Assembly: GCA_964592855.1 (NCBI GenBank)
Contig: CAZQKI010000002.1
Coordinates: 4,356 to 68,355, forward strand
DNA from: an uncultured Lentisphaerales bacterium
Lineage (GTDB): Bacteria > Verrucomicrobiota > Kiritimatiellia > RFP12 > JAAYLN01
DNA length: 64,000 nucleotides
Direction: 5' to 3'
A model generated the notes under the pieces. That model worked only from the letters and a program-made list of their open reading frames with translations, searched no databases and had not been told where the DNA came from. A program made the translations under genes and the position numbers. Positions 1-64,000 of the stretch are shown one piece after another; positions within the stretch are counted from its first letter, which is position 1, and every line of letters begins with the position of its first letter.

Positions 1-1330
1 GGCCGATCCCCTCGCGGGCAATTTCGAGATAGCGGTCGGTGCCGAGGTAGCGATAGAGCAGGACGGCCCCGCGCAGGTAGCACGCATCGCGCCCGACCGC
101 CAGGCGCGGCCAGCTGTTCTTCTCGGTCCAATGGGCGGTTTCAATCACGGCCCGCGCGGCGTCGATGAGATAGGGATCGCCCGTCTCCAGCCAGGCGCCG
201 ATCGAGGCGAGGATTCGCGCCATTGGCAGCGCGAAGGCGTTGGGCGGAAACCCGTGCATGCGCACTTGTTTGGCGGCGTGGTCGATGATGACATCGGTGA
301 AGAACCAGGCGGCCCGCATGGCGGTGTCGTACACCTGGGCATCGCCCGTCCGCCAGGCCTGGAGGAACAGCCCGTAGGGCGCCTCGCCCTCCCATCCCGG
401 CTCGGGGCGATCGGAGCCTTCCACATAGCTCAGCCCCCGCGGGATGTTGCCGTCTTCGAAGCCCCCCGCATGTGTGTATTGCTTGGCGAATGTCGCCACG
501 CCGTCCAACAGCCGGTCGTACGTGTTGGAAACGGGCAGCCAGGGTCCCGCCCAGAACTCCTCGCAGGCGCCGTACCACCAGGCGGGGGCCACGTACCGCG
601 CGAGACGCGGCGAGCGCACGGGATTCAAGCTGAAGCGGAAGCGGATGGTCCGGGCCATGCCGCGGAGAAAGCGGTGCTCCCGGGAGCGGAGGATGAAGGG
701 ATCGCGTTTCTCGGCGTGCAAGCGCATGCCGCTGTACAACTCGGCGCCTTCATACGGCTGCCACACCAGAAACCCGTCCTCGGCATCCATCCGGCCGGGC
801 TGGCCGGGGGTCGCCAGCGCCGACGCTTCCGAGGCGTCGAATGCCACCGGGCCGAAGTCGAACGCCTCGCGGCTTCCGTCCCAGAGGCCGAGTCCGTTGA
901 ACCCGGCCGGGTCGGCATCGCCGCACCGGAACCCGATGACCGGCACGACATCGTCGAAGGCGGCGCCGTCGTCGGAGAACTTGCTGTTGATGTGGTGGGC
1001 GAAGATTTCGCAGACGCCGTTGGCATGCAGGCGGGCGTAGATGTGGCCGTTGAGCCAGTTGTGCTTGTGCAGGTGGGGATTTGTGAAGCCCGGGTGCTCC
1101 CGGAAGCTTTCGGCGCCGTAGGCATCCACGGGGATCGCCCCGCCCATCTCGACGACGGTGCAGCCGGGGGTACGCTCCACAACGACCAGCCGGCACGCCT
1201 CCCACCAATGCACTCCGCCCTGGGTGCGCAGCCCCATGGCAATCTGCGCCGTGACGCCGCCCCAGGTGATCCCGAGCGCGTGCTGTTCCCAGACGAAAAA
1301 CGGATCCGGGCTGCGCCGGATCGGAAGCAT
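1..1330 (-). CDS. Partial CDS (C-terminus beyond window start), hypothetical protein, possibly a polysaccharide-degrading enzyme
   Basis: Manual translation of the minus strand (codon tops congruent to 1 mod 3) gives a continuous sensible protein (...GFEDGNIPRGLSYVEGSDRPEPGWEGEAPYGLFLQAWRTGDAQVYDTAMRAAWFFTDVIIDHAAKQVRMHGFPPNAFALPMARILASIGAWLETGDPYLIDAAR...) running off the window edge. It is absent from the ORF track because no in-window stop exists. Start is uncertain; candidate ATG at 1330 (MLPIRRSPDPFFVWEQ...). The overlapping listed ORFs 131..1681(+) and 750..1706(-) are low-complexity antisense artefacts. Confidence 0.5.
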   Translation of the reverse strand, partial: MLPIRRSPDPFFVWEQHALGITWGGVTAQIAMGLRTQGGVHWWEACRLVVVERTPGCTVVEMGGAIPVDAYGAESFREHPGFTNPHLHKHNWLNGHIYARLHANGVCEIFAHHINSKFSDDGAAFDDVVPVIGFRCGDADPAGFNGLGLWDGSREAFDFGPVAFDASEASALATPGQPGRMDAEDGFLVWQPYEGAELYSGMRLHAEKRDPFILRSREHRFLRGMARTIRFRFSLNPVRSPRLARYVAPAWWYGACEEFWAGPWLPVSNTYDRLLDGVATFAKQYTHAGGFEDGNIPRGLSYVEGSDRPEPGWEGEAPYGLFLQAWRTGDAQVYDTAMRAAWFFTDVIIDHAAKQVRMHGFPPNAFALPMARILASIGAWLETGDPYLIDAARAVIETAHWTEKNSWPRLAVGRDACYLRGAVLLYRYLGTDRYLEIAREGIG

Positions 1331-1838
1331 GCCGGCCTGCGGCGGCGGCGCGACGGCCGGGGCACCGTTGGCGGTCAGGCGGAGGCTGGCGGGGGCCTCG
1401 CCCGCGTTGTCGGCGATGATGAGCGCGCGGCGGGGATTGCCGGGCGCCGCACCGGGCCAGTTGCCCAGCTCCTGGTTGTAGCTGCTGCGATTCGCGACGC
1501 TGTGGGGGACGACCTGTCCGCCGCGCGGGATCGGCACCGAAAGCGAGACGAGCCCAGCCGGCCCCGCCTCGCCGAGACGCTTGAATTCCAGTTGAGTAAG
1601 TTGCTGCTGAAGATAGGAAGAAGCCACAGTCGCTCCGATCGGGTATGCAATTCGAGAACAGGCGCCAATAAGCGGAAATGATGGCTGAGCCGTGTGCCGG
1701 ATGCAAGGAGAATGTGCATGCGTTTGCCCCGCGTTTGCCCCGCCGAAACGAACGACTAGTCTTTCGTGCGTGTTTCTGCTAGGATGAAACCCAAAAATCG
1801 TGCCGGACTTAATCCGCTGCACGGAGGAGAAGGTACTG

Positions 1839-3512
1839 ATGGCTTGGTTGACCGAGCGCAAAAACGAAGTGAAGATTCGACAGAGCAACGAGCTGTGGGC
1901 CGTTTGTCCCGCATGCAAGGGCCATGTCGATCGTTCCGTCTGGCAGAAGAACCTCCAGGTTTGTCCCAAGTGCAATGCGCACGAGCGGCTGAGCTGCCGT
2001 GAACGCATTGACCTTTTGACAGATGCCGGGTCTTTTCTGGAACTGAACGCAGCGGTGAGTTTCAACGATCCGCTGAATTTTTCGGATGACAGTGGAACCT
2101 ATGCGGCCAAGGCCAAAGCCACGGCCGTCAAGACGGGGATTGGCGAGGCGGTCGTCACCGGCACCGCGACGATGGGCGGAATGCCCGTCGTCCTGGGCGT
2201 CATGGACTTCCGCTTCATGGGCGGCAGCCTGGGCAGCGGGACCGGCGAACGCATCCTGCTGGCCTCGGAGGCGGCGCTGGCCAAGCGTCTGCCGCTGATC
2301 CTGGTGTCGGCCTCGGGGGGGGCGCGGATGCACGAGGGGATCGTCTCCCTGATGCAGATGGCGCGGACCTGCGCGGGGATCGCCCGCCTGCAGGAGGCGG
2401 GCCTGCCCTACCTCTCGGTCCTCACGGATCCCACGACGGGCGGCGTCTCGGCCAGCTATGCCATGGTCGGCGACTTGAACATCGCCGAGCCCAAGAGCCT
2501 GATCGGCTTCGCCGGCCGCCGGGTGATCGAGCAGACCATCAAGCAGAAGCTGCCGGACGATTTCCAGACGGCGGAATACCTGGAGGCGCATGGCTTCCTC
2601 GACAGCATTGTTCCGCGCAAGGAGATGAAGGCCTGGCTGGTCAACGTGATGAAGTACTACCGTCCCAGGCAGCCCAAGCTCACGGTACGGTCGGCGGCGC
2701 CGCTGGCGGCGAAGCGCGGCCAGAAGCTCACGCCGTGGGAAACGGTCCAGCTGGCGCGCCACGCCGAGCGGCCGACCATCCGCGACACCATCGCGGGCTG
2801 CTGCGACGACTTCGTCGAGCTGCACGGCGACCGCCTCTTCGGCGACGACCGCGGCATCATCGGCGGCTTCGCCACCCTGGGCGGCCTCCGCGTCATGCTG
2901 ATCGGCCACCAGAAGGGGAAGACGGTCGAGGAGAACATCGCCTCGAACTTCGGCATGGCCAACCCCGAAGGCTACCGCAAGGCGATGCGGCTGATGAAGC
3001 TGGCGGAGCGGTACGGGCTCCCCGTCGTCAGCCTGGTCGACACCCCCGGCGCCTACCCCGGCCTCGACGCCGAGGCCCGCGGCCAGGCCGAGGCGATCGC
3101 GCGCAACCTGACCGTCATGGCCACCCTGCGCACCCCCTATGTCGTCGTCGTCACGGGCGAAGGCGGCAGCGGCGGCGCCCTGGGCATTGCGGTGGGCGAT
3201 CGCGTGCTGATGCTTCAGAACGCCGTCTACTCGGTCATTTCGCCGGAAGGCTGCGCTTCGATCCTGTGGCGCGACGGCAAGAAGGCTCCCGAGGCGGCCG
3301 CGGCGCTGAAGATCACCTCCGACGAGCTGCTCAAGCTGGGCATCATCGACACGATCGTTCCCGAGCCCGCCGGGGGTGCGCACGTGGACCCGAAGACGGC
3401 GATCGAGGCGGTCAAGTCGGCCGTCCTTTCGGCGCTGGTGCCCCTGCTGAGCCTGCCGGTCGAGCAACTGGTTGCGCAGCGTTACGACAAATTCGCGGCG
3501 ATGGGGCGCTGA
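1839..3512 (+). CDS. accDA: Acetyl-CoA carboxylase carboxyltransferase, fused beta (AccD, N-terminal Zn-ribbon) and alpha (AccA) subunits
   Basis: N-terminal CxxC...CxxC zinc finger (CPACKG...CPKCNAH) and GMPVVLGVMDFRFMGGSLGSG are typical AccD. The C-terminal half (LTPWETVQLARHAERP...GGSGGALGIAVGDRVLMLQNAVYSVISPEGCASILW) is typical AccA. Start taken at MAWLTERK, preceded by GGAGGAGAAGG RBS. Confidence 0.85.
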   Translation: MAWLTERKNEVKIRQSNELWAVCPACKGHVDRSVWQKNLQVCPKCNAHERLSCRERIDLLTDAGSFLELNAAVSFNDPLNFSDDSGTYAAKAKATAVKTGIGEAVVTGTATMGGMPVVLGVMDFRFMGGSLGSGTGERILLASEAALAKRLPLILVSASGGARMHEGIVSLMQMARTCAGIARLQEAGLPYLSVLTDPTTGGVSASYAMVGDLNIAEPKSLIGFAGRRVIEQTIKQKLPDDFQTAEYLEAHGFLDSIVPRKEMKAWLVNVMKYYRPRQPKLTVRSAAPLAAKRGQKLTPWETVQLARHAERPTIRDTIAGCCDDFVELHGDRLFGDDRGIIGGFATLGGLRVMLIGHQKGKTVEENIASNFGMANPEGYRKAMRLMKLAERYGLPVVSLVDTPGAYPGLDAEARGQAEAIARNLTVMATLRTPYVVVVTGEGGSGGALGIAVGDRVLMLQNAVYSVISPEGCASILWRDGKKAPEAAAALKITSDELLKLGIIDTIVPEPAGGAHVDPKTAIEAVKSAVLSALVPLLSLPVEQLVAQRYDKFAAMGR

Positions 3513-3554
3513 GCGCGCCCCGGCCATTTCGTTCATCCGTAAAGATTTTCCACC

Positions 3555-5456
3555 ATGGCAAAAAAAGTAACAAAGATCCAGCCGGTTGACGGCACCGCCT
3601 CCGCGGTGCGTCCCCGCATTCATGTGACCGACACCACGCTCCGCGATGCGCATCAGTCCCTTTGGGCGACGCGCATGCGCATGGACGACATTCTGCCGGT
3701 CATCGACGTGATCGACCGCGCCGGCTACTATTCGCTCGAGTGCTGGGGCGGGGCGACCTTCGACGTCTGCCTCCGCTTCCTGCGCGAGAATCCCTGGGAG
3801 CGTCTCCGCCTCATCAAGGCGCGTTGCAAGACGCCGCTGCAGATGCTGCTGCGCGGACAGAACATCCTGGGCTACCGCAACTATCCCGACGATGTGCTCA
3901 AGCGCTTTGTCGAGCTGGCCGCGGCCAATGGCATCGACATCTTCCGCATCTTCGACGCGCTCAACGACACGCGCAACCTCGAACAGGCGATCCGCGCCGT
4001 CAAGGCCGTCGGCGCGCATGCACAGGGGACGATCAGCTACACCTTCAGCCCCGTCCACACGGTTGAAGCCTACGTGAAGCTGGCCCGGGAGATGGAGGCG
4101 CTCGGCGCCGATTCGATCTGCATCAAGGACATGGCGGGAATCCTGACGCCGTCGGCGGCGGAGGAACTGACGTCGGCGCTGACCACCGGCGTGAAGATTC
4201 CGGTTCAGCTGCATGCCCACATGACCAGCGGCATGGCGGTCGCGGCCTATCTCGCCGCGGTGCGCTCCGGCACCGGCGCCGTCGACTGTGCCGTGGCCTC
4301 GATGTCGGGCTGCGCGTCGCAGCCGGCTGTCGAAACCATCAACGCCGTGTTGAAGGCGGCTGGTTACGACACCGGACTGGACATGGACGCCATCCATGAG
4401 GTGAACCAGTACTTCCGCAAGCTCAAGCCCCTGCGCGAGCCCGATCACGGCATCGTCGATTTTGTCGATGTCAACGTGCTGGAGCACCACATTCCCGGCG
4501 GGATGATCTCCAACCTCCGCTCGCAGTTGCAGCAGCAGGGGGCTTTGGACCGGCTGGACGAGGTGCTGAAGGAGCTCCCCCGCGTCCGCGCCGACATGGG
4601 CTATCCGCCCCTCGTCACTCCCACCAGCCAGATCATCGGCGTCCAGGCAGTGCTCAACGTCATCGGCGGCGAGCGCTACGGCATGGTGCCGCAGGAGACG
4701 CGCGACTACGTGAAGGGCCTCTATGGCCGTTCGCCCGCCCCCATCGATCCGAAGTGGGCGAAGAAGATCCTCGGCGGCGAAAAGCCCGTCACCTGCCGCC
4801 CGGCCGACCTGCTCAAGCCCGGCCTGGCCGAGGCCGCCAGCGGCCTGGACGCCAAGCTCGTCCAAGCCGAGGAGGACATCCTCTCCTACTGCATCTTTCC
4901 CGAAGTGGCGCTGGGCTACTTCAAGTGGCGTGCGCTCCCGGTCGACCAGCGTCCGCCGTCGCCGGCCGAGCTGGAGCAGAAGGCCCAGGCGCCTGCTGCC
5001 GAAAAGCCGCCTGCGGCCGCGGCCGTGCCGGCTGCTGCCGACGACGATACCTTGCGCTTCGCCGAAATCGGTCGTACGCTGAGCCGGCTTTTCCGCCAGA
5101 TGGGCGGAGCGGCGCTTGGCCCGTGCGAGCCCCTTCCGGCGGATGCGCCGCCGGTCGCCGCCGCGCCGCAACCCCCCGCCGCCAAACCTGCGCCCGCCGC
5201 CGAGGCGGTTCCCGCGGGCGAGACGATCAACGCTCCCTTGAACGGCACCTTCTACCGGACCCCCGGCCCGGGCAAGGCGAATTTCGCCGAGGCGGGTGCG
5301 ACCTGCAAGGCCGGCGACACCGTCTGCGTCGTCGAGGCGATGAAACTCTTCAACAGCATCAAGGCCGCGAAGAACTGCAAGATCGTCAAGTTCCTGGTCG
5401 AGCACGGGGCCGTGGTGACCAAGGGGCAGCCCATGGCTGTAATCGAGACGCTGTAG
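3555..5456 (+). CDS. Biotin-dependent carboxyltransferase 5S subunit with C-terminal biotinyl (BCCP) domain: oxaloacetate decarboxylase alpha / pyruvate carboxylase subunit B family
   Basis: N-terminal HMGL-like TIM barrel ([23 protein letters not shown]), conserved carboxyltransferase domain, Ala/Pro-rich linker, and C-terminal biotin attachment motif [14 protein letters not shown]. Confidence 0.8.
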
Positions 5457-5458
5457 GA

Positions 5459-5950
5459 ATGAATGGGAGCGAACAGATCATCGAACGGCTGGCGCGGGCG
5501 GGGCAGAGCCTCGCCTGCGCCGAGTCGTGCACTGGCGGCCTGATTGCCGCGCGCCTGACGGATGTCCCGGGGGCATCGGCGGTTTTTCGCGGCGGCATCG
5601 TGGCCTACGCGAACGCCGTCAAGCAGACGCTGCTGGGCGTGGAGGAGTCGCTGCTCGAAACGGAGGGTGCGGTCAGCGCATCCTGCGCCTCGGTCATGGC
5701 CGAGGGGATACGCGACCGGCTGAAGAGCGACTGGGGTCTCGCGACAACGGGCATCGCGGGCCCCGGCGGCGCAACGCCGTCGAAGCCGGTGGGGTTGGTT
5801 TTCATTGCGGTGGCCGGCGCCGGCGAAACCCGCGTCGAACGCAACGTCTTTGCCGGCGACCGCGCCGGCGTGCGCGAACAGGCTGTCCACCGCGCGCTGG
5901 ACCTACTCCTCGCCTGCCTGGTGCCGGCCAGCGCTCACCCTTCGGCGTAG
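5459..5950 (+). CDS. CinA C-terminal domain protein / nicotinamide-nucleotide amidohydrolase (PncC-like)
   Basis: [38 protein letters not shown]...[12 protein letters not shown] matches the CinA_C / PncC family. ATG at 5459 lies 3 nt after the upstream stop. Confidence 0.75.
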
Positions 5951-6954
5951 CCCTGCGGATTCATCGACTGCCAGCGCCAGGCGTCGGCGCACATCGCGTC
6001 GATGCCGCGCCGGGCCTCCCACCCGAGCGCTTCGCGCGCAAAGGCGGGATCGGCATAGCAGGTCGCGACATCGCCGGGGCGGCGCGGCGAAATCGCGTAG
6101 GGAACGGGGCGTCCGCTGGCCTTCTCGAAGGCGTGGACCATGTCGAGCACGCTGTAGCCGTGGCCGGTGCCGAGGTTGACCGTGATCAATTCCCCGGGAT
6201 GCCCGCCGAGCCGGTCGATCGCCGCCAGGTGCCCTTGCGCCAGATCCACGACGTGGATGTAGTCGCGGACGCCCGTCCCGTCGGGGGTGGGGTAGTCGTT
6301 GCCGAAGACGCGCAACTGCTTCAGCTTGCCGACGGCGACTTGCGAGACGAAGGGGAGCAGGTTGTTGGGAATGCCGTTCGGATCCTCGCCGATGCGTCCG
6401 CTGATGTGGGCGCCGACGGGGTTGAAGTAGCGGAGGATGGCCATGCCCATCGCGGGGTCGGCGTGGTGGATGTCGCGGAGCATCTCTTCGATCATGAGCT
6501 TCGTCCGCCCGTAGGGGTTGGTTGCGCTCAGCGGAAAGTCTTCGCGGATCGGCACCGTCTCGGGAACGCCGTAGACGGTCGCCGACGAACTGAAGACCAG
6601 GTTCTTGACGCCGTGCGCGTTCATCGAGCCGATCAGCTCGATGGTGCTGATCAGATTGTTCCGGTAGTAGCGGAGGGGGATCGACACCGATTCACCGACG
6701 GCCTTGAGCCCGGCAAAGTGGATGACGGCATCGACGGGACGGGCGGCCATGACGGCGTCCAGCGCCGGGCGGTCCAGCAGATCGACCTGGTGGAAGACGG
6801 GGCTGCGCCCGGCCAGTTCCGCGATGCGCCGGACGGCTTCGGGCTTGCTGTTGACCAGGCTGTCGACGATGGTGACCTCGTCGCCGCGGGAGAGCAGCTC
6901 GACGACCGTGTGACTGCCAATATAGCCGGCGCCGCCGGTGACCAGAATGTGCAT
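5935..6954 (-). CDS. galE: UDP-glucose 4-epimerase
   Basis: [15 protein letters not shown] Rossmann motif, YGRTK catalytic motif, full-length GalE-like (340 aa). The listed ORF 5935..7089 carries a spurious 45-aa N-terminal extension; start chosen at MHILVTGG. Confidence 0.85.
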
Positions 6955-7094
6955 GTGCGTTAACCTCTCGAATGACCAGGCCGGAATTCTACGCCATGCC
7001 CCTCCGGTTGGCCATGAAATAATGTTCTGACATACTGCTTTCAATTTGGCTTGAGAGGGCCTAAAATATTGAGCGGAAGTGACGAACAAGAGCC

Positions 7095-7190
7095 GGTTGA
7101 CTGATAACTTGACCCATACTTGACTTATCCAGATACCGGTCTTATTTTGCGCAAGCGCTTATCGCAAAATAACGGATTGCGTTATGTTGA
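7095..7190. promoter_or_regulatory. Divergent promoter region with three phased TTGAC boxes and a 17-bp palindrome ATAACGgattgCGTTAT
   Basis: TTGAC at 7097, 7109 and 7120 (11-12 bp phasing). Perfect inverted repeat ATAACG-N5-CGTTAT at 7169..7185, about 50 bp upstream of the rmlD-like start. The region is markedly AT-rich relative to flanks. Confidence 0.3.
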
Positions 7191-7231
7191 AAAGCAAAAC
7201 AACGCTATGAAGAGACAACAGACAGTGAATT

Positions 7232-8143
7232 ATGACAAAGACAAAGCTGTTGATTACCGGTGCGACGGGGCTGCTGGGGCGGCCTCTCTTTCAATGCTGC
7301 CGTGCCGTCGATGACTGGCAGGTGACGGGGACGGCGTGGAGCCGGACCGGCCCCGGCCTGGAACGCATCGATCTGGCGGACACGGCGCGGCTGCCCGATT
7401 TTCTGCGCCGGATGTCGCCGCGGCTCATCATCCACTCCGCGGCGGAGCGCCGGCCGGACGTGAGCGAGAAGGATCCGGCTGGGACGCAGCGGCTGAATGT
7501 CGAAGCGACCGGGGTCATCGCGCAATGGGCCAAGGCCCACGGCGCGTTTCTGATCTACCTCTCCACGGACTACGTGTTCGACGGCACGAAGCCCCCGTAC
7601 CGTCACGACGACCCCACGCAGGCGATCAACGCCTATGGCCAGAGCAAGCTGGATGGCGAGCGGGCCATTTTGGCGGCCGGCGGTGCCGCGGCCGTGCTGC
7701 GCGTGCCGATTCTGTACGGTCCCTGCGAGAGCCTGGCCGAGTCGGCCGTCACGGTCCTGGCGCAGAACATGCTCGGTGCGCGCGCCGGGACTGGAACGCT
7801 CACGATGGAGCATTGGGCGACGCGCTACCCGACGCTGACGTCCGATCTGGCCGTCTTGCTGCGGCAGATGGCGGCGCGGCATCTCCGGGAGAACGACCTG
7901 GACGGCATCTACCATTGGAGCGGTGCGGAGCCCATGACCAAGTACGACATGGCGCTGGCGATGGGCCCGCAGCTTCGCTTCGATGTTGCGCGGCTCGTGG
8001 CCGACGCTCACCCGCCCGCGGGGGCGCCGCGGCCGAAGAACTGCCACCTCGACTCGGAGCGGCTGGAGCGGCTGGGCCTCGGACAGCGGACGCCCTTTGC
8101 CGTGGCGATCGCGCCGATTCTGGCGCAGTACGCGGGGGCGTAA
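7232..8143 (+). CDS. RmlD-like NAD(P)-dependent sugar reductase (dTDP-4-dehydrorhamnose reductase family)
   Basis: LLITGATGLLGRPL, IIHSAAERRPDV, YGQSKLDGE motifs of the RmlD substrate-binding-domain family. Confidence 0.7.
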   Translation: MTKTKLLITGATGLLGRPLFQCCRAVDDWQVTGTAWSRTGPGLERIDLADTARLPDFLRRMSPRLIIHSAAERRPDVSEKDPAGTQRLNVEATGVIAQWAKAHGAFLIYLSTDYVFDGTKPPYRHDDPTQAINAYGQSKLDGERAILAAGGAAAVLRVPILYGPCESLAESAVTVLAQNMLGARAGTGTLTMEHWATRYPTLTSDLAVLLRQMAARHLRENDLDGIYHWSGAEPMTKYDMALAMGPQLRFDVARLVADAHPPAGAPRPKNCHLDSERLERLGLGQRTPFAVAIAPILAQYAGA

Positions 8144-8203
8144 GCCCGTCGCTTGAAGCGGTCGAATCCCGCGCACGTGCGCGAAACCCACAAGGGAGAT
8201 CAG

Positions 8204-9190
8204 ATGGAAGCGAATGAACAGCTCAAGGTCCTGTTTCGCATCGCGAACGCCTTGGAGCGGATTGCCGCGGTCCTGGAGGGCAAGCGCCCGGCGGCGGCTG
8301 TCCCCGTCGTGACAACGCCCCCTCCGCCCCCGAAGCCCAGGCCCCCAAGGGCCACGGCGGTGCAGGCGCCGCCGGCACCACGTCCCGCGCCGGCCCCAGG
8401 CATGCCCCTCCCGCTGGTCCCGCGCATGACGAAAGCGCAAACGGCTGCAGCCGCCACCCTGGATGCATCCGCCCAGAGGGAACTCGTCGGCTATCTGCAG
8501 GCGTGCGGCTACAAGACGCAGGGACTGAAGTACAACGACGAATCGGAGACCTACAATCTGGCCAAGCAGATCTGGGCTTCGCGGACCATCTCGTTTCCCT
8601 TTCTGAAGTCGCTCCGCCACAATCTGGCCGACCGGGCCCGCTTCGCCTTTCCCTACAAGTCCTACGGCGACATGGACCGGGACCGGATGCGCTCGCTCTG
8701 CGACGTGCTGGGCAAGAAGGACATCATCGAGTATTACGAGGAGCCCGGGGCTTTTGTCGTGACGCCCAAGGTGGGCAATGCCAAGCAGCACTACATCACG
8801 GGCTTCTGGGGCGAGGAGATCGCGCTCTATCTGATCCGCAAGGTGATGACGGAGGTGTCGGCCCGGCAGAAGATGAAGTACAAGATCGTCCAGAATGTCG
8901 CGATGACCCGGCCGGGACCGGACGGCAAGTCCCAGTACCGCGCGGAGATCGACGCCGTGCTGCTGGTCAACCAGACCTTCTACTTCTTCGAAGTCAAAAC
9001 GGGCAACATTCTGAAGAAGTACGACGAGATGGCCCGTCTCCTGGCCGGCGAGCGGCACTTCTACATCATGTGCTGCATGGACCGTGCGAAGGGGCTCGAC
9101 AAGCTGCGCGAGACCAACCGGATCAAGGTGTTTCAACTGGATGCGCTGGAGCAGTCGTTGAAGACGCTCCTCGAATCGTCGCTGCGGTGA
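8204..9190 (+). CDS. Hypothetical protein with Pro-rich linker and C-terminal PD-(D/E)xK nuclease-like motif
   Basis: N-terminal helical segment (MEANEQLKVLFRIANALERIAAVLEG), Pro/Ala-rich linker (PPPPPKPRPPRATAVQAPPAPRPAPAP), C-terminal globular domain with WGEEIALYL ... EIDAVLLVNQ ... FYFFEVKTG (E...D...EVK arrangement). Start chosen at the second Met (MEANEQ). Confidence 0.55.
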   Translation: MEANEQLKVLFRIANALERIAAVLEGKRPAAAVPVVTTPPPPPKPRPPRATAVQAPPAPRPAPAPGMPLPLVPRMTKAQTAAAATLDASAQRELVGYLQACGYKTQGLKYNDESETYNLAKQIWASRTISFPFLKSLRHNLADRARFAFPYKSYGDMDRDRMRSLCDVLGKKDIIEYYEEPGAFVVTPKVGNAKQHYITGFWGEEIALYLIRKVMTEVSARQKMKYKIVQNVAMTRPGPDGKSQYRAEIDAVLLVNQTFYFFEVKTGNILKKYDEMARLLAGERHFYIMCCMDRAKGLDKLRETNRIKVFQLDALEQSLKTLLESSLR

Positions 9191-9261
9191 ACGCCGGGGT
9201 CACGTCAACTTCGTTGCCGCGCCGTTTGGAAGCCGAAAGGGCGCCATTATTCATCTCGCGC

Positions 9262-9358
9262 AAAGGGACGAAATGGACCCGGCGGTCCTCCGCCGTAGAG
9301 AAATGGAAGGTCGGGGCGGCTGCTCTTTTCGCCTACCGCCGGGGACGGCGGGGTCCAG
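9262..9358. repeat. REP-like element copy A (contains hairpin CGGCGGtcctCCGCCG)
   Basis: agggacgaaatggacccggcggtcctccgccgtagagaaatggaaggtcggggcggctgctcttttcgcctaccgccggggacggcggggtccag is near-identical to copy B 132 bp downstream; the core recurs at 45617. Confidence 0.7.
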
Positions 9359-9393
9359 TTCGTTCTATTTGCCGGAGGCCGAGGGGGCGGGTG

Positions 9394-9490
9394 CACAGGG
9401 ACGAAATGGACTCGGCGGTCCTCCGCCGTTGAGAATTGGAAGGTTGAGGCGGCTGCTCTTTTCGCCTGCCGCCGGGGACGGCGGGGTCCA
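9394..9490. repeat. REP-like element copy B
   Basis: About 90% identical direct repeat of copy A (ggactcggcggtcctccgccgttgagaattggaaggttgaggcggctgctcttttcgcctgccgccggggacggcggggtccag). Confidence 0.7.
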
Positions 9491-9705
9491 GTGCGGCTTC
9501 AGACGCCGAGTCGGGGGCACAATGAAGGGAGCCGTGGCAGGTTTGCGCCCCTTGTGCCTTGGGAGGCTATGCGCTTCATGGACAACGTCGGCATGCCTCT
9601 GCCGAATCTCGAGCATCCGACAAAGTTTGAGACAAAGCTCGCGACAAAGCTTCATGGGGGTAAACCAGACGGCCGGGGCGCAGATGCTCTGCAAGTCTCC
9701 TACTC

Positions 9706-9760
9706 GATCCAACTGGCCCGGCAAAGCCGGCCAGAGGCCGCACTGAATACTGAACCCTTG
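9706..9760. repeat. Second repeat module (hairpin CTGGCCCGGCAAAGCCGGCCAG + CACTGAA..CTGAACCCT)
   Basis: cgatccaactggcccggcaaagccggccagaggccgcactgaatactgaaccct matches gatccaactggcggccgccggccgccagaggccccactgaacgctgaaccct at 45653..45705. Confidence 0.65.
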
Positions 9761-9885
9761 CTACTCTGCGCGTCAACTATTTTTACGCGCACCCTGAACG
9801 CGGGCCGGCATTTTCCTCCGCTTGACTTTCGCGCAGATTCTGCGTACAACGGGGACGTTTGCACATTTTATTCGGAGGTTCCATC

Positions 9886-10713
9886 ATGGCTGAATACAAG
9901 ATTTCGCTGGCGTCGTACTCCTTCCACGGCATGCTGGGAGAAGGGGTCCGCGACGTTTTCGGCTATCTCGACGCGTTGAAGTACCGTCACCAGCTCGACT
10001 GGGCGGACATCTGGACGGGGTTCATTCCCACGCTCGACGACGCCTTCATCCGCAAGGTGCGGCAGGCCATGGATGCCCGCGGGATCCAGTTGGCCAACCT
10101 CTGTGTCGACGGTCCCTGCGTCTGGGTCGACACGCCGGAGAAGCGCCAGGCGAACAAGGCGCAGATGCTGCTGACGATCCAGGCCGCGCATCTGCTGGGC
10201 GCGAAGACGATCCGCATCGACTTCGGCGGCAAGGATGGCCACACCATGACCGAAGAGGCGTTCGACTGGATTGTCGCCACCTACCGCGAGTACTGCGCCA
10301 TCTGCGGCAATCTCGGCATGCGCATCGGCCCGGAGAACCACTGGGGCTGGGACCGGGTGCCGGCGTACCTCGAGCGTGTCCGCGCGGCGGTGGACTCGCC
10401 CGCCTACGGCCACCTGTATCACTTCACCAACTTTTTCGACGAGCCGGAGAAGGGGCAGGCGGTCGCGATATCCTATGCGATGCATACGCACATTCCGGCG
10501 AACAGTCTGCCGGTGGCGAAGGAGACGATCCGGAAACTCGCGGCCTCGGGCTACGCGGGCACCTATTCGGTCGAGCACCACTCCGGGGCGCATGAGGCGG
10601 AACGGGTGGAGTGGCAACTGGGTGCGGTGCGCAACTGCATCGTGGAACTGAAGGCGGAGGGCATTGGCGAGCCGGCGAAGACCGACTATGTCACCGCCCT
10701 CTACCAAAAATAA
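9886..10713 (+). CDS. Sugar phosphate isomerase/epimerase (xylose isomerase-like TIM barrel)
   Basis: MAEYKISLASYSF... AP-endonuclease-2 / xylose-isomerase-like TIM barrel pattern (IRIDFGG, GPENHWG, EHHSGAHE). Start at MAEYK, downstream of the spurious MHILFGGSI extension. Confidence 0.65.
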   Translation: MAEYKISLASYSFHGMLGEGVRDVFGYLDALKYRHQLDWADIWTGFIPTLDDAFIRKVRQAMDARGIQLANLCVDGPCVWVDTPEKRQANKAQMLLTIQAAHLLGAKTIRIDFGGKDGHTMTEEAFDWIVATYREYCAICGNLGMRIGPENHWGWDRVPAYLERVRAAVDSPAYGHLYHFTNFFDEPEKGQAVAISYAMHTHIPANSLPVAKETIRKLAASGYAGTYSVEHHSGAHEAERVEWQLGAVRNCIVELKAEGIGEPAKTDYVTALYQK

Positions 10714-10724
10714 GGAGCATGGAC

Positions 10725-11843
10725 ATGTCTGGCAAAATTCCCCTGGCCGTCATCGGCTGCGGCATCATTGGCGAGCAACACATCAGCACGTATGCGGACA
10801 ACCCGGATGCCGAGGTTGCGGCCATCTGCGACATCAACGAGGCGCGGCTCAACGCCATCGGCGACAAGTACCACATTGCCCGCCGGTTCACCCACATCGG
10901 GAAGCTGCTTCAGGAGAAGGATCTGGTCGCTGTGGACGTCTGCCTCCACAACAACCTGCACGCGCCGGTGTCGATCGCGGCCATGGAGGCGGGCAAGGAT
11001 GTCTACTGCGAGAAGCCCATGGCCGGCACCTATGCGGACGCACTGGCGATGCACGCGGCGATGAAACGGACGGGCCGGAGGCTGCACATTCAGCTGGCGC
11101 TGCTCTACACCGACGAATCCAAGGCGGCGAAGCGGATCATCGATGCCGGTCGCCTCGGAAATCTCTACCACATGCGCTCCTACGGCTTTCGCCGCCGGGG
11201 CCGGCCCTACGTGGACGGCTATGCCACGAAGGAGTTTGTGAACACCACGACCTCTGGCGGCGGTGCGCTGTTCGACATGGGCGTCTACCACATCTCGCAG
11301 CTGCTCTACCTCGCGGGGGTGCCCGTGCTGGAGCGTGTCACCGGTCAGACGTATGCCGAGATCGCGATGGACGAGAATCGCCGGGCGATCAGCGGTTTCA
11401 ACGTGGAGGAACTGGGGTGCGGATTCGCCACGTACGCCGGCGGACTGACGATGGACATCCTCGAAAGCTGGGCGATTCATGCGCGTCCTTTTCCCTCCTC
11501 GATCCTCTGCGGTTCGCAAGGCGGCCTCTCGCTTTCGCCCCTGGCGTTCCACTTCCGCGAGCAGGACATGGAAGCCGACCTGACGGTCGACCTCAAGGGG
11601 ATGAAAGGCTTGGACCACTCGGTCTATGCGGAATCGGCCTTTTACGACAGTTCCCAGTCGCACTGGACCCATGTGCTGGCGGGGCACTGCCCGCAGATCG
11701 ACACGCCGAGTATCGCTTTGGAGACGCAGAAGGTCCAGGAGGGCATCTACATCGCCACCCGGCTCGGACGTGAAGTCAGCGCGGAGGAGATCGAACGGCT
11801 ATCCGTCAGCCGCGCACTGGAGATTCCCAACCTGGCGCTCTAG
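10725..11843 (+). CDS. Gfo/Idh/MocA family NAD(P)-dependent oxidoreductase
   Basis: IPLAVIGCGIIGEQHISTY Rossmann N-terminus, EKPMA motif. AAGGAG RBS 6 nt upstream of ATG at 10725, immediately after the upstream stop. Confidence 0.8.
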   Translation: MSGKIPLAVIGCGIIGEQHISTYADNPDAEVAAICDINEARLNAIGDKYHIARRFTHIGKLLQEKDLVAVDVCLHNNLHAPVSIAAMEAGKDVYCEKPMAGTYADALAMHAAMKRTGRRLHIQLALLYTDESKAAKRIIDAGRLGNLYHMRSYGFRRRGRPYVDGYATKEFVNTTTSGGGALFDMGVYHISQLLYLAGVPVLERVTGQTYAEIAMDENRRAISGFNVEELGCGFATYAGGLTMDILESWAIHARPFPSSILCGSQGGLSLSPLAFHFREQDMEADLTVDLKGMKGLDHSVYAESAFYDSSQSHWTHVLAGHCPQIDTPSIALETQKVQEGIYIATRLGREVSAEEIERLSVSRALEIPNLAL

Positions 11844-11844
11844 C

Positions 11845-14094
11845 CTATCGGCCGCCGGCGAGCGTGCGGGCGAGGGTTTCGGCGGCCAGGCGGCGTCCGG
11901 CGTTGGTGAGCGTGCCGTCGACGACCGCGGGCGTCGCCTCGCGGGTGTGGCACATCGTGTAGAAATCGGCGACGGTGATGCCCAGGGCGTCGGCCACGCG
12001 GAGAACGGCTTCGGCGTAGGGGCGCATGGGGTCTTCGCCGGGATGTGTCGGGACCCGCATGTCGGCGGGCAGGAGGCCCGGCGGCGGCGTCATGAGAACC
12101 ACCTGGGCGGGCAGGGCGTCGCGGAGGAGGCCGGCGAGGGCGGCGAGTCGGCGCTCGAAGTCCTCCAGCGTTTCGCCTGCGGCGAGGCCGGGCATGTCGG
12201 GCGCGACCACGACGATGTCGGCGGGGTTCAGCCGGGCCAGCTGCGTCAGGGGCGCAAGACGGTCGAAGGTTCGCGTGGGAATGAATGCCTTGAGGGATTC
12301 AACGCTCTGCCTCCGGTAACGGATGGAATTGGCCGCGAGGCCGGGAATCTGCGCGCCGAATACCTGGATGTCGGAGAGGAACTGACGGTCAAACGCCAGA
12401 CCATTGTCCTCGCCGCCCAGTCCGGGCGGCGCCAGAAAGCCGTCGAGCAGGGTGATTTGCTGTCCGGGGCGAAGTCCGGTGAAGGGGGCCGGATGACCGC
12501 TGGAGGCGCGCCGCGGCATCAGCACGCAGGACGCCTCGCCCATGACCATGAAGCTGCCGTCGAGATCGTCGGGGAGGGCTTCGAAGGGTTGGCGGAGAAA
12601 GCGGATCGCCCCGTTGTTGACCGTGACGCCGGCATGGCTCACCGTCCAGCGGATGGAGGTGAAATCGTGGGCGGTGCCGACGGGGAGCACGAGGCGTGTC
12701 CATCCCTGCTGGAGGGTGACGACCTCGCGGTACATCTTCTCCACTCCCTCCGGCGTTGTCGTCCAGGCGGTCAGCGTCAAGGGCAGGGAATCGGGTGCCG
12801 TGCCGCGAAGGTGGATTTCGGGTTGGACGGGGTCGTCGTCGTAGCAGATGGCGGGGACGCCCTGCAGGCGCGTGGCCAGGCGGTATTCGTTGCCGATGGT
12901 GTCGGGAATCACAACCGTCAGGCGCGCGGTTTCGCAGGCCCCCGGCTTGTTCCGGACTTCCAGGTCAACGGGCAGGGCGCCGGTGTTGGTTGCGATGATG
13001 CGGCACCGGGGGGTTTCGCCCAGCGTGGCGCCCGCCTGTTTCCAAAGGCAGCTGACATCCTGCGCACCCTCCCAGGCGGCATGGATGCTGCGCAGCGAGA
13101 CGGGGGTGAAACGGGTCTCGTGGCCATAAAAGACGTAGCTGGGCTCCAAGGCGTAGTCGGCGCCCGCGTGCAGGGTGGCGCCGATGCGTTCGACGCGGGC
13201 GGCGACGGGATCGGCTCCGGTGAGCAGGGCCGCTTGCGGCAGCTCGACGATGGCGTCGGTTCCCGGCGGGATCCATCCCAGGTTAAGATTGATTTCGCGG
13301 TCGCAGAGCGTCAGCACGGTGTAGTCGAGGATGCCGGCGCGGAGTGGAATCGGATCGCTCGGCATCCAATCGTCGTCCTTGCGCGAACGCGAGCCGACCT
13401 GGAAGACCAGCTTGTCCTGAAGCAGGAGATAGACGGGTTTGCGGCTTTTGACGGCGAATCGGAATTCGCCGGACGCGGGGATCAGCATCTTGCCCGAGAG
13501 TTTGGCCACGTAGACGGGACGCCGCCAGCCGCCCTGGTACCAATTGCGCGGGCCCTGCTCGTTGCTGACGACGGGGATGAAGCCCTCCAGCGGAAACTGC
13601 ACCGGCTGCCGCCCCGGGCGCGTGGACATAAAGCGCATCTCCTCCCAAGTGGGGGGAGCTTCGTTGGCACCCGCCCGCTGGATTGAGACGGAGACCGGCT
13701 GCGGATCGACGAAGGGGCAATCGGGTGCAAGGGGCGTCGTGTTGGTGATGGCATAGAGCGCGACGACCGCCTGCGGCGCCAGACCCTCGCAATTGACCAG
13801 CACGCTCACGGCACCGGCATTGGTCGCGGCCACGCGCAGACTGCGGGGCGATGCCCCATGATAGGCGGCGACGCGGGAGATCTGGCCATCGACGACGGAT
13901 CCCGCGGGAATTTCGACCAGGGCAAGACGCTGATTCGCGGGAGCCTGGAAGACCACCCGCACGGGTGCATCGGCATGCTGCCACGGCGGATCCGGGGCTT
14001 GCGCCTGAACCGTCCCGGCGAAGGCCAGCGACACCGCCAGGAGCAGGTGCTGCCGGCCGTTTACTGATAAAAGATGGCGGATTCCGTGTTCCAT
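11845..14094 (-). CDS. Secreted multidomain protein with C-terminal SGNH/GDSL-like hydrolase domain
   Basis: Signal-peptide-like N-terminus (MEHGIRHLLSVNGRQHLLLAVSLAFAGTVQAQA). The C-terminal ~200 aa (DIVVVAPDMPGLAAGETLEDFERRLAALAGLL...ADFYT) resemble SGNH esterases. The N-terminal 39 codons of the listed ORF were excluded. Confidence 0.55.
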   Translation of the reverse strand: MEHGIRHLLSVNGRQHLLLAVSLAFAGTVQAQAPDPPWQHADAPVRVVFQAPANQRLALVEIPAGSVVDGQISRVAAYHGASPRSLRVAATNAGAVSVLVNCEGLAPQAVVALYAITNTTPLAPDCPFVDPQPVSVSIQRAGANEAPPTWEEMRFMSTRPGRQPVQFPLEGFIPVVSNEQGPRNWYQGGWRRPVYVAKLSGKMLIPASGEFRFAVKSRKPVYLLLQDKLVFQVGSRSRKDDDWMPSDPIPLRAGILDYTVLTLCDREINLNLGWIPPGTDAIVELPQAALLTGADPVAARVERIGATLHAGADYALEPSYVFYGHETRFTPVSLRSIHAAWEGAQDVSCLWKQAGATLGETPRCRIIATNTGALPVDLEVRNKPGACETARLTVVIPDTIGNEYRLATRLQGVPAICYDDDPVQPEIHLRGTAPDSLPLTLTAWTTTPEGVEKMYREVVTLQQGWTRLVLPVGTAHDFTSIRWTVSHAGVTVNNGAIRFLRQPFEALPDDLDGSFMVMGEASCVLMPRRASSGHPAPFTGLRPGQQITLLDGFLAPPGLGGEDNGLAFDRQFLSDIQVFGAQIPGLAANSIRYRRQSVESLKAFIPTRTFDRLAPLTQLARLNPADIVVVAPDMPGLAAGETLEDFERRLAALAGLLRDALPAQVVLMTPPPGLLPADMRVPTHPGEDPMRPYAEAVLRVADALGITVADFYTMCHTREATPAVVDGTLTNAGRRLAAETLARTLAGGR

Positions 14095-14291
14095 TACCTG
14101 TCTACTCGAGAATGCGGTCTTGTGAACAGAGCTTCTTGCGTTTCGACCATTTCCATGCTCAAACTCAGTCTGATGCCCGGTGAGCCGCATTATTTGCGGC
14201 GCGGGCGGCACCGTGCCGGACGGTGCTCCAATTCAACTGCCGTCGCATTTGCTCCCGCGTTCTGGCACGCTTTGTGCGTTTATTATCCCGC

Positions 14292-15098
14292 ATGTCAGCT
14301 CAGCCTCAACCTGCCGCGCGGCAACCCAACAGAGCCCAATCGGACTCTGCAGGGCATCCGTTGCAATTTGCGTGCCAGACGCGCGGCGGATTCACCCTTT
14401 TTGAGATGATGGTGGTGGTCTTGATCATCTCGATTCTGGCGGCCATGACGGCGGTGGCGGTCAACAGCGCCAAGGAGAAGGCGCGCCAGACCGACTGCAT
14501 GTCCAACCTTCGGCAACTGGGGACGGCGATCGTGACCTATCGCGCCGACAATCGCGGGCGCAACCCCGGCTGGCTTTCAAACCTCTATCCGACGTATATC
14601 GACGACAAACGGGTCTATATCTGCCGGAGTGACAAGGCGAGAGGCCTTGGCGATTGTCGTCCCGGTGTTTCCGAAATCAATGGCCAGGATAACGTCTTTG
14701 ACAATAGGGACAACGCTTTGAGGCGAAACCCCGCGCAGGTTCCACAGATGGCCAATGATGCCATAGAAGCATGCAGCTACTTCTATGAGTTTTCGGCGGC
14801 GCCAAGCCCCTGGTCTACGGAAGATCTTGATGGCGACGGATTCACGACCTGGTGCGATTTCAAGGAAAACCAGTTGGCGAAGGGCGATCAGAATAATGAG
14901 AACATGCCGTACAGCTCGTCACGGATGCCGATTGTGCGTTGCTATCACCACACAAATTCTGGCAAAATCAGGGGCTATGCCAATGAGAACGCGACCACGC
15001 CCTCGCTTGAGCCAATTACCCTCAACGTAGCGTATGCGGGCAATGTCATCATCTCACCGCTTTGGTGGGAGGGTGCGCTGGAACCCGGTGAACAGTAA
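14292..15098 (+). CDS. Prepilin-type N-terminal cleavage/methylation domain protein (pseudopilin-like, DUF1559-type)
   Basis: GFTLFEMMVVVLIISILAAM class III signal preceded by a long 32-aa leader. Start set at MSAQPQP; the earlier listed start gives an implausible Cys/Arg-rich extension. Confidence 0.7.
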   Translation: MSAQPQPAARQPNRAQSDSAGHPLQFACQTRGGFTLFEMMVVVLIISILAAMTAVAVNSAKEKARQTDCMSNLRQLGTAIVTYRADNRGRNPGWLSNLYPTYIDDKRVYICRSDKARGLGDCRPGVSEINGQDNVFDNRDNALRRNPAQVPQMANDAIEACSYFYEFSAAPSPWSTEDLDGDGFTTWCDFKENQLAKGDQNNENMPYSSSRMPIVRCYHHTNSGKIRGYANENATTPSLEPITLNVAYAGNVIISPLWWEGALEPGEQ

Positions 15099-15181
15099 CC
15101 CGACGGCATGCAGTCGGAAACCCTGAACCCTGCTTTGTTGCAAGATCCCCGGAAGCGAAGTTTCAAACACAGGAAAGCAAT

Positions 15182-17164
15182 ATGACTGGCATCATCTTCC
15201 AAATGAACGGTCCGGCGCGCCGTCTGCTGGCCGCCGTGGTCGGCGTGGCCCTTCTGGCCGGATGCGTGGCGACTCCGCCGGAGGAATTTTTCGTGCATCC
15301 GGATGTGGATCGTGCGACGGCGCTTTTCGATCAGGCCCGCTATGCGGACGCGATCATCGCCTGCACGGACATCAACCGGCGCGATCCGCTGACGCCCGGA
15401 CTGGTCGAACTGCAAAGCCGGATCATGCAGCGGCTGGCGGCACTGCGCCAGCGCGGGGTGGACATCCGGCAGGAGCCTTCGGATGCCTTGGCGATGGCGG
15501 ACTTGGACCGTCAGGGAATCCTGCCCGACACCTATCGCCAGCGCCGGCATGTCGTTGGCGAGACGAAGCCCATCAACAGCCTGCCGACCGCGATGCAGCA
15601 GATTCTGGATCGCCCCGTCAGCATCCATCTCGAGAATGTGATGCTCAGCGAGATCGTCGCGCAGATCGGCGCGTCCGAGAACGTCAACATGGTGGCGGAC
15701 GGTGCGCTGGACGACAAGACACTGACCATTCATGTCGAGAACACGCCGCTGGGCGAAGTGCTGGAGTATGTCGGCCGCAACCTGGGCGTGACCTTCGCCG
15801 TGGGGCAGAACATCATCTGGGTGACGCCGGGGAACAGCTCGGCGGGAACGGTGCCGCTGGTGACCCGCATCTACCGCCTGCGCAAGGGCCTTTCGAAAGA
15901 GGAGGTCGAGGGGGGGCCGGATTCGCTGGGTATCATCGAGGCGGTCACCCGCTTCGTTCCAACAGTCGAGGGTGCCGACATCCTCTTCAACATCAAGGCG
16001 CATGCGGTGATGGCGAAGAACTCGCGCGAGAACATGAAGTTGATCGAGGACATCATCGAGGTGCTGGACGTCCGCCCGCCGCAGGTGCTGATCGAAGCGC
16101 GCTTCATGAGCACCGGCGTGACGGACCTGCGGGAACTCGGCGTGGACTGGCTGTTGAATTCGTCGTATAAGGTGAGTGGCAAGGAAGGCGCTACGCGTTC
16201 CGCCGTGAATTCCGGGGCCACGATGGGCTTCACGGATTTCGCGAACCAGAAGTCGGGCTTGAACTTTACCTTCGAAGGCATTCTCACCGATCCGGCCTTC
16301 GAGGCCGTCATCCACGCGCTGGAAACGACGGGCAAGTCCCGCACGCTCTCCGTGCCGCGCGTCACGACGGTCAACAACCGCGAAGCTTCGCTGCGTGTCG
16401 GCGAAGACTTCCGCTATTTCGAAGAGTATGAAACCGAAGAGGTCCGGACCGGCACGACGCCGGAGGGACGCGACATCTACCAGTCGCGGCTCGTGCCGAC
16501 CGGCACCCCCACGCTGGAAGAGCTGGGCATCGAATTGGTCGTGACACCCAGCGTCGGCGCCGATCTGGCCACGATCTCGCTCAGCCTGGCGCCCGAGATC
16601 AGCGAGTTCGTCCGCTGGGAGTACTACGAGACCTCCTCGGGAGACAACAACAATAGCAGCAACAATGACAATAACAACACCACGACGAACGCCGGCTTGA
16701 GCATGATCAAGCTGCCGGTGTTCCGGCGGAGCCTGGTCGAGACCGAGGTGCTGGTGCGGAGCGGCGAAACGGTCGTCATGGGCGGCCTGGTCACCTCTTC
16801 GCGCGTCAAGGGCCGCGAGGGCATTCCCATCCTGTCGCGCCTGCCGCTCATCGGCCAGCTGTTCCGTCACGACACGTATGACGACATCAGCCAGAATCTG
16901 TTGATATTCGTCACCGCGACGCTGATCTCGGATGCGGGTGAAGAACTGATACCGCTGACGCCGAGCGAACCGGTCACGTCGGGCGGCAAGGTCGTCCTCG
17001 GCGAGAACGACGTCGTGGAGCCGGCGACGCCGTCCGATTCCGATGCGACGCCCGCGCCCGCCGATGCGACGCCCGCGCCCACCGCCACGCGCCCGCAGAC
17101 GACCCTCCCGGATGGCAAGCAGAATGGACCGACGGCTTTTCGCCGGGCGCCCGTCGATAATTGA
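15182..17164 (+). CDS. Secretin (PilQ/GspD family) lipoprotein
   Basis: Lipobox LLAGC, secretin_N-like repeats, C-terminal secretin domain (VLVRSGETVVMGGL...IPILSRLPLIGQLF). Contains an Asn-rich insert (SSGDNNNSSNNDNNNTTTNAG). Confidence 0.85.
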   Translation: MTGIIFQMNGPARRLLAAVVGVALLAGCVATPPEEFFVHPDVDRATALFDQARYADAIIACTDINRRDPLTPGLVELQSRIMQRLAALRQRGVDIRQEPSDALAMADLDRQGILPDTYRQRRHVVGETKPINSLPTAMQQILDRPVSIHLENVMLSEIVAQIGASENVNMVADGALDDKTLTIHVENTPLGEVLEYVGRNLGVTFAVGQNIIWVTPGNSSAGTVPLVTRIYRLRKGLSKEEVEGGPDSLGIIEAVTRFVPTVEGADILFNIKAHAVMAKNSRENMKLIEDIIEVLDVRPPQVLIEARFMSTGVTDLRELGVDWLLNSSYKVSGKEGATRSAVNSGATMGFTDFANQKSGLNFTFEGILTDPAFEAVIHALETTGKSRTLSVPRVTTVNNREASLRVGEDFRYFEEYETEEVRTGTTPEGRDIYQSRLVPTGTPTLEELGIELVVTPSVGADLATISLSLAPEISEFVRWEYYETSSGDNNNSSNNDNNNTTTNAGLSMIKLPVFRRSLVETEVLVRSGETVVMGGLVTSSRVKGREGIPILSRLPLIGQLFRHDTYDDISQNLLIFVTATLISDAGEELIPLTPSEPVTSGGKVVLGENDVVEPATPSDSDATPAPADATPAPTATRPQTTLPDGKQNGPTAFRRAPVDN

Positions 17165-17182
17165 ATGAGTTGAATTAGCACC

Positions 17183-18988
17183 ATGTCGCGCCTCAAACAA
17201 ATCGTTGGACTTGATCTTGGCACCCGCAATGTGCGGGCGGTCTGGGTGCAGCTCCGTGGCGGCGCGCCGCGCGTGGTGCGCACCGAACAGATGGCCCTGC
17301 CCCTCGAGGGGGGCGACACCGACGCGTTGCTGCACTCCTGGCTCGGACAGCTGGGCCTGCTCAAGGGGTTTGCTGCGTTGCAGATTTCGGGGACGCAGCT
17401 GGTCTTCCAGCCCGGACGTCTCAATCCCGGCGATCCGCGCTCGCCGCGGCAGGCGGCCGACATGGAGTTGGCGACCTTCAACGACATGGCGGGCGACAGC
17501 ATGGTCTCGGCGGTGGCGGCGCACGAATGGAGCCCCGGGCTTCGGGTCTACCTGATGGGCATGGCGCGGCCTTCGGTGATTGCCGCGACGCTGGCCGGCT
17601 TCGAGCCGATCGGCATCCGTCCGGCCGACTTGATTCCCGCACCGGTCGCCCTCTTCAATGCGCTCGCGCCGCTGGCGCCGAGCCAGGGAGGCACCGGCCT
17701 CTACGTCAACATCGGCCACAACCAGACGGAGCTGGCGATCGGCACGGCCAAGGGCATCTTGTTTGCACGCGCCTTCGCGATCGGCGGCAAGCAGTTCACC
17801 GAGGCGGTGGCGAAGCTGGCGGGCGTGCCGTTGACGCAAGCCGAGACCCAGAAGCAGCGGGAAGGGACGATCGAGACCGGCGGCCCCTTCGCCGAGGTGT
17901 TGCGGCCGCTGGCGGAACGCTGGTACACCCAGCTGGCGGCCTGCCTGAGCGCCTACCGCGGAGCCTTCACGGGCGAGCAGTTCGGTGTTTCGCGGATCAT
18001 CCTGTCCGGTGGCGGCGCGCAATTGCGCGGACTGCCGGCCTATGTTCAGCAGCGACTGGGGATTCCCGTCTGCCTGGCGGACGACCTGCCCGGCCTGGCC
18101 GGATTCCTGGGTGGCGGCGCATCGCGCGCCGGCGCACCGGTGGCTGCCGCATCCCCTGCAAGCAAGGCCGACCGGCCGACGTGGGGACAGTTCGACATCG
18201 CAGCGGGGCTGGCCATCACGGCGCTTGAACTGGCCCTCGCGCATCTTTCGCTCCTGCCGGAGAGTCTCCGCGGCGAAGTGGTCTTCCGTGAAAAGAAGCC
18301 CTATTTGATTGCCGCTTCGATCATGGGCGCCTTGACGCTGGGCGTGGTGACGGCCAGCATGGTCATCTCCTTGAGTGCGGAGACGGGCGTCCTGGACGCC
18401 GAACGCCAGGAACTGCGCCTTCGCGAGCAGATGGACAAGTCAATCACGGCCATCCGCCAGCGCGGCGAGGTGTTGCGGCAGCGTGGCGACCCCCTGCGTC
18501 AGCTGATTCTCGGCGGACCGATGATGCGTGAAGTGATCTCGCTGGTCGCCAACGCCATCTCGAAGGACGACTGGATTTCGATGATCTGCGAGGAGACCTC
18601 CTACAAAACGGCCAAAAAGGCGGGCGAGAAGCCCGCGCCGCCGGCCCCGCCGCCGCGCTCGGGGTTTTTCGTTCCCGGGTTCCGCAGCGCGACCAAGCCC
18701 GCCGCCAAGCCGACGGAGGCCGAATCGCTGCTGTCCGGGCTGACGCCTGCGCCGACCCCGTCCGATTTCAATGTCTACATCATCGAAGGCTACACGCCGG
18801 ATATGGGGTTGACGACCGTGAAGGCGATGATCCAGAATCTGGAGACGGCCACCCGCGTGCGGAAGGTGGACCTCCTGAGCGATGACCGCGTGCTTCCGCC
18901 GTCCCTCCCTGCGGAACTGCAGGAGCAGGGCGTGCAGCTGCCCAACATGCGCCGGTTCGTGATTCGGCTGGAGGTGAGTCCGCCATGA
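17183..18988 (+). CDS. pilMN: Type IV pilus assembly PilM (actin-like ATPase fold) fused to a PilN-like membrane domain
   Basis: IVGLDLGTRNVRAV and LYVNIGHNQTELAIG actin-fold motifs, followed by a TM segment (LIAASIMGALTLGVVTASMVISL) and coiled-coil region. Confidence 0.7.
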   Translation: MSRLKQIVGLDLGTRNVRAVWVQLRGGAPRVVRTEQMALPLEGGDTDALLHSWLGQLGLLKGFAALQISGTQLVFQPGRLNPGDPRSPRQAADMELATFNDMAGDSMVSAVAAHEWSPGLRVYLMGMARPSVIAATLAGFEPIGIRPADLIPAPVALFNALAPLAPSQGGTGLYVNIGHNQTELAIGTAKGILFARAFAIGGKQFTEAVAKLAGVPLTQAETQKQREGTIETGGPFAEVLRPLAERWYTQLAACLSAYRGAFTGEQFGVSRIILSGGGAQLRGLPAYVQQRLGIPVCLADDLPGLAGFLGGGASRAGAPVAAASPASKADRPTWGQFDIAAGLAITALELALAHLSLLPESLRGEVVFREKKPYLIAASIMGALTLGVVTASMVISLSAETGVLDAERQELRLREQMDKSITAIRQRGEVLRQRGDPLRQLILGGPMMREVISLVANAISKDDWISMICEETSYKTAKKAGEKPAPPAPPPRSGFFVPGFRSATKPAAKPTEAESLLSGLTPAPTPSDFNVYIIEGYTPDMGLTTVKAMIQNLETATRVRKVDLLSDDRVLPPSLPAELQEQGVQLPNMRRFVIRLEVSPP

Positions 18989-19746
18989 AGATGAAGCCCG
19001 CGCGCATCCGCATCTCGGAACGACAGCAGGTGCTGCTCATCATTCCCGTCGCGATCTTCGTGATGATCACGATCTGGGTCTGGGTTCTGAGCCCGCAGTT
19101 CGAGCGCCGCAGCGAAATCGCAATTCTCCGCAATCAGCTCGAGCACAGCGCCTATGCCCATGTCAGCATGGAAAATCTCGAAAAAATCGAGGCGCACGAG
19201 AAGGCGCTTGGCGCCCGTTTGGACGACGAGTGGTCGCGAACCATCGGCCGGTTGGCGACTTTTGAAAACCAGCGCGACCTGCGCGAATCGGAGTTCGGGC
19301 GCATCGACTTCAAGATGGAGCTCTACAAGGCGCGCCTGCGCCTGTCGCGGCGCTCGGAGGAACTGGGCATTCCGCTGATTCCCCAGGATCTCGGCCTGCA
19401 GGACGCCCTGGGCGGCAAGGATGCGGAGATCCGCATCCGCATGCTGCAGCTGCGTGCTGTCGAACTGCTGGTTGATCTGACGTTGAACCGGCGGATTCAG
19501 AAGCTCCATTCGATTCTGCCGCTGGCGCCGGTCAAGCATGAAGGGCCGGACAAGAAGCTGGTGGTCAGCGAGTATCCCGTCAGCGTGCAATTTGATGTCG
19601 GCTTCGACGATCTCTACCTGTTCTTTCAGGCGATCTTCCAGCAAAACCAGGTCTTCGTGTTTCGCAACCTTCGCATTGAGGCAGGGCCGACGCAGCAGGC
19701 ACCCTTGCGGGTCTCCGGCGTGATGAGCGCCCTGTTGTTTGAATAA
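18985..19746 (+). CDS. PilO/GspM-like pilus assembly protein
   Basis: Single N-terminal TM (LLIIPVAIFVMITIWVWVL) then coiled-coil and a small C-terminal domain. ATGA overlap with the upstream gene. Confidence 0.5.
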   Translation: MKMKPARIRISERQQVLLIIPVAIFVMITIWVWVLSPQFERRSEIAILRNQLEHSAYAHVSMENLEKIEAHEKALGARLDDEWSRTIGRLATFENQRDLRESEFGRIDFKMELYKARLRLSRRSEELGIPLIPQDLGLQDALGGKDAEIRIRMLQLRAVELLVDLTLNRRIQKLHSILPLAPVKHEGPDKKLVVSEYPVSVQFDVGFDDLYLFFQAIFQQNQVFVFRNLRIEAGPTQQAPLRVSGVMSALLFE

Positions 19747-19747
19747 T

Positions 19748-20425
19748 ATGGACCACTTTTGGAAATGGCTCATGCGCACGGATGCCCGCAGCATCTTCGT
19801 GATCTCGCTGCTGCTCTTCATTCTCGTCACCGGCTGGCGCGTCTGGATGGCGATGCAGCCGCGTCCTGCCGCCGAGCCGCCGCCGGTGACGGCCGAGCCC
19901 GTCAAGTCGACGCCGTTCCGGCCGCTGGGGGTCATGAACCTCATCTCGAATCAATTTTCGGCCCAGACCCTGGTTGTCCCCGTGAATCCCTTCCGTCCGA
20001 CCTTCGAGGCGATGGTGCGGAATCCCGAGAGCGGAGATTTGCAGGCCATTGCCGGCGTTCCTGCGGGCGGTGCCCAGCGCCAGTCCGACGGGCAACGGGA
20101 ACACGATACGCAGAGGGACCACGCGGACCACGGCCAGCAGCGCGGAGGGGGCCGTGATCGCGGCGGGAAACCCGATCCGGCAGACCCCGCCCCGCCGCCG
20201 ATTCCGCAGTTCGCCTTCAAGGGGATGTTCCAGCGTCCCGACGGGCGCATCGCGGCCTACGTGGGAAGCTCGGTGGGAGGCGGACAATTTCTGGCCGCCG
20301 GCGATAAGCTTGCGGGCTTCGAGGTGGTGGAGGCTTCGGCCGAAGGGGTGACGCTGAAGATGGCCGATGGCACGACGCGCGTGCTGGCCAAGGGTGACGA
20401 TCCGGTAGCCCTGGGGGTTGAATGA
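19748..20425 (+). CDS. PilP-like hypothetical membrane-anchored protein
   Basis: N-terminal TM (IFVISLLLFILVTGW), charged Gly/Arg/Asp-rich low-complexity middle, C-terminal small beta domain. Position between pilO and pilB. The listed ORF start at 19739 is a TTG; first ATG at 19748. Confidence 0.4.
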   Translation: MDHFWKWLMRTDARSIFVISLLLFILVTGWRVWMAMQPRPAAEPPPVTAEPVKSTPFRPLGVMNLISNQFSAQTLVVPVNPFRPTFEAMVRNPESGDLQAIAGVPAGGAQRQSDGQREHDTQRDHADHGQQRGGGRDRGGKPDPADPAPPPIPQFAFKGMFQRPDGRIAAYVGSSVGGGQFLAAGDKLAGFEVVEASAEGVTLKMADGTTRVLAKGDDPVALGVE

Positions 20426-20428
20426 GCC

Positions 20429-22204
20429 ATGGCTGAAGTTTCCGAATCCCCCGCCGTTGCTCCCGCGTCCGTGCCGCCGCCTGCCGTCGAGCAGGATCTG
20501 CGCTTCTACGGCGCCGACCTTGTCCAGGATTTCGTGACGCATCTGCTGGAGCATCAGCTGATTTCCGAGGAGCAGTTGACCGAGGTGCAGAATCGCTCCT
20601 CGCTCACGGGACAGCCGATCGACAAGCTCCTGATCGACGAGGCCATCATCGATGAGAAGGCGCTCCTCGCCGCGTACAGCGAGCTGAGCGGCATCCCCTT
20701 CCATAAAATCGGCGATTTCAAGATCGACCCCAGTCTCGCGGAGCGGGTCAATTCGCGACTGGCGCTGCGCCACCGCGTGGTGCCCGTGGCGCTGGCCGAC
20801 GGCGTCCTGACCCTGGCTGTCGCTCGCGTACCCCCGTCCATGACGGTCGAAGGCCTGCGCATGGTGCTGGAGATGCCCATCGCCTTCGTCCTCTGCACCG
20901 ACAGCGACGTCTCGCGGTCGCTGACCCATTTCTACGGCCTGGGGGCGGAGACGGTCGAAGAGCTGATCGCCAACGCGCCCGTCGATGAAAACGAAGACGC
21001 GGATGATGACATTTCCTCCATCTCGGACGAGACGGGCATGGTGCGTTTCATCAACATGATCATTGCCGAGGGCATCCGCATGGACGCCACCGACATCCAC
21101 ATCGAGCCCTTTGAGGACACGCTGCGCCTCCGTTGCCGCGTGGATGGCATCCTGCAGGAGGTGCCGCTGCCCAAGGGGGTCGAGAAGCTCCGGCGGTCGG
21201 TCTCCTCGGCCGTGAAGATCATGGCGGCAATGGACATCGCTGAACGCCGCAAGCCGCACGACGGACGCATCAAGGTCCGGTATGACAACGGCGAATACGA
21301 CTTGCGCGTCTCGGTCCTCCCCACCGGCTACGGGGAGACCTGCTGTCTGCGTATCCTGAACCGCAGTTCGGTCTTCACCGACCTCGACCGCCTCGGCCTC
21401 TCGCCCAATCAGCTGCCGAAGATCCGCGCCATGACCGACCTGCCGCATGGCGTCATTCTGCTGACGGGGCCGACGGGCAGCGGCAAGACGACCACGCTGT
21501 ATGCCATCCTGGCGCGGTTGAACGTCACGGGGGTGAAGATCATCACCGTGGAGGATCCCGTCGAATACCGGATGGACGGGGTGAGCCAGGTCCAGGTTCA
21601 CAGCAAGATCGACCTGACCTTCGCAAACGTGCTGCGGTCGGTGCTCCGCCACGACCCCGACGTGATTCTGATCGGGGAAATCCGCGACTCCGAAACGGCG
21701 GACATCGCCGTCCGCTCCTCGCTGACGGGCCATCTGGTGTTAAGCACGCTGCACACCAACGATGCCCCGAGCGCCATCACGCGTCTGACGGACATGGGCG
21801 TCGAACCCTATCTGATCGCCTCCTGCGTGGAGGGCATCGTCGCCCAGCGCCTCGTGCGCAAAGTCTGCACACAATGCGCACATCCCGATGAGCTGGCGCC
21901 GGGAATCCGCAGCGAGATCCTCGCCTTCTACCCGAGCTTCGCGGATACGGCCAAGTTCGTGCTGGGCAACGGCTGCCCCAACTGCGCCTTCACCGGGTAT
22001 CGCGGACGAAGCGCGATCAACGAAGTGATGGTGATGAGCGACCCCCTCCGCAGCCTGGTGGTGCGCCGTGATCCCGCGAATCTCATCAAGGATCTCGCGA
22101 TCGCCGAGGGGATGATCACCCTCCGCCGCGATGGCTACCTTCGCGTCGTCGAGGGGCGCACCTCGGTCGAAGAGGTGCTGCGCGTCGTCGGCAAGGGTGA
22201 CTAA
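20429..22204 (+). CDS. Type II secretion / type IV pilus assembly ATPase (GspE/PilB family)
   Basis: Walker A LLTGPTGSGKTTT, GspE signature VEDPVEY, His box, tetracysteine motif CTQC...CPNC. Confidence 0.9.
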   Translation: MAEVSESPAVAPASVPPPAVEQDLRFYGADLVQDFVTHLLEHQLISEEQLTEVQNRSSLTGQPIDKLLIDEAIIDEKALLAAYSELSGIPFHKIGDFKIDPSLAERVNSRLALRHRVVPVALADGVLTLAVARVPPSMTVEGLRMVLEMPIAFVLCTDSDVSRSLTHFYGLGAETVEELIANAPVDENEDADDDISSISDETGMVRFINMIIAEGIRMDATDIHIEPFEDTLRLRCRVDGILQEVPLPKGVEKLRRSVSSAVKIMAAMDIAERRKPHDGRIKVRYDNGEYDLRVSVLPTGYGETCCLRILNRSSVFTDLDRLGLSPNQLPKIRAMTDLPHGVILLTGPTGSGKTTTLYAILARLNVTGVKIITVEDPVEYRMDGVSQVQVHSKIDLTFANVLRSVLRHDPDVILIGEIRDSETADIAVRSSLTGHLVLSTLHTNDAPSAITRLTDMGVEPYLIASCVEGIVAQRLVRKVCTQCAHPDELAPGIRSEILAFYPSFADTAKFVLGNGCPNCAFTGYRGRSAINEVMVMSDPLRSLVVRRDPANLIKDLAIAEGMITLRRDGYLRVVEGRTSVEEVLRVVGKGD

Positions 22205-22213
22205 TGCGGGCCG

Positions 22214-22262
22214 GTAATCAGTAATCAGTCATCAGTAATCAGTGATCAGTAATCGGTGATCA
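22214..22262. repeat. Tandem heptanucleotide repeat (GTNATCA)x7
   Basis: gtaatca gtaatca gtcatca gtaatca gtgatca gtaatcg gtgatca read directly, 10 nt after the pilB stop. Confidence 0.9.
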
Positions 22263-22337
22263 GTGGGACAAGTTAGTTTCTCGCAAAGGCGCAAAGGCCG
22301 CAAAGGGTTTCAACCTTGACGTCTTTGGGTAACGTTC

Positions 22338-22453
22338 GAAAATCTGGACGCTCAGCCCCGAAAGGTGGGGCGAGCCGTCTCGGCGAGCCGCGCGATGGGG
22401 TGCGGGGGCGGCTCGGCGGGGACGCCTCGCCCTACCTTTGAAAATCTGGGCGC
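22338..22453. repeat. MITE-like palindromic element flanked by 14-bp direct repeats GAAAATCTGG(A/G)CGC
   Basis: DR at 22338..22351 and 22440..22453. Between them a ~17-bp outer stem (ccgaaaggtggggcgag / ctcgccctacctttg) enclosing inner hairpins gccgtctcggc and cgagccgc...gcggctcg. Confidence 0.6.
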
Positions 22454-22491
22454 ATGAGCCGAGTCGAGTAAGTGAGGATCGGGGAGCGTAT

Positions 22492-22815
22492 CCGGTTAAG
22501 GGTGGCGGTTAAGAGTAAGCGGTTAAGAGTGTGCGTTGCTCAGGACACTTAACCGTACACTTCGTCGCCACCCTTAAGCGGAATGGCGCGTACTTAAGGT
22601 CGTTTTGGGACAAAACGCCGTGATAGGCTTTGCCTGACGTTGTTTGTGGGTGTGTGAGTTTGTGAGTATGTGGGAAGTGTGCGAAAAGACAGGCGATACG
22701 TGACATTATTTCGCTCACACACTCACACACACACCCACACACCCACGCACCAGACAATTTGACCAACCATCGTCATGGCAATGGGCTTAAGTACGCGCCA
22801 TTCCCCTTAAGCGGA
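22492..22815. repeat. Nested inverted-repeat structure (candidate structured ncRNA or MITE)
   Basis: Tandem cggttaag(a/g)gt x3 (22492..22535). A 27-28 bp outer IR cccttaagcggaatggcgcgtacttaag (22571..22598) vs cttaagtacgcgccattccccttaagcgg (22786..22814). An inner ~40-bp GT-rich / CA-rich imperfect hairpin (22641..22751). A small hairpin cgttttgggacaaaacg at ~22602. The listed ORF 22509..22766(-) lies inside and is considered spurious. Confidence 0.6.
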
Positions 22816-23075
22816 TACCCGATCCCCGCTTATGCGATCCCGCCTGGGGGCGCCGGCAGCGGGAGAATCGAGGACGAGGACGAGAACGATGAAGATTGAT
22901 CGTTGTCGTGATCCTCGTAGCGATCTTCAACTGAGCATCCACGAGAAATCTCATATCTCATCCCGCTACGAGCACGGGATGGTCCACATAGCGCGCCGCG
23001 TAGGAAATACAGGCGCGAATATCCGCGGCATCCAAGTCTGGAAAGACGACAGTTTAGCCATTTCGCCCGTCAGGA

Positions 23076-23624
23076 TCAACTCGGTAGAACCAGCCCTTTT
23101 GCAACGGCGTCGGCAGTGGCTGCGCCGGCGAGCCGGCGGACGATGGCGAGGGCGAAGTCGAAGCTGGTGCCGGGACCCTGGCTGGTGATGATGTTGCCGT
23201 CCTCGACGACGCGGTCATCGATGCGCCGGGGCACGGTCAGCGCCCCGGCCACGCCGGGATGACAGGTCACGGTACATCCCGCCAGGAGGCCGGCGGCCTG
23301 CAGCACCAGCGGCCCGGCGCAGATCGCGGCCACGGGCTTGCCCTGCTCGACGAAGGTGCGCAAGGCCTGCAGCAGGCGTTCGTCCTTCTGCAGCAGCCGG
23401 GTGCCGCCCATGCCGCCGGGGATGGCGATCATGTCGAACGTGCCGGGATCGATTTTCGACCAGGCCGTGTCGGCCACCAGCTTGACGCCGCGCGAGGCGG
23501 TCACCTGCAGCGCATCGGTCATCGCGACGGCGACGGCTTCGATCTTCGCCCGCCGGAGGACATCCAGCAGGATCACGCATTCCATCTCTTCGACGCCTTC
23601 AGCCAGGGGAACCAGAACGCGCAT
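23076..23624 (-). CDS. DJ-1/PfpI family protein
   Basis: AAICAGP nucleophile elbow motif and overall DJ-1/ThiJ pattern (IAIPGGMGG). Confidence 0.8.
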   Translation of the reverse strand: MRVLVPLAEGVEEMECVILLDVLRRAKIEAVAVAMTDALQVTASRGVKLVADTAWSKIDPGTFDMIAIPGGMGGTRLLQKDERLLQALRTFVEQGKPVAAICAGPLVLQAAGLLAGCTVTCHPGVAGALTVPRRIDDRVVEDGNIITSQGPGTSFDFALAIVRRLAGAATADAVAKGLVLPS

Positions 23625-23643
23625 GGTGGGTCTCCTTGTCGGT

Positions 23644-25509
23644 TTAGCGGGCGAGGCGGCGGCGCGCCTGGCGCGTAAGGGGTTCGCCGCCTTCTCTACC
23701 GGCCGCCGGCGGAGCCGTGAAATCGGTGGGTGCCGCCGCGCTCTTTTTCTTCTGCCAGAGGAGCTGCGCGATGGCGAGGACCTGGCTCACGGTCCAGTAG
23801 AGGACGAGGGCGGAGGGCATCGTATAGAACATGAAGAGCATCATCCCGGGCATCATCCACATCATCATCTTCTGCTGCGCGGGATCGCCCATGGCGGGGG
23901 TGAGCTTGCTTTGCAGCAGCATCGTGCCCGCCATGAAGAAGGGGAGGATGTTGAGCGCGGGGACCAGGGGAAGGACGCCGGCCAGGAGATTCTCCGGCTC
24001 GCTGAGGTCGGCGATCCAGAGGAAGGGGGCGAAGCGCAGTTCGACGGCGCTGCGCAGAACGGTGAAGAGCGCGATGAAGACCGGGATCTGGACCAGCATG
24101 GGGAGGCAGCTCGACAGGGGGTTGACCTTGTTCTCGCGGTAGATCTTCCACGTCTCCTGCTGGAGCTTCTGGGGTTCGGTCTTGAACTGCGCCTGGATTT
24201 CCTTGAGCTTGGGCTGGATGGCCTGCATCCGCTTCATGCTCTCGGTGCTCTTGTGGGTGAGCGGCCAGAAGACGATGCGGACCAGGAGGGTCAGGAGGAT
24301 GATGGCGATGCCGTAGTTCGGGATCAGGCCGTAGAAGAAGTTCAGGGTGGGGACCAGCAGGACGCACATCCACTTGAAGGTGCCGAACTGCATGATTTCG
24401 GCGGAGCGGGGGGCATAGCGCTGCAGCAGGGCGAGCTTCTTCGGGCCGACGTAGAGCGTGTAGTTGCGTTCGAGGGTCGCTCCGGCGGCGCCGATGATGG
24501 CGGCGGGGAAGCGGATCTGCGCGGCGACATGCTGCAGGGTCAGGGGGCCGGCTCCGTCGAGGCGGGTGACGTCGACGCGGTAGCCGGCGTTGGTGGCGTC
24601 GCTCGTGAAGGCCTGCACGAAGAAGCGGGACTTGAGCGCGACCCACTCCTGGGGTTCGCCGACGTGCGTCGTGGCGACGAGGGGAAGGCCGTCGGCGGAT
24701 GGCGCGCCACCGCAGCCGCCGCCGCCCTTCCCGCCGGTGAAGAGCTTGTTCAGCTTGGTGTCCCAGTGGCGGACCTTGCCGAGGCGTCCGCCTTCGTCGC
24801 GCTGTGCGGCGAGTGTGTCGACGCCCAGGGTGTCGTTCTTGGAGAGTCCGCGATGGACGGCGCCCAGCGAGATTCCGCAGGCGGGGAGGGGGTGGGGAGT
24901 GTCGCCGGCATTGACGATCCGGTCGCGGACGGCGATGCGGTAATCGGGAAGGATCGAGATCCGGCGCTCCAAAGTCAGGCCGGACTCGTTCCGGCAGGCG
25001 AGAGTGACTGTCGTTTCGCCATCGGTTGAGACAAGGGTGTAGTCGGCATTGGCGCCGAAGCCGGGGATGTCCTTGTAGGCGAGGGCCGGAGAGGGGGCAA
25101 AGTCGAGGACGACGGGCTTGCTGCCGCGCTCCACGGTCGAGCGGTAGTCGAGGAGGGTTGCATCGCGCAGCGTGCCGCCCTTAGAGGAGAAGGTGAGCAT
25201 CATCTTGTCATTGGTCAGGACGGCGGTCTGTTCGGGGACGTCCGTGGCGGGTTCGTCGGCCGAAACGACGGGCGCGGGCGCTGCTGCCGGTGCGGCGGGG
25301 ACGCTGGTCGCCGTATTCGTGGCCTGCAGGAAGGCGGCGGAATTCTGCGCGTCGGGCGAAAGCGCAACCGCGGTCGTGTTGGTCGCGGCGGCGGCAGCGC
25401 GTTCGCGGACGGCGGCGATCCGCTGCTGGGTGACCCGGTTCTGATAGAAGAGCCAGCCGAGCAGCAGCACGGCGAGAACGACGACGATCGAGATATCCTG
25501 TTTGTTCAT
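23644..25509 (-). CDS. yidC: Membrane protein insertase YidC
   Basis: N-terminal TM then large periplasmic domain, C-terminal 5-TM core with conserved YidC motifs (GLIPNYGIAIILLTLLVRIVFWPL, QPKLKEIQ). Start at MNKQDISIVVVL (25509); the upstream 51 codons of the listed ORF are a Pro/Arg-rich artefact. ATGA overlap with the yidD stop. Confidence 0.85.
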   Translation of the reverse strand: MNKQDISIVVVLAVLLLGWLFYQNRVTQQRIAAVRERAAAAATNTTAVALSPDAQNSAAFLQATNTATSVPAAPAAAPAPVVSADEPATDVPEQTAVLTNDKMMLTFSSKGGTLRDATLLDYRSTVERGSKPVVLDFAPSPALAYKDIPGFGANADYTLVSTDGETTVTLACRNESGLTLERRISILPDYRIAVRDRIVNAGDTPHPLPACGISLGAVHRGLSKNDTLGVDTLAAQRDEGGRLGKVRHWDTKLNKLFTGGKGGGGCGGAPSADGLPLVATTHVGEPQEWVALKSRFFVQAFTSDATNAGYRVDVTRLDGAGPLTLQHVAAQIRFPAAIIGAAGATLERNYTLYVGPKKLALLQRYAPRSAEIMQFGTFKWMCVLLVPTLNFFYGLIPNYGIAIILLTLLVRIVFWPLTHKSTESMKRMQAIQPKLKEIQAQFKTEPQKLQQETWKIYRENKVNPLSSCLPMLVQIPVFIALFTVLRSAVELRFAPFLWIADLSEPENLLAGVLPLVPALNILPFFMAGTMLLQSKLTPAMGDPAQQKMMMWMMPGMMLFMFYTMPSALVLYWTVSQVLAIAQLLWQKKKSAAAPTDFTAPPAAGREGGEPLTRQARRRLAR

Positions 25510-25775
25510 CAAGGTGTTCCTAGCGAAGTGTGGGAGGTGCAACAGCGGGGCGGCGGGACGGGGTCGGGGCCGCAGGGGCCAAAGGGGTGGCAGCGCAGGA
25601 GGCGCCTGACGCCCAGCGCGAGTCCGCGGAGCGGGCCGTGGAGGCGCAGCGCCTCGATGCAATAGTTCGAGCAGGAGGGTTCAAACCGGCAGCACCCGTT
25701 GAAAAGCGGCGCCAGCACGACTTGGTAGGCCCGGACGCACAGGATCATCAGTTGGACGAGGAACCGGGCGATCAT
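25509..25775 (-). CDS. yidD: Membrane protein insertion efficiency factor YidD
   Basis: MIARFLVQLMILCVRAYQVVLAPLFNGCCRFEPSCSNYCIEALRLHG matches YidD (DUF37) with conserved Cys residues. Only the C-terminal 88 codons of the listed ORF 25509..26030. Confidence 0.8.
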   Translation of the reverse strand: MIARFLVQLMILCVRAYQVVLAPLFNGCCRFEPSCSNYCIEALRLHGPLRGLALGVRRLLRCHPFGPCGPDPVPPPRCCTSHTSLGTP

Positions 25776-26191
25776 ACGGGCTCCTTCCCGATCCGCGCCT
25801 GCCGGCAGATCTTCCGGAACTCGGCGGCCACGTCGGCCTGGCGGGCTTCGCGGATCGGCCGGCGCGCCAGCAGGATCAGATCGATTCCCGGGATCAGGTT
25901 GGGGCGGTTCAGCCGGTAGGTTTCGCGCAGCAGGCGCCGTGCACGGTTGCGGTCGACGGCGTGCGGGAGGATGCGCTTGGTCGCCACGACACCCAGTTGT
26001 CCCTGCGTCTCCTCGGTTTTTCGCAGCCACATGACAAAATAGCGCCCCGCGCGGGTGTCATTGCTGTCGAATGTCGCACGATAACCGGGTGGTTTGAGCC
26101 TGCGTTCGCGCGGAAGCCCGAAAGCCGCAACGCGAGCAGGCGGCGCCAAAGGGGGCGCCGCGTGGTTCACGCTTTGCTGACGCCCGCACAT
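25772..26191 (-). CDS. rnpA: Ribonuclease P protein component
   Basis: C-terminal LPRERRLKPPGYRATFD...GVVATKRILPHAVDRNRARRLLRETYRL matches RnpA. Located between rpmH and yidD. Start (26191, MCGRQQ) is uncertain. Confidence 0.7.
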   Translation of the reverse strand: MCGRQQSVNHAAPPLAPPARVAAFGLPRERRLKPPGYRATFDSNDTRAGRYFVMWLRKTEETQGQLGVVATKRILPHAVDRNRARRLLRETYRLNRPNLIPGIDLILLARRPIREARQADVAAEFRKICRQARIGKEPV

Positions 26192-26205
26192 GATGGACGG
26201 ATGCC

Positions 26206-26343
26206 TCAAACGGCGGTTAGGCGGACGCGGCCCTTCTGACGACGCCGCGCCAGAACCTTGCGTCCGCCGCGGGTTGCCATGCGTGCGCGGAACCCGAGCT
26301 TGCGGACGCGCTTGATCTTGGAAGGTTGCCAAAGTTGTTTCAT
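26206..26343 (-). CDS. rpmH: 50S ribosomal protein L34
   Basis: Manual translation of the minus strand gives [45 protein letters not shown], a near-consensus L34. Below the 60-aa cutoff of the ORF track. Confidence 0.9.
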
Positions 26344-26444
26344 GGTCAGGTAGCCTCGAATACGGCCCATTGAAGCGGGCGTGAATCAGAATTTTTAAGT
26401 TTACCAGAATGACGGCGAATGTCAACCCGGCAGCCGGGGTTGTT

Positions 26445-27821
26445 CTAGTAGCCCAGTTCCTTCTCGGTCTCGCCGATGGCTTCCTCGATGATGTCGATTC
26501 CCTTGATGAGGGCGGCATCTTCCATGATGACGGGGGGGCTCATGCGGAGGATGTGTCCGGCGGGCACCCAGGCCAGGCCTTTGGTGAAGGCCTTTTGATA
26601 GACGCGCTTTCCGGCCTCGTCGAAGGGCTCCTTCGTTGTGCGGTCCTTGACCAGTTCGATGCCCATCAGGCAGCCCTTGGCGCGGACATCGCCCACGATC
26701 TTGTGGCGTCCCATCATGGCGGTCATCCGCTTCATCGCCAGTTCGCCGAGATGCGTCGAGCGGGCGTTGAGGTTTTCCTCCTCGATGACTTCGATCGAGG
26801 CGAGGGCCGCGGCGCAGGCCATCGGGTTGCCGCCGTAGCTGCTGGAGGCGGAGATCGACTCGAAGCACTCCTTGTGGGCCTCGCGGACGGCGACGCAGGT
26901 GACGGGGAACCCGTTGCCGAATCCCTTGCCGAGTGTGACGACATCGGGAACGACATTCCAGTGCTCGCAGCACAGGAACTTGCCGGTGCGGGCCATGCTG
27001 GTCAGCACCTCGTCGGCCATGAGCAGGATGTGGTGGCGGTCGCATAAGGCGCGGACCTTCGGGAAGAAGTCATCTGGCGGAATGACGGATCCGGCCCAGC
27101 CCTGGATCGGTTCGAGGACGAACGCGGCCACCTGGTGCGCCGTGGCGCGGGCGATATATTCCTCGTAGAAGGCGATGTAGGCGTCGGTGTCAATGGTGCC
27201 GTCGGCCTTCTTCCAGTGCGGGCGGTAGGGATCGGGCCGGGGCATCATGTGGAAGCCGGGGGCGCGGGTGGGGCCGTAGACGTTGGAGCGGATCTCGCCC
27301 ATCGAGACGGCGCCATAGGTCTTGCCGTGGAAGTCGTTGAAGCAGGAGAGCATCTCGTGCTGCTTGGTGACGGCGCGGCAGACGCGCTGTCCGGCTTCGA
27401 CGGCGGCCGTGCCGCAATCGTAGAGTTGGAAGCCGTTCAGGTCGCCGGGGAGGATCGACGCGAGTTTCTCCATCAGTTGCATCTTGATGGGCGTGGTGAA
27501 GTCGTGGGCGTTCATCAGTTGCCCGGCGGCCTTCTGGACGGCCTCGGTGACTTTCGGGTGGCAGTGGCCGAGGGTGGTCACGTAGATGCCCGAGGAGAAG
27601 TCGAGGTAACGGTTGCCGTCGACGTCGACCAGTTCGCATCCCTTGCCCGAAGCGAAGGCGACGGGGAAGAGTTTGACCTGACCGCTCAACCCCTTGAAAT
27701 ACTTGCAGGTCCGGGCGTGCATTTCACGCGACTTGGGTCCGGGAGGTGCGATCTTGATGCTCGGCACCTGGTCGAGGGGAACATGCGCCCAGTAGGCGGG
27801 GCCTTCGGCGAATTTACTCAT
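26445..27821 (-). CDS. Class III pyridoxal-phosphate-dependent aminotransferase
   Basis: Aspartate-aminotransferase-family class III pattern (LMADEVLTSMARTGKF, TLGKGFGNGFPV with PLP-lysine). Confidence 0.7.
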   Translation of the reverse strand: MSKFAEGPAYWAHVPLDQVPSIKIAPPGPKSREMHARTCKYFKGLSGQVKLFPVAFASGKGCELVDVDGNRYLDFSSGIYVTTLGHCHPKVTEAVQKAAGQLMNAHDFTTPIKMQLMEKLASILPGDLNGFQLYDCGTAAVEAGQRVCRAVTKQHEMLSCFNDFHGKTYGAVSMGEIRSNVYGPTRAPGFHMMPRPDPYRPHWKKADGTIDTDAYIAFYEEYIARATAHQVAAFVLEPIQGWAGSVIPPDDFFPKVRALCDRHHILLMADEVLTSMARTGKFLCCEHWNVVPDVVTLGKGFGNGFPVTCVAVREAHKECFESISASSSYGGNPMACAAALASIEVIEEENLNARSTHLGELAMKRMTAMMGRHKIVGDVRAKGCLMGIELVKDRTTKEPFDEAGKRVYQKAFTKGLAWVPAGHILRMSPPVIMEDAALIKGIDIIEEAIGETEKELGY

Positions 27822-28042
27822 TTTTCTGATTCCTGATGCTTTTGCCGGGGTGCTGCACTGCGCGAGGCACCCGAGGGATGGAAGAAAGGCGGCATTTTGG
27901 CATTTTTGCTGCGGGGCGTCAAGTTTGCGGTTTTCCGCGGCGTGTCATAATCTTTTGGACTTGACCCGAGGGGGGTAAATCGCGCAAAATGCAACGCAAC
28001 GCGCATTAAGGGCATTGTGCATGCGTGTGGAAGTCGCCTACG

Positions 28043-29068
<1,026 letters not shown>

Positions 29069-29127
29069 TCATGATTTCATTTGCCTCCTCCTCGGAAACG
29101 ACCGGTTTGTCGGTTTGATGGAGTTGG

Positions 29128-29985
29128 ATGGCTAGAGGGACAAGAGCATGGGCAATCGCCTTGCTGCTGACGCTCGTGTTGCTGATTTTCGGCAGTACGC
29201 GCGGTTGGCTGCATCGGTCCGCCCGGGAAGGAACCTATCCTTTTGAGAACGGTGCCGCCTGGTTGAAATACCGGGTCTGGGGCCGTACGGTCCGGTTGTG
29301 GACGGCGTCGGGCGTTCTGAGCCGCAACATCAGCCTCGAAGCGGAGATTTCACGTTTGCGCATGGATGCCGCGGTGCTGGAGCAGGTTGCCGCGGAAAAC
29401 CGCGAGCTTCGCCGTCAACTGGGCCTGCCGCCTCGTGAGCAGGGACGGCTTGAGCCGTGCCTGGTCCTCTCGTCGGGGGGATCGACGGGGTGGTGGCGCC
29501 AGGTCCGTCTCAACAAGGGAGAGGCGCAAGGACTTGCCGTTGGCGATGCCGTTCTGACGGTCGACGGTCTGGTTGGGCGTGTCGCGGCGCTTTCCGGCTC
29601 GACGGCCGATGTGCGGCTGATCACCGATGCCAACAGCCGCATCGCCTGCCAGTTGGATCCGGTCTCTCCCGAGACGGGGGTTGTGCGCGGCATTCTCCAG
29701 GGGGCCGGCTGGCGGGCGGGTCCGGCGGAACTGCCGGAGTTCCTGCATGTCATCGAGCCCCTGCGTCTCCGCTATCTCGATCGCGATGTCACACCGCCGC
29801 CGCGCATGCGGGTGGTGACGTCCGGGATGGGCGGCGGTCTTCCCGCCGGGCTGCTGGTCGGCTTCCTGCTGGATTCGGCCGTCGACGAGAACGTCCTCTA
29901 CCGCACGGGGGATGTGATGCCGGCCGCGGATGTCAACGCCTTGTCGCTCGTGTTTGTCCTGACGGGAACGGGGGCACCGCCATGA
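29128..29985 (+). CDS. mreC: Rod shape-determining protein MreC
   Basis: N-terminal TM, coiled coil, beta-rich domain with GDAVLTVDGLVGRV. Gene order mreB-mreC-mreD. Confidence 0.75.
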   Translation: MARGTRAWAIALLLTLVLLIFGSTRGWLHRSAREGTYPFENGAAWLKYRVWGRTVRLWTASGVLSRNISLEAEISRLRMDAAVLEQVAAENRELRRQLGLPPREQGRLEPCLVLSSGGSTGWWRQVRLNKGEAQGLAVGDAVLTVDGLVGRVAALSGSTADVRLITDANSRIACQLDPVSPETGVVRGILQGAGWRAGPAELPEFLHVIEPLRLRYLDRDVTPPPRMRVVTSGMGGGLPAGLLVGFLLDSAVDENVLYRTGDVMPAADVNALSLVFVLTGTGAPP

Positions 29986-30506
29986 CGCTGGATCTCCCCG
30001 TCATGCTCATGCTGCTCGGCAGCGCCGCGGCGTTGCAGACGGCCCTTCCGCCGATTCCCGGCAGTTTGCTGAAGTTCCCCCTGCTGGCGGCCGTTGCGTT
30101 CTACTATGCCTCGAACCGTCCGATCTGGGTGACGCTGGTGGTTGCGTTGTGGGCCGGCATTCTCACGGATGGGCTGGGTGGCGTTCCACCGGGAACCTCT
30201 GCGATTGTCCTGGCGCTGATCGCCCTGGTGCTCGCCGGGCTGCGCAACGTCGTTCCCGAAGCCTCCTGGTCCAGCGCGGCGGTGCTCGGCGCGGTGGGCA
30301 TGCCCGTCTTGGCGTTGGCTCAGGTGCTGACGCTTCGCCGGCAGGGTTCCGACCTTCCCTTCGCCTGGCCGCTGTACGCTTCGCTGCTCCTGCTGATTCC
30401 TGTCGGTTCCGTGTTGGCCGGTTGTCTGTGGAGCGTCGGGCGGCAGTTGGACCTCTGGGCGGGCAACACCGAGCCCCGAAAGGAGATCGAAAATCGTGCC
30501 GGATGA
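29982..30506 (+). CDS. mreD: Rod shape-determining protein MreD
   Basis: Small polytopic membrane protein. ATGA overlap with the mreC stop. Lies in the frame of the listed ORF 29457..30506. Confidence 0.6.
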   Translation: MTLDLPVMLMLLGSAAALQTALPPIPGSLLKFPLLAAVAFYYASNRPIWVTLVVALWAGILTDGLGGVPPGTSAIVLALIALVLAGLRNVVPEASWSSAAVLGAVGMPVLALAQVLTLRRQGSDLPFAWPLYASLLLLIPVGSVLAGCLWSVGRQLDLWAGNTEPRKEIENRAG

Positions 30507-32310
30507 TCTCCAGGATTTCCCGCAGTGGCGGCTGGTGTGCATCGGCGTGCTGATGCTCGGCGGCTTTATTGTGCTGGCCAACCGCCTGCACAGCGTGCAG
30601 GTGAAAAACTCGCCGGTCTACACCGGTGCGCAGCAGCGTCAGAGCGTCAGGCGCGTGCTGCTGCCTGCGCCGCGGGGACGAATCTTCGACCGGAAGGGCC
30701 TTTGTCTGGCGGACAACCGGCCGAACTACTGCATCGCGGTCTATCTCGAGGAACTGCGCCGGCCGGGACGCTGGTCGCGGACCGTCGATGCGGTTGACCG
30801 GGAGGTCGACCGGATGGCGTCGTACCTGGATATTCCGCGCCAGATCACGCGCGACGACATCGAGCAGCACGTCTTCAAGCGGCTGCCGCTGCCGCTGCTG
30901 GCCTGGCAGGGCATCGACATGCGCACGCTGGCGCGCTTCTCGGAAAACATGGAGGCGACACCGGGCTTCGACGTCTATGTGCAGCCGGAACGCGTCTACC
31001 CCCGGGGGACGCTGGCCGCGCATCTTCTCGGCTATGTCGGACGCGACCGTCCCGTGTTGACGAATGAAGTCTTCCATTACGACATCCTGGGCATGCGGGG
31101 CCGCGCCGGCGTTGAGCGCACCGCCGATACCCAGCTCTCGGGCACGCCGGGAGGACAGCTCATCACCGTCACCGTCACGGGCTACAAGCACAGCACCACC
31201 AATCGCGCGGCCATTGCGGGTACGGATGTTCGGCTGACCCTGGATGCACTGCTGCAGCAGACGCTGGAGCGGCTGCTGGGCGGCCGCCGGGCGGCCGGGG
31301 TCATCCTGGATCCGCGCAACGGCGATGTGCTGGCCCTGGCGAGTCTGCCGGGCTTCGACCCCAATGGCATGAGCCCGGTGATTTCGCGTGCGGCCTGGAA
31401 ACGGCTGCAGGAGGATCGGGAGCGTCCGCTGCTGAACCGCGCCATCTCGGGCGTCTATCCGCCGGGAAGCATCTTCAAGCCGATGGTTGCGCTGGCGGCG
31501 CTGGCGCAGGGCGTTTCCCGGGATACGGTGTTTGAATGCACGGGCGCCTTTGCGCTCGGCAACATGCGTCTGCGCTGCTGGGCGCATGCCGGGCACGGCA
31601 CGCTCGCGATGCGCCAGGCGTTGGAACAGTCGTGCAATCCCTATTTCTGCAGCCTCGGCGTGAACCTGGGACTGGAGCCAATCCGCCTCATGTCGCAGCA
31701 GATGGGACTGGGGGCGAAGAACGGCATCGAGATTGCCGGCGAGGCGGCGGGCCTTGTCCCGAGCGATGTCTGGAAGCGTCGCGTCCAGCGGGACGCGTGG
31801 CGGGCGGGCGACACGGCGAACCTGTCGATCGGCCAGGGACAGTTGCTGGTCACGCCGTTGCAGATGGCAGTCTATGCGGCGGCGCTGGCTAACGGCGGCC
31901 GGGTCCTCCGCCCGCGTCTCTTCCTGAATCCGGCGTTGCCGGAAGGCGAATGCCTGCGCAAGCTCGAAGTGGCGCCGCAGGTGATGGAAACCGTCCGCGG
32001 CGGCATGTTCGATGTCATTCAGGCGGAGCGCGGCACGGGCAAGCGCGCCGCCGTGAAGGGGTTGCAGTTCGCGGGAAAGACGGGGACGGCGGAGTATGGC
32101 GCCGCACCCAACCGCCGGAAGCACACCTGGATGATCGCCTTCGCGCCTTTTGACAACCCGCAGGTGGCGCTGGCCATCCTGGTCGAGGACGGGGAGTCGG
32201 GGGGGCTGACGGTGGCCCCGATCGTCAATCAGATCATGCGCTACCTCTTCGTCCCCGACGCACCCGTGATCGAGACGCTCCTCCCCGTTGCTCCGGAGGA
32301 TGCCGCATGA
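30496..32310 (+). CDS. mrdA: Penicillin-binding protein 2 (peptidoglycan D,D-transpeptidase)
   Basis: N-terminal TM, PBP dimerisation domain, transpeptidase motifs SIFKP (SxxK), SCN and KTGTA. Confidence 0.85.
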   Translation: MPDDLQDFPQWRLVCIGVLMLGGFIVLANRLHSVQVKNSPVYTGAQQRQSVRRVLLPAPRGRIFDRKGLCLADNRPNYCIAVYLEELRRPGRWSRTVDAVDREVDRMASYLDIPRQITRDDIEQHVFKRLPLPLLAWQGIDMRTLARFSENMEATPGFDVYVQPERVYPRGTLAAHLLGYVGRDRPVLTNEVFHYDILGMRGRAGVERTADTQLSGTPGGQLITVTVTGYKHSTTNRAAIAGTDVRLTLDALLQQTLERLLGGRRAAGVILDPRNGDVLALASLPGFDPNGMSPVISRAAWKRLQEDRERPLLNRAISGVYPPGSIFKPMVALAALAQGVSRDTVFECTGAFALGNMRLRCWAHAGHGTLAMRQALEQSCNPYFCSLGVNLGLEPIRLMSQQMGLGAKNGIEIAGEAAGLVPSDVWKRRVQRDAWRAGDTANLSIGQGQLLVTPLQMAVYAAALANGGRVLRPRLFLNPALPEGECLRKLEVAPQVMETVRGGMFDVIQAERGTGKRAAVKGLQFAGKTGTAEYGAAPNRRKHTWMIAFAPFDNPQVALAILVEDGESGGLTVAPIVNQIMRYLFVPDAPVIETLLPVAPEDAA

Positions 32311-33509
32311 GTTCTGGCATTCTCGATCATCTCCCCTGCGATCTGGGGCGCCTGCGGCGGATGAATCCCATCCTCCTATTCTGCATGATCAGCCTCATGA
32401 TCGTTGGCGTTTGCTTCGTCTACAGTGCGAACTCCATCCGCGACAACCCCATCCTGCAGTCGCTCTACCTGGGGCATGCCAAACTGGCGGCCATCGGCGT
32501 CTTGCTCAATGTGGCGCTGGCCTATATCGACTACCGGCAGATTCTGAAATGGTCCTGGCTGTTTTACCTGGTGGCCGTCGGGCTGCTGGTTGCAGTGCTG
32601 GTGATCGGCGAGTCCCGCATGGGGGCCAGGCGCTGGGTGTTCGGCTTTCAGCCGTCGGAGTTCGCCAAGCTGGCAACGATCTTCGCGCTGGCCAGGCTGC
32701 TGGGACGCCCCGGGGCGCGTCGGGACTTCTGGGAATTTCTGCTGGCGGTCATCCTGACGGCCTTGCCGGTCGGCTTGATCATGAAACAACCCGATCTGGG
32801 AACGGCGCTGGTTTTCGGCCCGATCCTGTTGCTGATGCTTTTTGTGGCGGGGACTTCGCCCAGGACCTGGGTGGCGACGGTGGGCGCCGGACTGCTGGCG
32901 GTCTCCATCGTCCTGGGATCGATCCTGGCGCAGGAAAACCCGAAGACGACCGAGGGCTTCCGCCGGCTTTCCAGACAGGCCACGTTCTTCCTCGCCGATT
33001 ATCAGCGCGATCGCCTGGTGGATGCGCTCCATCCCGACCGGGACCCGCTGAACCTGGGGTGGAACCGTCGTCAATCCCAGATCGCCGTGGGCTCCGGCGG
33101 CCTCTGGGGAAAAGGGTATCTCAAGGGGGATCAGAATTTGCTAGGATACCTGCCACAGCAGGTGTCTGCCAACGACTTCATTTTTTCGGTGCTCGCCGAA
33201 GAGAAGGGGTACGTGGGTTCAGTTTGCGTGCTGCTGCTGTTTGCGGGCGTCGTTTTCGCCTCGCTCTATGCGGCGGCAACCAGCCGGGACGGCACCGGCC
33301 GGTTGCTTGGCGTGGGTGTTGCATCCTTGTTCTTCTGCCATGTTTTCGTCAACATCGCGATGACCATCGGACTGCTTCCAGTTACGGGATTGCCGTTGCC
33401 GTTCATTAGCTACGGCAGGACGTTCATGTTGACGGCTATTATAGCCTCGGGATTGCTGCAAAGTGTGGCGGTTCATGTGCGCCGGGAGACGGCGCAGGTG
33501 GATGCCTAG
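32307..33509 (+). CDS. rodA: Peptidoglycan glycosyltransferase RodA (SEDS family)
   Basis: FtsW/RodA/SpoVE family polytopic protein (PSEFAKL, GSGGLWGKGY, DFIFSVLAEE). ATGA overlap with mrdA. Confidence 0.85.
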   Translation: MSSGILDHLPCDLGRLRRMNPILLFCMISLMIVGVCFVYSANSIRDNPILQSLYLGHAKLAAIGVLLNVALAYIDYRQILKWSWLFYLVAVGLLVAVLVIGESRMGARRWVFGFQPSEFAKLATIFALARLLGRPGARRDFWEFLLAVILTALPVGLIMKQPDLGTALVFGPILLLMLFVAGTSPRTWVATVGAGLLAVSIVLGSILAQENPKTTEGFRRLSRQATFFLADYQRDRLVDALHPDRDPLNLGWNRRQSQIAVGSGGLWGKGYLKGDQNLLGYLPQQVSANDFIFSVLAEEKGYVGSVCVLLLFAGVVFASLYAAATSRDGTGRLLGVGVASLFFCHVFVNIAMTIGLLPVTGLPLPFISYGRTFMLTAIIASGLLQSVAVHVRRETAQVDA

Positions 33510-33545
33510 CGGGAATTGCCGACAGATCGAGAATGGAGTTGAACT

Positions 33546-35129
33546 ATGTTGGGATGGTTGATTAAAAAGCCGACGGAAAAGCGCGAGATCGTCGTGAATG
33601 CGGAGAAGCTCGAGACGCGTGTGGCCGTGGTGGAACACGGCCGCGTCGAGGAGTTTCAGGTCGAGCATCCGATGGAGGATCGGCTCGTGGGGAGCATCTT
33701 CAAGGGACGCATTCAGAACCTGGAACATGACCTGCAGGCCGCCTTTGTCGATATCGGGCTGAAAAAGAACGCCTTTCTGCACTATTGGGATATGTTCCCG
33801 GATGATGAAAGCCGCCTGGAAGACGACGATGAGAATGTGCAGCGCGTCTCGCGCCGCAAGCGCTTCACCAACGAGCAGATCACCAAGCGTTTTCCGCCCG
33901 GCTCCGAAATCATCGTGCAGGTGACCAAAAGCCCGATCGGAACCAAGGGGCCGCGCGTGAGCGCGAGCCTCAGCGTTCCCGGCCGCTATCTGGTGATGAT
34001 GCCGGGCTGCCGGCTGCGCGGCGTTTCGCGCAAGATCGGCGATGCCAAGGAACGCCTGCGTCTGAAGAAGATTCTGGACCGGCTCCCCTTGCCGCAGGAT
34101 ATCGGACTGATTGTCCGCACGATCGGGGCGGGGGCCTCCAAGCGCGCCTTCATCCGCGATCTCCGCGGGTTGCTCTCGATCTGGCAGGATCTGCAGGCCA
34201 ACATCCGCGACAAGGCCGCGCCCAGCTGCGTCTACCAGGAGCCCGACCTCATCGAGCGCGTTGTGCGCGACTGGCTGACCGAGGACATCGACCGCGTGGT
34301 CATCGACCAGAAGGATTCCTTCGAGCGGATCCGCTCCGTGGCGGCGCGGATTTCGCGCCACTCGCGCAACCTGATCCAGCTCTACGACGGCCAGCTGCCG
34401 ATCTTCGACAATCGCGGGATCGAGCGCCAGCTCGACGAGGCCTTCCGCCGCAAGGTCAACCTGAAGTGCGGCGGGTATCTCGTGATCGACGAGACGGAGG
34501 CGATGATTGCAATCGACGTGAACACGGGGCGTCACAAGGGTAAGGGTTCGCAGGAGGATGCCATCCTCGAGGTCAACCTGGATGCGGTCGAGGAGGTTGC
34601 GCGCCAGCTGCGCTTGCGCAATGTCGGGGGACTCGTGGTGCTGGACTTGATCGACATGAAGTCGCGCAAGCATCAGGCCGCGGTCTACAAGGCCATGAAG
34701 ACGGCGGTGAAGCGTGACAAGGCGCGCACCAACGTCCTGCCGATCTCCGAGCTGGGCTTGATGGAGATGACCCGCCAACGGCAGGAGGAGAGCCTGCTTT
34801 CGCAGACCTTCGAGGACTGCCCCTACTGCCACGGACACGGCGTGATCAAGTCGGCCCTCTCGCTGAGCGTCAACATTCAGCGTCAGATCGCAGGCGTCAT
34901 GCGCAAATGCCGTCTCGACGGCAGGGAAATCGACCTGCAGATCCTGGTGGCGCCGACGGTTCTGGACCGGCTGCGCCGCGAGGACGAGGAGATGCTGGTG
35001 GAATTGCAGCAGCAGTACAAGGGGCATCTCAGCTTCAAATCCGAGCCGCTCCGCCACCCCGAATCCTTTGCCATTCTGGAAACGACTGGCAAAGTCCTCT
35101 ATTCCGTTGGCGACAATAAAAGTGCATAA
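33546..35129 (+). CDS. rng: Ribonuclease G (RNase E/G family)
   Basis: N-terminal S1 domain, catalytic domain with conserved Zn-link CPYCHGHG. 527 aa with no long C-terminal scaffold, so RNase G rather than RNase E. Confidence 0.8.
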   Translation: MLGWLIKKPTEKREIVVNAEKLETRVAVVEHGRVEEFQVEHPMEDRLVGSIFKGRIQNLEHDLQAAFVDIGLKKNAFLHYWDMFPDDESRLEDDDENVQRVSRRKRFTNEQITKRFPPGSEIIVQVTKSPIGTKGPRVSASLSVPGRYLVMMPGCRLRGVSRKIGDAKERLRLKKILDRLPLPQDIGLIVRTIGAGASKRAFIRDLRGLLSIWQDLQANIRDKAAPSCVYQEPDLIERVVRDWLTEDIDRVVIDQKDSFERIRSVAARISRHSRNLIQLYDGQLPIFDNRGIERQLDEAFRRKVNLKCGGYLVIDETEAMIAIDVNTGRHKGKGSQEDAILEVNLDAVEEVARQLRLRNVGGLVVLDLIDMKSRKHQAAVYKAMKTAVKRDKARTNVLPISELGLMEMTRQRQEESLLSQTFEDCPYCHGHGVIKSALSLSVNIQRQIAGVMRKCRLDGREIDLQILVAPTVLDRLRREDEEMLVELQQQYKGHLSFKSEPLRHPESFAILETTGKVLYSVGDNKSA

Positions 35130-35197
35130 TGGTTGACAACTGCGGCAATCCCCCCGGAGGCGCCGGCCAGCGGCGCCTCCTCGAAAAGGATGTGAAC

Positions 35198-37420
35198 ATG
35201 ATTTTACCGAGACTGTTTTCCGGCCCGCTGCGCGTGGCCGCGTTGTTGCTGTTAGCCTTGTCGGCCGGAGCCGTGGATGTCATGCCCTCACGGGATGAGA
35301 TGCAGGCGCCGATCGACATCGAGGCGGATTCGTTTTCGGCGGAGATGGACGGATGGGTCGACGCCGCCGGCAACGTCCGGGTCCGTCAAGGCGATACGCA
35401 AGTCACCGCGGATCGGATCCGCGTGAACCGGACCACGGGCGAGATCAAAGCCGACGGGCATGTGATCCTGATCCGCCGGGGGCAGGTCGCCACGCGGACG
35501 GAGCGCCTGGTCTACAACTACAAGAGCGGCGAAGGACTGACGCCCTCGGTCGACATGCAGGTCGGCGCCTTCCGCGTGATCGCCAAGGATGCGGTCCGGA
35601 AGCCCGACGCCACCTTCAGCCTGCGCAATACCGTTGTGACCACCTGCACCAATGCGCTGGGGTCGCTCCATTACCACGTGCGTGGCAGGTCGGCCTCCAT
35701 GCGCCCGAACGAGTATGTGGCCGTTTCCGGCGTCGTCCCCTATTTCATGGGGGTTCCCTTCTTCTATTTCCCCTATTGGCGCCGTGAACTGGACGAGCAT
35801 TACGGGTGGCGCTTCGAACCCGGCTATGAATCCGACTGGGGCGCCTTTCTGCTCGCCACCTACAAGTTCAAGCTGATCGATTTCGGGGGCAAGTTCAAGG
35901 ATAGCCTCGATTCGCGCTCGCATTTCGACTACCGCACCGAACGCGGCGGCGCGATCGGACAGGATGTCCTCTGGCACTTTGGCGAGCCGGAGGCGGGTCA
36001 CAAGGGTTTTGTGTCGGCCTACTTCCTGGCCGATGACAAGCCGATGGACGCCAACTGGGATCGCGATCCGACCCGCGACATCGTCGAGGATTCGCGGTAC
36101 CGGTTGACCTTCCGGCATGATTCGCACCTGTCCGACCGTGATTTCCTGACCTTGCGCACGAGCTATTTGAGTGACAGCTATCTGCTGGAGGATTTCTACG
36201 AGGACGAGTACCGCGACCTCCGCCAGCCGGAGTCCTATGCCGCCTATACGCACACCGGAAACGGCTATTCGTTCGGACTGGGCGCCTATCAGCGCATCAA
36301 CGATTTCTTCGAATCCGTGAACCGCCTCCCCGAAGCGTGGCTCGATGTTCTCCGCACCGATATCGCCGGGTCGCGCTTCTACTACGAAAGTCAGACCCGC
36401 GGCGGAGCGTTGAAGCGGGAGTTTGCCGACTATGGCCTGCCGACGAACACCGTGGCCGAGGCGTATGACACCGTGCGGCTCGATTCGCGCCATGCGATCT
36501 ACATGCCCAACACCCTCTTTGGCTTTCTGAGCGTGGTGCCGCGCGCCGCCTACCGGGGGACCTACTATGGCGACACGTTCAAGGACCTGAGCGACGAGCC
36601 CAGCTCATCAACCAATGCGCCCGCGACAAGCCTCCTGATCGAGGATGGGGCGGCTCTGCGAAATCTCTTCGAGCTTGGACTCGAGAGCTCCTTCAAGGCC
36701 TACGGCATCTATCAGGACGAGGCCGGCCGCATCCGCCACATCGTCGAGCCGTACATGAACTACACGTTCGTGCCGGAGCCCAACCTGCGGCCCTTGCAGC
36801 TCCTGCAGTTCGACGACGTCGATGAACTGGACAAGGAACACAACGTCCGCTTCGGCATGCGCCATCAGATCCAGCGCCGGATCGGCCCCGCGATCCGCGT
36901 CCTGCTGGATGCCGACCTCTACGGCATCTATGACATCGAGGACGCCAACGACGAGTCGAAATTCCGCCTGGTCGGTTTGGAGAGCCGCTTCCGACCGACT
37001 GACGGCATTCGCTTCCAGTTGGATGGAACCTACGACGTGGAGGCGTCCGAGATCAATGAAATCAACGCCTGGGTCACCCTCTGGAACCATGAATTGTGGG
37101 AGGCGTCCGGTGCCGTCTTCTATCGCCCCGACGCCAGCGTGCTGTTCGCCGGAAACCTGACCTATGCGCTCACCGAGCGCTGGACGGTCAACATCTACTC
37201 GCGCTACGAGGCCGAGACCTCGCGGCTCGAAGAGCAGTCGGGCTACCTCCAGTACAATCTCGACTGCATCTCCCTCCGGCTGCGCGGCAGCGTCTTTCCC
37301 GGCTTCACCCGCGACGACGGCTCGGAGCTGGAGACCAAGTACAAGATCGCTTTCTACGCTTGGTTGCGCGCCTACCCCTCGGCTCCGAAGGAACGCATGC
37401 GTGGCCATCGTGACATCTAG
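35198..37420 (+). CDS. lptD: LPS-assembly protein LptD-like outer-membrane protein (OstA family)
   Basis: Signal peptide (MILPRLFSGPLRVAALLLLALSAGA), OstA-like N-terminal beta-jellyroll (VRVRQGDTQVTADRIRVNRTTGEIKADGHV), large Tyr/Phe-rich beta-barrel C-terminal region. Start at the internal Met, 23 codons into the listed ORF. Confidence 0.6.
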   Translation: MILPRLFSGPLRVAALLLLALSAGAVDVMPSRDEMQAPIDIEADSFSAEMDGWVDAAGNVRVRQGDTQVTADRIRVNRTTGEIKADGHVILIRRGQVATRTERLVYNYKSGEGLTPSVDMQVGAFRVIAKDAVRKPDATFSLRNTVVTTCTNALGSLHYHVRGRSASMRPNEYVAVSGVVPYFMGVPFFYFPYWRRELDEHYGWRFEPGYESDWGAFLLATYKFKLIDFGGKFKDSLDSRSHFDYRTERGGAIGQDVLWHFGEPEAGHKGFVSAYFLADDKPMDANWDRDPTRDIVEDSRYRLTFRHDSHLSDRDFLTLRTSYLSDSYLLEDFYEDEYRDLRQPESYAAYTHTGNGYSFGLGAYQRINDFFESVNRLPEAWLDVLRTDIAGSRFYYESQTRGGALKREFADYGLPTNTVAEAYDTVRLDSRHAIYMPNTLFGFLSVVPRAAYRGTYYGDTFKDLSDEPSSSTNAPATSLLIEDGAALRNLFELGLESSFKAYGIYQDEAGRIRHIVEPYMNYTFVPEPNLRPLQLLQFDDVDELDKEHNVRFGMRHQIQRRIGPAIRVLLDADLYGIYDIEDANDESKFRLVGLESRFRPTDGIRFQLDGTYDVEASEINEINAWVTLWNHELWEASGAVFYRPDASVLFAGNLTYALTERWTVNIYSRYEAETSRLEEQSGYLQYNLDCISLRLRGSVFPGFTRDDGSELETKYKIAFYAWLRAYPSAPKERMRGHRDI

Positions 37421-37445
37421 GCTTCCAGGCAGAAGGGCGGCAGGC

Positions 37446-37904
37446 ATGAAGCGTTCCGGCGCGTTGGAAATACATGGAGCCCGACAGGGGTTTTCGCTGG
37501 TTGAGCTGCTGGTGGCGGTCTCGATCATGCTGATCCTCGCGGGCGCCGTGGCCGTCAACCTGCTGCATGAGCCGGGCAAGGCGCGCCAGGCCCGCGCCAA
37601 GAGCGATCTCGCCACCTTCAAGACCGCCCTGCGGCTCTACCTGGACGACAACTCCACCCTGCCTTCGCAACGGCAGGGGCTGCCGGCGCTCGTCCAGCGC
37701 CCAACGACCCCGCCCGTTCCCCTGAACTGGCGGCCGGGCGGATACCTCGACCGCATCTCCTTGCCGCGCGACCCGTGGAACAACGATTACCTCTACTTCG
37801 TTCCCGGCCGCCAGCAGGAGCCGTTCGAAATCGTCTGCTATGGCGCCGATGGCCAGCAGGGGGGCGAGGGTGTGAATGTGGACCTCTCCAGTTCGTCGTT
37901 GTAG
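37446..37904 (+). CDS. Type II secretion system major pseudopilin GspG-like
   Basis: GFSLVELLVAVSIMLILAGA prepilin signal, GspG-like body with DPWNNDYLY. Lies in the frame of the listed ORF 37164..37904. Confidence 0.75.
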   Translation: MKRSGALEIHGARQGFSLVELLVAVSIMLILAGAVAVNLLHEPGKARQARAKSDLATFKTALRLYLDDNSTLPSQRQGLPALVQRPTTPPVPLNWRPGGYLDRISLPRDPWNNDYLYFVPGRQQEPFEIVCYGADGQQGGEGVNVDLSSSSL

Positions 37905-37907
37905 ATC

Positions 37908-38729
37908 ATGCAGGCGCCACTGAAAGAAGCTCGCGCGTGGCAACTGGCCTTGAAGCGCCTGCTCGCCATCGAAGCGGCCTGGGACGATTCCGCAGCCCGG
38001 CAGCGGGAGCTGCTGGCCTGCCGGCAGTGGCTGGCGGAACAGGTGCAGATCCCACGGCTCTGTCAACTGGCCGCCCTGCTGAATCCCGATGCCGACCGCG
38101 CCCGGTTCGCCCATGTGCTCGTCCCGGTGGAACGGGAAGTGGCGCGCCGACGCATCACGGATGTGCAGATTCTCGATCGGGATGTCCCGGCGTCCGCGTC
38201 GGCGGCGGCGTGCATGCCCGTGACGGTGGTGCTGGATTCCCTCCGGTCCGCATTCAACACGGGCGGCATTTTTCGGACGGCCGAGTGCTTCGGCGCCGCA
38301 GCGCTCTGGCTGTGCGGCTACACGGCCGCTCCGAACCATCCGCATGTCGCCGAAGCGGCCTTGGGCGCCGCCCAGCTGGTTCCCTGGCGCGCCTTTGCGC
38401 GCGCCGGCGATGCCGTTGCCGAACTGCGCCGGACGGGCGTCACGGTCATTGCCCTGGAAACCGTTGCCGACGCACCCGGCATCGAGGCGTTTGACTGGCC
38501 CTTTCCCTGCGCCCTCCTGCTGGGGAACGAACGCTTCGGACTGGATCCCGATATCATCCGCCAGTCGGACGCCTGTGTGCGCATCGCGGTCTACGGGCGG
38601 AAGAACTCGCTCAACGTCGTGAGCGCGGCGGCGATCGCCTTGCACGGCGCGCGGCGCGCCTGGCAGGCTGCCAATCCCCCTGCGCCCCCGATTCCCGGTG
38701 ATGGTCAAGAAGGAAGGAAGCTCCCATGA
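37908..38729 (+). CDS. SpoU/TrmH family RNA 2'-O-methyltransferase
   Basis: SPOUT motifs: VVLDSLRSAFNTGGIFRTAECFG, ALLLGNERFGLD, NSLNVVSAAAIALH. Confidence 0.75.
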   Translation: MQAPLKEARAWQLALKRLLAIEAAWDDSAARQRELLACRQWLAEQVQIPRLCQLAALLNPDADRARFAHVLVPVEREVARRRITDVQILDRDVPASASAAACMPVTVVLDSLRSAFNTGGIFRTAECFGAAALWLCGYTAAPNHPHVAEAALGAAQLVPWRAFARAGDAVAELRRTGVTVIALETVADAPGIEAFDWPFPCALLLGNERFGLDPDIIRQSDACVRIAVYGRKNSLNVVSAAAIALHGARRAWQAANPPAPPIPGDGQEGRKLP

Positions 38730-40096
38730 AATCGAACATTCTCTGCATCGGAGCCGGCTATGTCGGCGGCCCCACGATGGCCATGCTGGCGGACAAGTGT
38801 CCGGATCGCAAAGTCACCGTTGTCGATATCAATGCCGACCGCATCGCGGCCTGGAATTCAGATCATCTGCCCATCTACGAACCCGGCCTGACCGAGGTCG
38901 TCAAGGCCTGCCGCAACCGCAATCTCTTCTTCTCCACCGACGTCGAGCGCGGTATCCGGGAATGCGACATCATCTTCGTCAGCGTGAACACGCCGACCAA
39001 GACCTTTGGCCAGGGGGCCGGCCACGCCGCCGACCTGCAGTACTGGGAGCAGACGGCCCGCCAGATCAAGCGCTGCGCCACACGCGACAAGATCGTGGTG
39101 GAGAAGAGCACGCTGCCGGTTCGCACGGCGGCGGCCATGATGCGCATTCTCCGTGCGGGGGATACGGACGTCCATTTCGAGGTCCTCTCCAACCCCGAAT
39201 TCCTGGCCGAGGGCACGGCGATCGCCGACTTGAACAATCCCGACCGCGTGCTGATCGGCGGCAACGACACGCCCGCCGGACGTGACGCGGTCGCCGAACT
39301 CGTTTCGCTCTATGCCGCCTGGGTTCCCCGCGAACGGATCTTGACGACGAATGTCTGGTCGAGCGAACTGTCCAAGCTGGCCGCCAATGCCTTCCTGGCG
39401 CAGCGCGTCAGTTCCATCAATGCCATCAGCGAAATCTGCGAGGCGACCGAGGCGGATGTCACCGAAGTGTCGCGCGCGGTCGGCATGGACTCGCGCATCG
39501 GCGGCAAGTTTCTGAAGGCGGGCGTCGGCTTTGGCGGGTCCTGCTTCAAAAAGGACATCCTGAACCTCGTCTACCTGTGCGAGAGCTATGGATTGAACGC
39601 GGCCGCCGATTATTGGCGTCAGGTTGTCGATTTCAACAACCATCAGCAGGAGCGCTTTGTGACCCGGATGCTCAAGGCCATGTTCAATACGGTCTCGGGC
39701 AAGCGCATCGCCCTGTTCGGCTTTGCCTTCAAGGCCGATACGGGGGATACGCGCGAGTCGCCCGCCATCCGGATCGCCAAACTCCTTGTGGAAGAGCGCG
39801 CCGTGGTCGTGGTCAACGACCCCCAGGCCCTGGACAACGCCAGACGGGATCTGGCGGCCTCCGCCGACTGCATCGTTTTCGAACCCGATCCCTACCGTGC
39901 CATCGAGGGGGCGGATGCGCTGGCCTTGCTGACGGATTGGCGCCTGTACCGCGAACTCGATTACGCGCGGATCTTCGCGTCCATGCGCAAGCCCGCCTTC
40001 ATCTTCGACGGACGCAATTTTCTCGATCATGAAGCGCTGTTCGCGCTGGGGTTCAATGTCTTTGCCGTCGGCAAGAGCCCGAAAACAAGCATCTAG
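38726..40096 (+). CDS. ugd: UDP-glucose 6-dehydrogenase
   Basis: ILCIGAGYVGGPT Rossmann motif, catalytic GFGGSCFKKD motif, UDPG-DH C-terminal domain. ATGA overlap with the upstream gene. Confidence 0.85.
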   Translation: MKSNILCIGAGYVGGPTMAMLADKCPDRKVTVVDINADRIAAWNSDHLPIYEPGLTEVVKACRNRNLFFSTDVERGIRECDIIFVSVNTPTKTFGQGAGHAADLQYWEQTARQIKRCATRDKIVVEKSTLPVRTAAAMMRILRAGDTDVHFEVLSNPEFLAEGTAIADLNNPDRVLIGGNDTPAGRDAVAELVSLYAAWVPRERILTTNVWSSELSKLAANAFLAQRVSSINAISEICEATEADVTEVSRAVGMDSRIGGKFLKAGVGFGGSCFKKDILNLVYLCESYGLNAAADYWRQVVDFNNHQQERFVTRMLKAMFNTVSGKRIALFGFAFKADTGDTRESPAIRIAKLLVEERAVVVVNDPQALDNARRDLAASADCIVFEPDPYRAIEGADALALLTDWRLYRELDYARIFASMRKPAFIFDGRNFLDHEALFALGFNVFAVGKSPKTSI

Positions 40097-40131
40097 CGGT
40101 CGTCGCACGACCTTCACAAAGGAAGCCATCC

Positions 40132-42258
40132 ATGCCCCTTTCTTATCTGCACGATCTGGATCACCCGGTGCCGCACCGGCTGGCGCCGGCGACCGTGGCC
40201 CTGGCGCGCGTTTATCTGGAGACGGATGCCATCCGCGCCACGCTGGTCCAGGCCATCCTGGACGTGCCGCCGCGTGGCGAACGCTCCCTCCACGAGCACT
40301 ACGCCGACAACGTCCGGCAGATCGCGGAACAGGCCCCGCTGCGGATCCGGTCCGACGAGCGGATCATTGGTGCCGCCACCTTTCTGGAGGCTCCCGGTCA
40401 TGCCTGCCCCGGCGGCTTGTACGGCGGCACCAGCCATACGACGCTCAACTTCGGCAAGGCCCTGCAACTGGGGCTTGCCGGGATTGAGGCGGAGATCCAT
40501 GCCGTGCAGCACACCCGCCGACTCGATGCGGATGAGACCGGTTACCTGAAGGGATCCCTGGGCTGCATCGCGGCCATGCGGATCTGGCGGGATCGCTATC
40601 TGCAGGCCCTTCCTGGCAGCGGGCCGCATGCCGAAGCCCTGCTCAAAATCCTGCAGCAGGTCCCCGAACAACCGGCGCGGCATTTTGCAGAGGCGGTCCA
40701 GTCGCTCTGGTTCTTCTTCGAATTTCAGCGCCTGTGCGGAAACTGGTCGGGGCTCGGACGGGTGGACGCCTTGCTCGGGCCGTATCTAGAAGCCGACCTG
40801 GCGGCGGGCGTCGTGACGCAGGATGAAGCCCGCGATTATCTGGCCCATTTCTGGATCAAGGGGACCGAATGGAAGGGCGTCATGCAGGGCTCCGGCGACG
40901 CTCAGCACTATCAGAACGTCATCCTCGGCGGGATCGATGCGACAGGGCGCGACATTTCAAATACGGTGACCGAACTCGTGCTGGATGTCGTCGAAGAACT
41001 TCACATCAGCGACTATCCCATCGCGGTACGTGTGAACGATCAGACCACCGAGGCGATGTGGCGGCGGATCGCCGCGATTCAACGGCAGGGTGGGGGAATC
41101 GTTTCGATCTACAACGAGCCCATCGTCCTGGAGGCGCTGCAGCGCTTCGGCTACCCCGCCGACGAGGCGGCCGGCTTCACCAACGACGGCTGCTGGGAGG
41201 TCATCATCCCCGGCAAGACGGCCTTCACCTACTGGCCCTTCGATGCGCTGCAGATCCTGCAGCGGACGCTGGGGCTGGTCCCCGGTCAGCCCCCGGGGAA
41301 CCCCGCGACGTTTGAGACGCTGTATGACGATTTCAAGCTGGGACTGGGCGAGGTCATCGAGCAGCAGAACCGGCTGATCCCCGGCTATTTCCGCGATGAA
41401 TTCCGGGAGTCGCGCTGCCGCAATGCCAAGGCCACCCCGCAGCCGACAACGCTCCTCTCGCTCCTGATGGACGACTGCATCCCGCGCGCCCGCAGCTACA
41501 ACAACCGCGGGGCCAAATACGCGGTGGCGGCCGTCCATGCCGGCGGGCTTCCCGATGTCGTCAACAGCCTGCTGGCGATCAAGCGTTTCGTCTACGACGA
41601 GCGCCGGCTCACGCTCGACGAATTGCGCGCCTGCCTCATGAACGACTGGCAGGGGGCGGAGCCGTTGCGCCAGGAGATTGCAGCCTCGGGCATCGGGTAT
41701 GGCAATGACGACGATGCCGCCGACGCGATGATGCAGCGGGTGTTCGACGACTATTGCGCCATCGTCGGCGAGTCCCGCGAGGTTGACGGCGTGCTGCGTC
41801 CGGCAGGCATCAGCACCTTCGGACGCGAACTGGCCTACGCCCCCGGCCGGACCGCGACGGCGTTCGGCTTCCGCAAAGGCGTCATCCTCGCCCCCAACCT
41901 GGCGCCGACCCCGGGAACCGACCGTAACGGGCCGACGGCCGTGGTCAAGTCCTTCTGCAAGAACGATTTTCGCAAACTGCCGAACGGGTGTCCGCTCGAC
42001 CTCAAATTTCATGCAGGTTCGGTCTCGGGCGAGCAGGGGCTCGAGGCGTTGGCGGCCTTGCTCAAGACCTTTGTCGCCTGCGGCGGCTACTATCTGCAAG
42101 TGGATGTCGCGGACGCCGCGATGCTCCGGGATGCGCAGCAGCACCCCGAGCGCTACCCCAATCTCTCCGTCCGCATTTCAGGCTGGTCCGCCCGCTTCAC
42201 GACGCTGGCTGCCGACTGGCAGGAGATGGTCATCCGGCGCACGGAGCAGCGCTTCTAG
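40132..42258 (+). CDS. Glycyl radical enzyme family protein (PFL-like fold)
   Basis: C-terminal glycine-radical-like motif NLSVRISGWSARFTTLAADWQEMVIRRTEQRF (compare PFL RVSGYAVRF...VITRTF). 708 aa. Confidence 0.6.
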   Translation: MPLSYLHDLDHPVPHRLAPATVALARVYLETDAIRATLVQAILDVPPRGERSLHEHYADNVRQIAEQAPLRIRSDERIIGAATFLEAPGHACPGGLYGGTSHTTLNFGKALQLGLAGIEAEIHAVQHTRRLDADETGYLKGSLGCIAAMRIWRDRYLQALPGSGPHAEALLKILQQVPEQPARHFAEAVQSLWFFFEFQRLCGNWSGLGRVDALLGPYLEADLAAGVVTQDEARDYLAHFWIKGTEWKGVMQGSGDAQHYQNVILGGIDATGRDISNTVTELVLDVVEELHISDYPIAVRVNDQTTEAMWRRIAAIQRQGGGIVSIYNEPIVLEALQRFGYPADEAAGFTNDGCWEVIIPGKTAFTYWPFDALQILQRTLGLVPGQPPGNPATFETLYDDFKLGLGEVIEQQNRLIPGYFRDEFRESRCRNAKATPQPTTLLSLLMDDCIPRARSYNNRGAKYAVAAVHAGGLPDVVNSLLAIKRFVYDERRLTLDELRACLMNDWQGAEPLRQEIAASGIGYGNDDDAADAMMQRVFDDYCAIVGESREVDGVLRPAGISTFGRELAYAPGRTATAFGFRKGVILAPNLAPTPGTDRNGPTAVVKSFCKNDFRKLPNGCPLDLKFHAGSVSGEQGLEALAALLKTFVACGGYYLQVDVADAAMLRDAQQHPERYPNLSVRISGWSARFTTLAADWQEMVIRRTEQRF

Positions 42259-42272
42259 GCTCACGTCCGACA

Positions 42273-43394
42273 TCAGCGGATCTTGATCAGGATCACGAAC
42301 AGCGCCGGGGTCAGGAAAGCCTGCACGAGGACAAAGCGCAGCAGCACCTCGGTATTCGACCAGTGCATGTTCTTCCGGCAGTGGTCGTGCAGCGGGAAAC
42401 GGTAGCGGTGGAGGGCGCGGACCAGCACATGCTGCTGGGCGGCCGCCTCGGGGGTGAGTTTGCTGGGTGGCGTCGTGTCGAACCCGATCCACTTGAGGAA
42501 CCGGAGCAGAGCCACCTTCAACATGCCGGTGCCGCCGTTGACCAGCACGACCGGTGCCACGACGATGACGAGAAAGGGGTTGCCTGCCACCAGTACGGCG
42601 ATGCCCACGAGCAGGCCGAGCATGCGCGAGCCCGCATCACCCATCAGGACACGGCTGGGTTCGGCATTGTGCCACAGATATCCCGCGAGGCCGCCGGCCA
42701 CTGTGGCCGTGAGAATCGCCCAGCGCGCGCTGTCGGCATAGTGCGGAATCAGCAGGTATCGCGCGATGGGTTGATAACCGACGACGCCGTAAAGCAGCGC
42801 CGCCAGCGAGAAGAGCGAAATCAGCGTGAGCGAACCGGCCAGACCATCCACGCCATCGCTGCAGTTCGTCGCGTTCATCGTGAACCAGAGCAGGGCGGCG
42901 GCGCCGGGAATGTAGAGCCAGGGGCTGACTGTCAGCGAGGTCTTGACGAAGGGCATCCAGAGCGTCATCGGTTCGCCTTGGCACAGGCAGAAGGCGGCGA
43001 TGAGCGCCACCACGCCATCCAGCAGCCCCTTCTTGAGTTCGCCCCAGGGCCGCTTGCTGGAGTCGTCGAGATAGCCGCAATACATGGCGAGGTAGAGGCA
43101 GATGATAACGCCCCAGATACTGGGATTGGGCGGTACGACGAGGAGGATCACCGGGAGGATCAGCAGGCTGATCCAATACCCCGCGCCCGTGGGTTTGCCT
43201 TCCGACCGGACGCCTCCGTCGGCGGCCAGCTTCTTCCCCTTGTCCCGGGGCAGGCGACACCACAGCCTGGGAAGTCGGCTCCAGACCAGCAGGCCGCTCA
43301 GCAGGGTGCCCATGGCAATCAACATCAAATGCGAATTGAGAAGCCGGAGGGGACCCCAGAGGTCGCCGAACCATTTGCCAATTAGAAAGAGCAT
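42273..43394 (-). CDS. Glycosyltransferase family 4 phospho-sugar transferase (MraY/WecA family)
   Basis: Polytopic. YLDDSSKRPWG and MNATNCSDGVDGLAGS motifs characteristic of MraY/WecA. Start at MLFLIGKWF (43394), trimming the 40-codon extension of the listed ORF. Confidence 0.65.
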   Translation of the reverse strand: MLFLIGKWFGDLWGPLRLLNSHLMLIAMGTLLSGLLVWSRLPRLWCRLPRDKGKKLAADGGVRSEGKPTGAGYWISLLILPVILLVVPPNPSIWGVIICLYLAMYCGYLDDSSKRPWGELKKGLLDGVVALIAAFCLCQGEPMTLWMPFVKTSLTVSPWLYIPGAAALLWFTMNATNCSDGVDGLAGSLTLISLFSLAALLYGVVGYQPIARYLLIPHYADSARWAILTATVAGGLAGYLWHNAEPSRVLMGDAGSRMLGLLVGIAVLVAGNPFLVIVVAPVVLVNGGTGMLKVALLRFLKWIGFDTTPPSKLTPEAAAQQHVLVRALHRYRFPLHDHCRKNMHWSNTEVLLRFVLVQAFLTPALFVILIKIR

Positions 43395-43423
43395 GAGCGA
43401 AAATCCCTTCAAGTGTGAAAACG

Positions 43424-43690
43424 CTAAATAAGAATACGGACGCCTTCGACCGTGCGCAAGGCCTGGTCCAGGCGGAGATGGTCGGCACGATTGAGCAGAC
43501 GCACCGAGACGCACAGCGATTGATAGCGGCCCTGTTGCGAAACTTGTCCCGGCGCGAGCGGGGCGACCACGTCGAAAACCCGGAGCACCTGTTCGAGGCC
43601 CGCCTGGGCCGGGCTCCCGGCAAGGACGATGATCCGGAAATGGTGCTCCGCCGGATAGACCTGGGTCTCTTCGATCGGGAACGAATTCAT
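43424..43690 (-). CDS. YbeD-like UPF0250 (DUF493) family protein
   Basis: FPIEETQVYPAEHHFRIIVLAG...QGRYQSLCVSVRL...VEGVRILI resembles E. coli YbeD (FPTPFTYKVMG...KGNYHSVSITI...IDIVRMVL). Confidence 0.5.
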   Translation of the reverse strand: MNSFPIEETQVYPAEHHFRIIVLAGSPAQAGLEQVLRVFDVVAPLAPGQVSQQGRYQSLCVSVRLLNRADHLRLDQALRTVEGVRILI

Positions 43691-43702
43691 AGCGACTCCC
43701 CC

Positions 43703-45001
43703 TCAGGTCTGGAAGCGAATCGTCCCCGAACGCGCATGGGCATCAAGGCCTTCGATGGCGCCAAAGGTCTCAATGATGCTCAGCGCGTCCTTCAGATCAT
43801 TGCGGGCATACTCGATGAGGCTGGTGCGTCGGCGGAAATCCTCGACGGTCAGTCCCGAGAAGCAGCGCGCGGAACCGCCGGTGGGGAGGACATGGCTGGG
43901 GCCGGCGGCAAAATCGCCGGCCGACTCGGGTGTCCAGTGGCCCACGAAAATTGCGCCTGCGGCGGTGAGCATGGGGAGGAAGCGGCGGGGGCGCACAACC
44001 ATCAGCTCCAGATGCTCCGGCGCGAAGCGATTGCACAGGTCGGCCCCTTGCTCCAGCGTCGGCGCCACGACCAGCAGCAGTGCCTTGTCCAGCATGGGCA
44101 CGATGCGATCCGCCCGGCTCAGATTCGGCAGCTGCCAGGCGAGCTGGTCGCTGACGCTCTGCGCCAGCTCGGCGCTGTCCGTCACCAGCAGCGCCTTCTC
44201 ATGTCCGGTTCCATGCTCGAGCTGCGAGAGAAGATCGGCGGCGACCCAGGCGGGCTTGGCCGTCTTGTCGGCCAAAATGGCAATTTCGCTCGGGCCGGCG
44301 ACAAGGTCCAGGGCCACATGGCCATAGACCTGGCGCTTGGCGGCGGTGACGAAGGCCCCCCCCGGGCCGACGATCTTCTGAACGGGGCGGACGGACTGAG
44401 TGCCGAAGGCCATCATGCCGATGGCCTGGATGCCGCCGACGCGATAGACCTCGGTCGCGCCGGCAAGCTTGAGCGCATGGAGCAGAACGGGATCCACGAC
44501 CTTGTTTTTGCCGCACGGGGTGCAGGCGACGATCTCCCGGACGCCTGCGACCTTGGCCAGGGTCGCGGTCATGATGGCGGTGGAGGCGAGCGGGGCGGCA
44601 CCGCCGGGAATATAGACCCCGACGCGGTCCAGCGGCAGAAAGCGCTCGCCGAGCTTGCCGCCGTGAAGGGTGGTGATCTGCCAGTCCTTGCGGAGTCCGG
44701 CCTTGGCGAACTTGGCGACCCGGCGATGCGCCTCCCGCACGGCATGGCGGACGCTGGCCGTGACGCCCTTCGATGCGGCTTCGAGCTGGGCGTCGGTAAA
44801 CAGCATCTCGGAAGGCTTCAGGGCCACGCCGTCGAAACGTTCCGCCGCGGCGACGACCGCGAGGTCGCCGCGGGCGCGGATGTCGGCAAGCACGGTGGCG
44901 GCGGCAGTCTCGGCGACGGGATCGAAGGCGGGACGCTGCAGAAACGCGTCGATTTCCGCGGTCGATTTCCGGTTCGACCAAAAAGCTATGGGGACAGGCA
45001 T
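43703..45001 (-). CDS. hisD: Histidinol dehydrogenase
   Basis: Full-length HisD pattern (GPGGAFVTAAKRQVYGHVALDLVAGPSEIAILAD, SQLEHG, HLELMV). Confidence 0.85.
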   Translation of the reverse strand: MPVPIAFWSNRKSTAEIDAFLQRPAFDPVAETAAATVLADIRARGDLAVVAAAERFDGVALKPSEMLFTDAQLEAASKGVTASVRHAVREAHRRVAKFAKAGLRKDWQITTLHGGKLGERFLPLDRVGVYIPGGAAPLASTAIMTATLAKVAGVREIVACTPCGKNKVVDPVLLHALKLAGATEVYRVGGIQAIGMMAFGTQSVRPVQKIVGPGGAFVTAAKRQVYGHVALDLVAGPSEIAILADKTAKPAWVAADLLSQLEHGTGHEKALLVTDSAELAQSVSDQLAWQLPNLSRADRIVPMLDKALLLVVAPTLEQGADLCNRFAPEHLELMVVRPRRFLPMLTAAGAIFVGHWTPESAGDFAAGPSHVLPTGGSARCFSGLTVEDFRRRTSLIEYARNDLKDALSIIETFGAIEGLDAHARSGTIRFQT

Positions 45002-45284
45002 GGCAGTTCTCTAAAAAGATGTGGGTAAGCGGGACTCGATCCCCGACCTCTGGTTGATTTCTGAAGCAGTGGTGAAAATGGCTTTCAAGCTGATGAAAAC
45101 GGCATCTAGCTACTCTGTTCGAGCGACCGTGAGCAGGGGTTTGCCGAGCCAAGCGAACAGGTGAATTTTATCAATTTATCACTTCGCTGGCAAGGATGCG
45201 ACAGGATACAATTGACCTTGAACGGTCCGATACGTCCCGCTCCACCGCTCGCGCCCGGATCGATGCGTCCGCACAAGCTTCGGC

Positions 45285-45530
45285 GGACGCTTACGGCGAC
45301 GCTTACGGTCGACGACAAGACGGTGCTTCTCGTAATCCGTAAGCGTCGCCGAACGCGTCATCCGGGTCCCACGGCAGTTACCCGATTCTTTGTCTCGATC
45401 TTTGTCTCGATCTTCGTCGATCTGAAGCTATGTCCCGATCCTCGTCCCGATCTTTGTCGGTCGACAATGATCGGAACAAGGATCAAGACAAGGATCAGGA
45501 CAACGATCCGGAGCCCCGATACTGACCGAG
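45285..45530. repeat. Repeat-rich leader region upstream of hisD (direct and inverted repeats)
   Basis: gacgcttacgg x2 with inverted copy ccgtaagcgtcgcc (45290..45355). ctttgtctcgat x2 plus gtcccgatc repeats, mirrored by gatcaagacaaggatcaggacaa (45385..45510). Confidence 0.6.
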
Positions 45531-45598
45531 AAAGGGCCGAACGACGGTGTACAGGGTAGGCTCGCAAGCTCGCCCCCATGACGCCGGAGCGTTATCCG

Positions 45599-45720
45599 TC
45601 TCGCGCAAAGGTGATCTGGACTCGGCGGTCCTCCGCCGTAGAGAAATCCCACTTGATCCAACTGGCGGCCGCCGGCCGCCAGAGGCCCCACTGAACGCTG
45701 AACCCTGTCCCCTGAACCCT
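45599..45720. repeat. REP-like composite element (same family as 9262..9760)
   Basis: cgcgcaaagg...ggactcggcggtcctccgccgtagagaaat followed by gatccaactggcggccgccggccgccagaggccccactgaacgctgaaccct. Both modules adjacent here, separated by ~300 bp at the first locus. Confidence 0.7.
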
Positions 45721-45791
45721 CGGTGCACGGCAACGCAGTTGACGCGCATCCGATGGATGCGGGCCCGGTCGGGTGGTGCGCCGCACGCCGA

Positions 45792-46676
45792 TCAGGGTTT
45801 GCTCAGCAGGTCTTCGAAAGGGCGGAGGACGGCGCTGGCGTAGTCGCCGGCGTAGGTCCCGTCCAGAAAGCGCGGGTAGGCTTCGTCGTGAAACCGCTGC
45901 CACGAGGCCGCTTCGTCGCCGGGCAGGATCGGATAGAAATGCACGCCGCAGGTTCGGGCAGCCTCACGGTCGCCAATGGCGTCGCCGATCATCAGCACGC
46001 CCGTGGCCGGATAGCGCCCGCCGTTGGCCAGTTGCAACTGCTGGGTCTTGCTGCCCTGTTCCTGTCCGGCCATGCAGGGCACGAGGCGGTCGATGCCGTG
46101 CTGCTGCCACTCGCGCCGGAGCGCGGCTTCGGGGGTCTGGGAGATCACCACCCGGTCGCTTTTCGTTGCCAGCAGCTCCAGGCTGCGCCGGACCCAGGCG
46201 AAGAGGGGGACAGGCTCCATGCGGGTGTCGATGTCGTGGCTGAGCGCCCGGCTCCAGGCGAGGACATGGATCAACTCGGTATCCTGCGTCCGTTCGACCT
46301 CCGCGGCCAGCGTGGCGTCGCCGAGCGTCTGCATGGAGTCGCAGTAGCGCCGCAGCGCGGCGAAGTCCGGCAGGGCGATCCCGCTTTGCCGGATGGCCGG
46401 TTCGCGCGCCAGCGCTTCAAAGAGCCGGACGAGGTTGGGAAACCGGTTGCTTCCACGGGTGCGAGAAAAGAGATTGATGTGCTCGATATGCCTGAGCACG
46501 AGATCGGCGATGGCCTCCAGTCCCCACCAGCGGATGATGAGCGGGGCGAAGTGATTGCGCTGCTTGATCCCCATGGTGTCGAAGACGCAGCCATCCGAAT
46601 CAATGCCGACAAGTGTCTCGTGCTGTTTCGGGGGCGGAGCGAAGCCATCGGCCGGTTGGATTGAGGAGGGGGTCAT
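45792..46676 (-). CDS. HAD superfamily hydrolase
   Basis: HAD motif I GIDSDGCVFDT near the N-terminus, motif IV-like MIGDAIGD near the C-terminus. Confidence 0.6.
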   Translation of the reverse strand: MTPSSIQPADGFAPPPKQHETLVGIDSDGCVFDTMGIKQRNHFAPLIIRWWGLEAIADLVLRHIEHINLFSRTRGSNRFPNLVRLFEALAREPAIRQSGIALPDFAALRRYCDSMQTLGDATLAAEVERTQDTELIHVLAWSRALSHDIDTRMEPVPLFAWVRRSLELLATKSDRVVISQTPEAALRREWQQHGIDRLVPCMAGQEQGSKTQQLQLANGGRYPATGVLMIGDAIGDREAARTCGVHFYPILPGDEAASWQRFHDEAYPRFLDGTYAGDYASAVLRPFEDLLSKP

Positions 46677-49204
46677 GGCGCGGGCGGGTTCAGGGGCTCA
46701 AGTTCGAGGGCGATGACGCGGATGGGGATGTGGCGGTGGTAATGGTACTCCAGGCGCAACGGAAGCCCGCCGTCGTAGTCGAACTCGCAGGAGACGGGGA
46801 TGCCGGCCCGAACGGGAGCATGGCCGATAACCGTTCCCGCCTGCCCGATTGTGATGGCCCGCAGATCGCCCTCGGCGCGGTCGGCATCGTTTGGCGTTGT
46901 GGCTTCCGTGATCAGCGTGGCACGGTAGCGTCCTGCCGGGAAGGGGAGGTCGGGGCCGTACAACACCAGCCCCTGCAAGACGCGGAGAGGGTCGATATGG
47001 ATGCTCCCCGTGATGACGTCGGTTGCGCCTTGGTGGAAGAAATCCGCCGCCGGCCAACGATAGCGTCCCTCCTGCAGGGGGCCGGCACCATCGCCGGCGA
47101 ACAGCAGGGCATGTTCCAGCCTCGGCTGCCCCGATGTGACGCGCCACGTGTCGCCGTGGGGTGACGACAGGGGGGTCTCCAGCCAGGTGGCTGCGGCGGG
47201 GATTGCGAGGGTTGTGCCGCTGCTGGAGAGGAGCGTGCCGCCGCCGGAAACCCGCATCAGGTAGCGGAGGTTCGGCGCCCGTGGTGCCGGGGTCCGCATC
47301 GTGAGCGGAAAATCGAATTGCATGTCGGCAATGCCGGGTTGGGTATTGAATGCCCATTGTCTGGACGGCCAGTAGCGGGGCGGGCCCCACAGTTCGGGAA
47401 TGTCGGCTGCATCGTGCGGGTTATCCCGGATCACAAAGCTCCGAATGGGGCCTTCGGCGGCAAGCGGATCGAGCCAGGGATTCTGCAACAGGCCCCGCAG
47501 TGCGATGGCGGACGGGAAGAAACTGCCCCTCGTGGGATAGGGCTGCTCGTGAAAGATGATGTAGCGCACGGAGAGTGCCTTCAGGGCGGCCAACTGCTTT
47601 TCGGCAAGAACGCCGTGATTGAGACAAGACAGCGGTTCGACCACGCGTTTGAGATACCGCTTGGGGACGGCCGGGCTATAGCCGTTGAGCAGGCGGACGT
47701 GCGAGCGGATGATCCCATATTCGTATACCGACGAAAAATGGGATTCGCCGGGCCATAGCGGAATGGCCAGCGCATACGGTTGCCCCAACCGCTGTTCGTC
47801 CGCATGTGTGGCGATTGCTTCATAGGGCGGCATGTCCTTGGGCAACGAGCAGAGACCGATGCGGAACCACAAGGCCGATTCCACGAAAATCAGCGAACCC
47901 AGCAGGACGAAAATCCCCATCAGACACCTTTTCCACACCCTTGACCAGGCGGGCCTCTCCGCAAAGAGCAGAGCCAGTAGAATGGTCAGCAGCGTGGGCA
48001 TCAGACAGAAGATCTTGGTCGTCTGGCGGATCATCGTGAACTTATGAAGCACACTGCGCGCGAGTTTCAGCGGCAAGCCCGAAAAAGGACCATTCACGCC
48101 CAGGGATACCAATATGGTTGCCAGGATTCCGAGTGTGACAATGATCAATAGCCAGTCGGGGTGAGCCGCGCCTTTGCCTTGCTGTGGCACGGTCGCTGCC
48201 CGCGAGCGTGCCTGCAGTTTGCTGACACCCTTCAGCGCATACCCGAAGACGATCAGCGCGGTCAGTGAAGCGCCGAAATAGATATGGTTGGAGTATCCCA
48301 GCGGGCCCCAGTATAACAGCCCGCGTAGTATCGGCGAACACAGCTTCACGTCATTCCAACTTCGGCCGTGGGCCACGTCGGAGCCTGACAGGTGGCGGCT
48401 GGACAATACGCTCAGCCCCGCAGCCAATGCGGCACAGATCAGCGTCGGCAGGAGGGCGATGAAAGTTGCACGGATGCGGGGCCAGGTGATGTCCAGCGGC
48501 TTCGCCTCCGTTCCCCAGGCGATGGCGCACCAGAACGGCGTGAGGAGTGATGCGAAATAGAAGCAGTGGAGATCCGTGCCATAGGCGCCGAGTAGGGTTA
48601 GTCCGGCCAGGAAACCGCCCGAGGGACGGTGGTCGCGGACCGCCTGGTCGAGGCCGACGATCAGCCAGGGAAGCAGGCCCATGCCAAAGCCCGTCGGGCT
48701 CCCGCCCAGCAGCGTGATCCAGCGAAAAGGGAAGGCGGTGACAATGAGCGCGATGGCCAGGGACAGCCAGCGTGAGTTTGCGTAGCGTTGAGCCAGTGCA
48801 AAACAGCCGAAGATTCCGAGGAGGACCGACGCCAATCCCGCCAGATTCCAACCTGCAGGGTCGCCCAGCCAGGGGGATGTCGCGGCAAAAATGAGCGAGA
48901 AGGGGACATAATAGGGACTGAAGTGTGCCTGGCGCGAGTCGTTCCCCATGTTGAATTCATAGACGTTGTTGAAGGGAGGTGTCTTTCCCGCCAGCATGTC
49001 GCGCGCCAGCCAGAAGTGGTAGTAGAGCTGGAGATGGTCGCCGGGGTTCAATTCCATGAACTGGGACATGGAGATGTGGAGGCGGTCGGTCGAGGGAATG
49101 GTGTCGTTGAAATGCAATGGCAATGGCCAGGTGATCAAGGCCCAGATCATGAGGCCGCCAAGAAACAATGCAATGCGGGAGGATGTTATTGAAGTCATGG
49201 TCAA
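46673..49204 (-). CDS. Large polytopic membrane protein (GT-C-like / YfhO-like), hypothetical
   Basis: At least 12 predicted TM segments in the first ~550 aa, then a ~290-aa soluble C-terminal domain. ATGA overlap with the downstream HAD gene. Confidence 0.5.
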   Translation of the reverse strand: MTMTSITSSRIALFLGGLMIWALITWPLPLHFNDTIPSTDRLHISMSQFMELNPGDHLQLYYHFWLARDMLAGKTPPFNNVYEFNMGNDSRQAHFSPYYVPFSLIFAATSPWLGDPAGWNLAGLASVLLGIFGCFALAQRYANSRWLSLAIALIVTAFPFRWITLLGGSPTGFGMGLLPWLIVGLDQAVRDHRPSGGFLAGLTLLGAYGTDLHCFYFASLLTPFWCAIAWGTEAKPLDITWPRIRATFIALLPTLICAALAAGLSVLSSRHLSGSDVAHGRSWNDVKLCSPILRGLLYWGPLGYSNHIYFGASLTALIVFGYALKGVSKLQARSRAATVPQQGKGAAHPDWLLIIVTLGILATILVSLGVNGPFSGLPLKLARSVLHKFTMIRQTTKIFCLMPTLLTILLALLFAERPAWSRVWKRCLMGIFVLLGSLIFVESALWFRIGLCSLPKDMPPYEAIATHADEQRLGQPYALAIPLWPGESHFSSVYEYGIIRSHVRLLNGYSPAVPKRYLKRVVEPLSCLNHGVLAEKQLAALKALSVRYIIFHEQPYPTRGSFFPSAIALRGLLQNPWLDPLAAEGPIRSFVIRDNPHDAADIPELWGPPRYWPSRQWAFNTQPGIADMQFDFPLTMRTPAPRAPNLRYLMRVSGGGTLLSSSGTTLAIPAAATWLETPLSSPHGDTWRVTSGQPRLEHALLFAGDGAGPLQEGRYRWPAADFFHQGATDVITGSIHIDPLRVLQGLVLYGPDLPFPAGRYRATLITEATTPNDADRAEGDLRAITIGQAGTVIGHAPVRAGIPVSCEFDYDGGLPLRLEYHYHRHIPIRVIALELEPLNPPAP

Positions 49205-49348
49205 CTATCCGAAGCGGCAAGGGGGCAGAGAGGGAAGGCCCCGCAGCAGTCATCCAATAGGCGCGATCATATCAAATGCAGGCTTCGGACGGAATTGAAA
49301 ACCTTCGGACTTGGCAGAACGGCCCGGAATGCGTATGCTTCACCGCTC

Positions 49349-49606
49349 ATGAAACCGCAAGAAATCGAAACCCGGCTGAAACAACTGATCGTGGATCGCC
49401 TGTTCCTCAAGGTGGAGCCTGAAGCACTCGAAGCCGAGGCCTCGTTGATCGATGTCTACGGCGTGGATTCCGTTTGCCTGCTGGAACTGGTCGTGGGGCT
49501 TGAAGACGAGTTTGGCCTCCAGATCGAGGACGGCGATTTCAACGTGGCCAATTTTGAGTCGGTGGCCGCGTTGTCGGCCTTCGTCCAGACACGCCTGCCC
49601 GCTTGA
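49349..49606 (+). CDS. Acyl carrier protein-like (phosphopantetheine attachment site)
   Basis: MKPQEIETRLKQLIVDRLFLKVEPEALEAEASLIDVYGVDSVCLLELVVGLEDEFGLQIEDGDF, with DS Ser in the typical helix-2 position. Start at the internal Met of the listed ORF 49295..49606. Confidence 0.65.
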   Translation: MKPQEIETRLKQLIVDRLFLKVEPEALEAEASLIDVYGVDSVCLLELVVGLEDEFGLQIEDGDFNVANFESVAALSAFVQTRLPA

Positions 49607-49616
49607 GGTAGCCGCC

Positions 49617-50513
49617 ATGACGAAACCGCTTGCTGCCGGCGGGGGCGCCGCCATTCCTCAAACGCTGACCGCCGTCGCCGTCGCGGTGCCGCGCGAATTC
49701 ACGGAGGCGCTGGCCGACTTCCTGGCCGAGGCTGGCGTCATCGCCTCCGCCTGGGAGGATTGGGAGGGCGGTCCCAGCCGCGTTGAAATCTTTCTGGAAA
49801 CCCCGGAAGGTGTGCCGGATGCGGAGCTTGCGCTCAAGCGGGCGGGGGCGGCCTATGGCCTGGCGCTTCAGCCGGTCGTCAGCACCCTCCAGTCCGAGGA
49901 TTGGACGGAGACCTGGAAACGCTTCTTCCACACGGCGCAGATTTCGCCGCGGCTGGTGGTGCGGCCCCCCTGGGAATCCTATGCGCCCCGGGCGGACGAG
50001 CAGGTGATCATCCTCGATCCCGGCATGAGCTTTGGCACGGGACGTCACGGTACAACGCAGGCCTGCATGCAGATGCTGGACGAACTGGCGCTGGGCGATC
50101 GCTCGCGCGGCGTGCTCGACATCGGCTGCGGCTCAGGCATCCTCTCCATTGCCGCCGCGAAACTGGGATTCGCGAATGTCCGCGGCTACGACTCCGACCC
50201 CGATGCCGTCCGGATCGCCGCGGAGAATGCGGCGATCAACGGTGTCGCGGTCGCCTATGCCACGGGCGACCTGGCGACGGACGCCACGAAAGACGACATC
50301 GTCGTGGCCAATGTGCTCGCCGTCGTGCTTTGCGAATACGCGCCGCAGGTGGCGGCCGCGGTCCACAACGTCCCCGGCCACGCGCTGCTGCTCTCCGGCA
50401 TCCTGGACGGCCAGTATCCGAAGGTCGTGGAATGCTACGCCCGGCAGGGCTTCCGGGAGCAGAAGAGCATCCTGATCGGCGAATGGCGCAGCGGCTGGTT
50501 TGTCCGCGGCTAG
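49617..50513 (+). CDS. prmA: Ribosomal protein L11 methyltransferase
   Basis: PrmA pattern: VVRPPWESY, ILDPGMSFGTGRHGTT, VLDIGCGSGILSIAAAKLG SAM-binding motif. ATG at 49617 within the frame of the listed ORF 49452..50513. Confidence 0.8.
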   Translation: MTKPLAAGGGAAIPQTLTAVAVAVPREFTEALADFLAEAGVIASAWEDWEGGPSRVEIFLETPEGVPDAELALKRAGAAYGLALQPVVSTLQSEDWTETWKRFFHTAQISPRLVVRPPWESYAPRADEQVIILDPGMSFGTGRHGTTQACMQMLDELALGDRSRGVLDIGCGSGILSIAAAKLGFANVRGYDSDPDAVRIAAENAAINGVAVAYATGDLATDATKDDIVVANVLAVVLCEYAPQVAAAVHNVPGHALLLSGILDGQYPKVVECYARQGFREQKSILIGEWRSGWFVRG

Positions 50514-51424
50514 AGACGGATCAGGTCGGCGTGGTCCGGGTCGTCGTGCGGGTTGATGTGGATCATGACATCGCCGACGCTGGGATCGGCCGCGAAGATC
50601 TTCTGCTTCACGATTGTCGCGATCTCGTGCGAGTGCTGCACGGTCATGGCAGGATCCATTTCGAGCTTGAGATCCACGATGATGTACTGCCCGGAGCGGC
50701 GTCCGCGGATTTCATGGACATGCTCGACGCCGGCCACGGCCGCGGCCAGCAGGCTGATGGCGTTGAGATGCGTTTCCGGCAACGCCGCATCGATGAGGTC
50801 ATGCGTCGCGTTGCGCATCGTTTCGATGCCGACATGCGCGATCATCAATCCCGTGATGCCGGCGAAAATGGGGTCGAAGATCGGCCATCCCAAAAACGCC
50901 GCACCGCAGCCGATGAGCGTGCCGATCGAGGTGATCGCATCTTTGCGGTGATCGTGGGCGAGGGCGCTCAGGACCGGGCTGTAGAGCCGGTCGGCCCTGC
51001 GGAATGTCAGGCGGGCCAGCCACTCCTTGATGGCGATCGTCAAGGCGGCGACCCCGACGGTCAGCACGTGCGGGCGGACGCTGGCGCCGGCGGCAACGGC
51101 GGTTATCGAGGTGTAGAGGATCCAGACGCTGGTGAAGATGATGACCAGCCCGACCATGAACGCACCCAGGCTCTCCGCCCGTCCGTGGCCGTAGGGGTGG
51201 CGGCGGTCGAAGGGCTGCCGGCTGAAGCGGAGCATCGCCAATGAAGCGGCCGAGATGGCCAGATCGCACGCGCTTTCGATGCCATCGGCAAAGAGGGCCT
51301 CGGATCGGCCGACGTGACCGACCAGCATCTTGCCGATCATCAAAATGCAGTTCACCGCCAGGCCGATGCGAACCATCGCTTCGGCTTGGTGAAAGCGCTC
51401 CTGGCGTTTGAGTTCGGCAGTCAT
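50510..51424 (-). CDS. Cation diffusion facilitator family transporter
   Basis: CDF signature in TM2 (SEALFADGIESACDLAISAASLAML), HD motifs in TM5 (LALAHDHRKDAITSIG) and C-terminal cytoplasmic domain. Only the last 304 codons of the listed 700-aa ORF; the upstream part is an Arg/Gly-rich artefact overlapping the real upstream gene. Confidence 0.8.
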   Translation of the reverse strand: MTAELKRQERFHQAEAMVRIGLAVNCILMIGKMLVGHVGRSEALFADGIESACDLAISAASLAMLRFSRQPFDRRHPYGHGRAESLGAFMVGLVIIFTSVWILYTSITAVAAGASVRPHVLTVGVAALTIAIKEWLARLTFRRADRLYSPVLSALAHDHRKDAITSIGTLIGCGAAFLGWPIFDPIFAGITGLMIAHVGIETMRNATHDLIDAALPETHLNAISLLAAAVAGVEHVHEIRGRRSGQYIIVDLKLEMDPAMTVQHSHEIATIVKQKIFAADPSVGDVMIHINPHDDPDHADLIRL

Positions 51425-52797
51425 CAGTTGTTCAGGCTGTGAATCGGTGCGGGAATGTGTCCGCCGCGCCGCACAAAAGCCTCGCCTCCACAGGGACAGG
51501 CGGGCGTGGTCACCGTGCCGGCTCCGAACAGCCCGCCGAAATCGACGTGATCGCCCTTGACCGCCCCGGGCACGGGGATGACGCGCACGCCGGTCGTCTT
51601 GCGGTTGGCCATGCCGATGGCCGCCTCGTCCATGATGATCCCCGCGATTGTCTCGGGCGTCGTGTCGCCGGGCAGCAGGATCATGTCGAGCCCCACCGAG
51701 CAGACGGCGGTCATGGCCTCGAGCTTCTCCAGCGTGAGCGTCCCCTGCGTGACGGCGTCGGAAAGGACGTGGTCCTCCATGACGGGGATGAAGGCGCCGG
51801 AGAGTCCGCCCACCGCGCTGGAGGCGAATGCGCCGCCTTTCTTGACCGCGTCGTTCAGCAGCATGACGGCGGCGGTCGTTCCCGGGGCGCCGACCTTCAG
51901 GACGCCCATGGCCTGGTAGATCTCGCCGACGCTGTCGCCGACGCGGGGCGTGGGGGCCAGCGACAGGTCGACCACGCCGAAGGGGACGCCGAGCTTGATG
52001 GCCACTTCGCGCCCGATCAGTTCGCCGGTGCGGGTGACGCGGAAGGCGGTGTGCTTGATCTCCTCCGCCACCTCGTCCAGCGTGGCGTCGGGATGCTCGC
52101 GGAGCAGGCGCTCCACGGCGCGCTTGACCACGCCGGGGCCGCTGACGCCCACGTTGATCACCGTGTCGGGCTCGCCGGCGCCAAGCATGGCGCCCGCCAT
52201 GAAGGGATTGTCCTCGGGCATGTTGGCGAATACGACGATCTTGGCGGTGGCGAAGCCCTTTTGCGCAGCGCTGGCGGCGGCCGTGTCCACGATGGTTTGC
52301 GCGACGGAGAGGATGGCATCCACATTCATGCCCGCGCGTGTCGTGGCGACGTTGATGGACGAGCAGACGCGCTTCGTGCGCGTCAGCGCCCGGGGGAGCG
52401 AGGCGATCAGGGTGCGTGCGCCGGGCGTCATGCCTTTGTGGACCAGTGCCGAAAAACCGCCCAGCAGGTCGATGTTGACGGCGTCCGCCGCGCGGTCCAG
52501 CGCCTCCGCCAGCAGCACGGCGGCGTCGACGTCGTGGTCTTCGAGCAGCACGCTTGCGGGCGAAATGGCGATGCGCTTGTTGACGATGGGGAGGCCGTAG
52601 CGGTCCGAACACAGGTTGCAGACAGGCACCAGATTCCGGGCGCAGTCCACGATCCGCGCGTAGACGGCCTCCGCCTGCGCCACGGGATCGCGTCGCGCGC
52701 AGCGGTTGAGGTTGATGCCAAGGGTCACGGTACGGACGTCCAGGTGTTCCTCCTGAACCATGCGAAGCGTGCCGAGAATGTCCTTTTGTCTGAGCAT
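51424..52797 (-). CDS. UPF0210 (DUF711) family protein
   Basis: ~457 aa, Gly/Ala-rich. Resembles the UPF0210 family, which is typically encoded next to an ACT-domain protein, as here. ATGA overlap with the CDF gene. Confidence 0.55.
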   Translation of the reverse strand: MLRQKDILGTLRMVQEEHLDVRTVTLGINLNRCARRDPVAQAEAVYARIVDCARNLVPVCNLCSDRYGLPIVNKRIAISPASVLLEDHDVDAAVLLAEALDRAADAVNIDLLGGFSALVHKGMTPGARTLIASLPRALTRTKRVCSSINVATTRAGMNVDAILSVAQTIVDTAAASAAQKGFATAKIVVFANMPEDNPFMAGAMLGAGEPDTVINVGVSGPGVVKRAVERLLREHPDATLDEVAEEIKHTAFRVTRTGELIGREVAIKLGVPFGVVDLSLAPTPRVGDSVGEIYQAMGVLKVGAPGTTAAVMLLNDAVKKGGAFASSAVGGLSGAFIPVMEDHVLSDAVTQGTLTLEKLEAMTAVCSVGLDMILLPGDTTPETIAGIIMDEAAIGMANRKTTGVRVIPVPGAVKGDHVDFGGLFGAGTVTTPACPCGGEAFVRRGGHIPAPIHSLNN

Positions 52798-52823
52798 GTT
52801 TGTGAGTCCCTGGCGCGTGGCCG

Positions 52824-53426
52824 TTAAGCGGGGGGAAGCAGGGCGCCGATGGGGCCGATTTCGTTAGTGGCCCGGAAGATGTTCTCGTGGGCCAGCGTGG
52901 CGGTCAGGCCGTGCAGCGCCATCTGGTCGCGAAAGGCCTGCTGGATGGCGTGGGTGTCGGACGCGGCCGGCAGCGTGACCTGCGCGATGTAGACGACGCG
53001 GTCGTTCTCGACTTCGACCTGCCAGTCGGCGATGTTGACGCCGTATTGCACGAAGAAGTTGCTGATGGCATGAATGGTCCCGGCCTTGTCGGGGCCGCTG
53101 GTGAGGGCGATGAAAGGGTGACCGTCGGGCAGGACGGGCTGTGGCGTCTGGCGGATGGACCGCACGGCGACGGCGGACTCGGTTCCCAGCGCCTGTTGAA
53201 GCGCCAGGGTAAGCGCTGCGGGGGTGATCGGCTTCTCGAGGATCGCCGTGAAGGTCAGGCTGAAGAAGCCGTCGACGATGGATTGGCGGATGCCGCCGAT
53301 GTTCCCTTTGCTGTCGAGGATGACACGGGTGACATCGCGGAGGATGCCGACGCGGTCCGGCAGCAGGATGGTTGCGACAATGGCGTTTGCAGGTTGCATG
53401 GGGTCGGCCCGGTCGTGTGCCGTCAT
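52824..53426 (-). CDS. Tandem ACT-domain protein (GcvR / UPF0237-like)
   Basis: Two ACT-like beta-alpha-beta-beta-alpha-beta units (IVATILLPDRVGILRDVTRVILDSKGNIGG... and FIALTSGPDKAGTIHAISNFFVQYGVNIAD...). Start at MTAHDRADP; alternative start 53399. Confidence 0.6.
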   Translation of the reverse strand: MTAHDRADPMQPANAIVATILLPDRVGILRDVTRVILDSKGNIGGIRQSIVDGFFSLTFTAILEKPITPAALTLALQQALGTESAVAVRSIRQTPQPVLPDGHPFIALTSGPDKAGTIHAISNFFVQYGVNIADWQVEVENDRVVYIAQVTLPAASDTHAIQQAFRDQMALHGLTATLAHENIFRATNEIGPIGALLPPA

Positions 53427-53926
53427 TGGGGAATCAGAACCATGGCCACTTCCGGGCAGGTGAAGGGATTGGCGTGCTTGGTGCAGTTGATGCACCCCAT
53501 GTAGATCTTGTGCATGATCTGGGTCTTGGGGATCTCGGTGAAGCCCAGGGTGCGGAAGAACTCCGGCGCAAAGGTCAGGACGATCAACTGGGAGACTTTC
53601 AGCGGGACGACGTGGTCGATGACCGCCTGCACGAGTTTGCGGCCCAGCCCGGTGTTCCGCCAGTCGCGGAGCACGGCGACGGACTTGATTTCGACGGCCG
53701 TGTGCGAGATGTCGCCGACTTCGGGCAGGATGCTCCAGGCGGCGCAGCCCACGATTTGTCCGTCCTGGTCGGCGATGAAAAAGCGGTCGATGTTCTGGAC
53801 AATGTCGTTGAACGAGCGGGCGATCAGTTCGGCCGGATGATTGCGGATGAGGTCGAAGATGCCGGGCACATCGTTCAAACTGGCGGAGCGGACCAGAGGC
53901 GCGCCGGCGGCTGGTTTTTCTTTCAT
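53423..53926 (-). CDS. GNAT family N-acetyltransferase with C-terminal Cys cluster
   Basis: GNAT motif A (VAVLRDWRNTGLGRKLVQ) and C-terminal CINCTKHANPFTCPE. Only the last 167 codons of the listed 605-aa ORF. Confidence 0.7.
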   Translation of the reverse strand: MKEKPAAGAPLVRSASLNDVPGIFDLIRNHPAELIARSFNDIVQNIDRFFIADQDGQIVGCAAWSILPEVGDISHTAVEIKSVAVLRDWRNTGLGRKLVQAVIDHVVPLKVSQLIVLTFAPEFFRTLGFTEIPKTQIMHKIYMGCINCTKHANPFTCPEVAMVLIPQ

Positions 53927-53979
53927 GGCGGCTATCCTACACGATTTTCCAAACGTCGGCAAAGGCTTTGCCTGAGGCG

Positions 53980-56127
53980 TCAGCGGATGGTCCTGAACTC
54001 GGCTGGCGCGAGGGTGATCACATCGTCCCTGCCGCCATGGTGGAGGTGGAGGGTGTGCGGGTTTTCGAAGTCGATGTTGTAGAGGCAGATTTCGCCGTTT
54101 TCGGGGAAGCAGGTGTAGACGACATGCTGGCATTCCGTTCCCGGAAGCTGTCCGTCGTCGGTGATGTACGTATCGCCCCGTGTTTCCAGGGCGATCTTGC
54201 GGTAGATGGCGCCGATGAAGCCGACGCTGTCGCGCGTGGCGCTCGGGCCGACGTCGCTGTCGAGCGCGCCCGGATATTCCCACACGTTCAGAAAATAGAC
54301 CGTCCCCTTGCCCAGCTTGTGCCGGATCAGCAACGGGGTGAACTGCTCGTCCTCGACGGCGATCACTTCCGTCGCCGGCCCCAGTTCGATGTCGCCGCGG
54401 TGGGTCATGCAGATGCCGAACTTGCGGAAGGGGGAGACGCCCAGCGGCCGGTCGTTGCCCGGCGTGATCGCCCAGTAGAACTGCTTGCCGCGCCCGGTGA
54501 CCTTGACGCCGCAAAGCTCCGAGAAGTCGCCCCCGTGGATGAGTTCGTCGGTGCCGTAGCTGGTGAAATTGCGTGTGGTGTTGGTGGAGAGATGAGGGAT
54601 GGAGATGAACAGGGTCCCGCCTTGGCGGACATAGGCCACCAGCGCCTCGTACTGCTTCGCGGTGCAGGTGTTCCAGCCGGCAAAGAGCAAGGCCGCGTAC
54701 TGCCCGGCGAGGAAGTCCGCGTCGGGATCGGCCGCGAAGCTCACGATGTCCGTGATGCCGTATGGCGTCCCCGAGAGGAAGGGGTTGGGGTATTCGCCCA
54801 GCACGGGCGGCCGCGGGTAGAAGGTCCTGGCAAAGATATCCCAGCTGCGCTCGGGCATCGACTGGAACCAGCGGGCATCCTTGTCCGCCAGGTCGTACTG
54901 GCCGGCGATGACCGCGTTGGGGTGGTAGCCGGGGCCGGCCAGGTCGAGGTTCCCCTTGATGGCCGCAATGCGTGTGGCGGGCTGCCCCGCCGGCGTGCCG
55001 CTGGCCTTCAGGAAGTCGTAGAAGTCGGAGATGCGGCGGCGGTACTCCCGGCAGACGGGGGAGTTGTAGTTGATGTTGAGATAGTGCTTGCGCGCCTCGT
55101 CGACATACGGCGCCGTCAGGTGCGGGTCGTTGGTGTGGATGGGACCCAGGGCGAGCTTGGGCACCTGATGCATCGGCGTGTCCTCGACATGGTCGCTCTG
55201 CTGCCACCAGTTGCCGCTTTCGACGAGCAGGAGCTTGCATCCGCTCATGTACTTCAAATACAGCGAAGCCGTGAGCAACGGCATTTTGAGAAGGCTGGCA
55301 TAGGGCAGGAAGGAATAATGCTCATGGGCGATGTCCGTTCCCCAGATCGGCAGATCGAACTGGCGGTACAGGCCGCGCGAAATCGCGGAGGCGATGTTGA
55401 TGTGCGGAACGGCGAAGTCCTCGACGGCGGGGATTTCGATCCCGCCGATGATTTCGTAGTCCAGCGTGGCGATGCCGCCCGTGACCATCATCTGCGACCA
55501 GCCATCCGCCTTGTGCTTCCGCACGCAGCGCTGCACGCTCTGAATGAAGTTGTTTGCCAGTTGCCGGAGATCGCCGGTCGTCGCCTGCTTGGCCAGGGCC
55601 AGCACGGGATCTTCCTCGGAATTGAGGCGGAAGGTGAAGACCTCGCCGACATTGCAGCCGAGAAAACGGTTCAGATAGGGCTTCATCCGCTTCAGCTGCC
55701 TGGGGTCGGCTTCGGTGTAGATGGTCATCAGCGCCAGATCATTCTCCTCCGCCTGCTTCAGCATGCGGACCAGGCCGGCGCCCAGGCGCTCGGGATGCCT
55801 GCCGATCTCATCCCAGTCGCCCGGCGTGAGGTTCGTGCCGTTCTTCCAGTCGGGCTGTGGAATGGCGAGTCCGAGTTCATCGAGCGCCATGTAGTCGGCC
55901 ATGGCAAGCAGGCTTTGCTTGGTGGCGCCGCCGTCCCAGATGGCCACCAGGTTTCCCTGGTTGTCCTGGATGGTCTGGTTGATGTACCAGGCCGCGTCAT
56001 GATCTTCTGAAACCCAGCTCGTGTAGAAGAGGCCGGAGGTCTGGAAGACCGTATCGCCCCGGTGGAGGTAGACGGGAGTGCCGAGAAAGGTGCCGCAGGC
56101 CGGGAGTTTGGTTTTCGGATGTTTCAT
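53980..56127 (-). CDS. Hypothetical 715-aa protein, possibly a glycoside hydrolase
   Basis: Long, Trp/Tyr-rich, no obvious signal peptide. The segment QYEALVAYVRQGGTLFISIPHL is reminiscent of the GATase-like trimerisation domain of GH42-type enzymes. Weak assignment. Confidence 0.35.
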   Translation of the reverse strand: MKHPKTKLPACGTFLGTPVYLHRGDTVFQTSGLFYTSWVSEDHDAAWYINQTIQDNQGNLVAIWDGGATKQSLLAMADYMALDELGLAIPQPDWKNGTNLTPGDWDEIGRHPERLGAGLVRMLKQAEENDLALMTIYTEADPRQLKRMKPYLNRFLGCNVGEVFTFRLNSEEDPVLALAKQATTGDLRQLANNFIQSVQRCVRKHKADGWSQMMVTGGIATLDYEIIGGIEIPAVEDFAVPHINIASAISRGLYRQFDLPIWGTDIAHEHYSFLPYASLLKMPLLTASLYLKYMSGCKLLLVESGNWWQQSDHVEDTPMHQVPKLALGPIHTNDPHLTAPYVDEARKHYLNINYNSPVCREYRRRISDFYDFLKASGTPAGQPATRIAAIKGNLDLAGPGYHPNAVIAGQYDLADKDARWFQSMPERSWDIFARTFYPRPPVLGEYPNPFLSGTPYGITDIVSFAADPDADFLAGQYAALLFAGWNTCTAKQYEALVAYVRQGGTLFISIPHLSTNTTRNFTSYGTDELIHGGDFSELCGVKVTGRGKQFYWAITPGNDRPLGVSPFRKFGICMTHRGDIELGPATEVIAVEDEQFTPLLIRHKLGKGTVYFLNVWEYPGALDSDVGPSATRDSVGFIGAIYRKIALETRGDTYITDDGQLPGTECQHVVYTCFPENGEICLYNIDFENPHTLHLHHGGRDDVITLAPAEFRTIR

Positions 56128-56209
56128 GGTGTCTCACGTGGGTTGAACGAGCTGTCAAAATAGCGCAATCGCCGGGTTATGATAAGACAAACGTTGTGCG
56201 CCTCGCGGT

Positions 56210-57034
56210 TTACGACTGGCAGCATGGACAGAAGTGCGTGCCGCGCTGGGCGACGACGGACCGCGCGAGAATCGTCCGGCAGCGGGGACAGGGTTGACCG
56301 TCGCGGCGGAAGACGTTGAGATGACCCGCATGTCGCCCGCGGTGTCCGGGCACGCTGTAGAAGTTGGTCTGGCCGCTGCCGAGCGTCGTTCCGGAATGCC
56401 GGACCGCCGCTGCCAGAACCTGGCGGATGGCCCGATGCAGCGCTTTCAGTTCCTGAGGCGTCAGACTGCCCGCCGGTCGCTCCGGGTGGATTCCGGCGAG
56501 CCAGAGCGATTCGTCCACGTAGATGTTGCCCAGCCCCGCCACGACGGTCTGATCCAGCAGCACGGGCTTGATCTTTCGCTTGTGGCGGTCGAGCCGGGCT
56601 TTGAAGCAGGCCAGCGTGAAAGACGCTTCGAGCGGCTCGGGACCCAAGGGCGCCAGCGGATTCACGGTTGGCGAGCAGAGGACGAACCGCCCGAATTTGC
56701 GCGTGTCGTTGTAGACGAGGCGGCGCTGGTCGGTGAAGGTGATGACCACGTGGTCGTGCTTGCCGACCGGCGTGGCGGCGTCGATGAAGTGGAGTTTGCC
56801 GGTCATGCGCAGATGCACCAGCACGCGGGCGCCGTCGTCGAGGTCGAGCACGATGTATTTGGCCCGCCGTCCCACCTGCGCCACGCTGCGCCCGGTCAGT
56901 GCCTGCAGCAGCGCCCGGGGTTTCGCCCCGAAGATCTGCGGACACCGAAGGTCGATCGCGATGATCTGTGCGCCCACGAGCCCATGCGCGATCAGTCCGC
57001 GGACAACAGTTTCCACTTCCGGCAATTCAGGCAT
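56210..57034 (-). CDS. mutM: Formamidopyrimidine-DNA glycosylase
   Basis: MPELPEVETV N-terminus with catalytic Pro2/Glu3, H2TH domain, C-terminal zinc finger CPRC...CPCC. Only the last 274 codons of the listed 740-aa ORF. Confidence 0.9.
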   Translation of the reverse strand: MPELPEVETVVRGLIAHGLVGAQIIAIDLRCPQIFGAKPRALLQALTGRSVAQVGRRAKYIVLDLDDGARVLVHLRMTGKLHFIDAATPVGKHDHVVITFTDQRRLVYNDTRKFGRFVLCSPTVNPLAPLGPEPLEASFTLACFKARLDRHKRKIKPVLLDQTVVAGLGNIYVDESLWLAGIHPERPAGSLTPQELKALHRAIRQVLAAAVRHSGTTLGSGQTNFYSVPGHRGRHAGHLNVFRRDGQPCPRCRTILARSVVAQRGTHFCPCCQS

Positions 57035-57114
57035 GCGGTAAATCTCCCGTTCAGCGGTTGCGGGTACATGAATCTGGAACGATGGAAAGCAGGTGAGCAG
57101 GCGGGGCCGCCGGC

Positions 57115-58383
57115 CTATTCCCATTCGATCGTGGAAGGCGGCTTGTTCGTGATGTCGTAGACGACGCGGTTGACGCCCTTGACCTTCGTTGCGATCTCCC
57201 CGGCCACCTCGATCAGGAACTCGATGGGCAGGGGAACGACCTTGGCTGTCATGAAGTCGGGCGTCTGGATGGCCCGCAGGCAGATGACATAGCCGTAGGT
57301 GCGCGCGTGGTCGGCGACACCGACGGTCTGGACATTGGTCAGCACGGCGAAGAACTGGCTGGACTGCGCCGCATAGCCCTTGTCGTCCATGGCTTGGCGG
57401 AACAGGGCGTCGGCCTCGCGGAGGATGTCGAGTTTGTCCTTGGTCAATTCGCCCAGGCAGCGCACGCCGAGCCCGGGGCCGGGGAAGGGCTGGCGATTCG
57501 TGATGATGGCGGGGATTCCGAGGCACTCGCCGACTTTGCGCACCTCGTCCTTGAAAAGGTATTTGACCGGTTCGACGATCCCTTTGAATGCGATCCGTTC
57601 GGGAAGTCCGCCGACATTGTGGTGCGCCTTGACGGGTTTTCCGCCGTCCCAGCCGCTTTCGATGATGTCGGGATAGATCGTGCCCTGGACGAAGTAGTCG
57701 AGTTCGCCCAGCTTGCCGGCCTCTTCCTCGAAGACGCGGATGAACGCCTCGCCAATGGTCTTGCGCTTGGCTTCGGGGTCGGTCACGCCGGCCAGTTTGG
57801 CCAGAAAGCGGGCTTCGGCGTCGATCACCACGAGGTTGATGCCGAACTGGTTGCGGAAGATATCGACAACTTGCCGGGGTTCGTCCTTGCGCATGCAGCC
57901 GTGGTCGACGAAAACACAGGTGAGCTGCTTGCCGACGGCACGATGGAGCAGAACGGCGCAGACGGAGGAATCGATGCCGCCGGACATGGCGAGCAGCACC
58001 TGTCTGTCGCCGATTTGCGCGCGGAGGTCGACAATGGTCTCGTCGATGAAGCGCTGGATGGTCCAGTCCTGCTTGAATCCGCACGTGCAGACCAGGAAGG
58101 TCTTGAGTGTTGCGGCATCGCAGGCCGCGTGCAGCAGGTCCAGAACCGGGAGAGCCAGCTGGGCGATGTCGGCGGATGCTTCGCGTTTCAGGGTACGTTC
58201 GCCCGCGGCCGCTCCACGCTGGAGGATGAGCGCCTTGGGATTCAACTTCCGGATGCGTTCCAGTGTGGCGGTATAGGGAAGCACCTCGCAATAGATGTTG
58301 AGTTGGCGGACGGCTTTGGCTGCCATCTGGGCGTTGATGGCGCCAAAATCGAGGATGACAACGGTGTCGTGCTGCTTGGACAT
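57115..58383 (-). CDS. guaA: GMP synthase, ATP-pyrophosphatase/dimerisation domains intact, N-terminal glutaminase domain shortened and degenerate
   Basis: PP-loop AMSGGIDSSV, GMP synthase C-terminal domain ending ...VVYDITNKPPSTIEWE. The N-terminus starts like a class I GATase (VVILDFGAINAQ...LNPKALIL) but is ~100 aa shorter than E. coli GuaA and lacks the GxCxGxQ catalytic Cys motif. Confidence 0.75.
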   Translation of the reverse strand: MSKQHDTVVILDFGAINAQMAAKAVRQLNIYCEVLPYTATLERIRKLNPKALILQRGAAAGERTLKREASADIAQLALPVLDLLHAACDAATLKTFLVCTCGFKQDWTIQRFIDETIVDLRAQIGDRQVLLAMSGGIDSSVCAVLLHRAVGKQLTCVFVDHGCMRKDEPRQVVDIFRNQFGINLVVIDAEARFLAKLAGVTDPEAKRKTIGEAFIRVFEEEAGKLGELDYFVQGTIYPDIIESGWDGGKPVKAHHNVGGLPERIAFKGIVEPVKYLFKDEVRKVGECLGIPAIITNRQPFPGPGLGVRCLGELTKDKLDILREADALFRQAMDDKGYAAQSSQFFAVLTNVQTVGVADHARTYGYVICLRAIQTPDFMTAKVVPLPIEFLIEVAGEIATKVKGVNRVVYDITNKPPSTIEWE

Positions 58384-58509
58384 GGAATTGACCTCTTTGA
58401 TTTCGATTCGTTACCAGGTGCCCGGTTCGCATGATCGGGACCAGGACGTTTCTTAAAATCGCATCTTACTGATTGTCATGCTGCCACGACAAGCAAAATG
58501 GCCATGCGC

Positions 58510-58529
58510 TTGATCATTGATCATTGACC
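58510..58529. repeat. Tandem TTGATCA heptamer x2 followed by TTGACC
   Basis: ttgatca ttgatca ttgacc in the divergent guaA / SHD1-protein intergenic region; palindromic TGATCA cores. Confidence 0.5.
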
Positions 58530-58758
58530 GATGTCCGTAGCGCCGATCTCCGAATCGGTGCAGCGCGGAGGACCCGCGCTAAAATGAAGATCCGGGCGTA
58601 TTCCATCCCTCCTCTTCTCGGCAAGTTGCACTTGTGGCGGATTCGGACTAAACTATCCGACATGACTTCTCGGAGTGATCCATGCACGCGTTGGAAGTGC
58701 GTGTAAGCAACGAGGAAAGTGGAATGCTGAACGGTTTACAGGGGAGGGGGAGGGGAAG

Positions 58759-59457
58759 ATGAATCTCGACAGGTTGAGCATGGTGGCTGTGGGTTTGATG
58801 CTGGCGGGTATCGCTTGGGCCGGGGACCCACCCAAGTCGGCCGACCTTGCCGCGGCCCTGGCGCAGGCCAAGACCGAAGACAAATTGCTTTTTGTCCAAT
58901 ACGGACGGGAGGCCTGCGGAAACTGTCAGGCGCTCAAGGGGATGATCCGGAGCAAGCAGGTGAAGCTGTCGGAGAAGGACTTTGTCTATGCGGATCTCAA
59001 TTGCGACGACGCCGCCACTTCACTTGCTTTCAGAAAGTCGTTCAAAGTCGAGGGGAACATGCTCCCCTTCGTCGTGATCGCCGATCCCGACGGCAAGCAG
59101 TTGGCATCACGGGCGGGCTACGGCGATGCCGAAACATTCGAGGACTTGGTCAAGGAAACCCGGCGTGCCTATGACAAATCCCGGAAAGCTCTCGCCGAAC
59201 CCCGGACACTTTTGCGTCCCTCCACATCGAGCCTTGCCGATACGGGCATCGCCAAGGCTGATGACCGCGAGGTGCGTGTCTGGACGGCGACCAGCGGCGA
59301 CCAGGTGACCGCCAGGCTCATCGAATTGCGCGAGGGGATGGTGCATCTCCAGAAGGACGACGGGAACCCGCTCCGGATCCGTCCGCAATCGCTGAGCAAG
59401 GGCGACCAGGACTACTTGGCGGAACTGCGCAAGCCGGTTGCGGCTCAGGTCAAGTAG
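58759..59457 (+). CDS. Secreted thioredoxin-like protein with C-terminal SHD1 (SLA1 homology) domain
   Basis: Signal peptide MNLDRLSMVAVGLMLAGIAWAG, CGNC (CxxC) thioredoxin-fold motif, C-terminal REVRVWTATSGDQVTARLIELREGMVHLQKDDGNPLRIRPQSLSKGDQDYL matching the SHD1 domain. G-rich RBS upstream. Confidence 0.6.
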   Translation: MNLDRLSMVAVGLMLAGIAWAGDPPKSADLAAALAQAKTEDKLLFVQYGREACGNCQALKGMIRSKQVKLSEKDFVYADLNCDDAATSLAFRKSFKVEGNMLPFVVIADPDGKQLASRAGYGDAETFEDLVKETRRAYDKSRKALAEPRTLLRPSTSSLADTGIAKADDREVRVWTATSGDQVTARLIELREGMVHLQKDDGNPLRIRPQSLSKGDQDYLAELRKPVAAQVK

Positions 59458-59489
59458 TCTATAGAGTTTGAAGCGCACCCCCTGCGCGC

Positions 59490-61535
59490 CTATTCTTCGT
59501 AGCGTCTGACGTTCGCCGTCGCCGCCTTGTTGTCTGAAGTGAAGACGACCTCGTCGATGTTCAGGCCGGGACGGTTGGAAATGAGGGTGCGTTCCCCCGC
59601 GATTTCGACGTCGATGACCGTGGCGCACATCTTGTCGATGCGCTTCACGTTGACGCGGAGCATGAAGGGCTTGTCCATCACGTCGACGTTCTCGATGCAG
59701 AAGTTGTGGCCGTTGAAGTGGAGTCCGTTGTCCTCCGAGGCGCGGAGCCACCAGCAAAGGTTGTCCTTCTGGTCCACCTCCGCGATGGCCTCGCGGACGG
59801 TCATCAGCGTGCGCCAGAACAGTCCGGGCGCGGAGGGGCAAGGCGCGAACTGCGCGCGCTTCCCGCCGAAGTTGAGTTGGAACTCGCAGGACTCCCCGGG
59901 GTTCGTCTTGTCGATGAAGCGCATCGCGAAATGCGCTTGGCCCTTGCCGGGGTCGATCTGAATCTCGTAGTAGCGCGACGCTCTGGACGGAAAGGGCTCG
60001 GTGTAGATTTCGCCCCTCTTGAAGGTCATCGTTTCCGTTCCCTCGACGGGTCGCTCGTGCGAGGGCAGAAGTTCGGCGGGCCATTTCATGCCGAGACGTC
60101 CGCCTTTGTGGAAGGTGAGTTCGCGGAGGATGAGGCAACTGCCCCAGCCGATGCCCTTCAGCCAGCCGCCGATCAGGCGGCGGTTGTCGTGATACGGGGC
60201 GACCATCGGGACGGCGAGGCCGTCGTAGATATCGTAGCCCTCGGCGGCGGAGTTCTCGTAAGACCCGTCTCCCGTCGCGGTCCAGAAGCCGGTAACGCCC
60301 ATGATGAGAAAACGGTGGCCGTTCCACAAGAAGAACGATGGGCACTCGCAGGAATTGCGCATGGGCTCCAGGATGCCGTCGCGCGGGAAGTTCGGGTCGA
60401 GCAGTTTCCAGGGTGACTCGATGTTCGCGGCGCGCCAGGTGCCCTCGCCGCAGTAGAGGTTGATCGATCCGTCGGGATTCGTGTAGACGCTCGGGTTCCA
60501 AGCGTCGTGGATGAACCTGTGCGAGTGCTTGAAGTGCACGCCATCGCTGCTGTACAGGTAGCTCGCGCCCAGGGGAGGAAGGTCAGGGTAGTCTCTCTCG
60601 TCGAGGATACCCATCTCGCCGGTGGCCTTGTACTTTTCCTGAATCGTTCCGATGAGCGTGCGCTCGACCGGGACGACGCGGTCGGTGTGCCAGCCGAAGG
60701 CGAAGATATACTTGCCCTGGTTGTAGCACATCGTGCCGGTGCCGAACGACTGCCAGGGCTCGGTGAGTTCCTGCATCGGACCGTGGTCTGTCCAGTTCAC
60801 GAGGTCGGCCGTGTTGAGGTGGCAGAAGGTGTGCGCGCCCATGCCCCAGCGGCTGCCGTGGTGGCGGCGGTCGTGAAGGTACATCACGTGAAAGACGCCG
60901 TCGTGGTAGAAGCTCACGAAGTCGCCGGCCCAACTGTTGTAACCGTGCGGCATGTAGTACTGGAACGAGGTGTCGAGCTTCTCGGTAACCTTGCGGCGCG
61001 TGATATGCACGGTGTCCGTTGCGACTTCGAGCCCGGCGAGCGTGGCAGTGTCCGCGTCGATTGTGCCGGCAAGCGGGTCGAGCTCGCCGACAGGGAGGTT
61101 CTCGTCCTGAATATCGCCGTCAATCAGGATCTGGAAGCGCAACCCGGTGTAGACGATGGCGATTTCGCGCTTCGCCCAGTTCGTGCCGAGGAGCGGCAGG
61201 GGGATGCCGATGCAGAGGTGGCGCCAGGTCGGGCGGTCGGCGTAACTGACTCGGATTTCCGCTTCAATGAGCTGGCGTCCGCCCCTGTCGTCTGTGAACG
61301 AAGTGTAATTGGCGAGTTGGTCGTCCACTGGGACGGACTTGTATCCCCCCTTGAGGTAGCGTGTGCTGATGCGGAACTGACCGGGGTATTCGAGGAGCGT
61401 CGTGCCGGCGTCGGTCGTCGGATACTTGCCGAGCTTGAAGCGGAACACGAAGCCGTTGCGAATGTCCGCCGCTAACAGGTCGGTGCCGAAGGACATCTTG
61501 CGGAAGTTGTAGCGGTATAGATCTCTTGTGATCAT
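59490..61535 (-). CDS. Glycoside hydrolase, 5-bladed beta-propeller type (GH32/GH43-like) with C-terminal domain
   Basis: NSCECPSFFLW (GH32 EC motif), FPRDG (RDP-like motif), HGYNSWAGDF...YHDGVFHVMYLHD N-terminal propeller blade. No signal peptide. Start at MITRDLYRY. Confidence 0.5.
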   Translation of the reverse strand: MITRDLYRYNFRKMSFGTDLLAADIRNGFVFRFKLGKYPTTDAGTTLLEYPGQFRISTRYLKGGYKSVPVDDQLANYTSFTDDRGGRQLIEAEIRVSYADRPTWRHLCIGIPLPLLGTNWAKREIAIVYTGLRFQILIDGDIQDENLPVGELDPLAGTIDADTATLAGLEVATDTVHITRRKVTEKLDTSFQYYMPHGYNSWAGDFVSFYHDGVFHVMYLHDRRHHGSRWGMGAHTFCHLNTADLVNWTDHGPMQELTEPWQSFGTGTMCYNQGKYIFAFGWHTDRVVPVERTLIGTIQEKYKATGEMGILDERDYPDLPPLGASYLYSSDGVHFKHSHRFIHDAWNPSVYTNPDGSINLYCGEGTWRAANIESPWKLLDPNFPRDGILEPMRNSCECPSFFLWNGHRFLIMGVTGFWTATGDGSYENSAAEGYDIYDGLAVPMVAPYHDNRRLIGGWLKGIGWGSCLILRELTFHKGGRLGMKWPAELLPSHERPVEGTETMTFKRGEIYTEPFPSRASRYYEIQIDPGKGQAHFAMRFIDKTNPGESCEFQLNFGGKRAQFAPCPSAPGLFWRTLMTVREAIAEVDQKDNLCWWLRASEDNGLHFNGHNFCIENVDVMDKPFMLRVNVKRIDKMCATVIDVEIAGERTLISNRPGLNIDEVVFTSDNKAATANVRRYEE

Positions 61536-61802
61536 GAAAACGAGTGCCTTGCGGCAGTTTTCCAATACGCTTCACGGGGAATCCATTCATGATGCCGAGG
61601 CGTTTGATGGATACACATTGATCATCAAGATAGCGCGGCTGGCGGCGGGTGGCAAGGACGGAAGATGAATCGTCATGCAGACTCATTGAAATCACATGCT
61701 GTTCTCACATGCCCGTAATCGAAAGACGCCATCCTGTGCCCCATGAGCGACGTTGAAGGCGATGCGGGCGAGCTGGAGCTCACCGCTGATGAAAGGACTG
61801 AT

Positions 61803-62648
61803 ATGGCCTGCATGAATTACACCGCCCCGTATTCCGGACCGCTGAAGCTCGCGGTGCTGGATCTGGCTGGAACCGTGGTTGATTATGGCAGCCTGGCGCC
61901 GACGGGGGCTTTTATCGAGCTGTTCGCGCGACACGGCATCGCCCTCGCGAACGCGGAAGTCCGCGGTCCGATGGGCATGCACAAACGCGATCATATCGCC
62001 GCGCTCTGCGACCTGCCGGACGTGCAAAAGGCTTGGCGCGAATGCCACGGGCGCGCAATCACCGGAGACGACATCGACAAGCTCTATGCCGACTTCATTC
62101 CGCTGCAACTCGAAACACTGTCCCAGTATGCCGAGCCCGTCCCCGGCGCGGCAGCGGCGATCGCTGCACTCCGCGCGCGCGGCCTCCTCATCGGCTTCAC
62201 GACGGGCTATTCGCGCGAGATGACCAACGTCGTGCTGGCCGCAGCGGCTGCGCGAGGGCTGGTTGCCGATGTCGTCGTCTGTGCGACGGAGGTGCCGGCC
62301 GGGCGGCCCGCACCCTGGATGGCCATGGCGTGCGCGCAGCAGACCGGCGTGTACCCGCCGGCTGCCTGCATCAAGTTCGGAGACACCCTGGTGGACATCG
62401 GCGAAGGACGCCATGCCGGCATGTGGAGCGTCGGCGCCGCCGTCACCGGCAACATGGCCGGCTGTTCGCAAGCCGAATGGGAGTCGCTGCCGGCCGACCG
62501 GCAGCAGGCAATTCGCGAATCCGCCAGAGAGGCGTTCCTGGGCGTTGGTGCGCATGCCGTCCTGGACGGCATCGCCGATCTGCCGGACCTTGTGGACGCC
62601 ATCAATGTTTACATGAAGAAGGGGGGTGCTCCCGATATTGTCGCCTAA
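61803..62648 (+). CDS. phnX: Phosphonoacetaldehyde hydrolase (phosphonatase)
   Basis: Strong resemblance to PhnX: LKLAVLDLAGTVVDYGSLAPTGAFIELF (DxAGT HAD motif I), RGPMGMHKRDHIAAL with Schiff-base Lys, GFTTGYSREM, AGRPAPWMA. Start could be 61743, 61803 or 61812. Confidence 0.8.
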   Translation: MACMNYTAPYSGPLKLAVLDLAGTVVDYGSLAPTGAFIELFARHGIALANAEVRGPMGMHKRDHIAALCDLPDVQKAWRECHGRAITGDDIDKLYADFIPLQLETLSQYAEPVPGAAAAIAALRARGLLIGFTTGYSREMTNVVLAAAAARGLVADVVVCATEVPAGRPAPWMAMACAQQTGVYPPAACIKFGDTLVDIGEGRHAGMWSVGAAVTGNMAGCSQAEWESLPADRQQAIRESAREAFLGVGAHAVLDGIADLPDLVDAINVYMKKGGAPDIVA

Positions 62649-62744
62649 CCACATGCACGCGCTTGAAGGCGGTCTTCCGCCGATAAATATTTTTTGGAAT
62701 CACCCTCGCATTAATTCACGCACAAGGAAAGGAACCGTTCAATC

Positions 62745-63764
62745 ATGAAGAAATATCCATTGGCACTTGTAACCGCAGCTGTTGGTCTCGCGCTGACGGC
62801 GCGGACATCCGCCGCCGAAATCACGGTCTATACGGCGTTGGAGGACGACGAACTGGCGGTCTATGTACCGGCCTTTGAAAAGGCACATCCCGACATCAAG
62901 CTGAGCATCATCCGCGACTCGACCGGCATCATCACCGCCCGTATCCTGGCTGAGCGGGAGAATCCCGTGGCGGACGCCATCTGGGGCACGGCGGTCACCA
63001 GCCTGCTGGTTTGCGATGAACTCGGCATGCTGGCGCCGTACAACCCTCAGGGCATCGAAAAGGTCCGCAAGAGCATGAAGGATGCGGCGAACAGCACCGC
63101 ACATTGGGTCGGCATCAAGGCCTGGGAGACCGGCATTGTCGGCAACACGATCGAGATGAAGGCCAAGGGGCTGGCGATGCCGGCATCCTACGCCGATCTG
63201 GTCAAGCCGGAATACCGCGGCATGCTGGTGATGCCCAATCCGGCCTCCTCCGGCACGGGCTTTCTGACTGTCTCGGCCATTCTGCAGTTGATGGGCGAGG
63301 AGAAAGGCTGGGCCTATCTCGACCGGTTGCACGAGAATATGGCGCTGTATACACACTCCGGATCGGCCCCCGCAAAAATGGCCGGCAAGGGCGAATTCCC
63401 GATCGGCATTTCGTTCGCCTACCGGGGGTTCAAGCAGCGGGCGGCGGGCGAACCGGTGACCGTCGTGTTCCCCAGCGAGGGATCGGGATACGACATCGAA
63501 GCGAACGCGCTGATCCGCAAAACGCGCATCAAGCCGGAGGCGAATGTCTTTCTCGACTGGGCCATCAGCGATGCAGCGATGATGCTTTACGCAAAGGTCT
63601 ATCCGAACGTTGCGACGGATGTCGCGGTGCCGGTGCCCGAGGGCTGGCCGAAGGATCCGATGTCGGTTCTGATCAAGAACGATTTGATCTGGGCGGCAAA
63701 GAACCGGCAGCGCATTCTGGAGGAGTGGACCCGCCGCTACGACGGCAAGAGTCAGAAACGGTAA
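62745..63764 (+). CDS. phnS: 2-aminoethylphosphonate ABC transporter substrate-binding protein
   Basis: Signal peptide [24 protein letters not shown]. Periplasmic iron/AEP-binding family pattern ([18 protein letters not shown]). Context next to phnX and a downstream ABC ATPase. Confidence 0.65.
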
Positions 63765-63828
63765 ACTTCCGGCGCGGAGGCCGCCGTCATCGGACGGCGG
63801 TTCTCGGCGCCAGCTTGCAGGAACCTCA

Positions 63829-64000
63829 TCATGAGCCATCGATCAGCCGGTCAACACGAGCCGCTTCGGGACTTCTTTATGGAAGTCCGCAACGTGAACA
63901 AGCATTTCGGCGCGTTTTCGGCCTTGAGCGACGTCAGCCTGGGTGTGAGGCGCGGCGAATTCGTCTCGGTGCTCGGCCCCAGCGGCTGCGGCAAGACGAC
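63829..64000 (+). CDS. ABC transporter ATP-binding protein (PhnT-like), 5' fragment
   Basis: [57 protein letters not shown] with Walker A; truncated by window end. Confidence 0.7.

What the first reader, a model, noticed from the sequence alone, without database searches (positions are those of the whole stretch)
22338..22453. Palindromic ~90-bp element with flanking direct repeats (possible MITE with target-site duplication)
tcGAAAATCTGGACGC ... GAAAATCTGGGCGC bracket a segment whose ends pair over ~17 bp (ccgaaaggtggggcgag / ctcgccctacctttg) and which contains two internal hairpins (gccgtctcggc and cgagccgc-N-gcggctcg). Direct repeats at the boundaries of a perfect palindrome are the classic footprint of a small non-autonomous insertion. 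Alternatively it is a cruciform/three-way-junction RNA.
Basis: seen in the sequence. Interest (0 to 1): 0.5.

Follow-up and report, generated by a model that had tools for sequence, protein, structure and literature searches.

The report
REP-type hairpin doublet after pilB gene
The 80-base hairpin is most likely a pair of inverted copies of a short, dispersed "REP-like" repeat (a known kind of small bacterial repeat element) from an uncultured PVC-group bacterium, so it is a new family of an ordinary kind, not a classic MITE.

Summary
The feature is real. Window 22361-22439 folds into one long imperfect hairpin (z about -4.6) and is bracketed by GAAAATCTGGRCGC. It lies between convergent genes, 157 nt after a PilB-like ATPase gene. 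Each arm is a copy of a ~25-nt unit: a GT[A/G]G tag followed by a small imperfect palindrome, GGC-GA-GNNC-loop-GNNC-GA-GCC. I found this unit as singletons and as tag-outward inverted doublets, in 47 distinct upstream contexts among 53 occurrences in the window and other contigs. Those include phage-like contigs with 8-10 units each. The inner stem covaries. One phage contig (L161) carries the same two-arm combination, and similarity stops exactly at the hairpin feet. This anatomy matches GTAG-tagged REPs arranged as a head-head dimer, or REPIN. Such repeats are already described in PVC bacteria, though not with this sequence. The target-site-duplication reading is not supported. None of 8 other doublets has a flanking repeat above chance, and the left repeat does not abut the hairpin. 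Three things remain open. No RAYT transposase gene was found in the sequence available. The copy number in the source genome is unknown (two units in 64 kb). The flanking repeat is unexplained. Verdict: new family of a known kind, modest interest.

The parts
22361..22439 (.). Whole hairpin: a tag-outward (head-head) doublet of two REP-like units plus a spacer. The foot is AAAGGT...ACCTTT.
   Evidence: Folds. Inverted repeat I7. Similarity to the L161 10434-10498 doublet starts and stops at these feet.
22365..22389 (+). REP-like unit A, GTGG-tagged: GTGG-GGC-GA-GCCG-TCT-CGGC-GA-GCC.
   Evidence: Sequence. It matches the family pattern with a paired inner stem. The single-arm ssDNA fold is (((..((((...))))..))), -7.8 kcal/mol. 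Near-identical copies are L085 2123-2148 and L161 10472-10497.
22390..22409 (.). Spacer and apical region between the two units (GCGCGATGGGGTGCGGGGGC). It is partly paired at its base.
   Evidence: The spacer differs in length and sequence from the L161 copy.
22410..22435 (-). REP-like unit B, GTAG-tagged: GTAG-GGC-GA-GGCG-TCCC-CGCC-GA-GCC.
   Evidence: Identical 26-28-mers occur as singletons in IMG/VR contigs L096 and L097. Close variants are at L161 10435 and 11305 and in L288.
22338..22351 (+). Left copy of the flanking direct repeat, GAAAATCTGGACGC. It is separated from the hairpin foot by TCAGCCCCG. Whether it belongs to the element is doubtful.
   Evidence: It is not shared with other family members.
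22440..22453 (+). Right copy of the flanking direct repeat, GAAAATCTGGGCGC. It abuts the hairpin foot, and its CTGGGCG can pair with CGCTCAG at 22349-22355.

Best explanation
The hairpin is a head-head dimer of two units of a GT[A/G]G-tagged repetitive extragenic palindrome (REP) family, which makes it a REPIN-like element. It sits in the spacer between convergent operons of an uncultured PVC bacterium; the closest MAGs are labelled Kiritimatiellia or Lentisphaerales.

Shown here:
- The unit is about 25 nt: the tag GT[A/G]G followed by an imperfect palindrome with an invariant GA/GA mismatch and a covarying inner stem.
- The unit is dispersed in many unrelated sequence contexts, both singly and as tag-outward inverted pairs that form long hairpins.
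- The same two-arm combination recurs in an unrelated phage-like contig, with similarity ending sharply at the hairpin feet.

Inferred, not shown:
- Like other GTAG REPs and REPINs, it was copied into place as single-stranded DNA by a REP-associated tyrosine (HUH/Y1) transposase acting in trans. That mechanism makes no target duplication.
- Once transcribed at the 3' end of the pilus/secretion operon, the stable hairpin probably acts as a 3' stabiliser or a barrier to read-through into the convergent DJ-1/YidC genes.

The flanking GAAAATCTGGRCGC repeat is most likely a local duplication in a repeat-prone spacer rather than a transposition footprint.
For: - Unit anatomy, including the GTGG and GTAG tags.
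- The arms occur alone elsewhere. The 28-nt stretch containing unit B is identical in L096 and L097. Unit A with its CCGAAAGGT foot is in L085. More singletons are in L287, L288 and L005.
- Multi-copy contigs: 10 pattern matches in IMGVR_UViG_3300033121_002247 (L116, L218, L248), and 8 pattern-matching units in IMGVR_UViG_3300022555_003223 (L161, L231).
- Dispersal: 53 occurrences lie in 47 distinct upstream contexts.
- Structure: of 44 unique sequences selected only by head and tail, 15 have both inner pairs Watson-Crick, against about 3 expected (p about 2e-7). Five different pair combinations occur. The covariation score is 0.132 against 0.061 +/- 0.026, reached by 1 of 500 shuffles.
- Tag-outward doublets that form long hairpins are found in L116, L125, L144, L161, L172 and L231.
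- The same heterodimer occurs at L161 10434-10498, with about 90% arm identity, a different spacer and no flank similarity.
- Position: 157 nt after the T2SSE/PilB-like stop codon, between convergent genes. This matches the reported preference of REPs (PMC3733652).
- Literature: GTAG REPs occur in PVC bacteria. Published features include degenerate GTRG and GTGG tags, unpaired GA in stems, a predominance of head-head dimers and sub-families with complementary stem changes (PMC3733652). REPINs are defined as inverted REP doublets with hairpin and clover folds (PMC3116915).
Against: - No RAYT/Y1 transposase gene was found in the window or in any held locus. This rests on a regex scan and on tblastn with 11 published RAYT/TIRYT sequences, whose only hits are in L056 and L119, two unrelated loci with no unit. 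The rest of the source genome could not be searched.
- Only two units occur in the 64-kb window, and one weak unit in the roughly 135 kb held from the closest relatives. That is far sparser than in classic REP-rich genomes.
- The family is denser in phage-like contigs than in the chromosome. REPINs are reported to be chromosomal and vertically inherited, so this is unexpected.
- The flanking direct repeat is statistically unusual and the model does not explain it.
- Single-arm hairpins are not individually significant (z -0.8 to -1.1).
- Many hits of the loose search patterns are chance matches.
Confidence: 0.6

Rival explanations
1. It is a classic MITE: a deletion derivative of a DDE-type insertion sequence, with terminal inverted repeats, that inserted downstream of the pilB-like gene and duplicated GAAAATCTGGRCGC as its target site.
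For: A flanking 14-nt direct repeat matches at 13 of 14 positions, and such a repeat is rare by chance. The element has inverted ends. A looser 20-21-nt reading of the repeat would abut an element starting at CCGAAAGGT, a foot it shares with L085.
Against: None of 8 other doublets of the family has a flanking repeat above chance. Homology with L161 excludes the repeat. The left repeat lies 9-10 nt from the foot. Duplications of 14-21 nt are longer than the usual 2-13 nt (general knowledge). The arms occur as free-standing singletons with their own conserved fold, which MITE terminal repeats do not do. No insertion sequence with these ends was seen.
Confidence: 0.1
2. It is a phage-derived or phage-centred regulatory hairpin family, such as terminators or operator-like sites of Mu-like phages of PVC bacteria. 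The chromosomal copy would then be a stray or a relic rather than a transposase-mobilised REP.
For: The highest densities are in phage-like contigs: 10 units in 31 kb and 8 in 26 kb. L161 encodes a Mu portal protein and Gp37, and L125 a tail-collar protein. Identical 24-25-mers recur in many different viral contigs.
Against: IMG/VR was the only collection I could scan repeatedly, so the phage bias is partly a sampling effect. The window has no phage genes nearby. Copies also occur in non-viral metagenome and MAG contigs (L085, L005). A GT[A/G]G tag combined with dimer organisation is the REP signature (PMC3733652).
Confidence: 0.12
3. It is a locally evolved cis-acting RNA hairpin, a terminator or 3'-end stabiliser of the pilus/secretion operon, with no mobility. 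Its resemblance to other hairpins would be convergent.
For: It is a very stable hairpin downstream of an operon, between convergent genes. The two transitions between the arms give G-U pairs on the sense strand, and the + strand folds about 10 kcal/mol better. The relative L005 has a different hairpin at a similar position.
Against: Identity of 25-28 nt with sequences in unrelated contexts cannot be convergence. It is not conserved in orthologous spacers. There is no U-tract and no terminator call at this site. Two G-U pairs are not statistically meaningful. This role is compatible with the REP reading as a secondary function.
Confidence: 0.08
4. It is a chance palindrome or an assembly artefact.
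For: GC-rich DNA forms many hairpins, and metagenome contigs break near this locus.
Against: The z-score is -4.6, with 0 of 200 shuffles as good. Five independent assemblies carry the identical sequence. There is also the family evidence above.
Confidence: 0.01

Closest known systems
GTAG-tagged REPs (Di Nocera et al. 2013, PMC3733652; Nunvar et al. 2010), including those of the PVC bacteria Opitutus terrae, Rhodopirellula baltica and Planctomyces
   Same: - A 20-40-nt imperfect palindrome with an unpaired GTAG tag at one end. A GTRG or GTGG tag is tolerated, as in O. terrae GTAG-20.
- Unpaired GA inside the stem, as reported for P. aeruginosa GTAG-24.
- Sub-families with complementary stem changes.
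- Both singletons and dimers occur, with the GTAG-outside (head-head) dimer the commonest.
- Location downstream of genes and between convergent genes.
   Different: The sequence matches none that I could check. The peptides encoded by O. terrae REPs in Additional file 3 differ, and no paper in the library contains the motif. Density in the available chromosome sequence is low. No RAYT has been linked to it. Many copies lie in phage-like contigs.
REPINs (Bertels & Rainey 2011, PMC3116915)
   Same: Two inverted REPs plus a spacer form a long hairpin, with an alternative clover fold. The doublet recurs as a unit in another context with sharp borders. The span between the two tags is 71 bp, similar to the 71-bp GI REPIN of P. 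fluorescens SBW25.
   Different: A within-genome population of near-identical copies and a cognate single-copy RAYT are not demonstrated. The arms are a fixed heterodimer, one of the CCGTCTC type and one of the GCGTCCC type. The presence of units in phage genomes conflicts with the reported strictly vertical inheritance.
Bacterial MITEs (ERIC, NEMIS/Correia, RUP and others)
   Same: Small, non-coding, intergenic elements with inverted ends that are able to fold.
   Different: MITEs have terminal repeats derived from a DDE insertion sequence and a short target duplication at every copy. Here the arms are autonomous tagged palindromes, and duplications are absent from other copies.
IS200/IS605 subterminal hairpins and their miniature derivatives (PATEs)
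   Same: Imperfect hairpins recognised as ssDNA by HUH/Y1 enzymes, with no target duplication. This is the mechanistic model for REP mobilisation.
   Different: Those hairpins flank a transposase gene and differ between the left and right ends. They insert next to a specific tetra- or pentanucleotide. No such insertion sequence is seen here.

Membership tests
GTAG-tagged REP | Short (20-40 nt) imperfect palindrome able to form a stem-loop | tested here: met
   Units at 22365-22389 (+) and 22410-22435 (-) fold as (((..((((loop))))..))) at -7.8 and -7.0 kcal/mol as ssDNA. Across the family, 15 of 44 unique sequences keep both inner pairs, against about 3 expected.
GTAG-tagged REP | Unpaired GTAG tetranucleotide at one end (GTRG or GTGG variants accepted; PMC3733652) | tested here: met
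   GTGG at 22365-22368 and CTAC at 22432-22435, which reads GTAG on the - strand. Family members carry GTGG, GTAG or, rarely, GGAG.
GTAG-tagged REP | Many copies dispersed in extragenic DNA of one genome | tested here: inconclusive
Elsewhere there are 53 occurrences in 47 distinct contexts, with 10 units in one 31-kb contig.
GTAG-tagged REP | Sub-families that differ by complementary stem changes | tested here: met
   Inner-stem combinations seen are CG/CG, CC/GG, GC/GC, AC/GT and GG/CC. The covariation score was reached by 1 of 500 shuffles.
GTAG-tagged REP | Association with a RAYT (Y1/HUH transposase) gene flanked by the same REPs (a REPtron) | tested here: inconclusive
   No homologue in the window or in the unit-carrying loci, by regex and by tblastn with 11 published RAYT/TIRYT sequences. 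The source genome beyond 64 kb could not be searched.
REPIN | [quoted passage not shown] | tested here: met
   The tags face outward and the spacer is 20 nt.
REPIN | The doublet, not the single REP, is the copied unit | tested here: inconclusive
   One other copy of the same heterodimer, L161 10434-10498, has sharp borders. However, many singletons also exist, and no within-genome population is available.
MITE | Target-site duplication directly abutting both ends, at every copy | tested here: not met
   The left repeat is 9-10 nt from the foot. None of 8 other doublets has a flanking repeat above chance, with longest shared words of 3-7 nt.
MITE | Terminal repeats shared with an autonomous insertion sequence | not tested
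   No insertion sequence with these ends was seen in the held loci, but there was no systematic search.
Intrinsic terminator | GC-rich stem-loop followed directly by a U-run | tested here: not met
   The scan reports no terminator-like site at 22361-22445. The tail is TTTGAAAATCT.
Any Rfam RNA family | Score at or above the family's gathering threshold | tested here: not met
   0 matches in the whole window at gathering thresholds. Only sub-threshold noise appears in 22150-22950.

The most novel reading that the evidence does not exclude
The GT[A/G]G-GGC-GA-stem unit may be a hairpin element that travels with, or is propagated by, transposable (Mu-like) phages of PVC bacteria rather than by a domesticated chromosomal RAYT. 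That would provide a horizontal route for REP/REPIN-like repeats. In this reading the 14-21-nt flanking duplication in the window is the footprint of a different, still unknown insertion mechanism.
Probability: 0.1. Interest if true: 0.6.

Novelty: new member of a known kind. Interest (0 to 1): 0.3.

Why it matters
If correct, this extends GTAG-type REP/REPIN elements to an uncultured Kiritimatiellia/Lentisphaerales-like lineage and defines a new unit sequence that can be used as a search seed. It also shows the same units sitting in phage genomes, which bears on whether such repeats are strictly vertically inherited. In practical terms, these hairpins and the neighbouring palindromic microsatellites help explain why metagenome assemblies of this lineage break at this spacer. 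They also generate spurious arginine/proline-rich ORFs. None of this changes understanding of a major pathway.

Tried and rejected
- tRNA/tmRNA and Rfam searches found nothing.
- Metagenome scan with the 20-mer CCGAAAGGTGGGGCGAGCCG gave only 2 hits. It did not return the L001-L004 contigs that carry the element, so the source samples are not in that collection. It therefore says little about copy number. L086 may be a chance match or a remnant.
- Genome-collection scan with PilB gave the taxonomy. In the three closest contigs, however, the gene lies at or within about 260 nt of a contig end (L005, L006, L007).
- Orthologous loci fetched through protein look-ups show that the spacers are not alignable with the window. 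L095 has no spacer at all, so no empty site can be defined.
- The loose hairpin-foot scan (104 hits) is at about my estimate of chance. Only the two-strand hits and the strongly folding hits were used.
- The control scan was badly designed. CCGAGC is contained in the real ...CCGAGCC tail, so it shares loci with the test scan. I replaced it with the pairing test.
- A protein-database search with the six-frame translation of the hairpin found no hit.
- blastn against annotated plasmids and phages gave only chance-level GC-rich matches.
- Literature searches for the motif returned only unrelated primer hits.
- I considered a sigma-54 promoter in CTGGACGCTCAGCC and rejected it on spacing, by inspection only.
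- I ran no further search on RAYTs.

Full report
**What is there**

The region 22205-23075 is an 870-nt non-coding gap between convergent genes. Upstream, on the + strand, lies a secretion/pilus operon:
- secretin, 15182-17164
- PilM-like protein, 17183-18988
- two unknown ORFs
- a T2SSE/PilB-like ATPase, 20429-22204

Downstream, on the - strand, lie DJ-1/PfpI (23076-23624) and YidC (23644-25662).

The finding sits 157 nt after the ATPase stop codon. The repeats GAAAATCTGGACGC (22338-22351) and GAAAATCTGGGCGC (22440-22453), the inverted ends and the inner hairpins are all as described. The segment folds into one long imperfect hairpin, 22361-22439:
- as RNA, -69.9 kcal/mol on the + strand and -59.3 on the - strand, z about -4.6, with 0 of 200 shuffles as good
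- as ssDNA, -33.5 kcal/mol, z -4.2

It is not a perfect palindrome and not a three-way junction in the minimum-energy fold. Four independent metagenome assemblies carry the identical sequence, so it is not an artefact. No tRNA or Rfam family matches.

**Organism**

The closest PilB homologues, at 82-89% identity, come from MAGs labelled Lentisphaerales or Kiritimatiellia. The source is therefore an uncultured PVC-superphylum bacterium.

**The key observation**

The core is single-copy in the window. However, each arm turned out to be a recurrent sequence in its own right.
- A 20-mer scan of metagenome contigs hit L085, where CCGAAAGGTGGGGCGAGCCGTCCCCGGCGAGCCG occurs once, without a partner.
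- A scan of IMG/VR with the arm consensus hit two contigs. Both carry GGTAGGGCGAGGCGTCCCCGCCGAGCCG, identical over 28 nt to the reverse complement of the window's 3' arm, again as single copies.
- A profile built from the arms, together with further scans, found more copies.

The unit is GT[A/G]G, then GGC-GA-G(N)NC, a 3-4-nt loop (TCC, TCCC, TCT or TACC), then G(N)NC-GA-GCC.

I selected sequences only by the constant head and tail and then tested the inner stem. Of 44 unique sequences, 15 have both inner positions Watson-Crick paired, against about 3 expected (p about 2e-7). Five different complementary combinations occur. A formal count on the 25-nt subset gives a covariation score reached by only 1 of 500 shuffles. 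The GA/GA positions never vary.

**Dispersal and arrangement**

Identical units occur in different surroundings: 53 occurrences fall into 47 distinct upstream contexts. They occur both singly and as inverted pairs with the tags outward, and those pairs form long, nearly perfect hairpins in L116, L125, L144, L161, L172 and L231.

Two phage-like contigs are rich in units. IMGVR_UViG_3300033121_002247 has 10 pattern matches in 31 kb. IMGVR_UViG_3300022555_003223 has 8 pattern-matching units in 26 kb and encodes a Mu-type portal protein and Gp37.

L161 10434-10498 is the same heterodimer as the window element, with one GCGTCCC-type arm and one CCGTCTC-type arm. In the pairwise alignment, similarity begins at AAGGTAGGG and ends at GCCC(C/T)ACC. 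The spacer differs, and the flanks share nothing. This defines the borders of the unit that is copied, and it excludes the GAAAATCTGG repeat from that unit.

**Comparison with known elements**

Di Nocera et al. 2013 (PMC3733652) define GTAG-tagged REPs as 20-40-nt palindromes with an unpaired GTAG at one end. The paper reports several features that match this family:
- They occur in PVC bacteria (O. terrae, R. baltica, Planctomyces).
- The tag can degenerate to GTRG, and is GTGG in most O. terrae GTAG-20 units.
- Stems can contain unpaired GA.
- Families split into sub-families by complementary stem changes.
- Dimers with GTAG outside (head-head) are the commonest arrangement.
- REPs lie mostly downstream of genes, between unidirectional or convergent ORFs.

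Bertels and Rainey 2011 (PMC3116915) define REPINs as inverted REP doublets with a spacer. Every anatomical criterion I could test is met.

The specific sequence is not in the searchable literature, and the O. terrae REP-encoded peptides listed in that paper are different. I recall from memory that Pseudomonas REPs begin GT[A/G]GGAGCGAGC, which resembles GT[A/G]GGGCGAG. I did not test this.

**What is not established**

1. No RAYT gene has been linked to the family. A motif regex and tblastn with 11 RAYT/TIRYT sequences taken from Additional file 5 of PMC3733652 found nothing in the window or in any unit-bearing locus.
2. The copy number in the source genome is unknown. There are two units in 64 kb, and one weak unit (L005 2298-2320) in the roughly 135 kb held from relatives.
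3. No empty site can be shown. The relatives' PilB-downstream spacers are unalignable, and in L095 the next gene follows directly.

**The flanking direct repeat**

The repeat is real and unlikely by chance (about 0.5%), but it is not a family trait.
- None of 8 other doublets has a flanking repeat above chance.
- The left copy is 9-10 nt from the hairpin foot.
- Y1/IS200-type transposition makes no duplication (established knowledge; cited in PMC3116915).

I therefore read it as a local duplication in a spacer that is full of tandem and inverted short repeats. A looser 20-21-nt reading that abuts CCGAAAGGT keeps a small probability for an insertion footprint.

**Likely mechanism**

Shown: there is a dispersed, structurally constrained, GT[A/G]G-tagged palindrome family, and the window element is a head-head dimer of it.

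Inferred: the element was mobilised as ssDNA by a Y1 transposase acting in trans. Once transcribed, it has a secondary role as a 3' hairpin at the end of the operon. The + strand folds better, through two G-U pairs, but two pairs are not significant.

Rivals are a DDE-type MITE (0.1), a phage-centred regulatory hairpin family (0.12), a purely local RNA element (0.08) and chance or artefact (0.01).

**Verdict**

The MITE/TSD interpretation is partly supported in spirit but wrong in kind. This is a new sequence family of a known kind of element (REP/REPIN) and of modest interest. The presence of the units in phage genomes, and the much more striking neighbouring 380-nt composite palindrome, are the parts most worth a further look.

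Noticed in passing
window 22464-22843: Immediately after the finding lies a ~380-nt nested composite palindrome built from short tandem units and their inverted complements: GGTTAAGRGT x3 at 22493-22531, and GTTTGTGA x4 at 22642-22672 facing CACACACCCACA-type repeats at 22716-22750. The arm pairs are 22464-83/22818-37, 22488-502/22804-18 and 22573-98/22786-811 (96% complementary). The ssDNA fold is -104 kcal/mol with z = -11.5. It is far more extreme than the finding itself.
   Followed up: partly
window 22214-22306; L087 11880-12090: Directly after the PilB-like stop codon come (GTAATCA)x7 and then (CGCAAAGG)x3. The relative L087 has the same two-module layout with different units, (GGAAMTCA)n followed by (CGCCAAGG)n, and it occurs there twice. 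This suggests a lineage-wide architecture of spacer microsatellites.
   Followed up: partly
window 9260-9495 and 45617-45647: A 133-nt unit is tandemly duplicated at 92% identity. Its core, TGGACYCGGCGGTCCTCCGCCGT (a small hairpin), recurs 36 kb away. Both sites are preceded by TCTCGCGCAAAGG, which resembles TCTCGCAAAGGCGCAAAGG upstream of the finding. This looks like a second dispersed intergenic element. The core was found in none of the 288 fetched loci.
   Followed up: partly
window 45281-45364 and 45387-45512: There is a hairpin with 39-nt arms (79% complementary). Next to it, (TCTTTGTCTCGA)n faces its complement (GACAAGGATCAG)n, forming an inverted microsatellite pair.
   Followed up: no
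window 9745-9760, 45695-45720; L091 3525-3550: Runs of CTGAACC-like heptamers lie just upstream of start codons in the window and in a relative.
   Followed up: no
L001-L007 (contig ends): Seven independent metagenome or MAG contigs end inside the PilB-like gene or within about 1 kb after it. This is consistent with assembly failure at the repeat-rich spacer.
   Followed up: no
L125 7985-8145 and 11850-12020: In this phage-like contig, the two doublets share about 40 nt of flanking sequence on each side (ACCGACGGAGCCAWTTGCTGGGGA ... GGTGRGAC.GAGGTCGC). There, the repeated unit is longer than the hairpin.
   Followed up: no
L116 7069-7457: Two units in inverted orientation bracket a ~390-nt segment holding a small ORF, and the 3' unit overlaps the end of that ORF. 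No RAYT-like protein is encoded there.
   Followed up: partly

Follow-up and report, generated by a model that had tools for sequence, protein, structure and literature searches.

The four genes lying at 50510-53926 of the window (the whole analysed stretch of 64,000 nucleotides, from an uncultured Lentisphaerales bacterium) represent a lineage-specific order of known gene families. They code for a GNAT acetyltransferase, a tandem-ACT protein, a UPF0210/DUF711 protein and a cation-diffusion-facilitator (CDF) exporter. With a probability of about 0.6, they form a transcription unit peculiar to one Kiritimatiellia subclade, composed of the ACT-DUF711 pair with GNAT and CDF neighbours inherited by descent, and not a metal-responsive acetylation pathway. 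Of the four genes, ACT and DUF711 alone make up a functional module that is conserved between phyla. The original prediction, which saw in this locus a metal-responsive module for acetylation and sensing, could not be upheld. Since linkage of the GNAT and CDF genes to the pair is limited to a single narrow clade, the data give no support for a metal-sensing acetylation module; in addition, the cysteine cluster of the GNAT protein is family-wide and site A of the CDF protein has no histidine.

The predicted layout of four co-directional minus-strand genes was borne out by ORF calls and domain content (Table 1), and the same four genes (167, 200, 457 and 304 aa) are called by JGI, NCBI and ENA on near-identical metagenome contigs. 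Long artefactual ORFs, which were said to mask the operon, were indeed found on both strands. The CDF frame extends to 700 aa (50510-52612) and the GNAT frame to 605 aa (53423-55240), and antisense ORFs of 462 aa and 680 aa occur as well. The junctions are -4 or +23 nt between GNAT and ACT, +26 nt between ACT and DUF711 and -1 nt between DUF711 and CDF; the second of these, measured from the ACT stop to the DUF711 start, had been given as 27 bp. Two 4-bp ATGA overlaps had also been described. ATGA is present at 53426-53423, but the junction at 51424 is TGATG with one shared base. The two values for the GNAT/ACT junction reflect two candidate ACT starts. The start methionine of five homologous ACT proteins aligns to M10 (ATG 53399) of the window protein, which from there is 191 aa long like its homologues (191-192 aa), and this start, 23 nt past the GNAT stop, is therefore favoured. 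The ATG at 53426, with the ATGA overlap, is a possible start but not the favoured one. Junctions in the relatives are likewise tight in all cases, ranging from overlap to 23 nt. No terminator-like sites were found between the four genes. The locus thus combines co-directional genes, short junctions and the absence of internal terminator-like sites, the criteria applied for an operon, and a single transcription unit for the four genes is plausible on this arrangement.

Table 1. Positions of genes and sequence elements of the four-gene locus in the window.
Feature	Positions	Strand	Remark
-35-like hexamer TTGCCG	53957..53962	-	putative sigma-70-type promoter; 17 nt upstream of the -10-like hexamer
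-10-like hexamer TAGGAT	53934..53939	-	7 nt upstream of GNAT ATG; leaderless geometry
GNAT acetyltransferase	53423..53926	-	167 aa
GNAT C-terminal motif H139-K-I-Y-x-G-C145-x2-C148-x8-C157-P-E159	53450..53512	-	probable structural metal site
Tandem-ACT protein	52824..53426	-	200 aa from ATG 53426, or 191 aa from ATG 53399
UPF0210/DUF711 protein	51424..52797	-	457 aa
CDF exporter	50510..51424	-	304 aa

A promoter-like block was recognised upstream of the GNAT gene. At the -10 position, TAGGAT, TAATAT or TATGCT is situated exactly 7 nt before the ATG in the window and in the related loci L084, L088, L169 and L168, in which the upstream genes differ. The -35 position reads TCGCCA in L088 and L169, TAGTCA in L084 and TTGCGA in L168. 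The promoter geometry is hence common to five lineages, the window included. A sigma-70 consensus scan gave no hits at threshold, the proposed GNAT promoter having 8 of 12 matches, so the assignment was made from its conservation among the relatives. The spacing of the conserved block to the ATG (7 nt) points to a leaderless transcript. A 15-bp palindrome overlapping the -35 hexamer was considered as a conserved operator and rejected, being absent from the relatives. An Rfam scan of the whole window detected no riboswitch and no leader element, and a tRNA scan gave no tRNAs.

The DUF711 protein matches PF05167 with 569.6 bits (cutoff 25) over profile positions 1-412 of 413, and NF003700 (PRK05313) with 650.2 bits (cutoff 440). 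It aligns over residues 6-457 to PDB 2HA9, the S. pneumoniae protein SP0239 (E=1.4e-135). Across 80 species, 98 positions are conserved, among them C33, C145 and C366. SP0239-like UPF0210/DUF711 proteins are described as ten-stranded beta/alpha barrels of the RNR/PFL superfamily, with function stated as unknown (PMC4390871). A literature search for the function of DUF711, UPF0210, UPF0237 or SP0239 returned that paper and otherwise only proteomics or expression mentions.

The conservation of the neighbourhood was analysed in a set of 80 DUF711 loci at species level, drawn from many phyla, in which Kiritimatiellia are thinly sampled with one locus. The pairing of ACT and UPF0210 had been called widely conserved, and this was confirmed: an upstream ACT gene is found in 65 of the 80 loci, with a median gap to DUF711 of 28 nt against 26 nt in the window. 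It is the sole recurrent neighbour of DUF711 among them. A third conserved partner of the pair was searched for and rejected, the other neighbour clusters being antisense shadows or lineage-specific synteny. The closest known system is the S. pneumoniae pair SP0238 (ACT, UPF0237)/SP0239 (UPF0210), which has homologues in Firmicutes, Actinobacteria and methanogens and in which, as in the window, the ACT gene lies immediately upstream of DUF711. The two arrangements differ in that SP0238-type proteins have a single ACT domain in 90 aa, whereas the window protein is a duplicated two-ACT form, and in that GNAT and CDF genes flank the pair in the Kiritimatiellia clade only.

The two ACT domains of the window protein were detected as PF01842 (residues 19-57) and PF13740 (residues 106-175). 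Its score against NF001220 (UPF0237-type, PRK00194) is 58.5 bits, under the cutoff of 74, and with two domains in 191-200 aa it falls outside the UPF0237 single-ACT family of about 90 aa. It is nevertheless related to this family, being a tandem variant in the same genomic position. At least 21 loci, from PVC, Armatimonadota, Abditibacteriota and Anaerolineales, have a tandem-ACT gene as the direct upstream neighbour of DUF711; PVC and some other phyla commonly have this form. Amino acids are the typical ligands of ACT domains.

The GNAT protein contains matches to the Pfam families Acetyltransf_1 (E=9e-13), Acetyltransf_7 and Acetyltransf_10, and scores under the curated cutoff of every named NCBIfam equivalog. 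With NF005840 (PRK07757) the alignment is end-to-end (query 12-163, profile 5-149 of 153) at 118.8 bits, below the cutoff of 154; the ArgH(A) fusion model NF008964 is also matched. The closest PDB sequence and fold matches are M. tuberculosis Rv2747 ArgA and N. gonorrhoeae N-acetylglutamate synthase (NAGS) (AF2 model, pLDDT 89). Like the short NAGS proteins (Rv2747 ArgA S-NAGS, PDB 5YO2/5YGE; the H-NAGS of ArgH(A); NF005840/PRK07757), the window protein consists of one GNAT domain (about 165 aa), and it has in common with them the N-terminal strand V/I-R-x-A and the acetyl-CoA motif R-x-x-G-x-G, but its identity with Rv2747 is only about 26%. Members of its family are fused to ArgH (argininosuccinate lyase) and also to class-III aminotransferase. 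These fusions, together with NAGS as best fold match, point to an arginine-pathway-type acetyltransferase. The protein is predicted to be an acetyl-CoA-dependent amino-acid N-acetyltransferase with glutamate as the most likely substrate. Neither the window nor the 76 unlinked relatives have an arg gene adjacent to GNAT. The neighbours in these relatives were heterogeneous in the longest-ORF census, whose clusters are indicative only.

The C-terminal cysteine cluster of the GNAT protein, which had been predicted as CxxC-x9-C, is present with a spacer of 8. In an alignment of 35 homologues, the three cysteines (C145, C148 and C157) do not vary, and H139 is kept in at least 90% of the sequences. 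The Cys3(+His) C-terminus probably forms a structural metal site, and the Cys3 motif itself probably binds metal. The motif was observed in every non-truncated relative fetched, regardless of gene context. Among 114 family representatives, 105 have CxxC-x5..12-C, with spacer 5 in 87 of them and the spacer 8 of the window type in 11; the alignment with Rv2747 stops short of this region. The cluster is thus a hallmark of the family, ArgH fusions included, and no metal sensor specific to this operon.

The CDF assignment of the downstream gene proved correct, with TIGR01297 matched at 217.3 bits (cutoff 82.35) along with PF01545 Cation_efflux (143 bits) and PF16916 ZT_dimer (72 bits). The scores remained under the cutoffs of all named equivalogs (FieF, MntE, MamB/M, ZitB and DmeF), among them MamB (181/350), MamM (168/350), MntE (135/500), FieF (127/420) and ZitB (45/408). 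The best PDB match is E. coli YiiP/FieF (E=1e-25; PDB 2QFI, 3H90), with which it shares the six-TM Cation_efflux domain, the cytoplasmic ZT_dimer domain and the site-B-like D-x2-H-x3-H loop. Site A differs. It is formed by E50/D54/D158/D162, conserved in three orthologues, against D/D/H/D in YiiP; E50/D54 align with D45/D49, and D158-HRK-D162 aligns with H153...D157. In Mn-CDFs, TMD V has the signature DxxxD in place of HxxxD (PMC1868760), and the window protein shares it with Mn-type CDFs (the group of Montanini et al. 2007; bacterial MntE). Zn specificity was rejected, as site A has no histidine. The protein is predicted to be a FieF/YiiP-like exporter with an all-carboxylate, Mn-type site A, exporting Mn2+/Fe2+ rather than Zn2+.

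The linkage of GNAT and CDF with the ACT-DUF711 pair was followed from both sides. GNAT genes at the DUF711 loci were identified by a family HMM run on all ORFs, because a longest-ORF list would miss small GNAT genes; the longest-ORF census missed GNAT in 25 high-GC loci, and its neighbour clusters are indicative only. No homologue of the window GNAT was found within 6 kb of the 80 DUF711 loci, and the family HMM detected GNAT-like ORFs in eight of them, all at least 2.5 kb away. No CDF gene was adjacent at any of the 80, a single one being located 5 kb off. From the GNAT side, among 80 relatives from metagenomes, ACT-DUF711 lies beside GNAT only in the four that have at least 76% identity, and is not linked in the other 76. 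At five other DUF711 loci (four close Kiritimatiellia-like homologues and the Kiritimatiellae MAG L009) no linkage with GNAT or CDF was found, and the neighbours at other close DUF711 loci, mostly Kiritimatiellia-like, are unrelated.

The GNAT tree and the DUF711 tree each place all linked loci in a single clade. The order GNAT-ACT-DUF711(-CDF) was observed, with differing flanks, in about six lineages of related Kiritimatiellia, so the adjacency is not confined to this genome, the outcome on which the original prediction was to be abandoned. Beyond the one Kiritimatiellia clade, no conserved four-gene cluster was found (0/80 DUF711 loci, 0/76 unlinked GNAT loci). CDF adjacency is seen in four closely related lineages only. 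Genes were also lost within the linked clade: L171 retains directly adjacent GNAT and CDF genes without ACT-DUF711, L172 is without GNAT and L086 without CDF. The GNAT-ACT-DUF711 trio, with tight or overlapping junctions, persists in relatives with as little as 56% GNAT and 53% ACT identity, in spite of changed flanks on both sides. Such persistence exceeds plain short-range synteny and might be due to selection for co-expression.

This persistence raises the question whether, in the clade, the S-NAGS-like GNAT is a functional partner of ACT-DUF711, its product or an arginine-pathway metabolite serving as ACT ligand or DUF711 substrate, or the ACT protein acting as a regulatory or affinity-conferring subunit of a short NAGS. 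The amino-acid binding usual for ACT domains fits this idea, as do the co-inheritance in both trees and the retention of the trio, with tight junctions and changed flanks, in at least five distinct lineages. For short NAGS, whose Km for glutamate is very high, the existence of partners has been suspected (PMC4490483). We nevertheless regard such a partnership as unlikely. The same clade holds GNAT-CDF without ACT-DUF711 (L171) and ACT-DUF711 without GNAT (L172), the genes are unlinked in 76 of 80 GNAT relatives and in all 80 DUF711 species loci, and the ACT gene always accompanies DUF711, not GNAT. Its more specific form, in which a short NAGS-like GNAT was recruited to ACT-DUF711 in the subclade and an N-acetyl-amino-acid or arginine-pathway metabolite is the ACT ligand or DUF711 substrate, is more doubtful still.

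The metal-responsive module, with the GNAT cysteine cluster sensing metal, ACT-DUF711 sensing or processing the acetylated product and the CDF protein as effector, appears very improbable. The co-directional packing of all four genes, the probable metal binding of the Cys3 motif and the survival of GNAT-CDF adjacency without ACT-DUF711 in L171 are in its favour. But the motif is a family trait, which 105 of 114 representatives have, as do all unlinked relatives and the ArgH fusions; CDF adjacency is restricted to four closely related lineages, is missing in L086 and occurs at none of the DUF711 loci of 80 other species; and Pfam and Rfam scans revealed no metal-regulator gene or known metal-responsive RNA within the unit. 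It may also be asked whether the genes are merely adjacent and independently transcribed, for instance from internal promoters in the GNAT 3' end or the 26-nt gap, so that there is no operon. In all other lineages ACT-DUF711 follows unrelated genes and has a promoter of its own, and the sigma-70 scan has little power in the phylum of the Kiritimatiellia. Against this, the junctions (1-nt overlap to 26 nt) are too short for terminators and hardly long enough for promoters, the scan showed no terminator-like hairpin between the genes, and the conserved promoter-like block is upstream of GNAT only. Independent transcription is accordingly rated as improbable.

Under the preferred reading of a lineage-specific unit inherited by descent, transcription would start from the sigma-70-like promoter, with its -10 box 7 nt ahead of the GNAT ATG, and would yield a leaderless mRNA, the four frames being read off one message. 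This promoter and single-message model is what we infer from the sequence. The short and overlapping junctions, an observed arrangement, may favour translational coupling. GNAT would acetylate an amino acid, most likely glutamate, and the tandem-ACT protein would serve as ligand-binding partner of the DUF711 barrel enzyme. The CDF protein would export a hard divalent cation, Mn2+/Fe2+ rather than Zn2+. GNAT and CDF would be co-expressed neighbours inherited by descent.

ACT-UPF0210/DUF711 is a widespread orphan pair of bacteria and methanogens, for which a reproducible third partner would be a lead. GNAT and CDF provide no such lead at the scale of the family; their position is a gene order inherited within one subclade of Kiritimatiellia, and the cysteine cluster is a generic trait of a large NAGS-like GNAT family. 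The analysis is useful in showing that ACT is the only conserved partner of DUF711, and that PVC and a few further phyla have it in tandem form; for annotation, it supplies corrected starts of genes and a promoter that is probably leaderless. It also leaves a narrow hypothesis, that the GNAT product is an ACT ligand in the subclade. If true, the recruitment of GNAT to ACT-DUF711 would be the first biochemical handle on UPF0210.

The four minus-strand genes GNAT, ACT, DUF711 (UPF0210) and CDF were called identically by the gene callers of three public sources on near-identical contigs. The window has a G+C content of ~64% and, by the names given to its closest DUF711 homologues, falls in the Kiritimatiellia (PVC group). 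In the six-frame view the genes are hidden by long spurious ORFs (two of 700 and 605 aa, and two antisense ones of 462 and 680 aa), as the original prediction had recognized. Its junctions needed correction. The gap between ACT and DUF711 is 26 nt and not 27 bp, and the DUF711/CDF junction at 51424, described as a 4-bp ATGA-type overlap, reads TGATG, the two genes sharing a single base. The ATGA between GNAT and ACT (53426-53423) is present in the sequence, but five homologous ACT proteins have their start methionine aligned with M10, which favours ATG 53399 as the start and gives a 191-aa protein, as in the homologues, after a 23-nt spacer. In relatives the same junction is anything between a 4-nt overlap and a ~22-nt gap; thus the packing is tight throughout while the overlap itself is not conserved. 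At the other end, a CTAG palindrome (50510-50513) is common to the stop codons of CDF (TAG, 50512-50510, minus) and convergent prmA (TAG, 50511-50513, plus), and this 3-nt overlap of the two genes leaves no room for a terminator between them.

Features of the four-gene unit and other genes and ORFs of the window (window positions)
Feature	Coordinates	Strand	Description
GNAT	53926-53423	-	167 aa; family by Pfam and NCBIfam
Two-ACT-domain protein	53426 or 53399 to 52824	-	family by Pfam and NCBIfam
DUF711/UPF0210 protein	52797-51424	-	457 aa; family by Pfam and NCBIfam
Cation diffusion facilitator (CDF)	51424-50510	-	304 aa; family by Pfam and NCBIfam
Gene directly upstream of GNAT	53980-56127	-	715 aa; no Pfam or NCBIfam match
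Glycyl-radical enzyme	40132-42258	+	708 aa; PFL-like and Gly_radical domains; ~8 kb from DUF711
Large ORF	46673-49204		843 aa, read as membrane protein; no Pfam match
Large ORF	35129-37420		no Pfam match
Large ORF	14975-18244		no Pfam match
Large ORF	19580-21733		no Pfam match
Large ORF	59490-61565		no Pfam match

No terminator-like hairpin was found between the four genes. The 53-nt spacer upstream of GNAT contains TTGCCG (53962-53957), 17 nt, TAGGAT (53939-53934) and 7 nt before the ATG (53926). This promoter-like geometry recurs in four related loci (L084, L088, L169 and L168; hexamers TCGCCA/TAGTCA/TTGCGA and TAGGAT/TAATAT/TATGCT) even though the gene upstream is a different one and often divergently oriented. 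With a -10 element 7 nt before its ATG, GNAT would have a leaderless mRNA. The 715-aa gene was detected only on near-identical contigs among the loci fetched. Just past its stop, a 15-bp perfect palindrome, GGCAAAG-c-CTTTGCC (53958-53972), overlaps the putative -35 of GNAT; relatives do not share this palindrome, a candidate operator or terminator remnant. The whole 64-kb window contains no Rfam family at gathering threshold and no tRNA gene.

The best named models for GNAT were NF005840/PRK07757 'N-acetyltransferase' (aligned end to end, below cutoff), an ArgH(A) fusion model and short and classical amino-acid N-acetyltransferases. Among solved structures, the best matches in both sequence and fold (AF2 model, pLDDT 89) are M. 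tuberculosis Rv2747 ArgA, N. gonorrhoeae N-acetylglutamate synthase (NAGS) and the C-domain of Vibrio NAGS. The description that suits the protein best is a putative short NAGS-like amino-acid N-acetyltransferase. The glutamate Km of short NAGS enzymes is very high, and partner proteins have been suspected (PMC4490483). A search of 1.8 billion representatives gave 274 clusters at E <= 1e-10. The C-terminal cysteines are C145-x2-C148-x8-C157, with a spacer of 8 and not 9 as first read; all of 35 close homologues keep these three, and at least 90% of them keep H139. CxxC-xn-C occurs in 105 of 114 full-length representatives (n = 5 in 87, n = 8 in 11), and MHK[IL]Y.GC.NC.K[HY]..PFTCPE in all non-truncated metagenome relatives fetched, whether beside ACT-DUF711 or not. 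The cluster is therefore a family hallmark and would most simply be a structural metal site. The family also forms fusions with argininosuccinate lyase, which are already known, and with class-III aminotransferase, RNA 3'-phosphate cyclase and NUDIX. Cys3-motif GNAT domains fused to RNA 3'-terminal phosphate cyclase, class-III aminotransferase and NUDIX hydrolase occur among P0334, P0370, P0345 and P0383; the cyclase fusion is unexpected for an arginine-pathway enzyme.

The ACT protein possesses two ACT domains, the first resembling the UPF0237 single-ACT partner of UPF0210 below the UPF0237 cutoff. DUF711 matches S. pneumoniae SP0239 (2HA9) at E=1e-135. No radical glycine can be recognised in the family, and its function is not known (PMC4390871). 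DUF711 has the same barrel fold as the glycyl-radical enzyme of the window, without the radical glycine. The protein has 98 positions that hardly vary across 80 species, three cysteines among them, with motifs that include DNPFMAG, GxSGP, DxSLAPxPxxGDS, KKGG, VGGxSGAF and VCSxGLDM; this pattern is consistent with an enzyme.

The closest solved relative of the CDF is E. coli YiiP/FieF. In the alignment, site A is formed by E50/D54 (TM2) and D158/D162 (TM5), compared with D45/D49 and H153/D157 in YiiP, and these residues are kept in the three orthologues. DxxxD in TMD V sets Mn-CDFs apart from Zn- and Fe/Zn-CDFs (PMC1868760), so the protein is predicted to export Mn2+ or Fe2+ rather than Zn2+. 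It reached no cutoff of a named CDF equivalog in NCBIfam.

A DUF711 profile scan of the genome collection listed 80 species-level loci (54-76% identity) from Lentisphaerota, Planctomycetota, Bacillota, Methanosarcina, Desulfuromonadales, Armatimonadota, Spirochaetes and others. When all their ORFs were searched with the four window proteins, ACT lay directly upstream of DUF711 in most loci, CDF occurred once, 5 kb off, and no homologue of the window GNAT was found within 6 kb. All-against-all clustering of flanking ORFs left ACT as the only recurrent neighbour (65/80, median distance 28 nt), bearing out the pair as widely conserved; other recurrent clusters were dismissed as antisense shadow or lineage-specific synteny. 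A sensitive HMM from ~100 GNAT-family representatives detected GNAT-like ORFs in 8 of the 80 loci, none closer than 2.5 kb, which is background for so common a fold. At least 21 of the 80 loci have the tandem-ACT form ahead of DUF711; they come from PVC, Armatimonadota, Abditibacteriota, Anaerolineales and several MAGs that are labelled Proteobacteria. In Bacillota, Methanosarcina and others the partner has a single ACT domain. One DUF711 subgroup (L018, L026, L027, L029, L030, L040; 57-61% identity), mainly Lentisphaerota including Oligosphaera with one MAG labelled Verrucomicrobia, has no upstream ACT; on the same strand a HAD-family hydrolase lies upstream and a calcineurin-like metallophosphoesterase downstream (e.g. 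L029, 4735-5913 and 7428-8228).

From the GNAT side, 80 metagenome loci were listed. ACT-DUF711(-CDF) adjoined GNAT in only four, at >=76% identity; the other 76 loci (50-62%) contained none of the three, and neighbours were mixed (MutY-like, pyruvate phosphate dikinase-like, adenylosuccinate lyase-like and others). All four genes, with other flanks, occur in L084/L089/L090 (identity to window: GNAT 79%, ACT 75%, DUF711 87%, CDF 69%, PrmA 66%), and in L088 with similar identities. Targeted look-ups supplied loci of intermediate GNAT identity. GNAT-ACT (L169/L170, GNAT 74%) and GNAT-ACT-DUF711 (L168, GNAT 65%) run into contig ends, and L086 has GNAT-ACT-DUF711 (56%, 53% and 79%) followed by a nucleotidyl-transferase-like gene without CDF. 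In L171 (GNAT 67%, CDF 66%) ACT-DUF711 is missing, and GNAT stop and CDF start share an ATGA (741-744). Unrelated neighbours flank DUF711 in four close homologues (76-79%): M42 peptidase and PIN (L085), pseudouridine synthase and a ketosynthase, NamZ and a NusG-like gene, and a glycosyltransferase (P0019, 77%). L009 (~70%, Kiritimatiellae MAG) likewise has neither GNAT nor CDF. In L085 (4352-5997) the M42 aminopeptidase gene takes GNAT's place and shares 4 nt with the start of ACT; in P0019 a 126-aa 23S_rRNA_IVP/bAvd-family gene breaks the otherwise invariant ACT-DUF711 pair. The junctions of L085 and L171 suggest clean excision or insertion of the pair.

The order thus recurs in relatives and is not peculiar to this genome. 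In neighbour-joining trees of GNAT and of DUF711, loci with GNAT adjoining ACT-DUF711 form a single clade, and L172, a DUF711 locus without GNAT, is nested within the DUF711 clade. The pattern suggests that the genes came together once, in the ancestry of a Kiritimatiellia subclade, and were passed on as a block with occasional loss of a member. The proposed co-occurrence of GNAT and CDF with UPF0210/ACT holds as adjacency in several related lineages, but only inside one clade; the four-gene arrangement is clade-restricted and not a property of the ACT-DUF711 pair. We read it, with a probability of about 0.6, as a lineage-specific operon in which the universal ACT-DUF711 module would be co-expressed with a short NAGS-like GNAT and a Mn/Fe-type CDF, both presumably gained once in a Kiritimatiellia ancestor. 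A functional link of GNAT with ACT-DUF711 is rather unlikely: the trio is kept down to 53-56% identity while the flanks change, but inside the same clade L171 and L172 have each kept one half and not the other. Independent transcription of the genes is still less probable. The metal-responsive acetylation/sensing module of the original prediction is very improbable, having lost both its props, since the Cys cluster is generic to the GNAT family and no adjacency is as restricted as that of CDF.

Each of the four proteins belongs to a catalogued family, and ACT-UPF0210 is an already known, conserved gene pair of unknown function. With its tandem ACT and its GNAT/CDF surroundings the locus varies the architecture and order of genes and does not make a new kind of system. 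For the orphan family UPF0210 it provides no more than a weak lead, limited to one clade.

Follow-up and report, generated by a model that had tools for sequence, protein, structure and literature searches.

A GuaA-like GMP synthetase with a truncated amidotransferase domain

The window, the 64-kb stretch of DNA analyzed here, codes for a GuaA-like GMP synthetase (GMPS) in which the synthetase half is complete and the glutamine amidotransferase (GATase) half is reduced to a stub (Table 1). A consensus scan identified neither a sigma-70-type promoter nor an intrinsic terminator near the gene, and no riboswitch or other regulatory RNA reached the Rfam gathering threshold anywhere in the window. 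A glycyl-radical enzyme is also encoded in the window.

Table 1. Features of the guaA-like gene and its product, in window coordinates
Feature	Coordinates	Strand	Basis or remark
Whole gene, 422-aa GuaA-like GMP synthetase with truncated GATase domain	57115..58383	-	ATG start; ORF list
Stop codon	57115-57117	-	
Shine-Dalgarno-like AAGAGG, 8 nt 5' of the ATG	58392..58397	-	Direct sequence reading
GATase stub, residues 5-82	58138..58371	-	beta1-alpha1-beta2-alpha2-beta3-alpha-beta4 of a class-I amidotransferase
Deletion scar, residues 83-89 (LLHAACD)	58117..58137	-	Alignment A1 gap, columns 103-193
Last GATase helix (residues 90-100) and interdomain linker to W107/F112	58051..58116	-	Aligns to solved-GMPS residues 183-205
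N-type ATP pyrophosphatase (PP-loop) domain, residues 112-300	57484..58050	-	TIGR00884
PP-loop SGGIDSS, residues 134-140	57964-57984	-	
alpha11 motif DIIES, residues 239-243		-	
Lid-loop motif KAHHNVGGLP	57601-57630	-	
alpha12 motif KDEVR, residues 278-282		-	
C-terminal dimerization/XMP-binding domain, residues 332-422, ending KPPSTIEWE	57118..57390	-	Pfam PF00958

The synthetase half is canonical, as a first-pass annotation of this DNA had described it, and retains the PP-loop, DxxES, the lid-loop K-x-HHN, KDEVR, and the terminal KPPxTIEWE. Residues 112 to 422 match TIGR00884 (guaA C-terminal half) at 429.6 bits (cutoff, 338.75), residues 332 to 421 match Pfam PF00958 (GMP_synt_C) with an E value of 5e-34, and GMP synthetases in the PDB are matched at 1e-118, with the ATP pyrophosphatase (ATPPase) half ∼50 to 60% identical to those of the solved enzymes. 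In an alignment of 88 sequences (the window protein and 87 relatives described below), the PP-loop residues S134, G135, G136, D138, and S139 are invariant, as are D239, E242, and S243; K252, H254, H255, and N256; and K278, E280, and R282, the roles of these ATPPase motifs being taken from published work (bioRxiv 10.1101/808618; PMC10526850). The same is true of the C-terminal K414, P415, P416, T418, I419, E420, W421, and E422, and KPPXTXE(F/W)X is the signature C-terminal motif of GMP synthetases (PMC9312489). The dN/dS ratio is ∼0.05 to 0.15 in the ATPPase and XMP-site domains. The protein as a whole scores 518.5 bits against the GuaA equivalog model NF000848 of NCBIfam (cutoff, 400), with the match in two stretches, and that it passes this whole-protein cutoff despite the missing GATase core explains its “glutamine-hydrolyzing” database name.

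At the N terminus, TIGR00888 (guaA N-terminal half) covers only residues 8 to 82, corresponding to profile positions 1 to 75 of 188, at 43 bits (cutoff, 172), and the Pfam GATase score of 19.4 bits is also under its cutoff. Residues 5 to 85 align to residues 11 to 90 of the solved structure 5tw7 and residues 84 to 422 to residues 183 to 529, with ∼92 residues missing in frame; relative to full-length GuaAs, the gap spans 91 to 93 columns of alignment A1. It starts exactly at the nucleophile elbow, where the canonical PVLGICYG reads PVLDLLHA, and stops just past the HPE motif, such that the deletion scar stands in place of the GxCxG elbow and ∼92 further residues, including the His and Glu of the triad. 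The oxyanion strand, I(L/F)(S/T)GGP in canonical GuaA, is ILQRG here. With neither the triad residues (Cys, His, and Glu) nor the oxyanion GG left, the protein is predicted to be unable to hydrolyze glutamine or to form GMP in a glutamine-dependent manner.

These comparisons with solved and full-length GuaAs bear out the first-pass annotation, which had called the GATase half truncated and probably inactive and its N-terminal region ∼100 residues shorter than in single-chain GuaA, close to the 91 to 95 residues measured. It was also right that no alternative frame supplies the missing part: six-frame searches of the entire window with canonical-GATase and full-GuaA hidden Markov models (HMMs) revealed nothing of it, the GATase model matching only the 80-residue stub, a frameshift reading was dropped on these grounds, and the same HMM approach found no second guaA in the window. 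The architecture departs from the textbook picture, in which bacterial GMP synthetases are single-chain, two-domain enzymes with glutamine as the physiological donor (PMC10526850, PMC9312489).

Compared with the two-domain bacterial GuaAs (EC 6.3.5.2; Escherichia coli 1GPM, Neisseria gonorrhoeae 5TW7, and Acinetobacter baumannii 7SBC), the window protein has the same ATPPase and dimerization domains (∼50 to 60% identity, with every motif present), and its N-terminal 82 residues and last GATase helix are homologous and occupy the same place in the predicted structure, but it is without the ∼92 residues of the GATase core, the triad, and the oxyanion motif. It shares with archaeal GuaAB (Pyrococcus horikoshii 2DPL and Methanocaldococcus jannaschii 6JP9) the lack of a glutaminase of its own; however, GuaAB carries nothing left over from a GATase and works with a dedicated GuaAA partner, whereas the window protein has a selected stub and no partner was found nearby.

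A family of truncated enzymes in several bacterial lineages

Samples from JGI, NCBI, and Logan include 13 contigs that encode the identical protein, and the same gap occurs in more than 100 protein clusters (55 to 99% identity, 411 to 425 aa), the sources of which are metagenome-assembled genomes (MAGs) labeled Kiritimatiellia, Lentisphaerae, or Victivallales together with Desulfobotulus isolates. This recurrence in independent clusters disposes of the assembly indel, correctable by resequencing to a full-length domain, that the first-pass annotation had allowed for. The name glutaminase-less “delta-92” GMP synthetases is proposed for the family, of which the window protein and its 87 aligned relatives all have the same in-frame gap and lengths of 411 to 425 aa, with PVLD(L/M) in place of the canonical PVLGICYG and ILQRG in place of ILSGGP. 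There are nine family-specific positions, five of which are in the stub. Conservation is at least 93% at N17, R56, and D82, positions that are Y, G, and G, respectively, in canonical GuaAs, and the substitutions on the ATPPase side are G248, K249, and V251 in the lid loop, as well as L131.

The delta-92 proteins are monophyletic, and the Desulfobotulus sequences are nested among those of PVC-labeled MAGs, both in a neighbor-joining (NJ) tree without support values; the nesting implies horizontal transfer. The family is large, crosses phyla, and has apparently spread horizontally, which the first-pass annotation had missed. At 50% identity, it is clustered under a longer representative, and a search of a library of representatives leaves it uncounted. 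No close relative was found on plasmid records, where all matches are below 60% identity. Among the members is a Kiritimatiellia MAG (L027) in which the stub has been lost altogether, leaving a 331-aa ATPPase-only enzyme that is nested in the family and keeps its motifs.

The stub is a conserved domain

The stub is not decaying but is a conserved domain under purifying selection, a point absent from the first-pass annotation. Its dN/dS ratio of 0.04 to 0.16 is comparable to those of the catalytic domains, and the most variable segment of the protein is the deletion scar, with 38% mean identity and a dN/dS ratio of ∼0.2 to 0.4. The AF2 model of the full protein has a pLDDT of 85.7, and Foldseek aligns it to two-domain bacterial GMPS with TM scores of 0.86 to 0.88, versus 0.64 to 0.67 for ATPPase-only targets. 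The stub is confidently folded both alone and within the full model and is predicted to form a small, four-stranded alpha/beta half-GATase in the canonical position; the helix at residues 90 to 100 is also present in the AF2 models, and W107 and F112 in the linker beyond it are invariant.

Besides the family-specific N17, A51, R56, and D82, the stub includes helix alpha1, which in canonical GMPS has the motif (K/R)(K/R)XRE, with positions 1 and 4 salt-bridging to ATPPase helix alpha12 and position 2 touching the loop that carries His and Glu (bioRxiv 10.1101/808618). In the delta-92 family, position 1 is K23 (K in 82 of the 88 sequences and R in the other 6) and position 4 is R26 in all 88, and positions 2 and 5 are now variable (A/I/L and Q/S/N, respectively). 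The stub thus retains the alpha1 residues that form salt bridges in solved enzymes and has lost those facing the deleted triad loop, with the interdomain contacts read from sequence and from superposition of the whole model. In Plasmodium falciparum GMPS, K24L and an H20 mutant halve the kcat, including that of the NH4Cl-dependent reaction (bioRxiv 10.1101/808618). The stub may therefore be kept as a structural buttress, in which alpha1 would clamp ATPPase helices alpha11 and alpha12; both helices bear catalytic residues and border the lid loop, and the stub would support them without taking part in catalysis.

The source of nitrogen for GMP synthesis

The window protein is probably a glutaminase-dead, ammonia-dependent GMP synthetase in which the stub acts as a buttress. 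The synthetase half would adenylate XMP and then aminate it, and with its own glutaminase lost, free cytoplasmic ammonia is the most likely nitrogen donor; the N-terminal 100 residues would be the GATase remnant left by an ancient in-frame loss of ∼92 residues. That ammonia is the physiological donor is inferred from these features and from the behavior of known enzymes. The ATPPase unit alone converts XMP to GMP in vitro with NH4+, for which the M. jannaschii subunit has a Km(NH4Cl) of 4.1 mM, and the Km(NH4Cl) of the E. coli enzyme is 103 mM, with reported values for NH4+ in bacterial GMPS of 26 to 103 mM. Such high bacterial values mean that efficient use of ammonia would need adaptation, and the sole candidates seen are the three lid-loop substitutions G248, K249, and V251. 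The names of the source MAGs point to anaerobic digesters, rumen, termite gut, horse feces, and sediments, habitats that are presumably ammonia-rich and anoxic and to which the family may be adapted; the glycyl-radical enzyme encoded in the window is in keeping with such a setting. No natural ammonia-dependent GMP synthetase is described in two reviews of these enzymes (PMC10526850, PMC9312489).

The first-pass annotation had offered ammonia-dependent synthesis and a separately encoded glutaminase as alternatives, and the former fits better. In a two-subunit enzyme, a separate class-I glutaminase, either GuaAA-like or a shared TrpG/PabA-type protein, would dock transiently and channel ammonia, by analogy with archaeal GMPS, which is organized in this way and in which the subunits associate only transiently and guaAA and guaAB need not be linked. 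D279 and E280 of alpha12, the crosstalk residues for GATase helix alpha1, are also conserved, although K23 and R26 of the stub would account for these in cis and the stub would fill the docking surface. The model likewise fits two-domain GMPS, with the stub in its canonical position, and the 422-aa protein with its 100-residue stub does not have the GuaAB-type length (∼300 to 330 aa, with GATase residues absent), which is seen in the ATPPase-only member L027. Moreover, neither the 64-kb window nor the 10 kb on each side of ∼80 related loci contains a GATase ORF. Ammonia is thus preferred on account of the lack of a nearby GATase ORF and the stub contacts that would occupy the ATPPase docking surface, and a docking glutaminase is unlikely. 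A DJ-1/PfpI protein encoded in the window (positions 23076 to 23624) was considered as a surrogate Cys hydrolase and rejected, as it is 34 kb away, belongs to a different family, and is not conserved nearby at other loci.

A third possibility, not raised in the first-pass annotation, is that truncated GuaAs can be paralogs of canonical GuaA, by analogy with Subdoligranulum variabile, in which a GuaA of a differently truncated lineage (429 aa) is encoded in tandem with a canonical guaA. The window protein could then be an ammonia-using isozyme beside a canonical GuaA, or an accessory copy with a silent or regulatory role, for example one whose C-terminal domain mediates heterodimerization with a canonical GuaA from another locus of the genome. 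One contig (L080) with two variant GuaAs 4.3 kb apart is consistent with a second copy, as is the cross-phylum transfer of the family; an accessory gene would be transferred more readily than an essential gene present only once, which counts against the window protein being the only GMPS of its host. However, the invariance of the ATPPase and XMP-site motifs in 88 sequences and the dN/dS ratio of those domains are unexpected for a pseudoenzyme, no canonical guaA is within 10 kb at 24 loci of the delta-92 family, and the Desulfobotulus gene lies in a housekeeping cluster adjoining that for guanylate kinase, making a silent or regulatory role improbable. Clustering of neighboring ORFs at 22 loci revealed neither a neighbor conserved across lineages nor conserved adjacency to guaB, and the only shared neighbors are fpg and one unknown 715-aa protein, found solely in the four closest relatives.

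It is less probable still that the family are neofunctionalized PP-loop enzymes that adenylate XMP or a related nucleotide for attack by another nucleophile or that act on another substrate. PP-loop ATPPases are versatile, and G248, K249, and V251 in the lid loop and L131 are specific to the family, but the XMP-binding C-terminal signature and the catalytic residues of the lid loop are unchanged, the score exceeds the curated GuaA equivalog cutoff, and five of the only nine family-specific positions are in the stub. An artifact or pseudogene, arising from an assembly indel or gene decay, has a negligible chance of being correct, as nothing but the odd length favors it and it conflicts with the identical proteins from independent samples, with an in-frame architecture common to more than 100 clusters down to 55% identity and including isolate genomes, and with purifying selection over the full length of the protein.

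Recurrent loss of the glutaminase module

GuaAs outside the delta-92 family have also lost glutaminase competence. The closest full-length relatives of the family (P0108 and P0119) already have Gly in place of the catalytic Cys, and the 120 nearest cluster representatives include 13 full-length proteins in which the triad is broken and 9 ATPPase-only forms; loss of the glutaminase is thus recurrent and tolerated. Further variants include a truncated protein of 452 aa (P0106), ATPPase-only forms in Oscillospiraceae, Brooklawnia, and Bacilli MAGs, and a small Flavobacteriaceae-related truncated lineage (432 to 439 aa) recovered in a search with P0156, in which the names are uninformative. Like the delta-92 proteins, these have an intact synthetase half, but they form separate NJ lineages with other gap boundaries or none, and at least one, that of S. 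variabile, is a tandem paralog of a canonical guaA. The ATPPase-only loci were retrieved with the pattern VKYLFKDE, which biases the conservation of KDEVR among them. No description of a truncated GuaA, or of the function of the other glutaminase-less variants, was found in the literature searched.

Taken together, the delta-92, otherwise truncated, broken-triad, and ATPPase-only proteins could represent an undescribed class of ammonia-dependent GMP synthetases, serving the cell either as its only GMPS or as an isozyme for high ammonia, in which loss of the glutaminase module is recurrent, selected, and horizontally mobile, although the odds are slightly against so broad a generalization. Other enzymes also carry out one chemistry both with and without a glutaminase module, the form varying with the lineage and with how much ammonia is available; examples are NH3- and glutamine-dependent NadE and AsnA and AsnB, of which ammonia-dependent NadE and AsnA are established enzymes. 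If the class is real, the rule that bacterial GMP synthetases are two-domain and prefer glutamine would be overturned, and the “glutamine-hydrolyzing” label would be systematically wrong. GMP synthetase is a textbook model of ammonia channeling and interdomain allostery, and the delta-92 family would offer a natural test of the contribution that the GATase makes beyond ammonia, with only the part touching the synthetase kept under selection. It is also a candidate for glutamine-independent synthesis of guanine nucleotides in the ammonia-rich, anoxic rumen, gut, and digesters, where the use of ammonia would spare the ATP spent by glutamine synthetase for each GMP made.

Because the curated equivalog model accepts them, hundreds of these proteins carry the “glutamine-hydrolyzing” name, an annotation error that misleads reconstructions of nitrogen flow for uncultured PVC bacteria. 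Swiss-Prot lists a “putative GMP synthase 2” (guaA2) in Bacteroides.

Loss of the glutaminase active site

The window codes for a GMP synthetase (GuaA), for which the first-pass annotation, exact in its coordinates (57115-58383), proposed a canonical synthetase half and a truncated, probably inactive glutamine amidotransferase (GATase) domain. Both halves of that description hold. The 422-aa protein scores 518.5 bits against the curated GuaA equivalog NF000848 (cutoff, 400), the match being split into two stretches; the C-terminal half model TIGR00884 is matched end to end (residues 112-422, 429.6 bits), and the N-terminal half model TIGR00888 only across residues 8-82, which are profile positions 1-75 of 188 (43 bits; cutoff, 172). 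Pfam reports GMP_synt_C (E 5e-34) and PP-loop families, with GATase below cutoff at 19.4 bits. Among solved GMP synthetases, Neisseria gonorrhoeae GMPS (5tw7) residues 11-90 correspond to residues 5-85 of the window protein and residues 183-529 to its residues 84-422. When the protein is placed in a multiple alignment beside full-length GuaAs, a gap of 91-93 columns runs from precisely the nucleophile elbow (PVLDLLHA for canonical PVLGICYG) to just past the HPE motif, and the oxyanion strand I(L/F)(S/T)GGP has become ILQRG. The catalytic Cys, His, and Glu and the oxyanion glycines are all missing, so the GATase domain is unable to hydrolyze glutamine; judged from the sequence, inactivity of the glutaminase is certain. 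As noted previously, no alternative frame supplies the missing part: a six-frame search of the 64-kb window with a canonical GATase HMM matches only the 80-residue remnant of the domain (the stub), and a full-GuaA HMM search finds no second guaA copy in the window.

A widespread family with the same deletion

An assembly indel, against which the first-pass annotation had cautioned, is ruled out, as the identical protein is present on 13 contigs (JGI, NCBI, and Logan samples) and more than 100 clusters found by protein search (411-425 aa, 55-99% identity) share its architecture. These GuaAs with an in-frame GATase gap of ∼92 residues are referred to as the delta-92 family. Named organisms among the clusters include Kiritimatiellae/Kiritimatiellaeota MAGs, an 'Opitutales' MAG, and the isolates Desulfobotulus mexicanus and Desulfobotulus sp. 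H1, and a scan in which each GTDB species was represented by one genome adds Desulfobotulus alkaliphilus and MAGs labeled Victivallales, Lentisphaerae, Kiritimatiellia, Verrucomicrobia, Desulfobacterales, Bacteriovoracaceae, and Planctomycetota; judged from their names, the MAGs found in the scan originate in anaerobic digesters, goat rumen, termite gut, and sediments. The family is monophyletic in a neighbor-joining tree (no support values), in which the Desulfobotulus and Desulfobacterales sequences lie deep among PVC-labeled MAGs, implying horizontal transfer. Nested within the family in this tree is a Kiritimatiellia MAG whose 331-aa protein has lost the stub wholly, and whose gene immediately follows an ORF for a 365-aa membrane protein. 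The sources name cluster members 'glutamine-hydrolyzing GMP synthase', of which the window protein lacks one defining feature, the GATase triad; this naming of delta-92 proteins is systematic over-annotation, because the strong synthetase half alone clears the NF000848 cutoff (518 versus 400 bits).

The retained stub

Mean pairwise identity among 88 family members is 61% in the stub, 38% in the deletion scar (residues 83-89), 74% in the ATPPase domain, and 69% in the dimerization domain. By Nei-Gojobori estimates from 19 coding sequences, stub dN/dS is 0.04-0.16 in the closest pairs, a range shared by the catalytic domains, and the scar is more relaxed (∼0.2-0.4); the stub is a domain under selection. 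An AlphaFold2 model built on the family alignment (pLDDT 85.7) folds it as beta1-alpha1-beta2-alpha2-beta3-alpha-beta4 followed by a helix at 90-100 (pLDDT 83-94), with disorder limited to the lid loop (residues 236-258). The whole model superposes better on two-domain bacterial GMPS (TM 0.86-0.88) than on ATPPase-only subunits (0.64-0.67), which suggests that the stub occupies the usual place of the GATase domain.

In GMPS structures, the resting interdomain interface joins GATase helix alpha1, with its (K/R)(K/R)XRE motif, to ATPPase helices alpha11 (DxxES) and alpha12 (KD(D/E)V(K/R)); motif positions 1 and 4 salt-bridge to alpha12, position 2 touches the loop bearing the catalytic His/Glu, and in Plasmodium falciparum GMPS K24L and an H20 mutant halve kcat even with NH4Cl (bioRxiv 10.1101/808618). 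The delta-92 motif is K23-A24-V25-R26-Q27, with position 1 Lys (82/88) or Arg (6/88), position 4 Arg in all 88 sequences, and positions 2 and 5 now variable (A/I/L and Q/S/N); on the ATPPase side, D239/E242/S243 and K278/D279/E280/R282 are conserved. This pattern implies that contacts to the synthetase are retained and those to the deleted catalytic loop are gone, and we infer that the stub would persist as a buttress that supports alpha11/alpha12 and the lid. Only nine positions separate the family from 14 canonical GuaAs: five are in the stub (N17, K23, A51, R56, and D82, with R56 and D82 standing in for the oxyanion Gly and the first Gly of GxCxG), and the others are L131 and lid-loop G248, K249, and V251.

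Nitrogen source and paralogs

All ATPPase and XMP-site motifs (PP-loop, DxxES, lid K-x-HHN, KDEVR, and KPPxTIEWE) are invariant, so the protein should adenylate and aminate XMP. According to recent reviews, glutamine is the preferred physiological substrate of GMPS, which is a two-domain protein in bacteria and eukaryotes and has two subunits in archaea (PMC10526850, PMC9312489, bioRxiv 10.1101/2022.02.27.481963). The ATPPase unit alone produces GMP from NH4+, with Km(NH4Cl) of 4.1 mM for the Methanocaldococcus jannaschii subunit, 10.8 mM for P. falciparum, 26 mM for Mycobacterium tuberculosis, and 103 mM for Escherichia coli (PMC10526850; bioRxiv 10.1101/2022.02.27.481963). Neither the window nor the ±10-kb flanks of ∼80 related loci contain a glutaminase gene, and clustering of neighboring ORFs gives no conserved partner gene; the DJ-1/PfpI gene of the window is 34 kb from guaA and unlinked to it at other loci. 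The first-pass annotation left open ammonia use or a separate glutaminase subunit, and the former is favored: the most economical reading is that the protein would be an ammonia-dependent GMP synthetase. A separately encoded glutaminase acting in trans is less probable, because the stub would take up its docking surface.

A paralog, the chief caveat here, can be added to these two options. In the cultured gut bacterium Subdoligranulum variabile TSDC17.2-1.1, a truncated guaA of a lineage other than delta-92 starts 151 nt after a canonical guaA, the two forming tandem paralogs; at locus L080, a full-length Cys-to-Gly GuaA and a 333-aa ATPPase-only GuaA are 4.3 kb apart and 56% identical. Glutaminase-lacking variants can thus be paralogs. 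No canonical guaA is present within 10 kb of delta-92 genes at 24 loci, and the delta-92 GuaA may be the cell's only GMPS or an isozyme for high-ammonia conditions; in either case it would itself be ammonia dependent. The S. variabile sequence OY725880.1 (215 kb) is labeled 'plasmid: 46' and has two identical copies of tet(W), located 6 and 14 kb downstream.

Glutaminase loss in other GuaA proteins

Together with an exhaustive search of representatives clustered at 50% identity (P-numbers), the genome scan indicates that glutaminase loss, as predicted from sequence, is common in GuaA. The 32 bacterial loci (L032-L076) that encode ATPPase-only GuaAs of ∼310-335 aa belong to Oscillospiraceae, Brooklawnia, Bacilli, Anaerovoracaceae, and other MAGs, and none has a GATase ORF in its ±10-kb flanks. 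Reviews give the stand-alone synthetase form for archaea only. Further truncated forms occur in Oscillospiraceae, Abditibacteriota, P0106, and a small, separate family of 432-439 aa (P0156, P0278-P0284, P0288, and P0294) which among full-length GuaAs is most closely related to those of Flavobacteriaceae (Aquimarina, Kordia, and Tenacibaculum), so truncation is not confined to anaerobes. Among the best 120 representatives, 43 are canonical, 9 are ATPPase-only, ∼20 have shortened or unalignable N termini, and 13 are full-length pseudo-glutaminase forms from many lineages with a broken Cys-His-Glu triad (P0128, P0129, P0133, P0136, P0137, P0144, P0158, P0159, P0181, P0183, P0189, P0205, and P0216), the nucleophile being Cys-to-Gly in 11. 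The closest full-length relatives of delta-92, P0108 and P0119, also have GIGYG in place of GICYG. The other variants fall outside delta-92 in the neighbor-joining tree (no support values), implying several independent losses. In P0172 (1653 aa), the GATase domain is interrupted by an insertion of ∼1,100 residues; the insertion separates the GICYG elbow region from the HPE motif, roughly at the site of the delta-92 gap, and by eye is rich in acetyltransferase-like repeats.

Delta-92 is a case of domain loss in a well-understood enzyme, and it differs from archaeal GuaAB, which is without GATase residues, in keeping a GATase-derived stub. No description of a natural glutaminase-less bacterial GMPS was found in the literature searched, and such a GuaA would surprise GMPS enzymologists.

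Genomic neighborhood

The window is unremarkable chromosomal DNA from an anaerobe and carries fused accD/accA, mreB-mreC-pbp2-rodA, yidC, RNase G, hisD, pilus/T2SS genes, and a glycyl-radical enzyme. The start of fpg overlaps guaA or falls 81 nt beyond it, depending on the start codon chosen. The guaA-fpg order is retained in the four closest loci (the window, L011, L017, and L018), whose neighborhoods share only fpg and one unknown protein by ORF clustering; in D. mexicanus, the delta-92 gene comes after yicC-remA-gmk-spoU. Five large window ORFs (691-843 aa, coding-like GC3) have no Pfam match (E ≤ 1e-5), and one of 715 aa is kept beside guaA-fpg in the closest relatives. The ACT/DUF711 pair is downstream of an acetyltransferase gene, a layout that is the same in near-identical contigs.

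Coordinates of guaA, other window features, and GuaA genes at comparison loci
Feature	Location	Strand	Remarks
guaA ORF	57115-58383	-	ATG start, 422 aa
AAGAGG sequence	8 nt upstream of guaA ATG	-	
fpg/mutM	56210-57034	-	Fapy-DNA glycosylase, H2TH, zinc finger; directly downstream of guaA
Pfam-less ORF	53980-56127	-	
Pfam-less ORF	59490-61565	-	
Pfam-less ORF	46673-49204	-	
Pfam-less ORF	35129-37420	+	
Pfam-less ORF	11845-14211	-	
DJ-1/PfpI family protein	23076-23624	-	Class-I glutamine-amidotransferase-like fold with Cys nucleophile
ACT-domain protein and adjacent DUF711 protein	51424-53495	-	All ACT hits faint
570-aa ORF	1800-3512	+	Both acetyl-CoA carboxylase carboxyltransferase halves (Carboxyl_trans + ACCA)
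Oxaloacetate-decarboxylase-alpha/pyruvate-carboxylase-like biotin protein	3555-5456	+	After 570-aa ORF
L048 ATPPase-only GuaA	9803-10939		
L046 ATPPase-only GuaA	9815-10966		
L066 ATPPase-only GuaA	9938-10915		
L081 canonical guaA	about 18317-19855		S. variabile, OY725880.1; intact Cys/His/Glu, GICYG...HPE
L081 truncated guaA	about 20007-21293		S. variabile, OY725880.1; 429 aa, truncated GATase
L080 507-aa GuaA	65-1588		GCA_045644025.1, JAZRGE010000019.1; full-length GATase, GIGYG (Cys to Gly)
L080 333-aa GuaA	5891-6892		GCA_045644025.1, JAZRGE010000019.1; ATPPase-only
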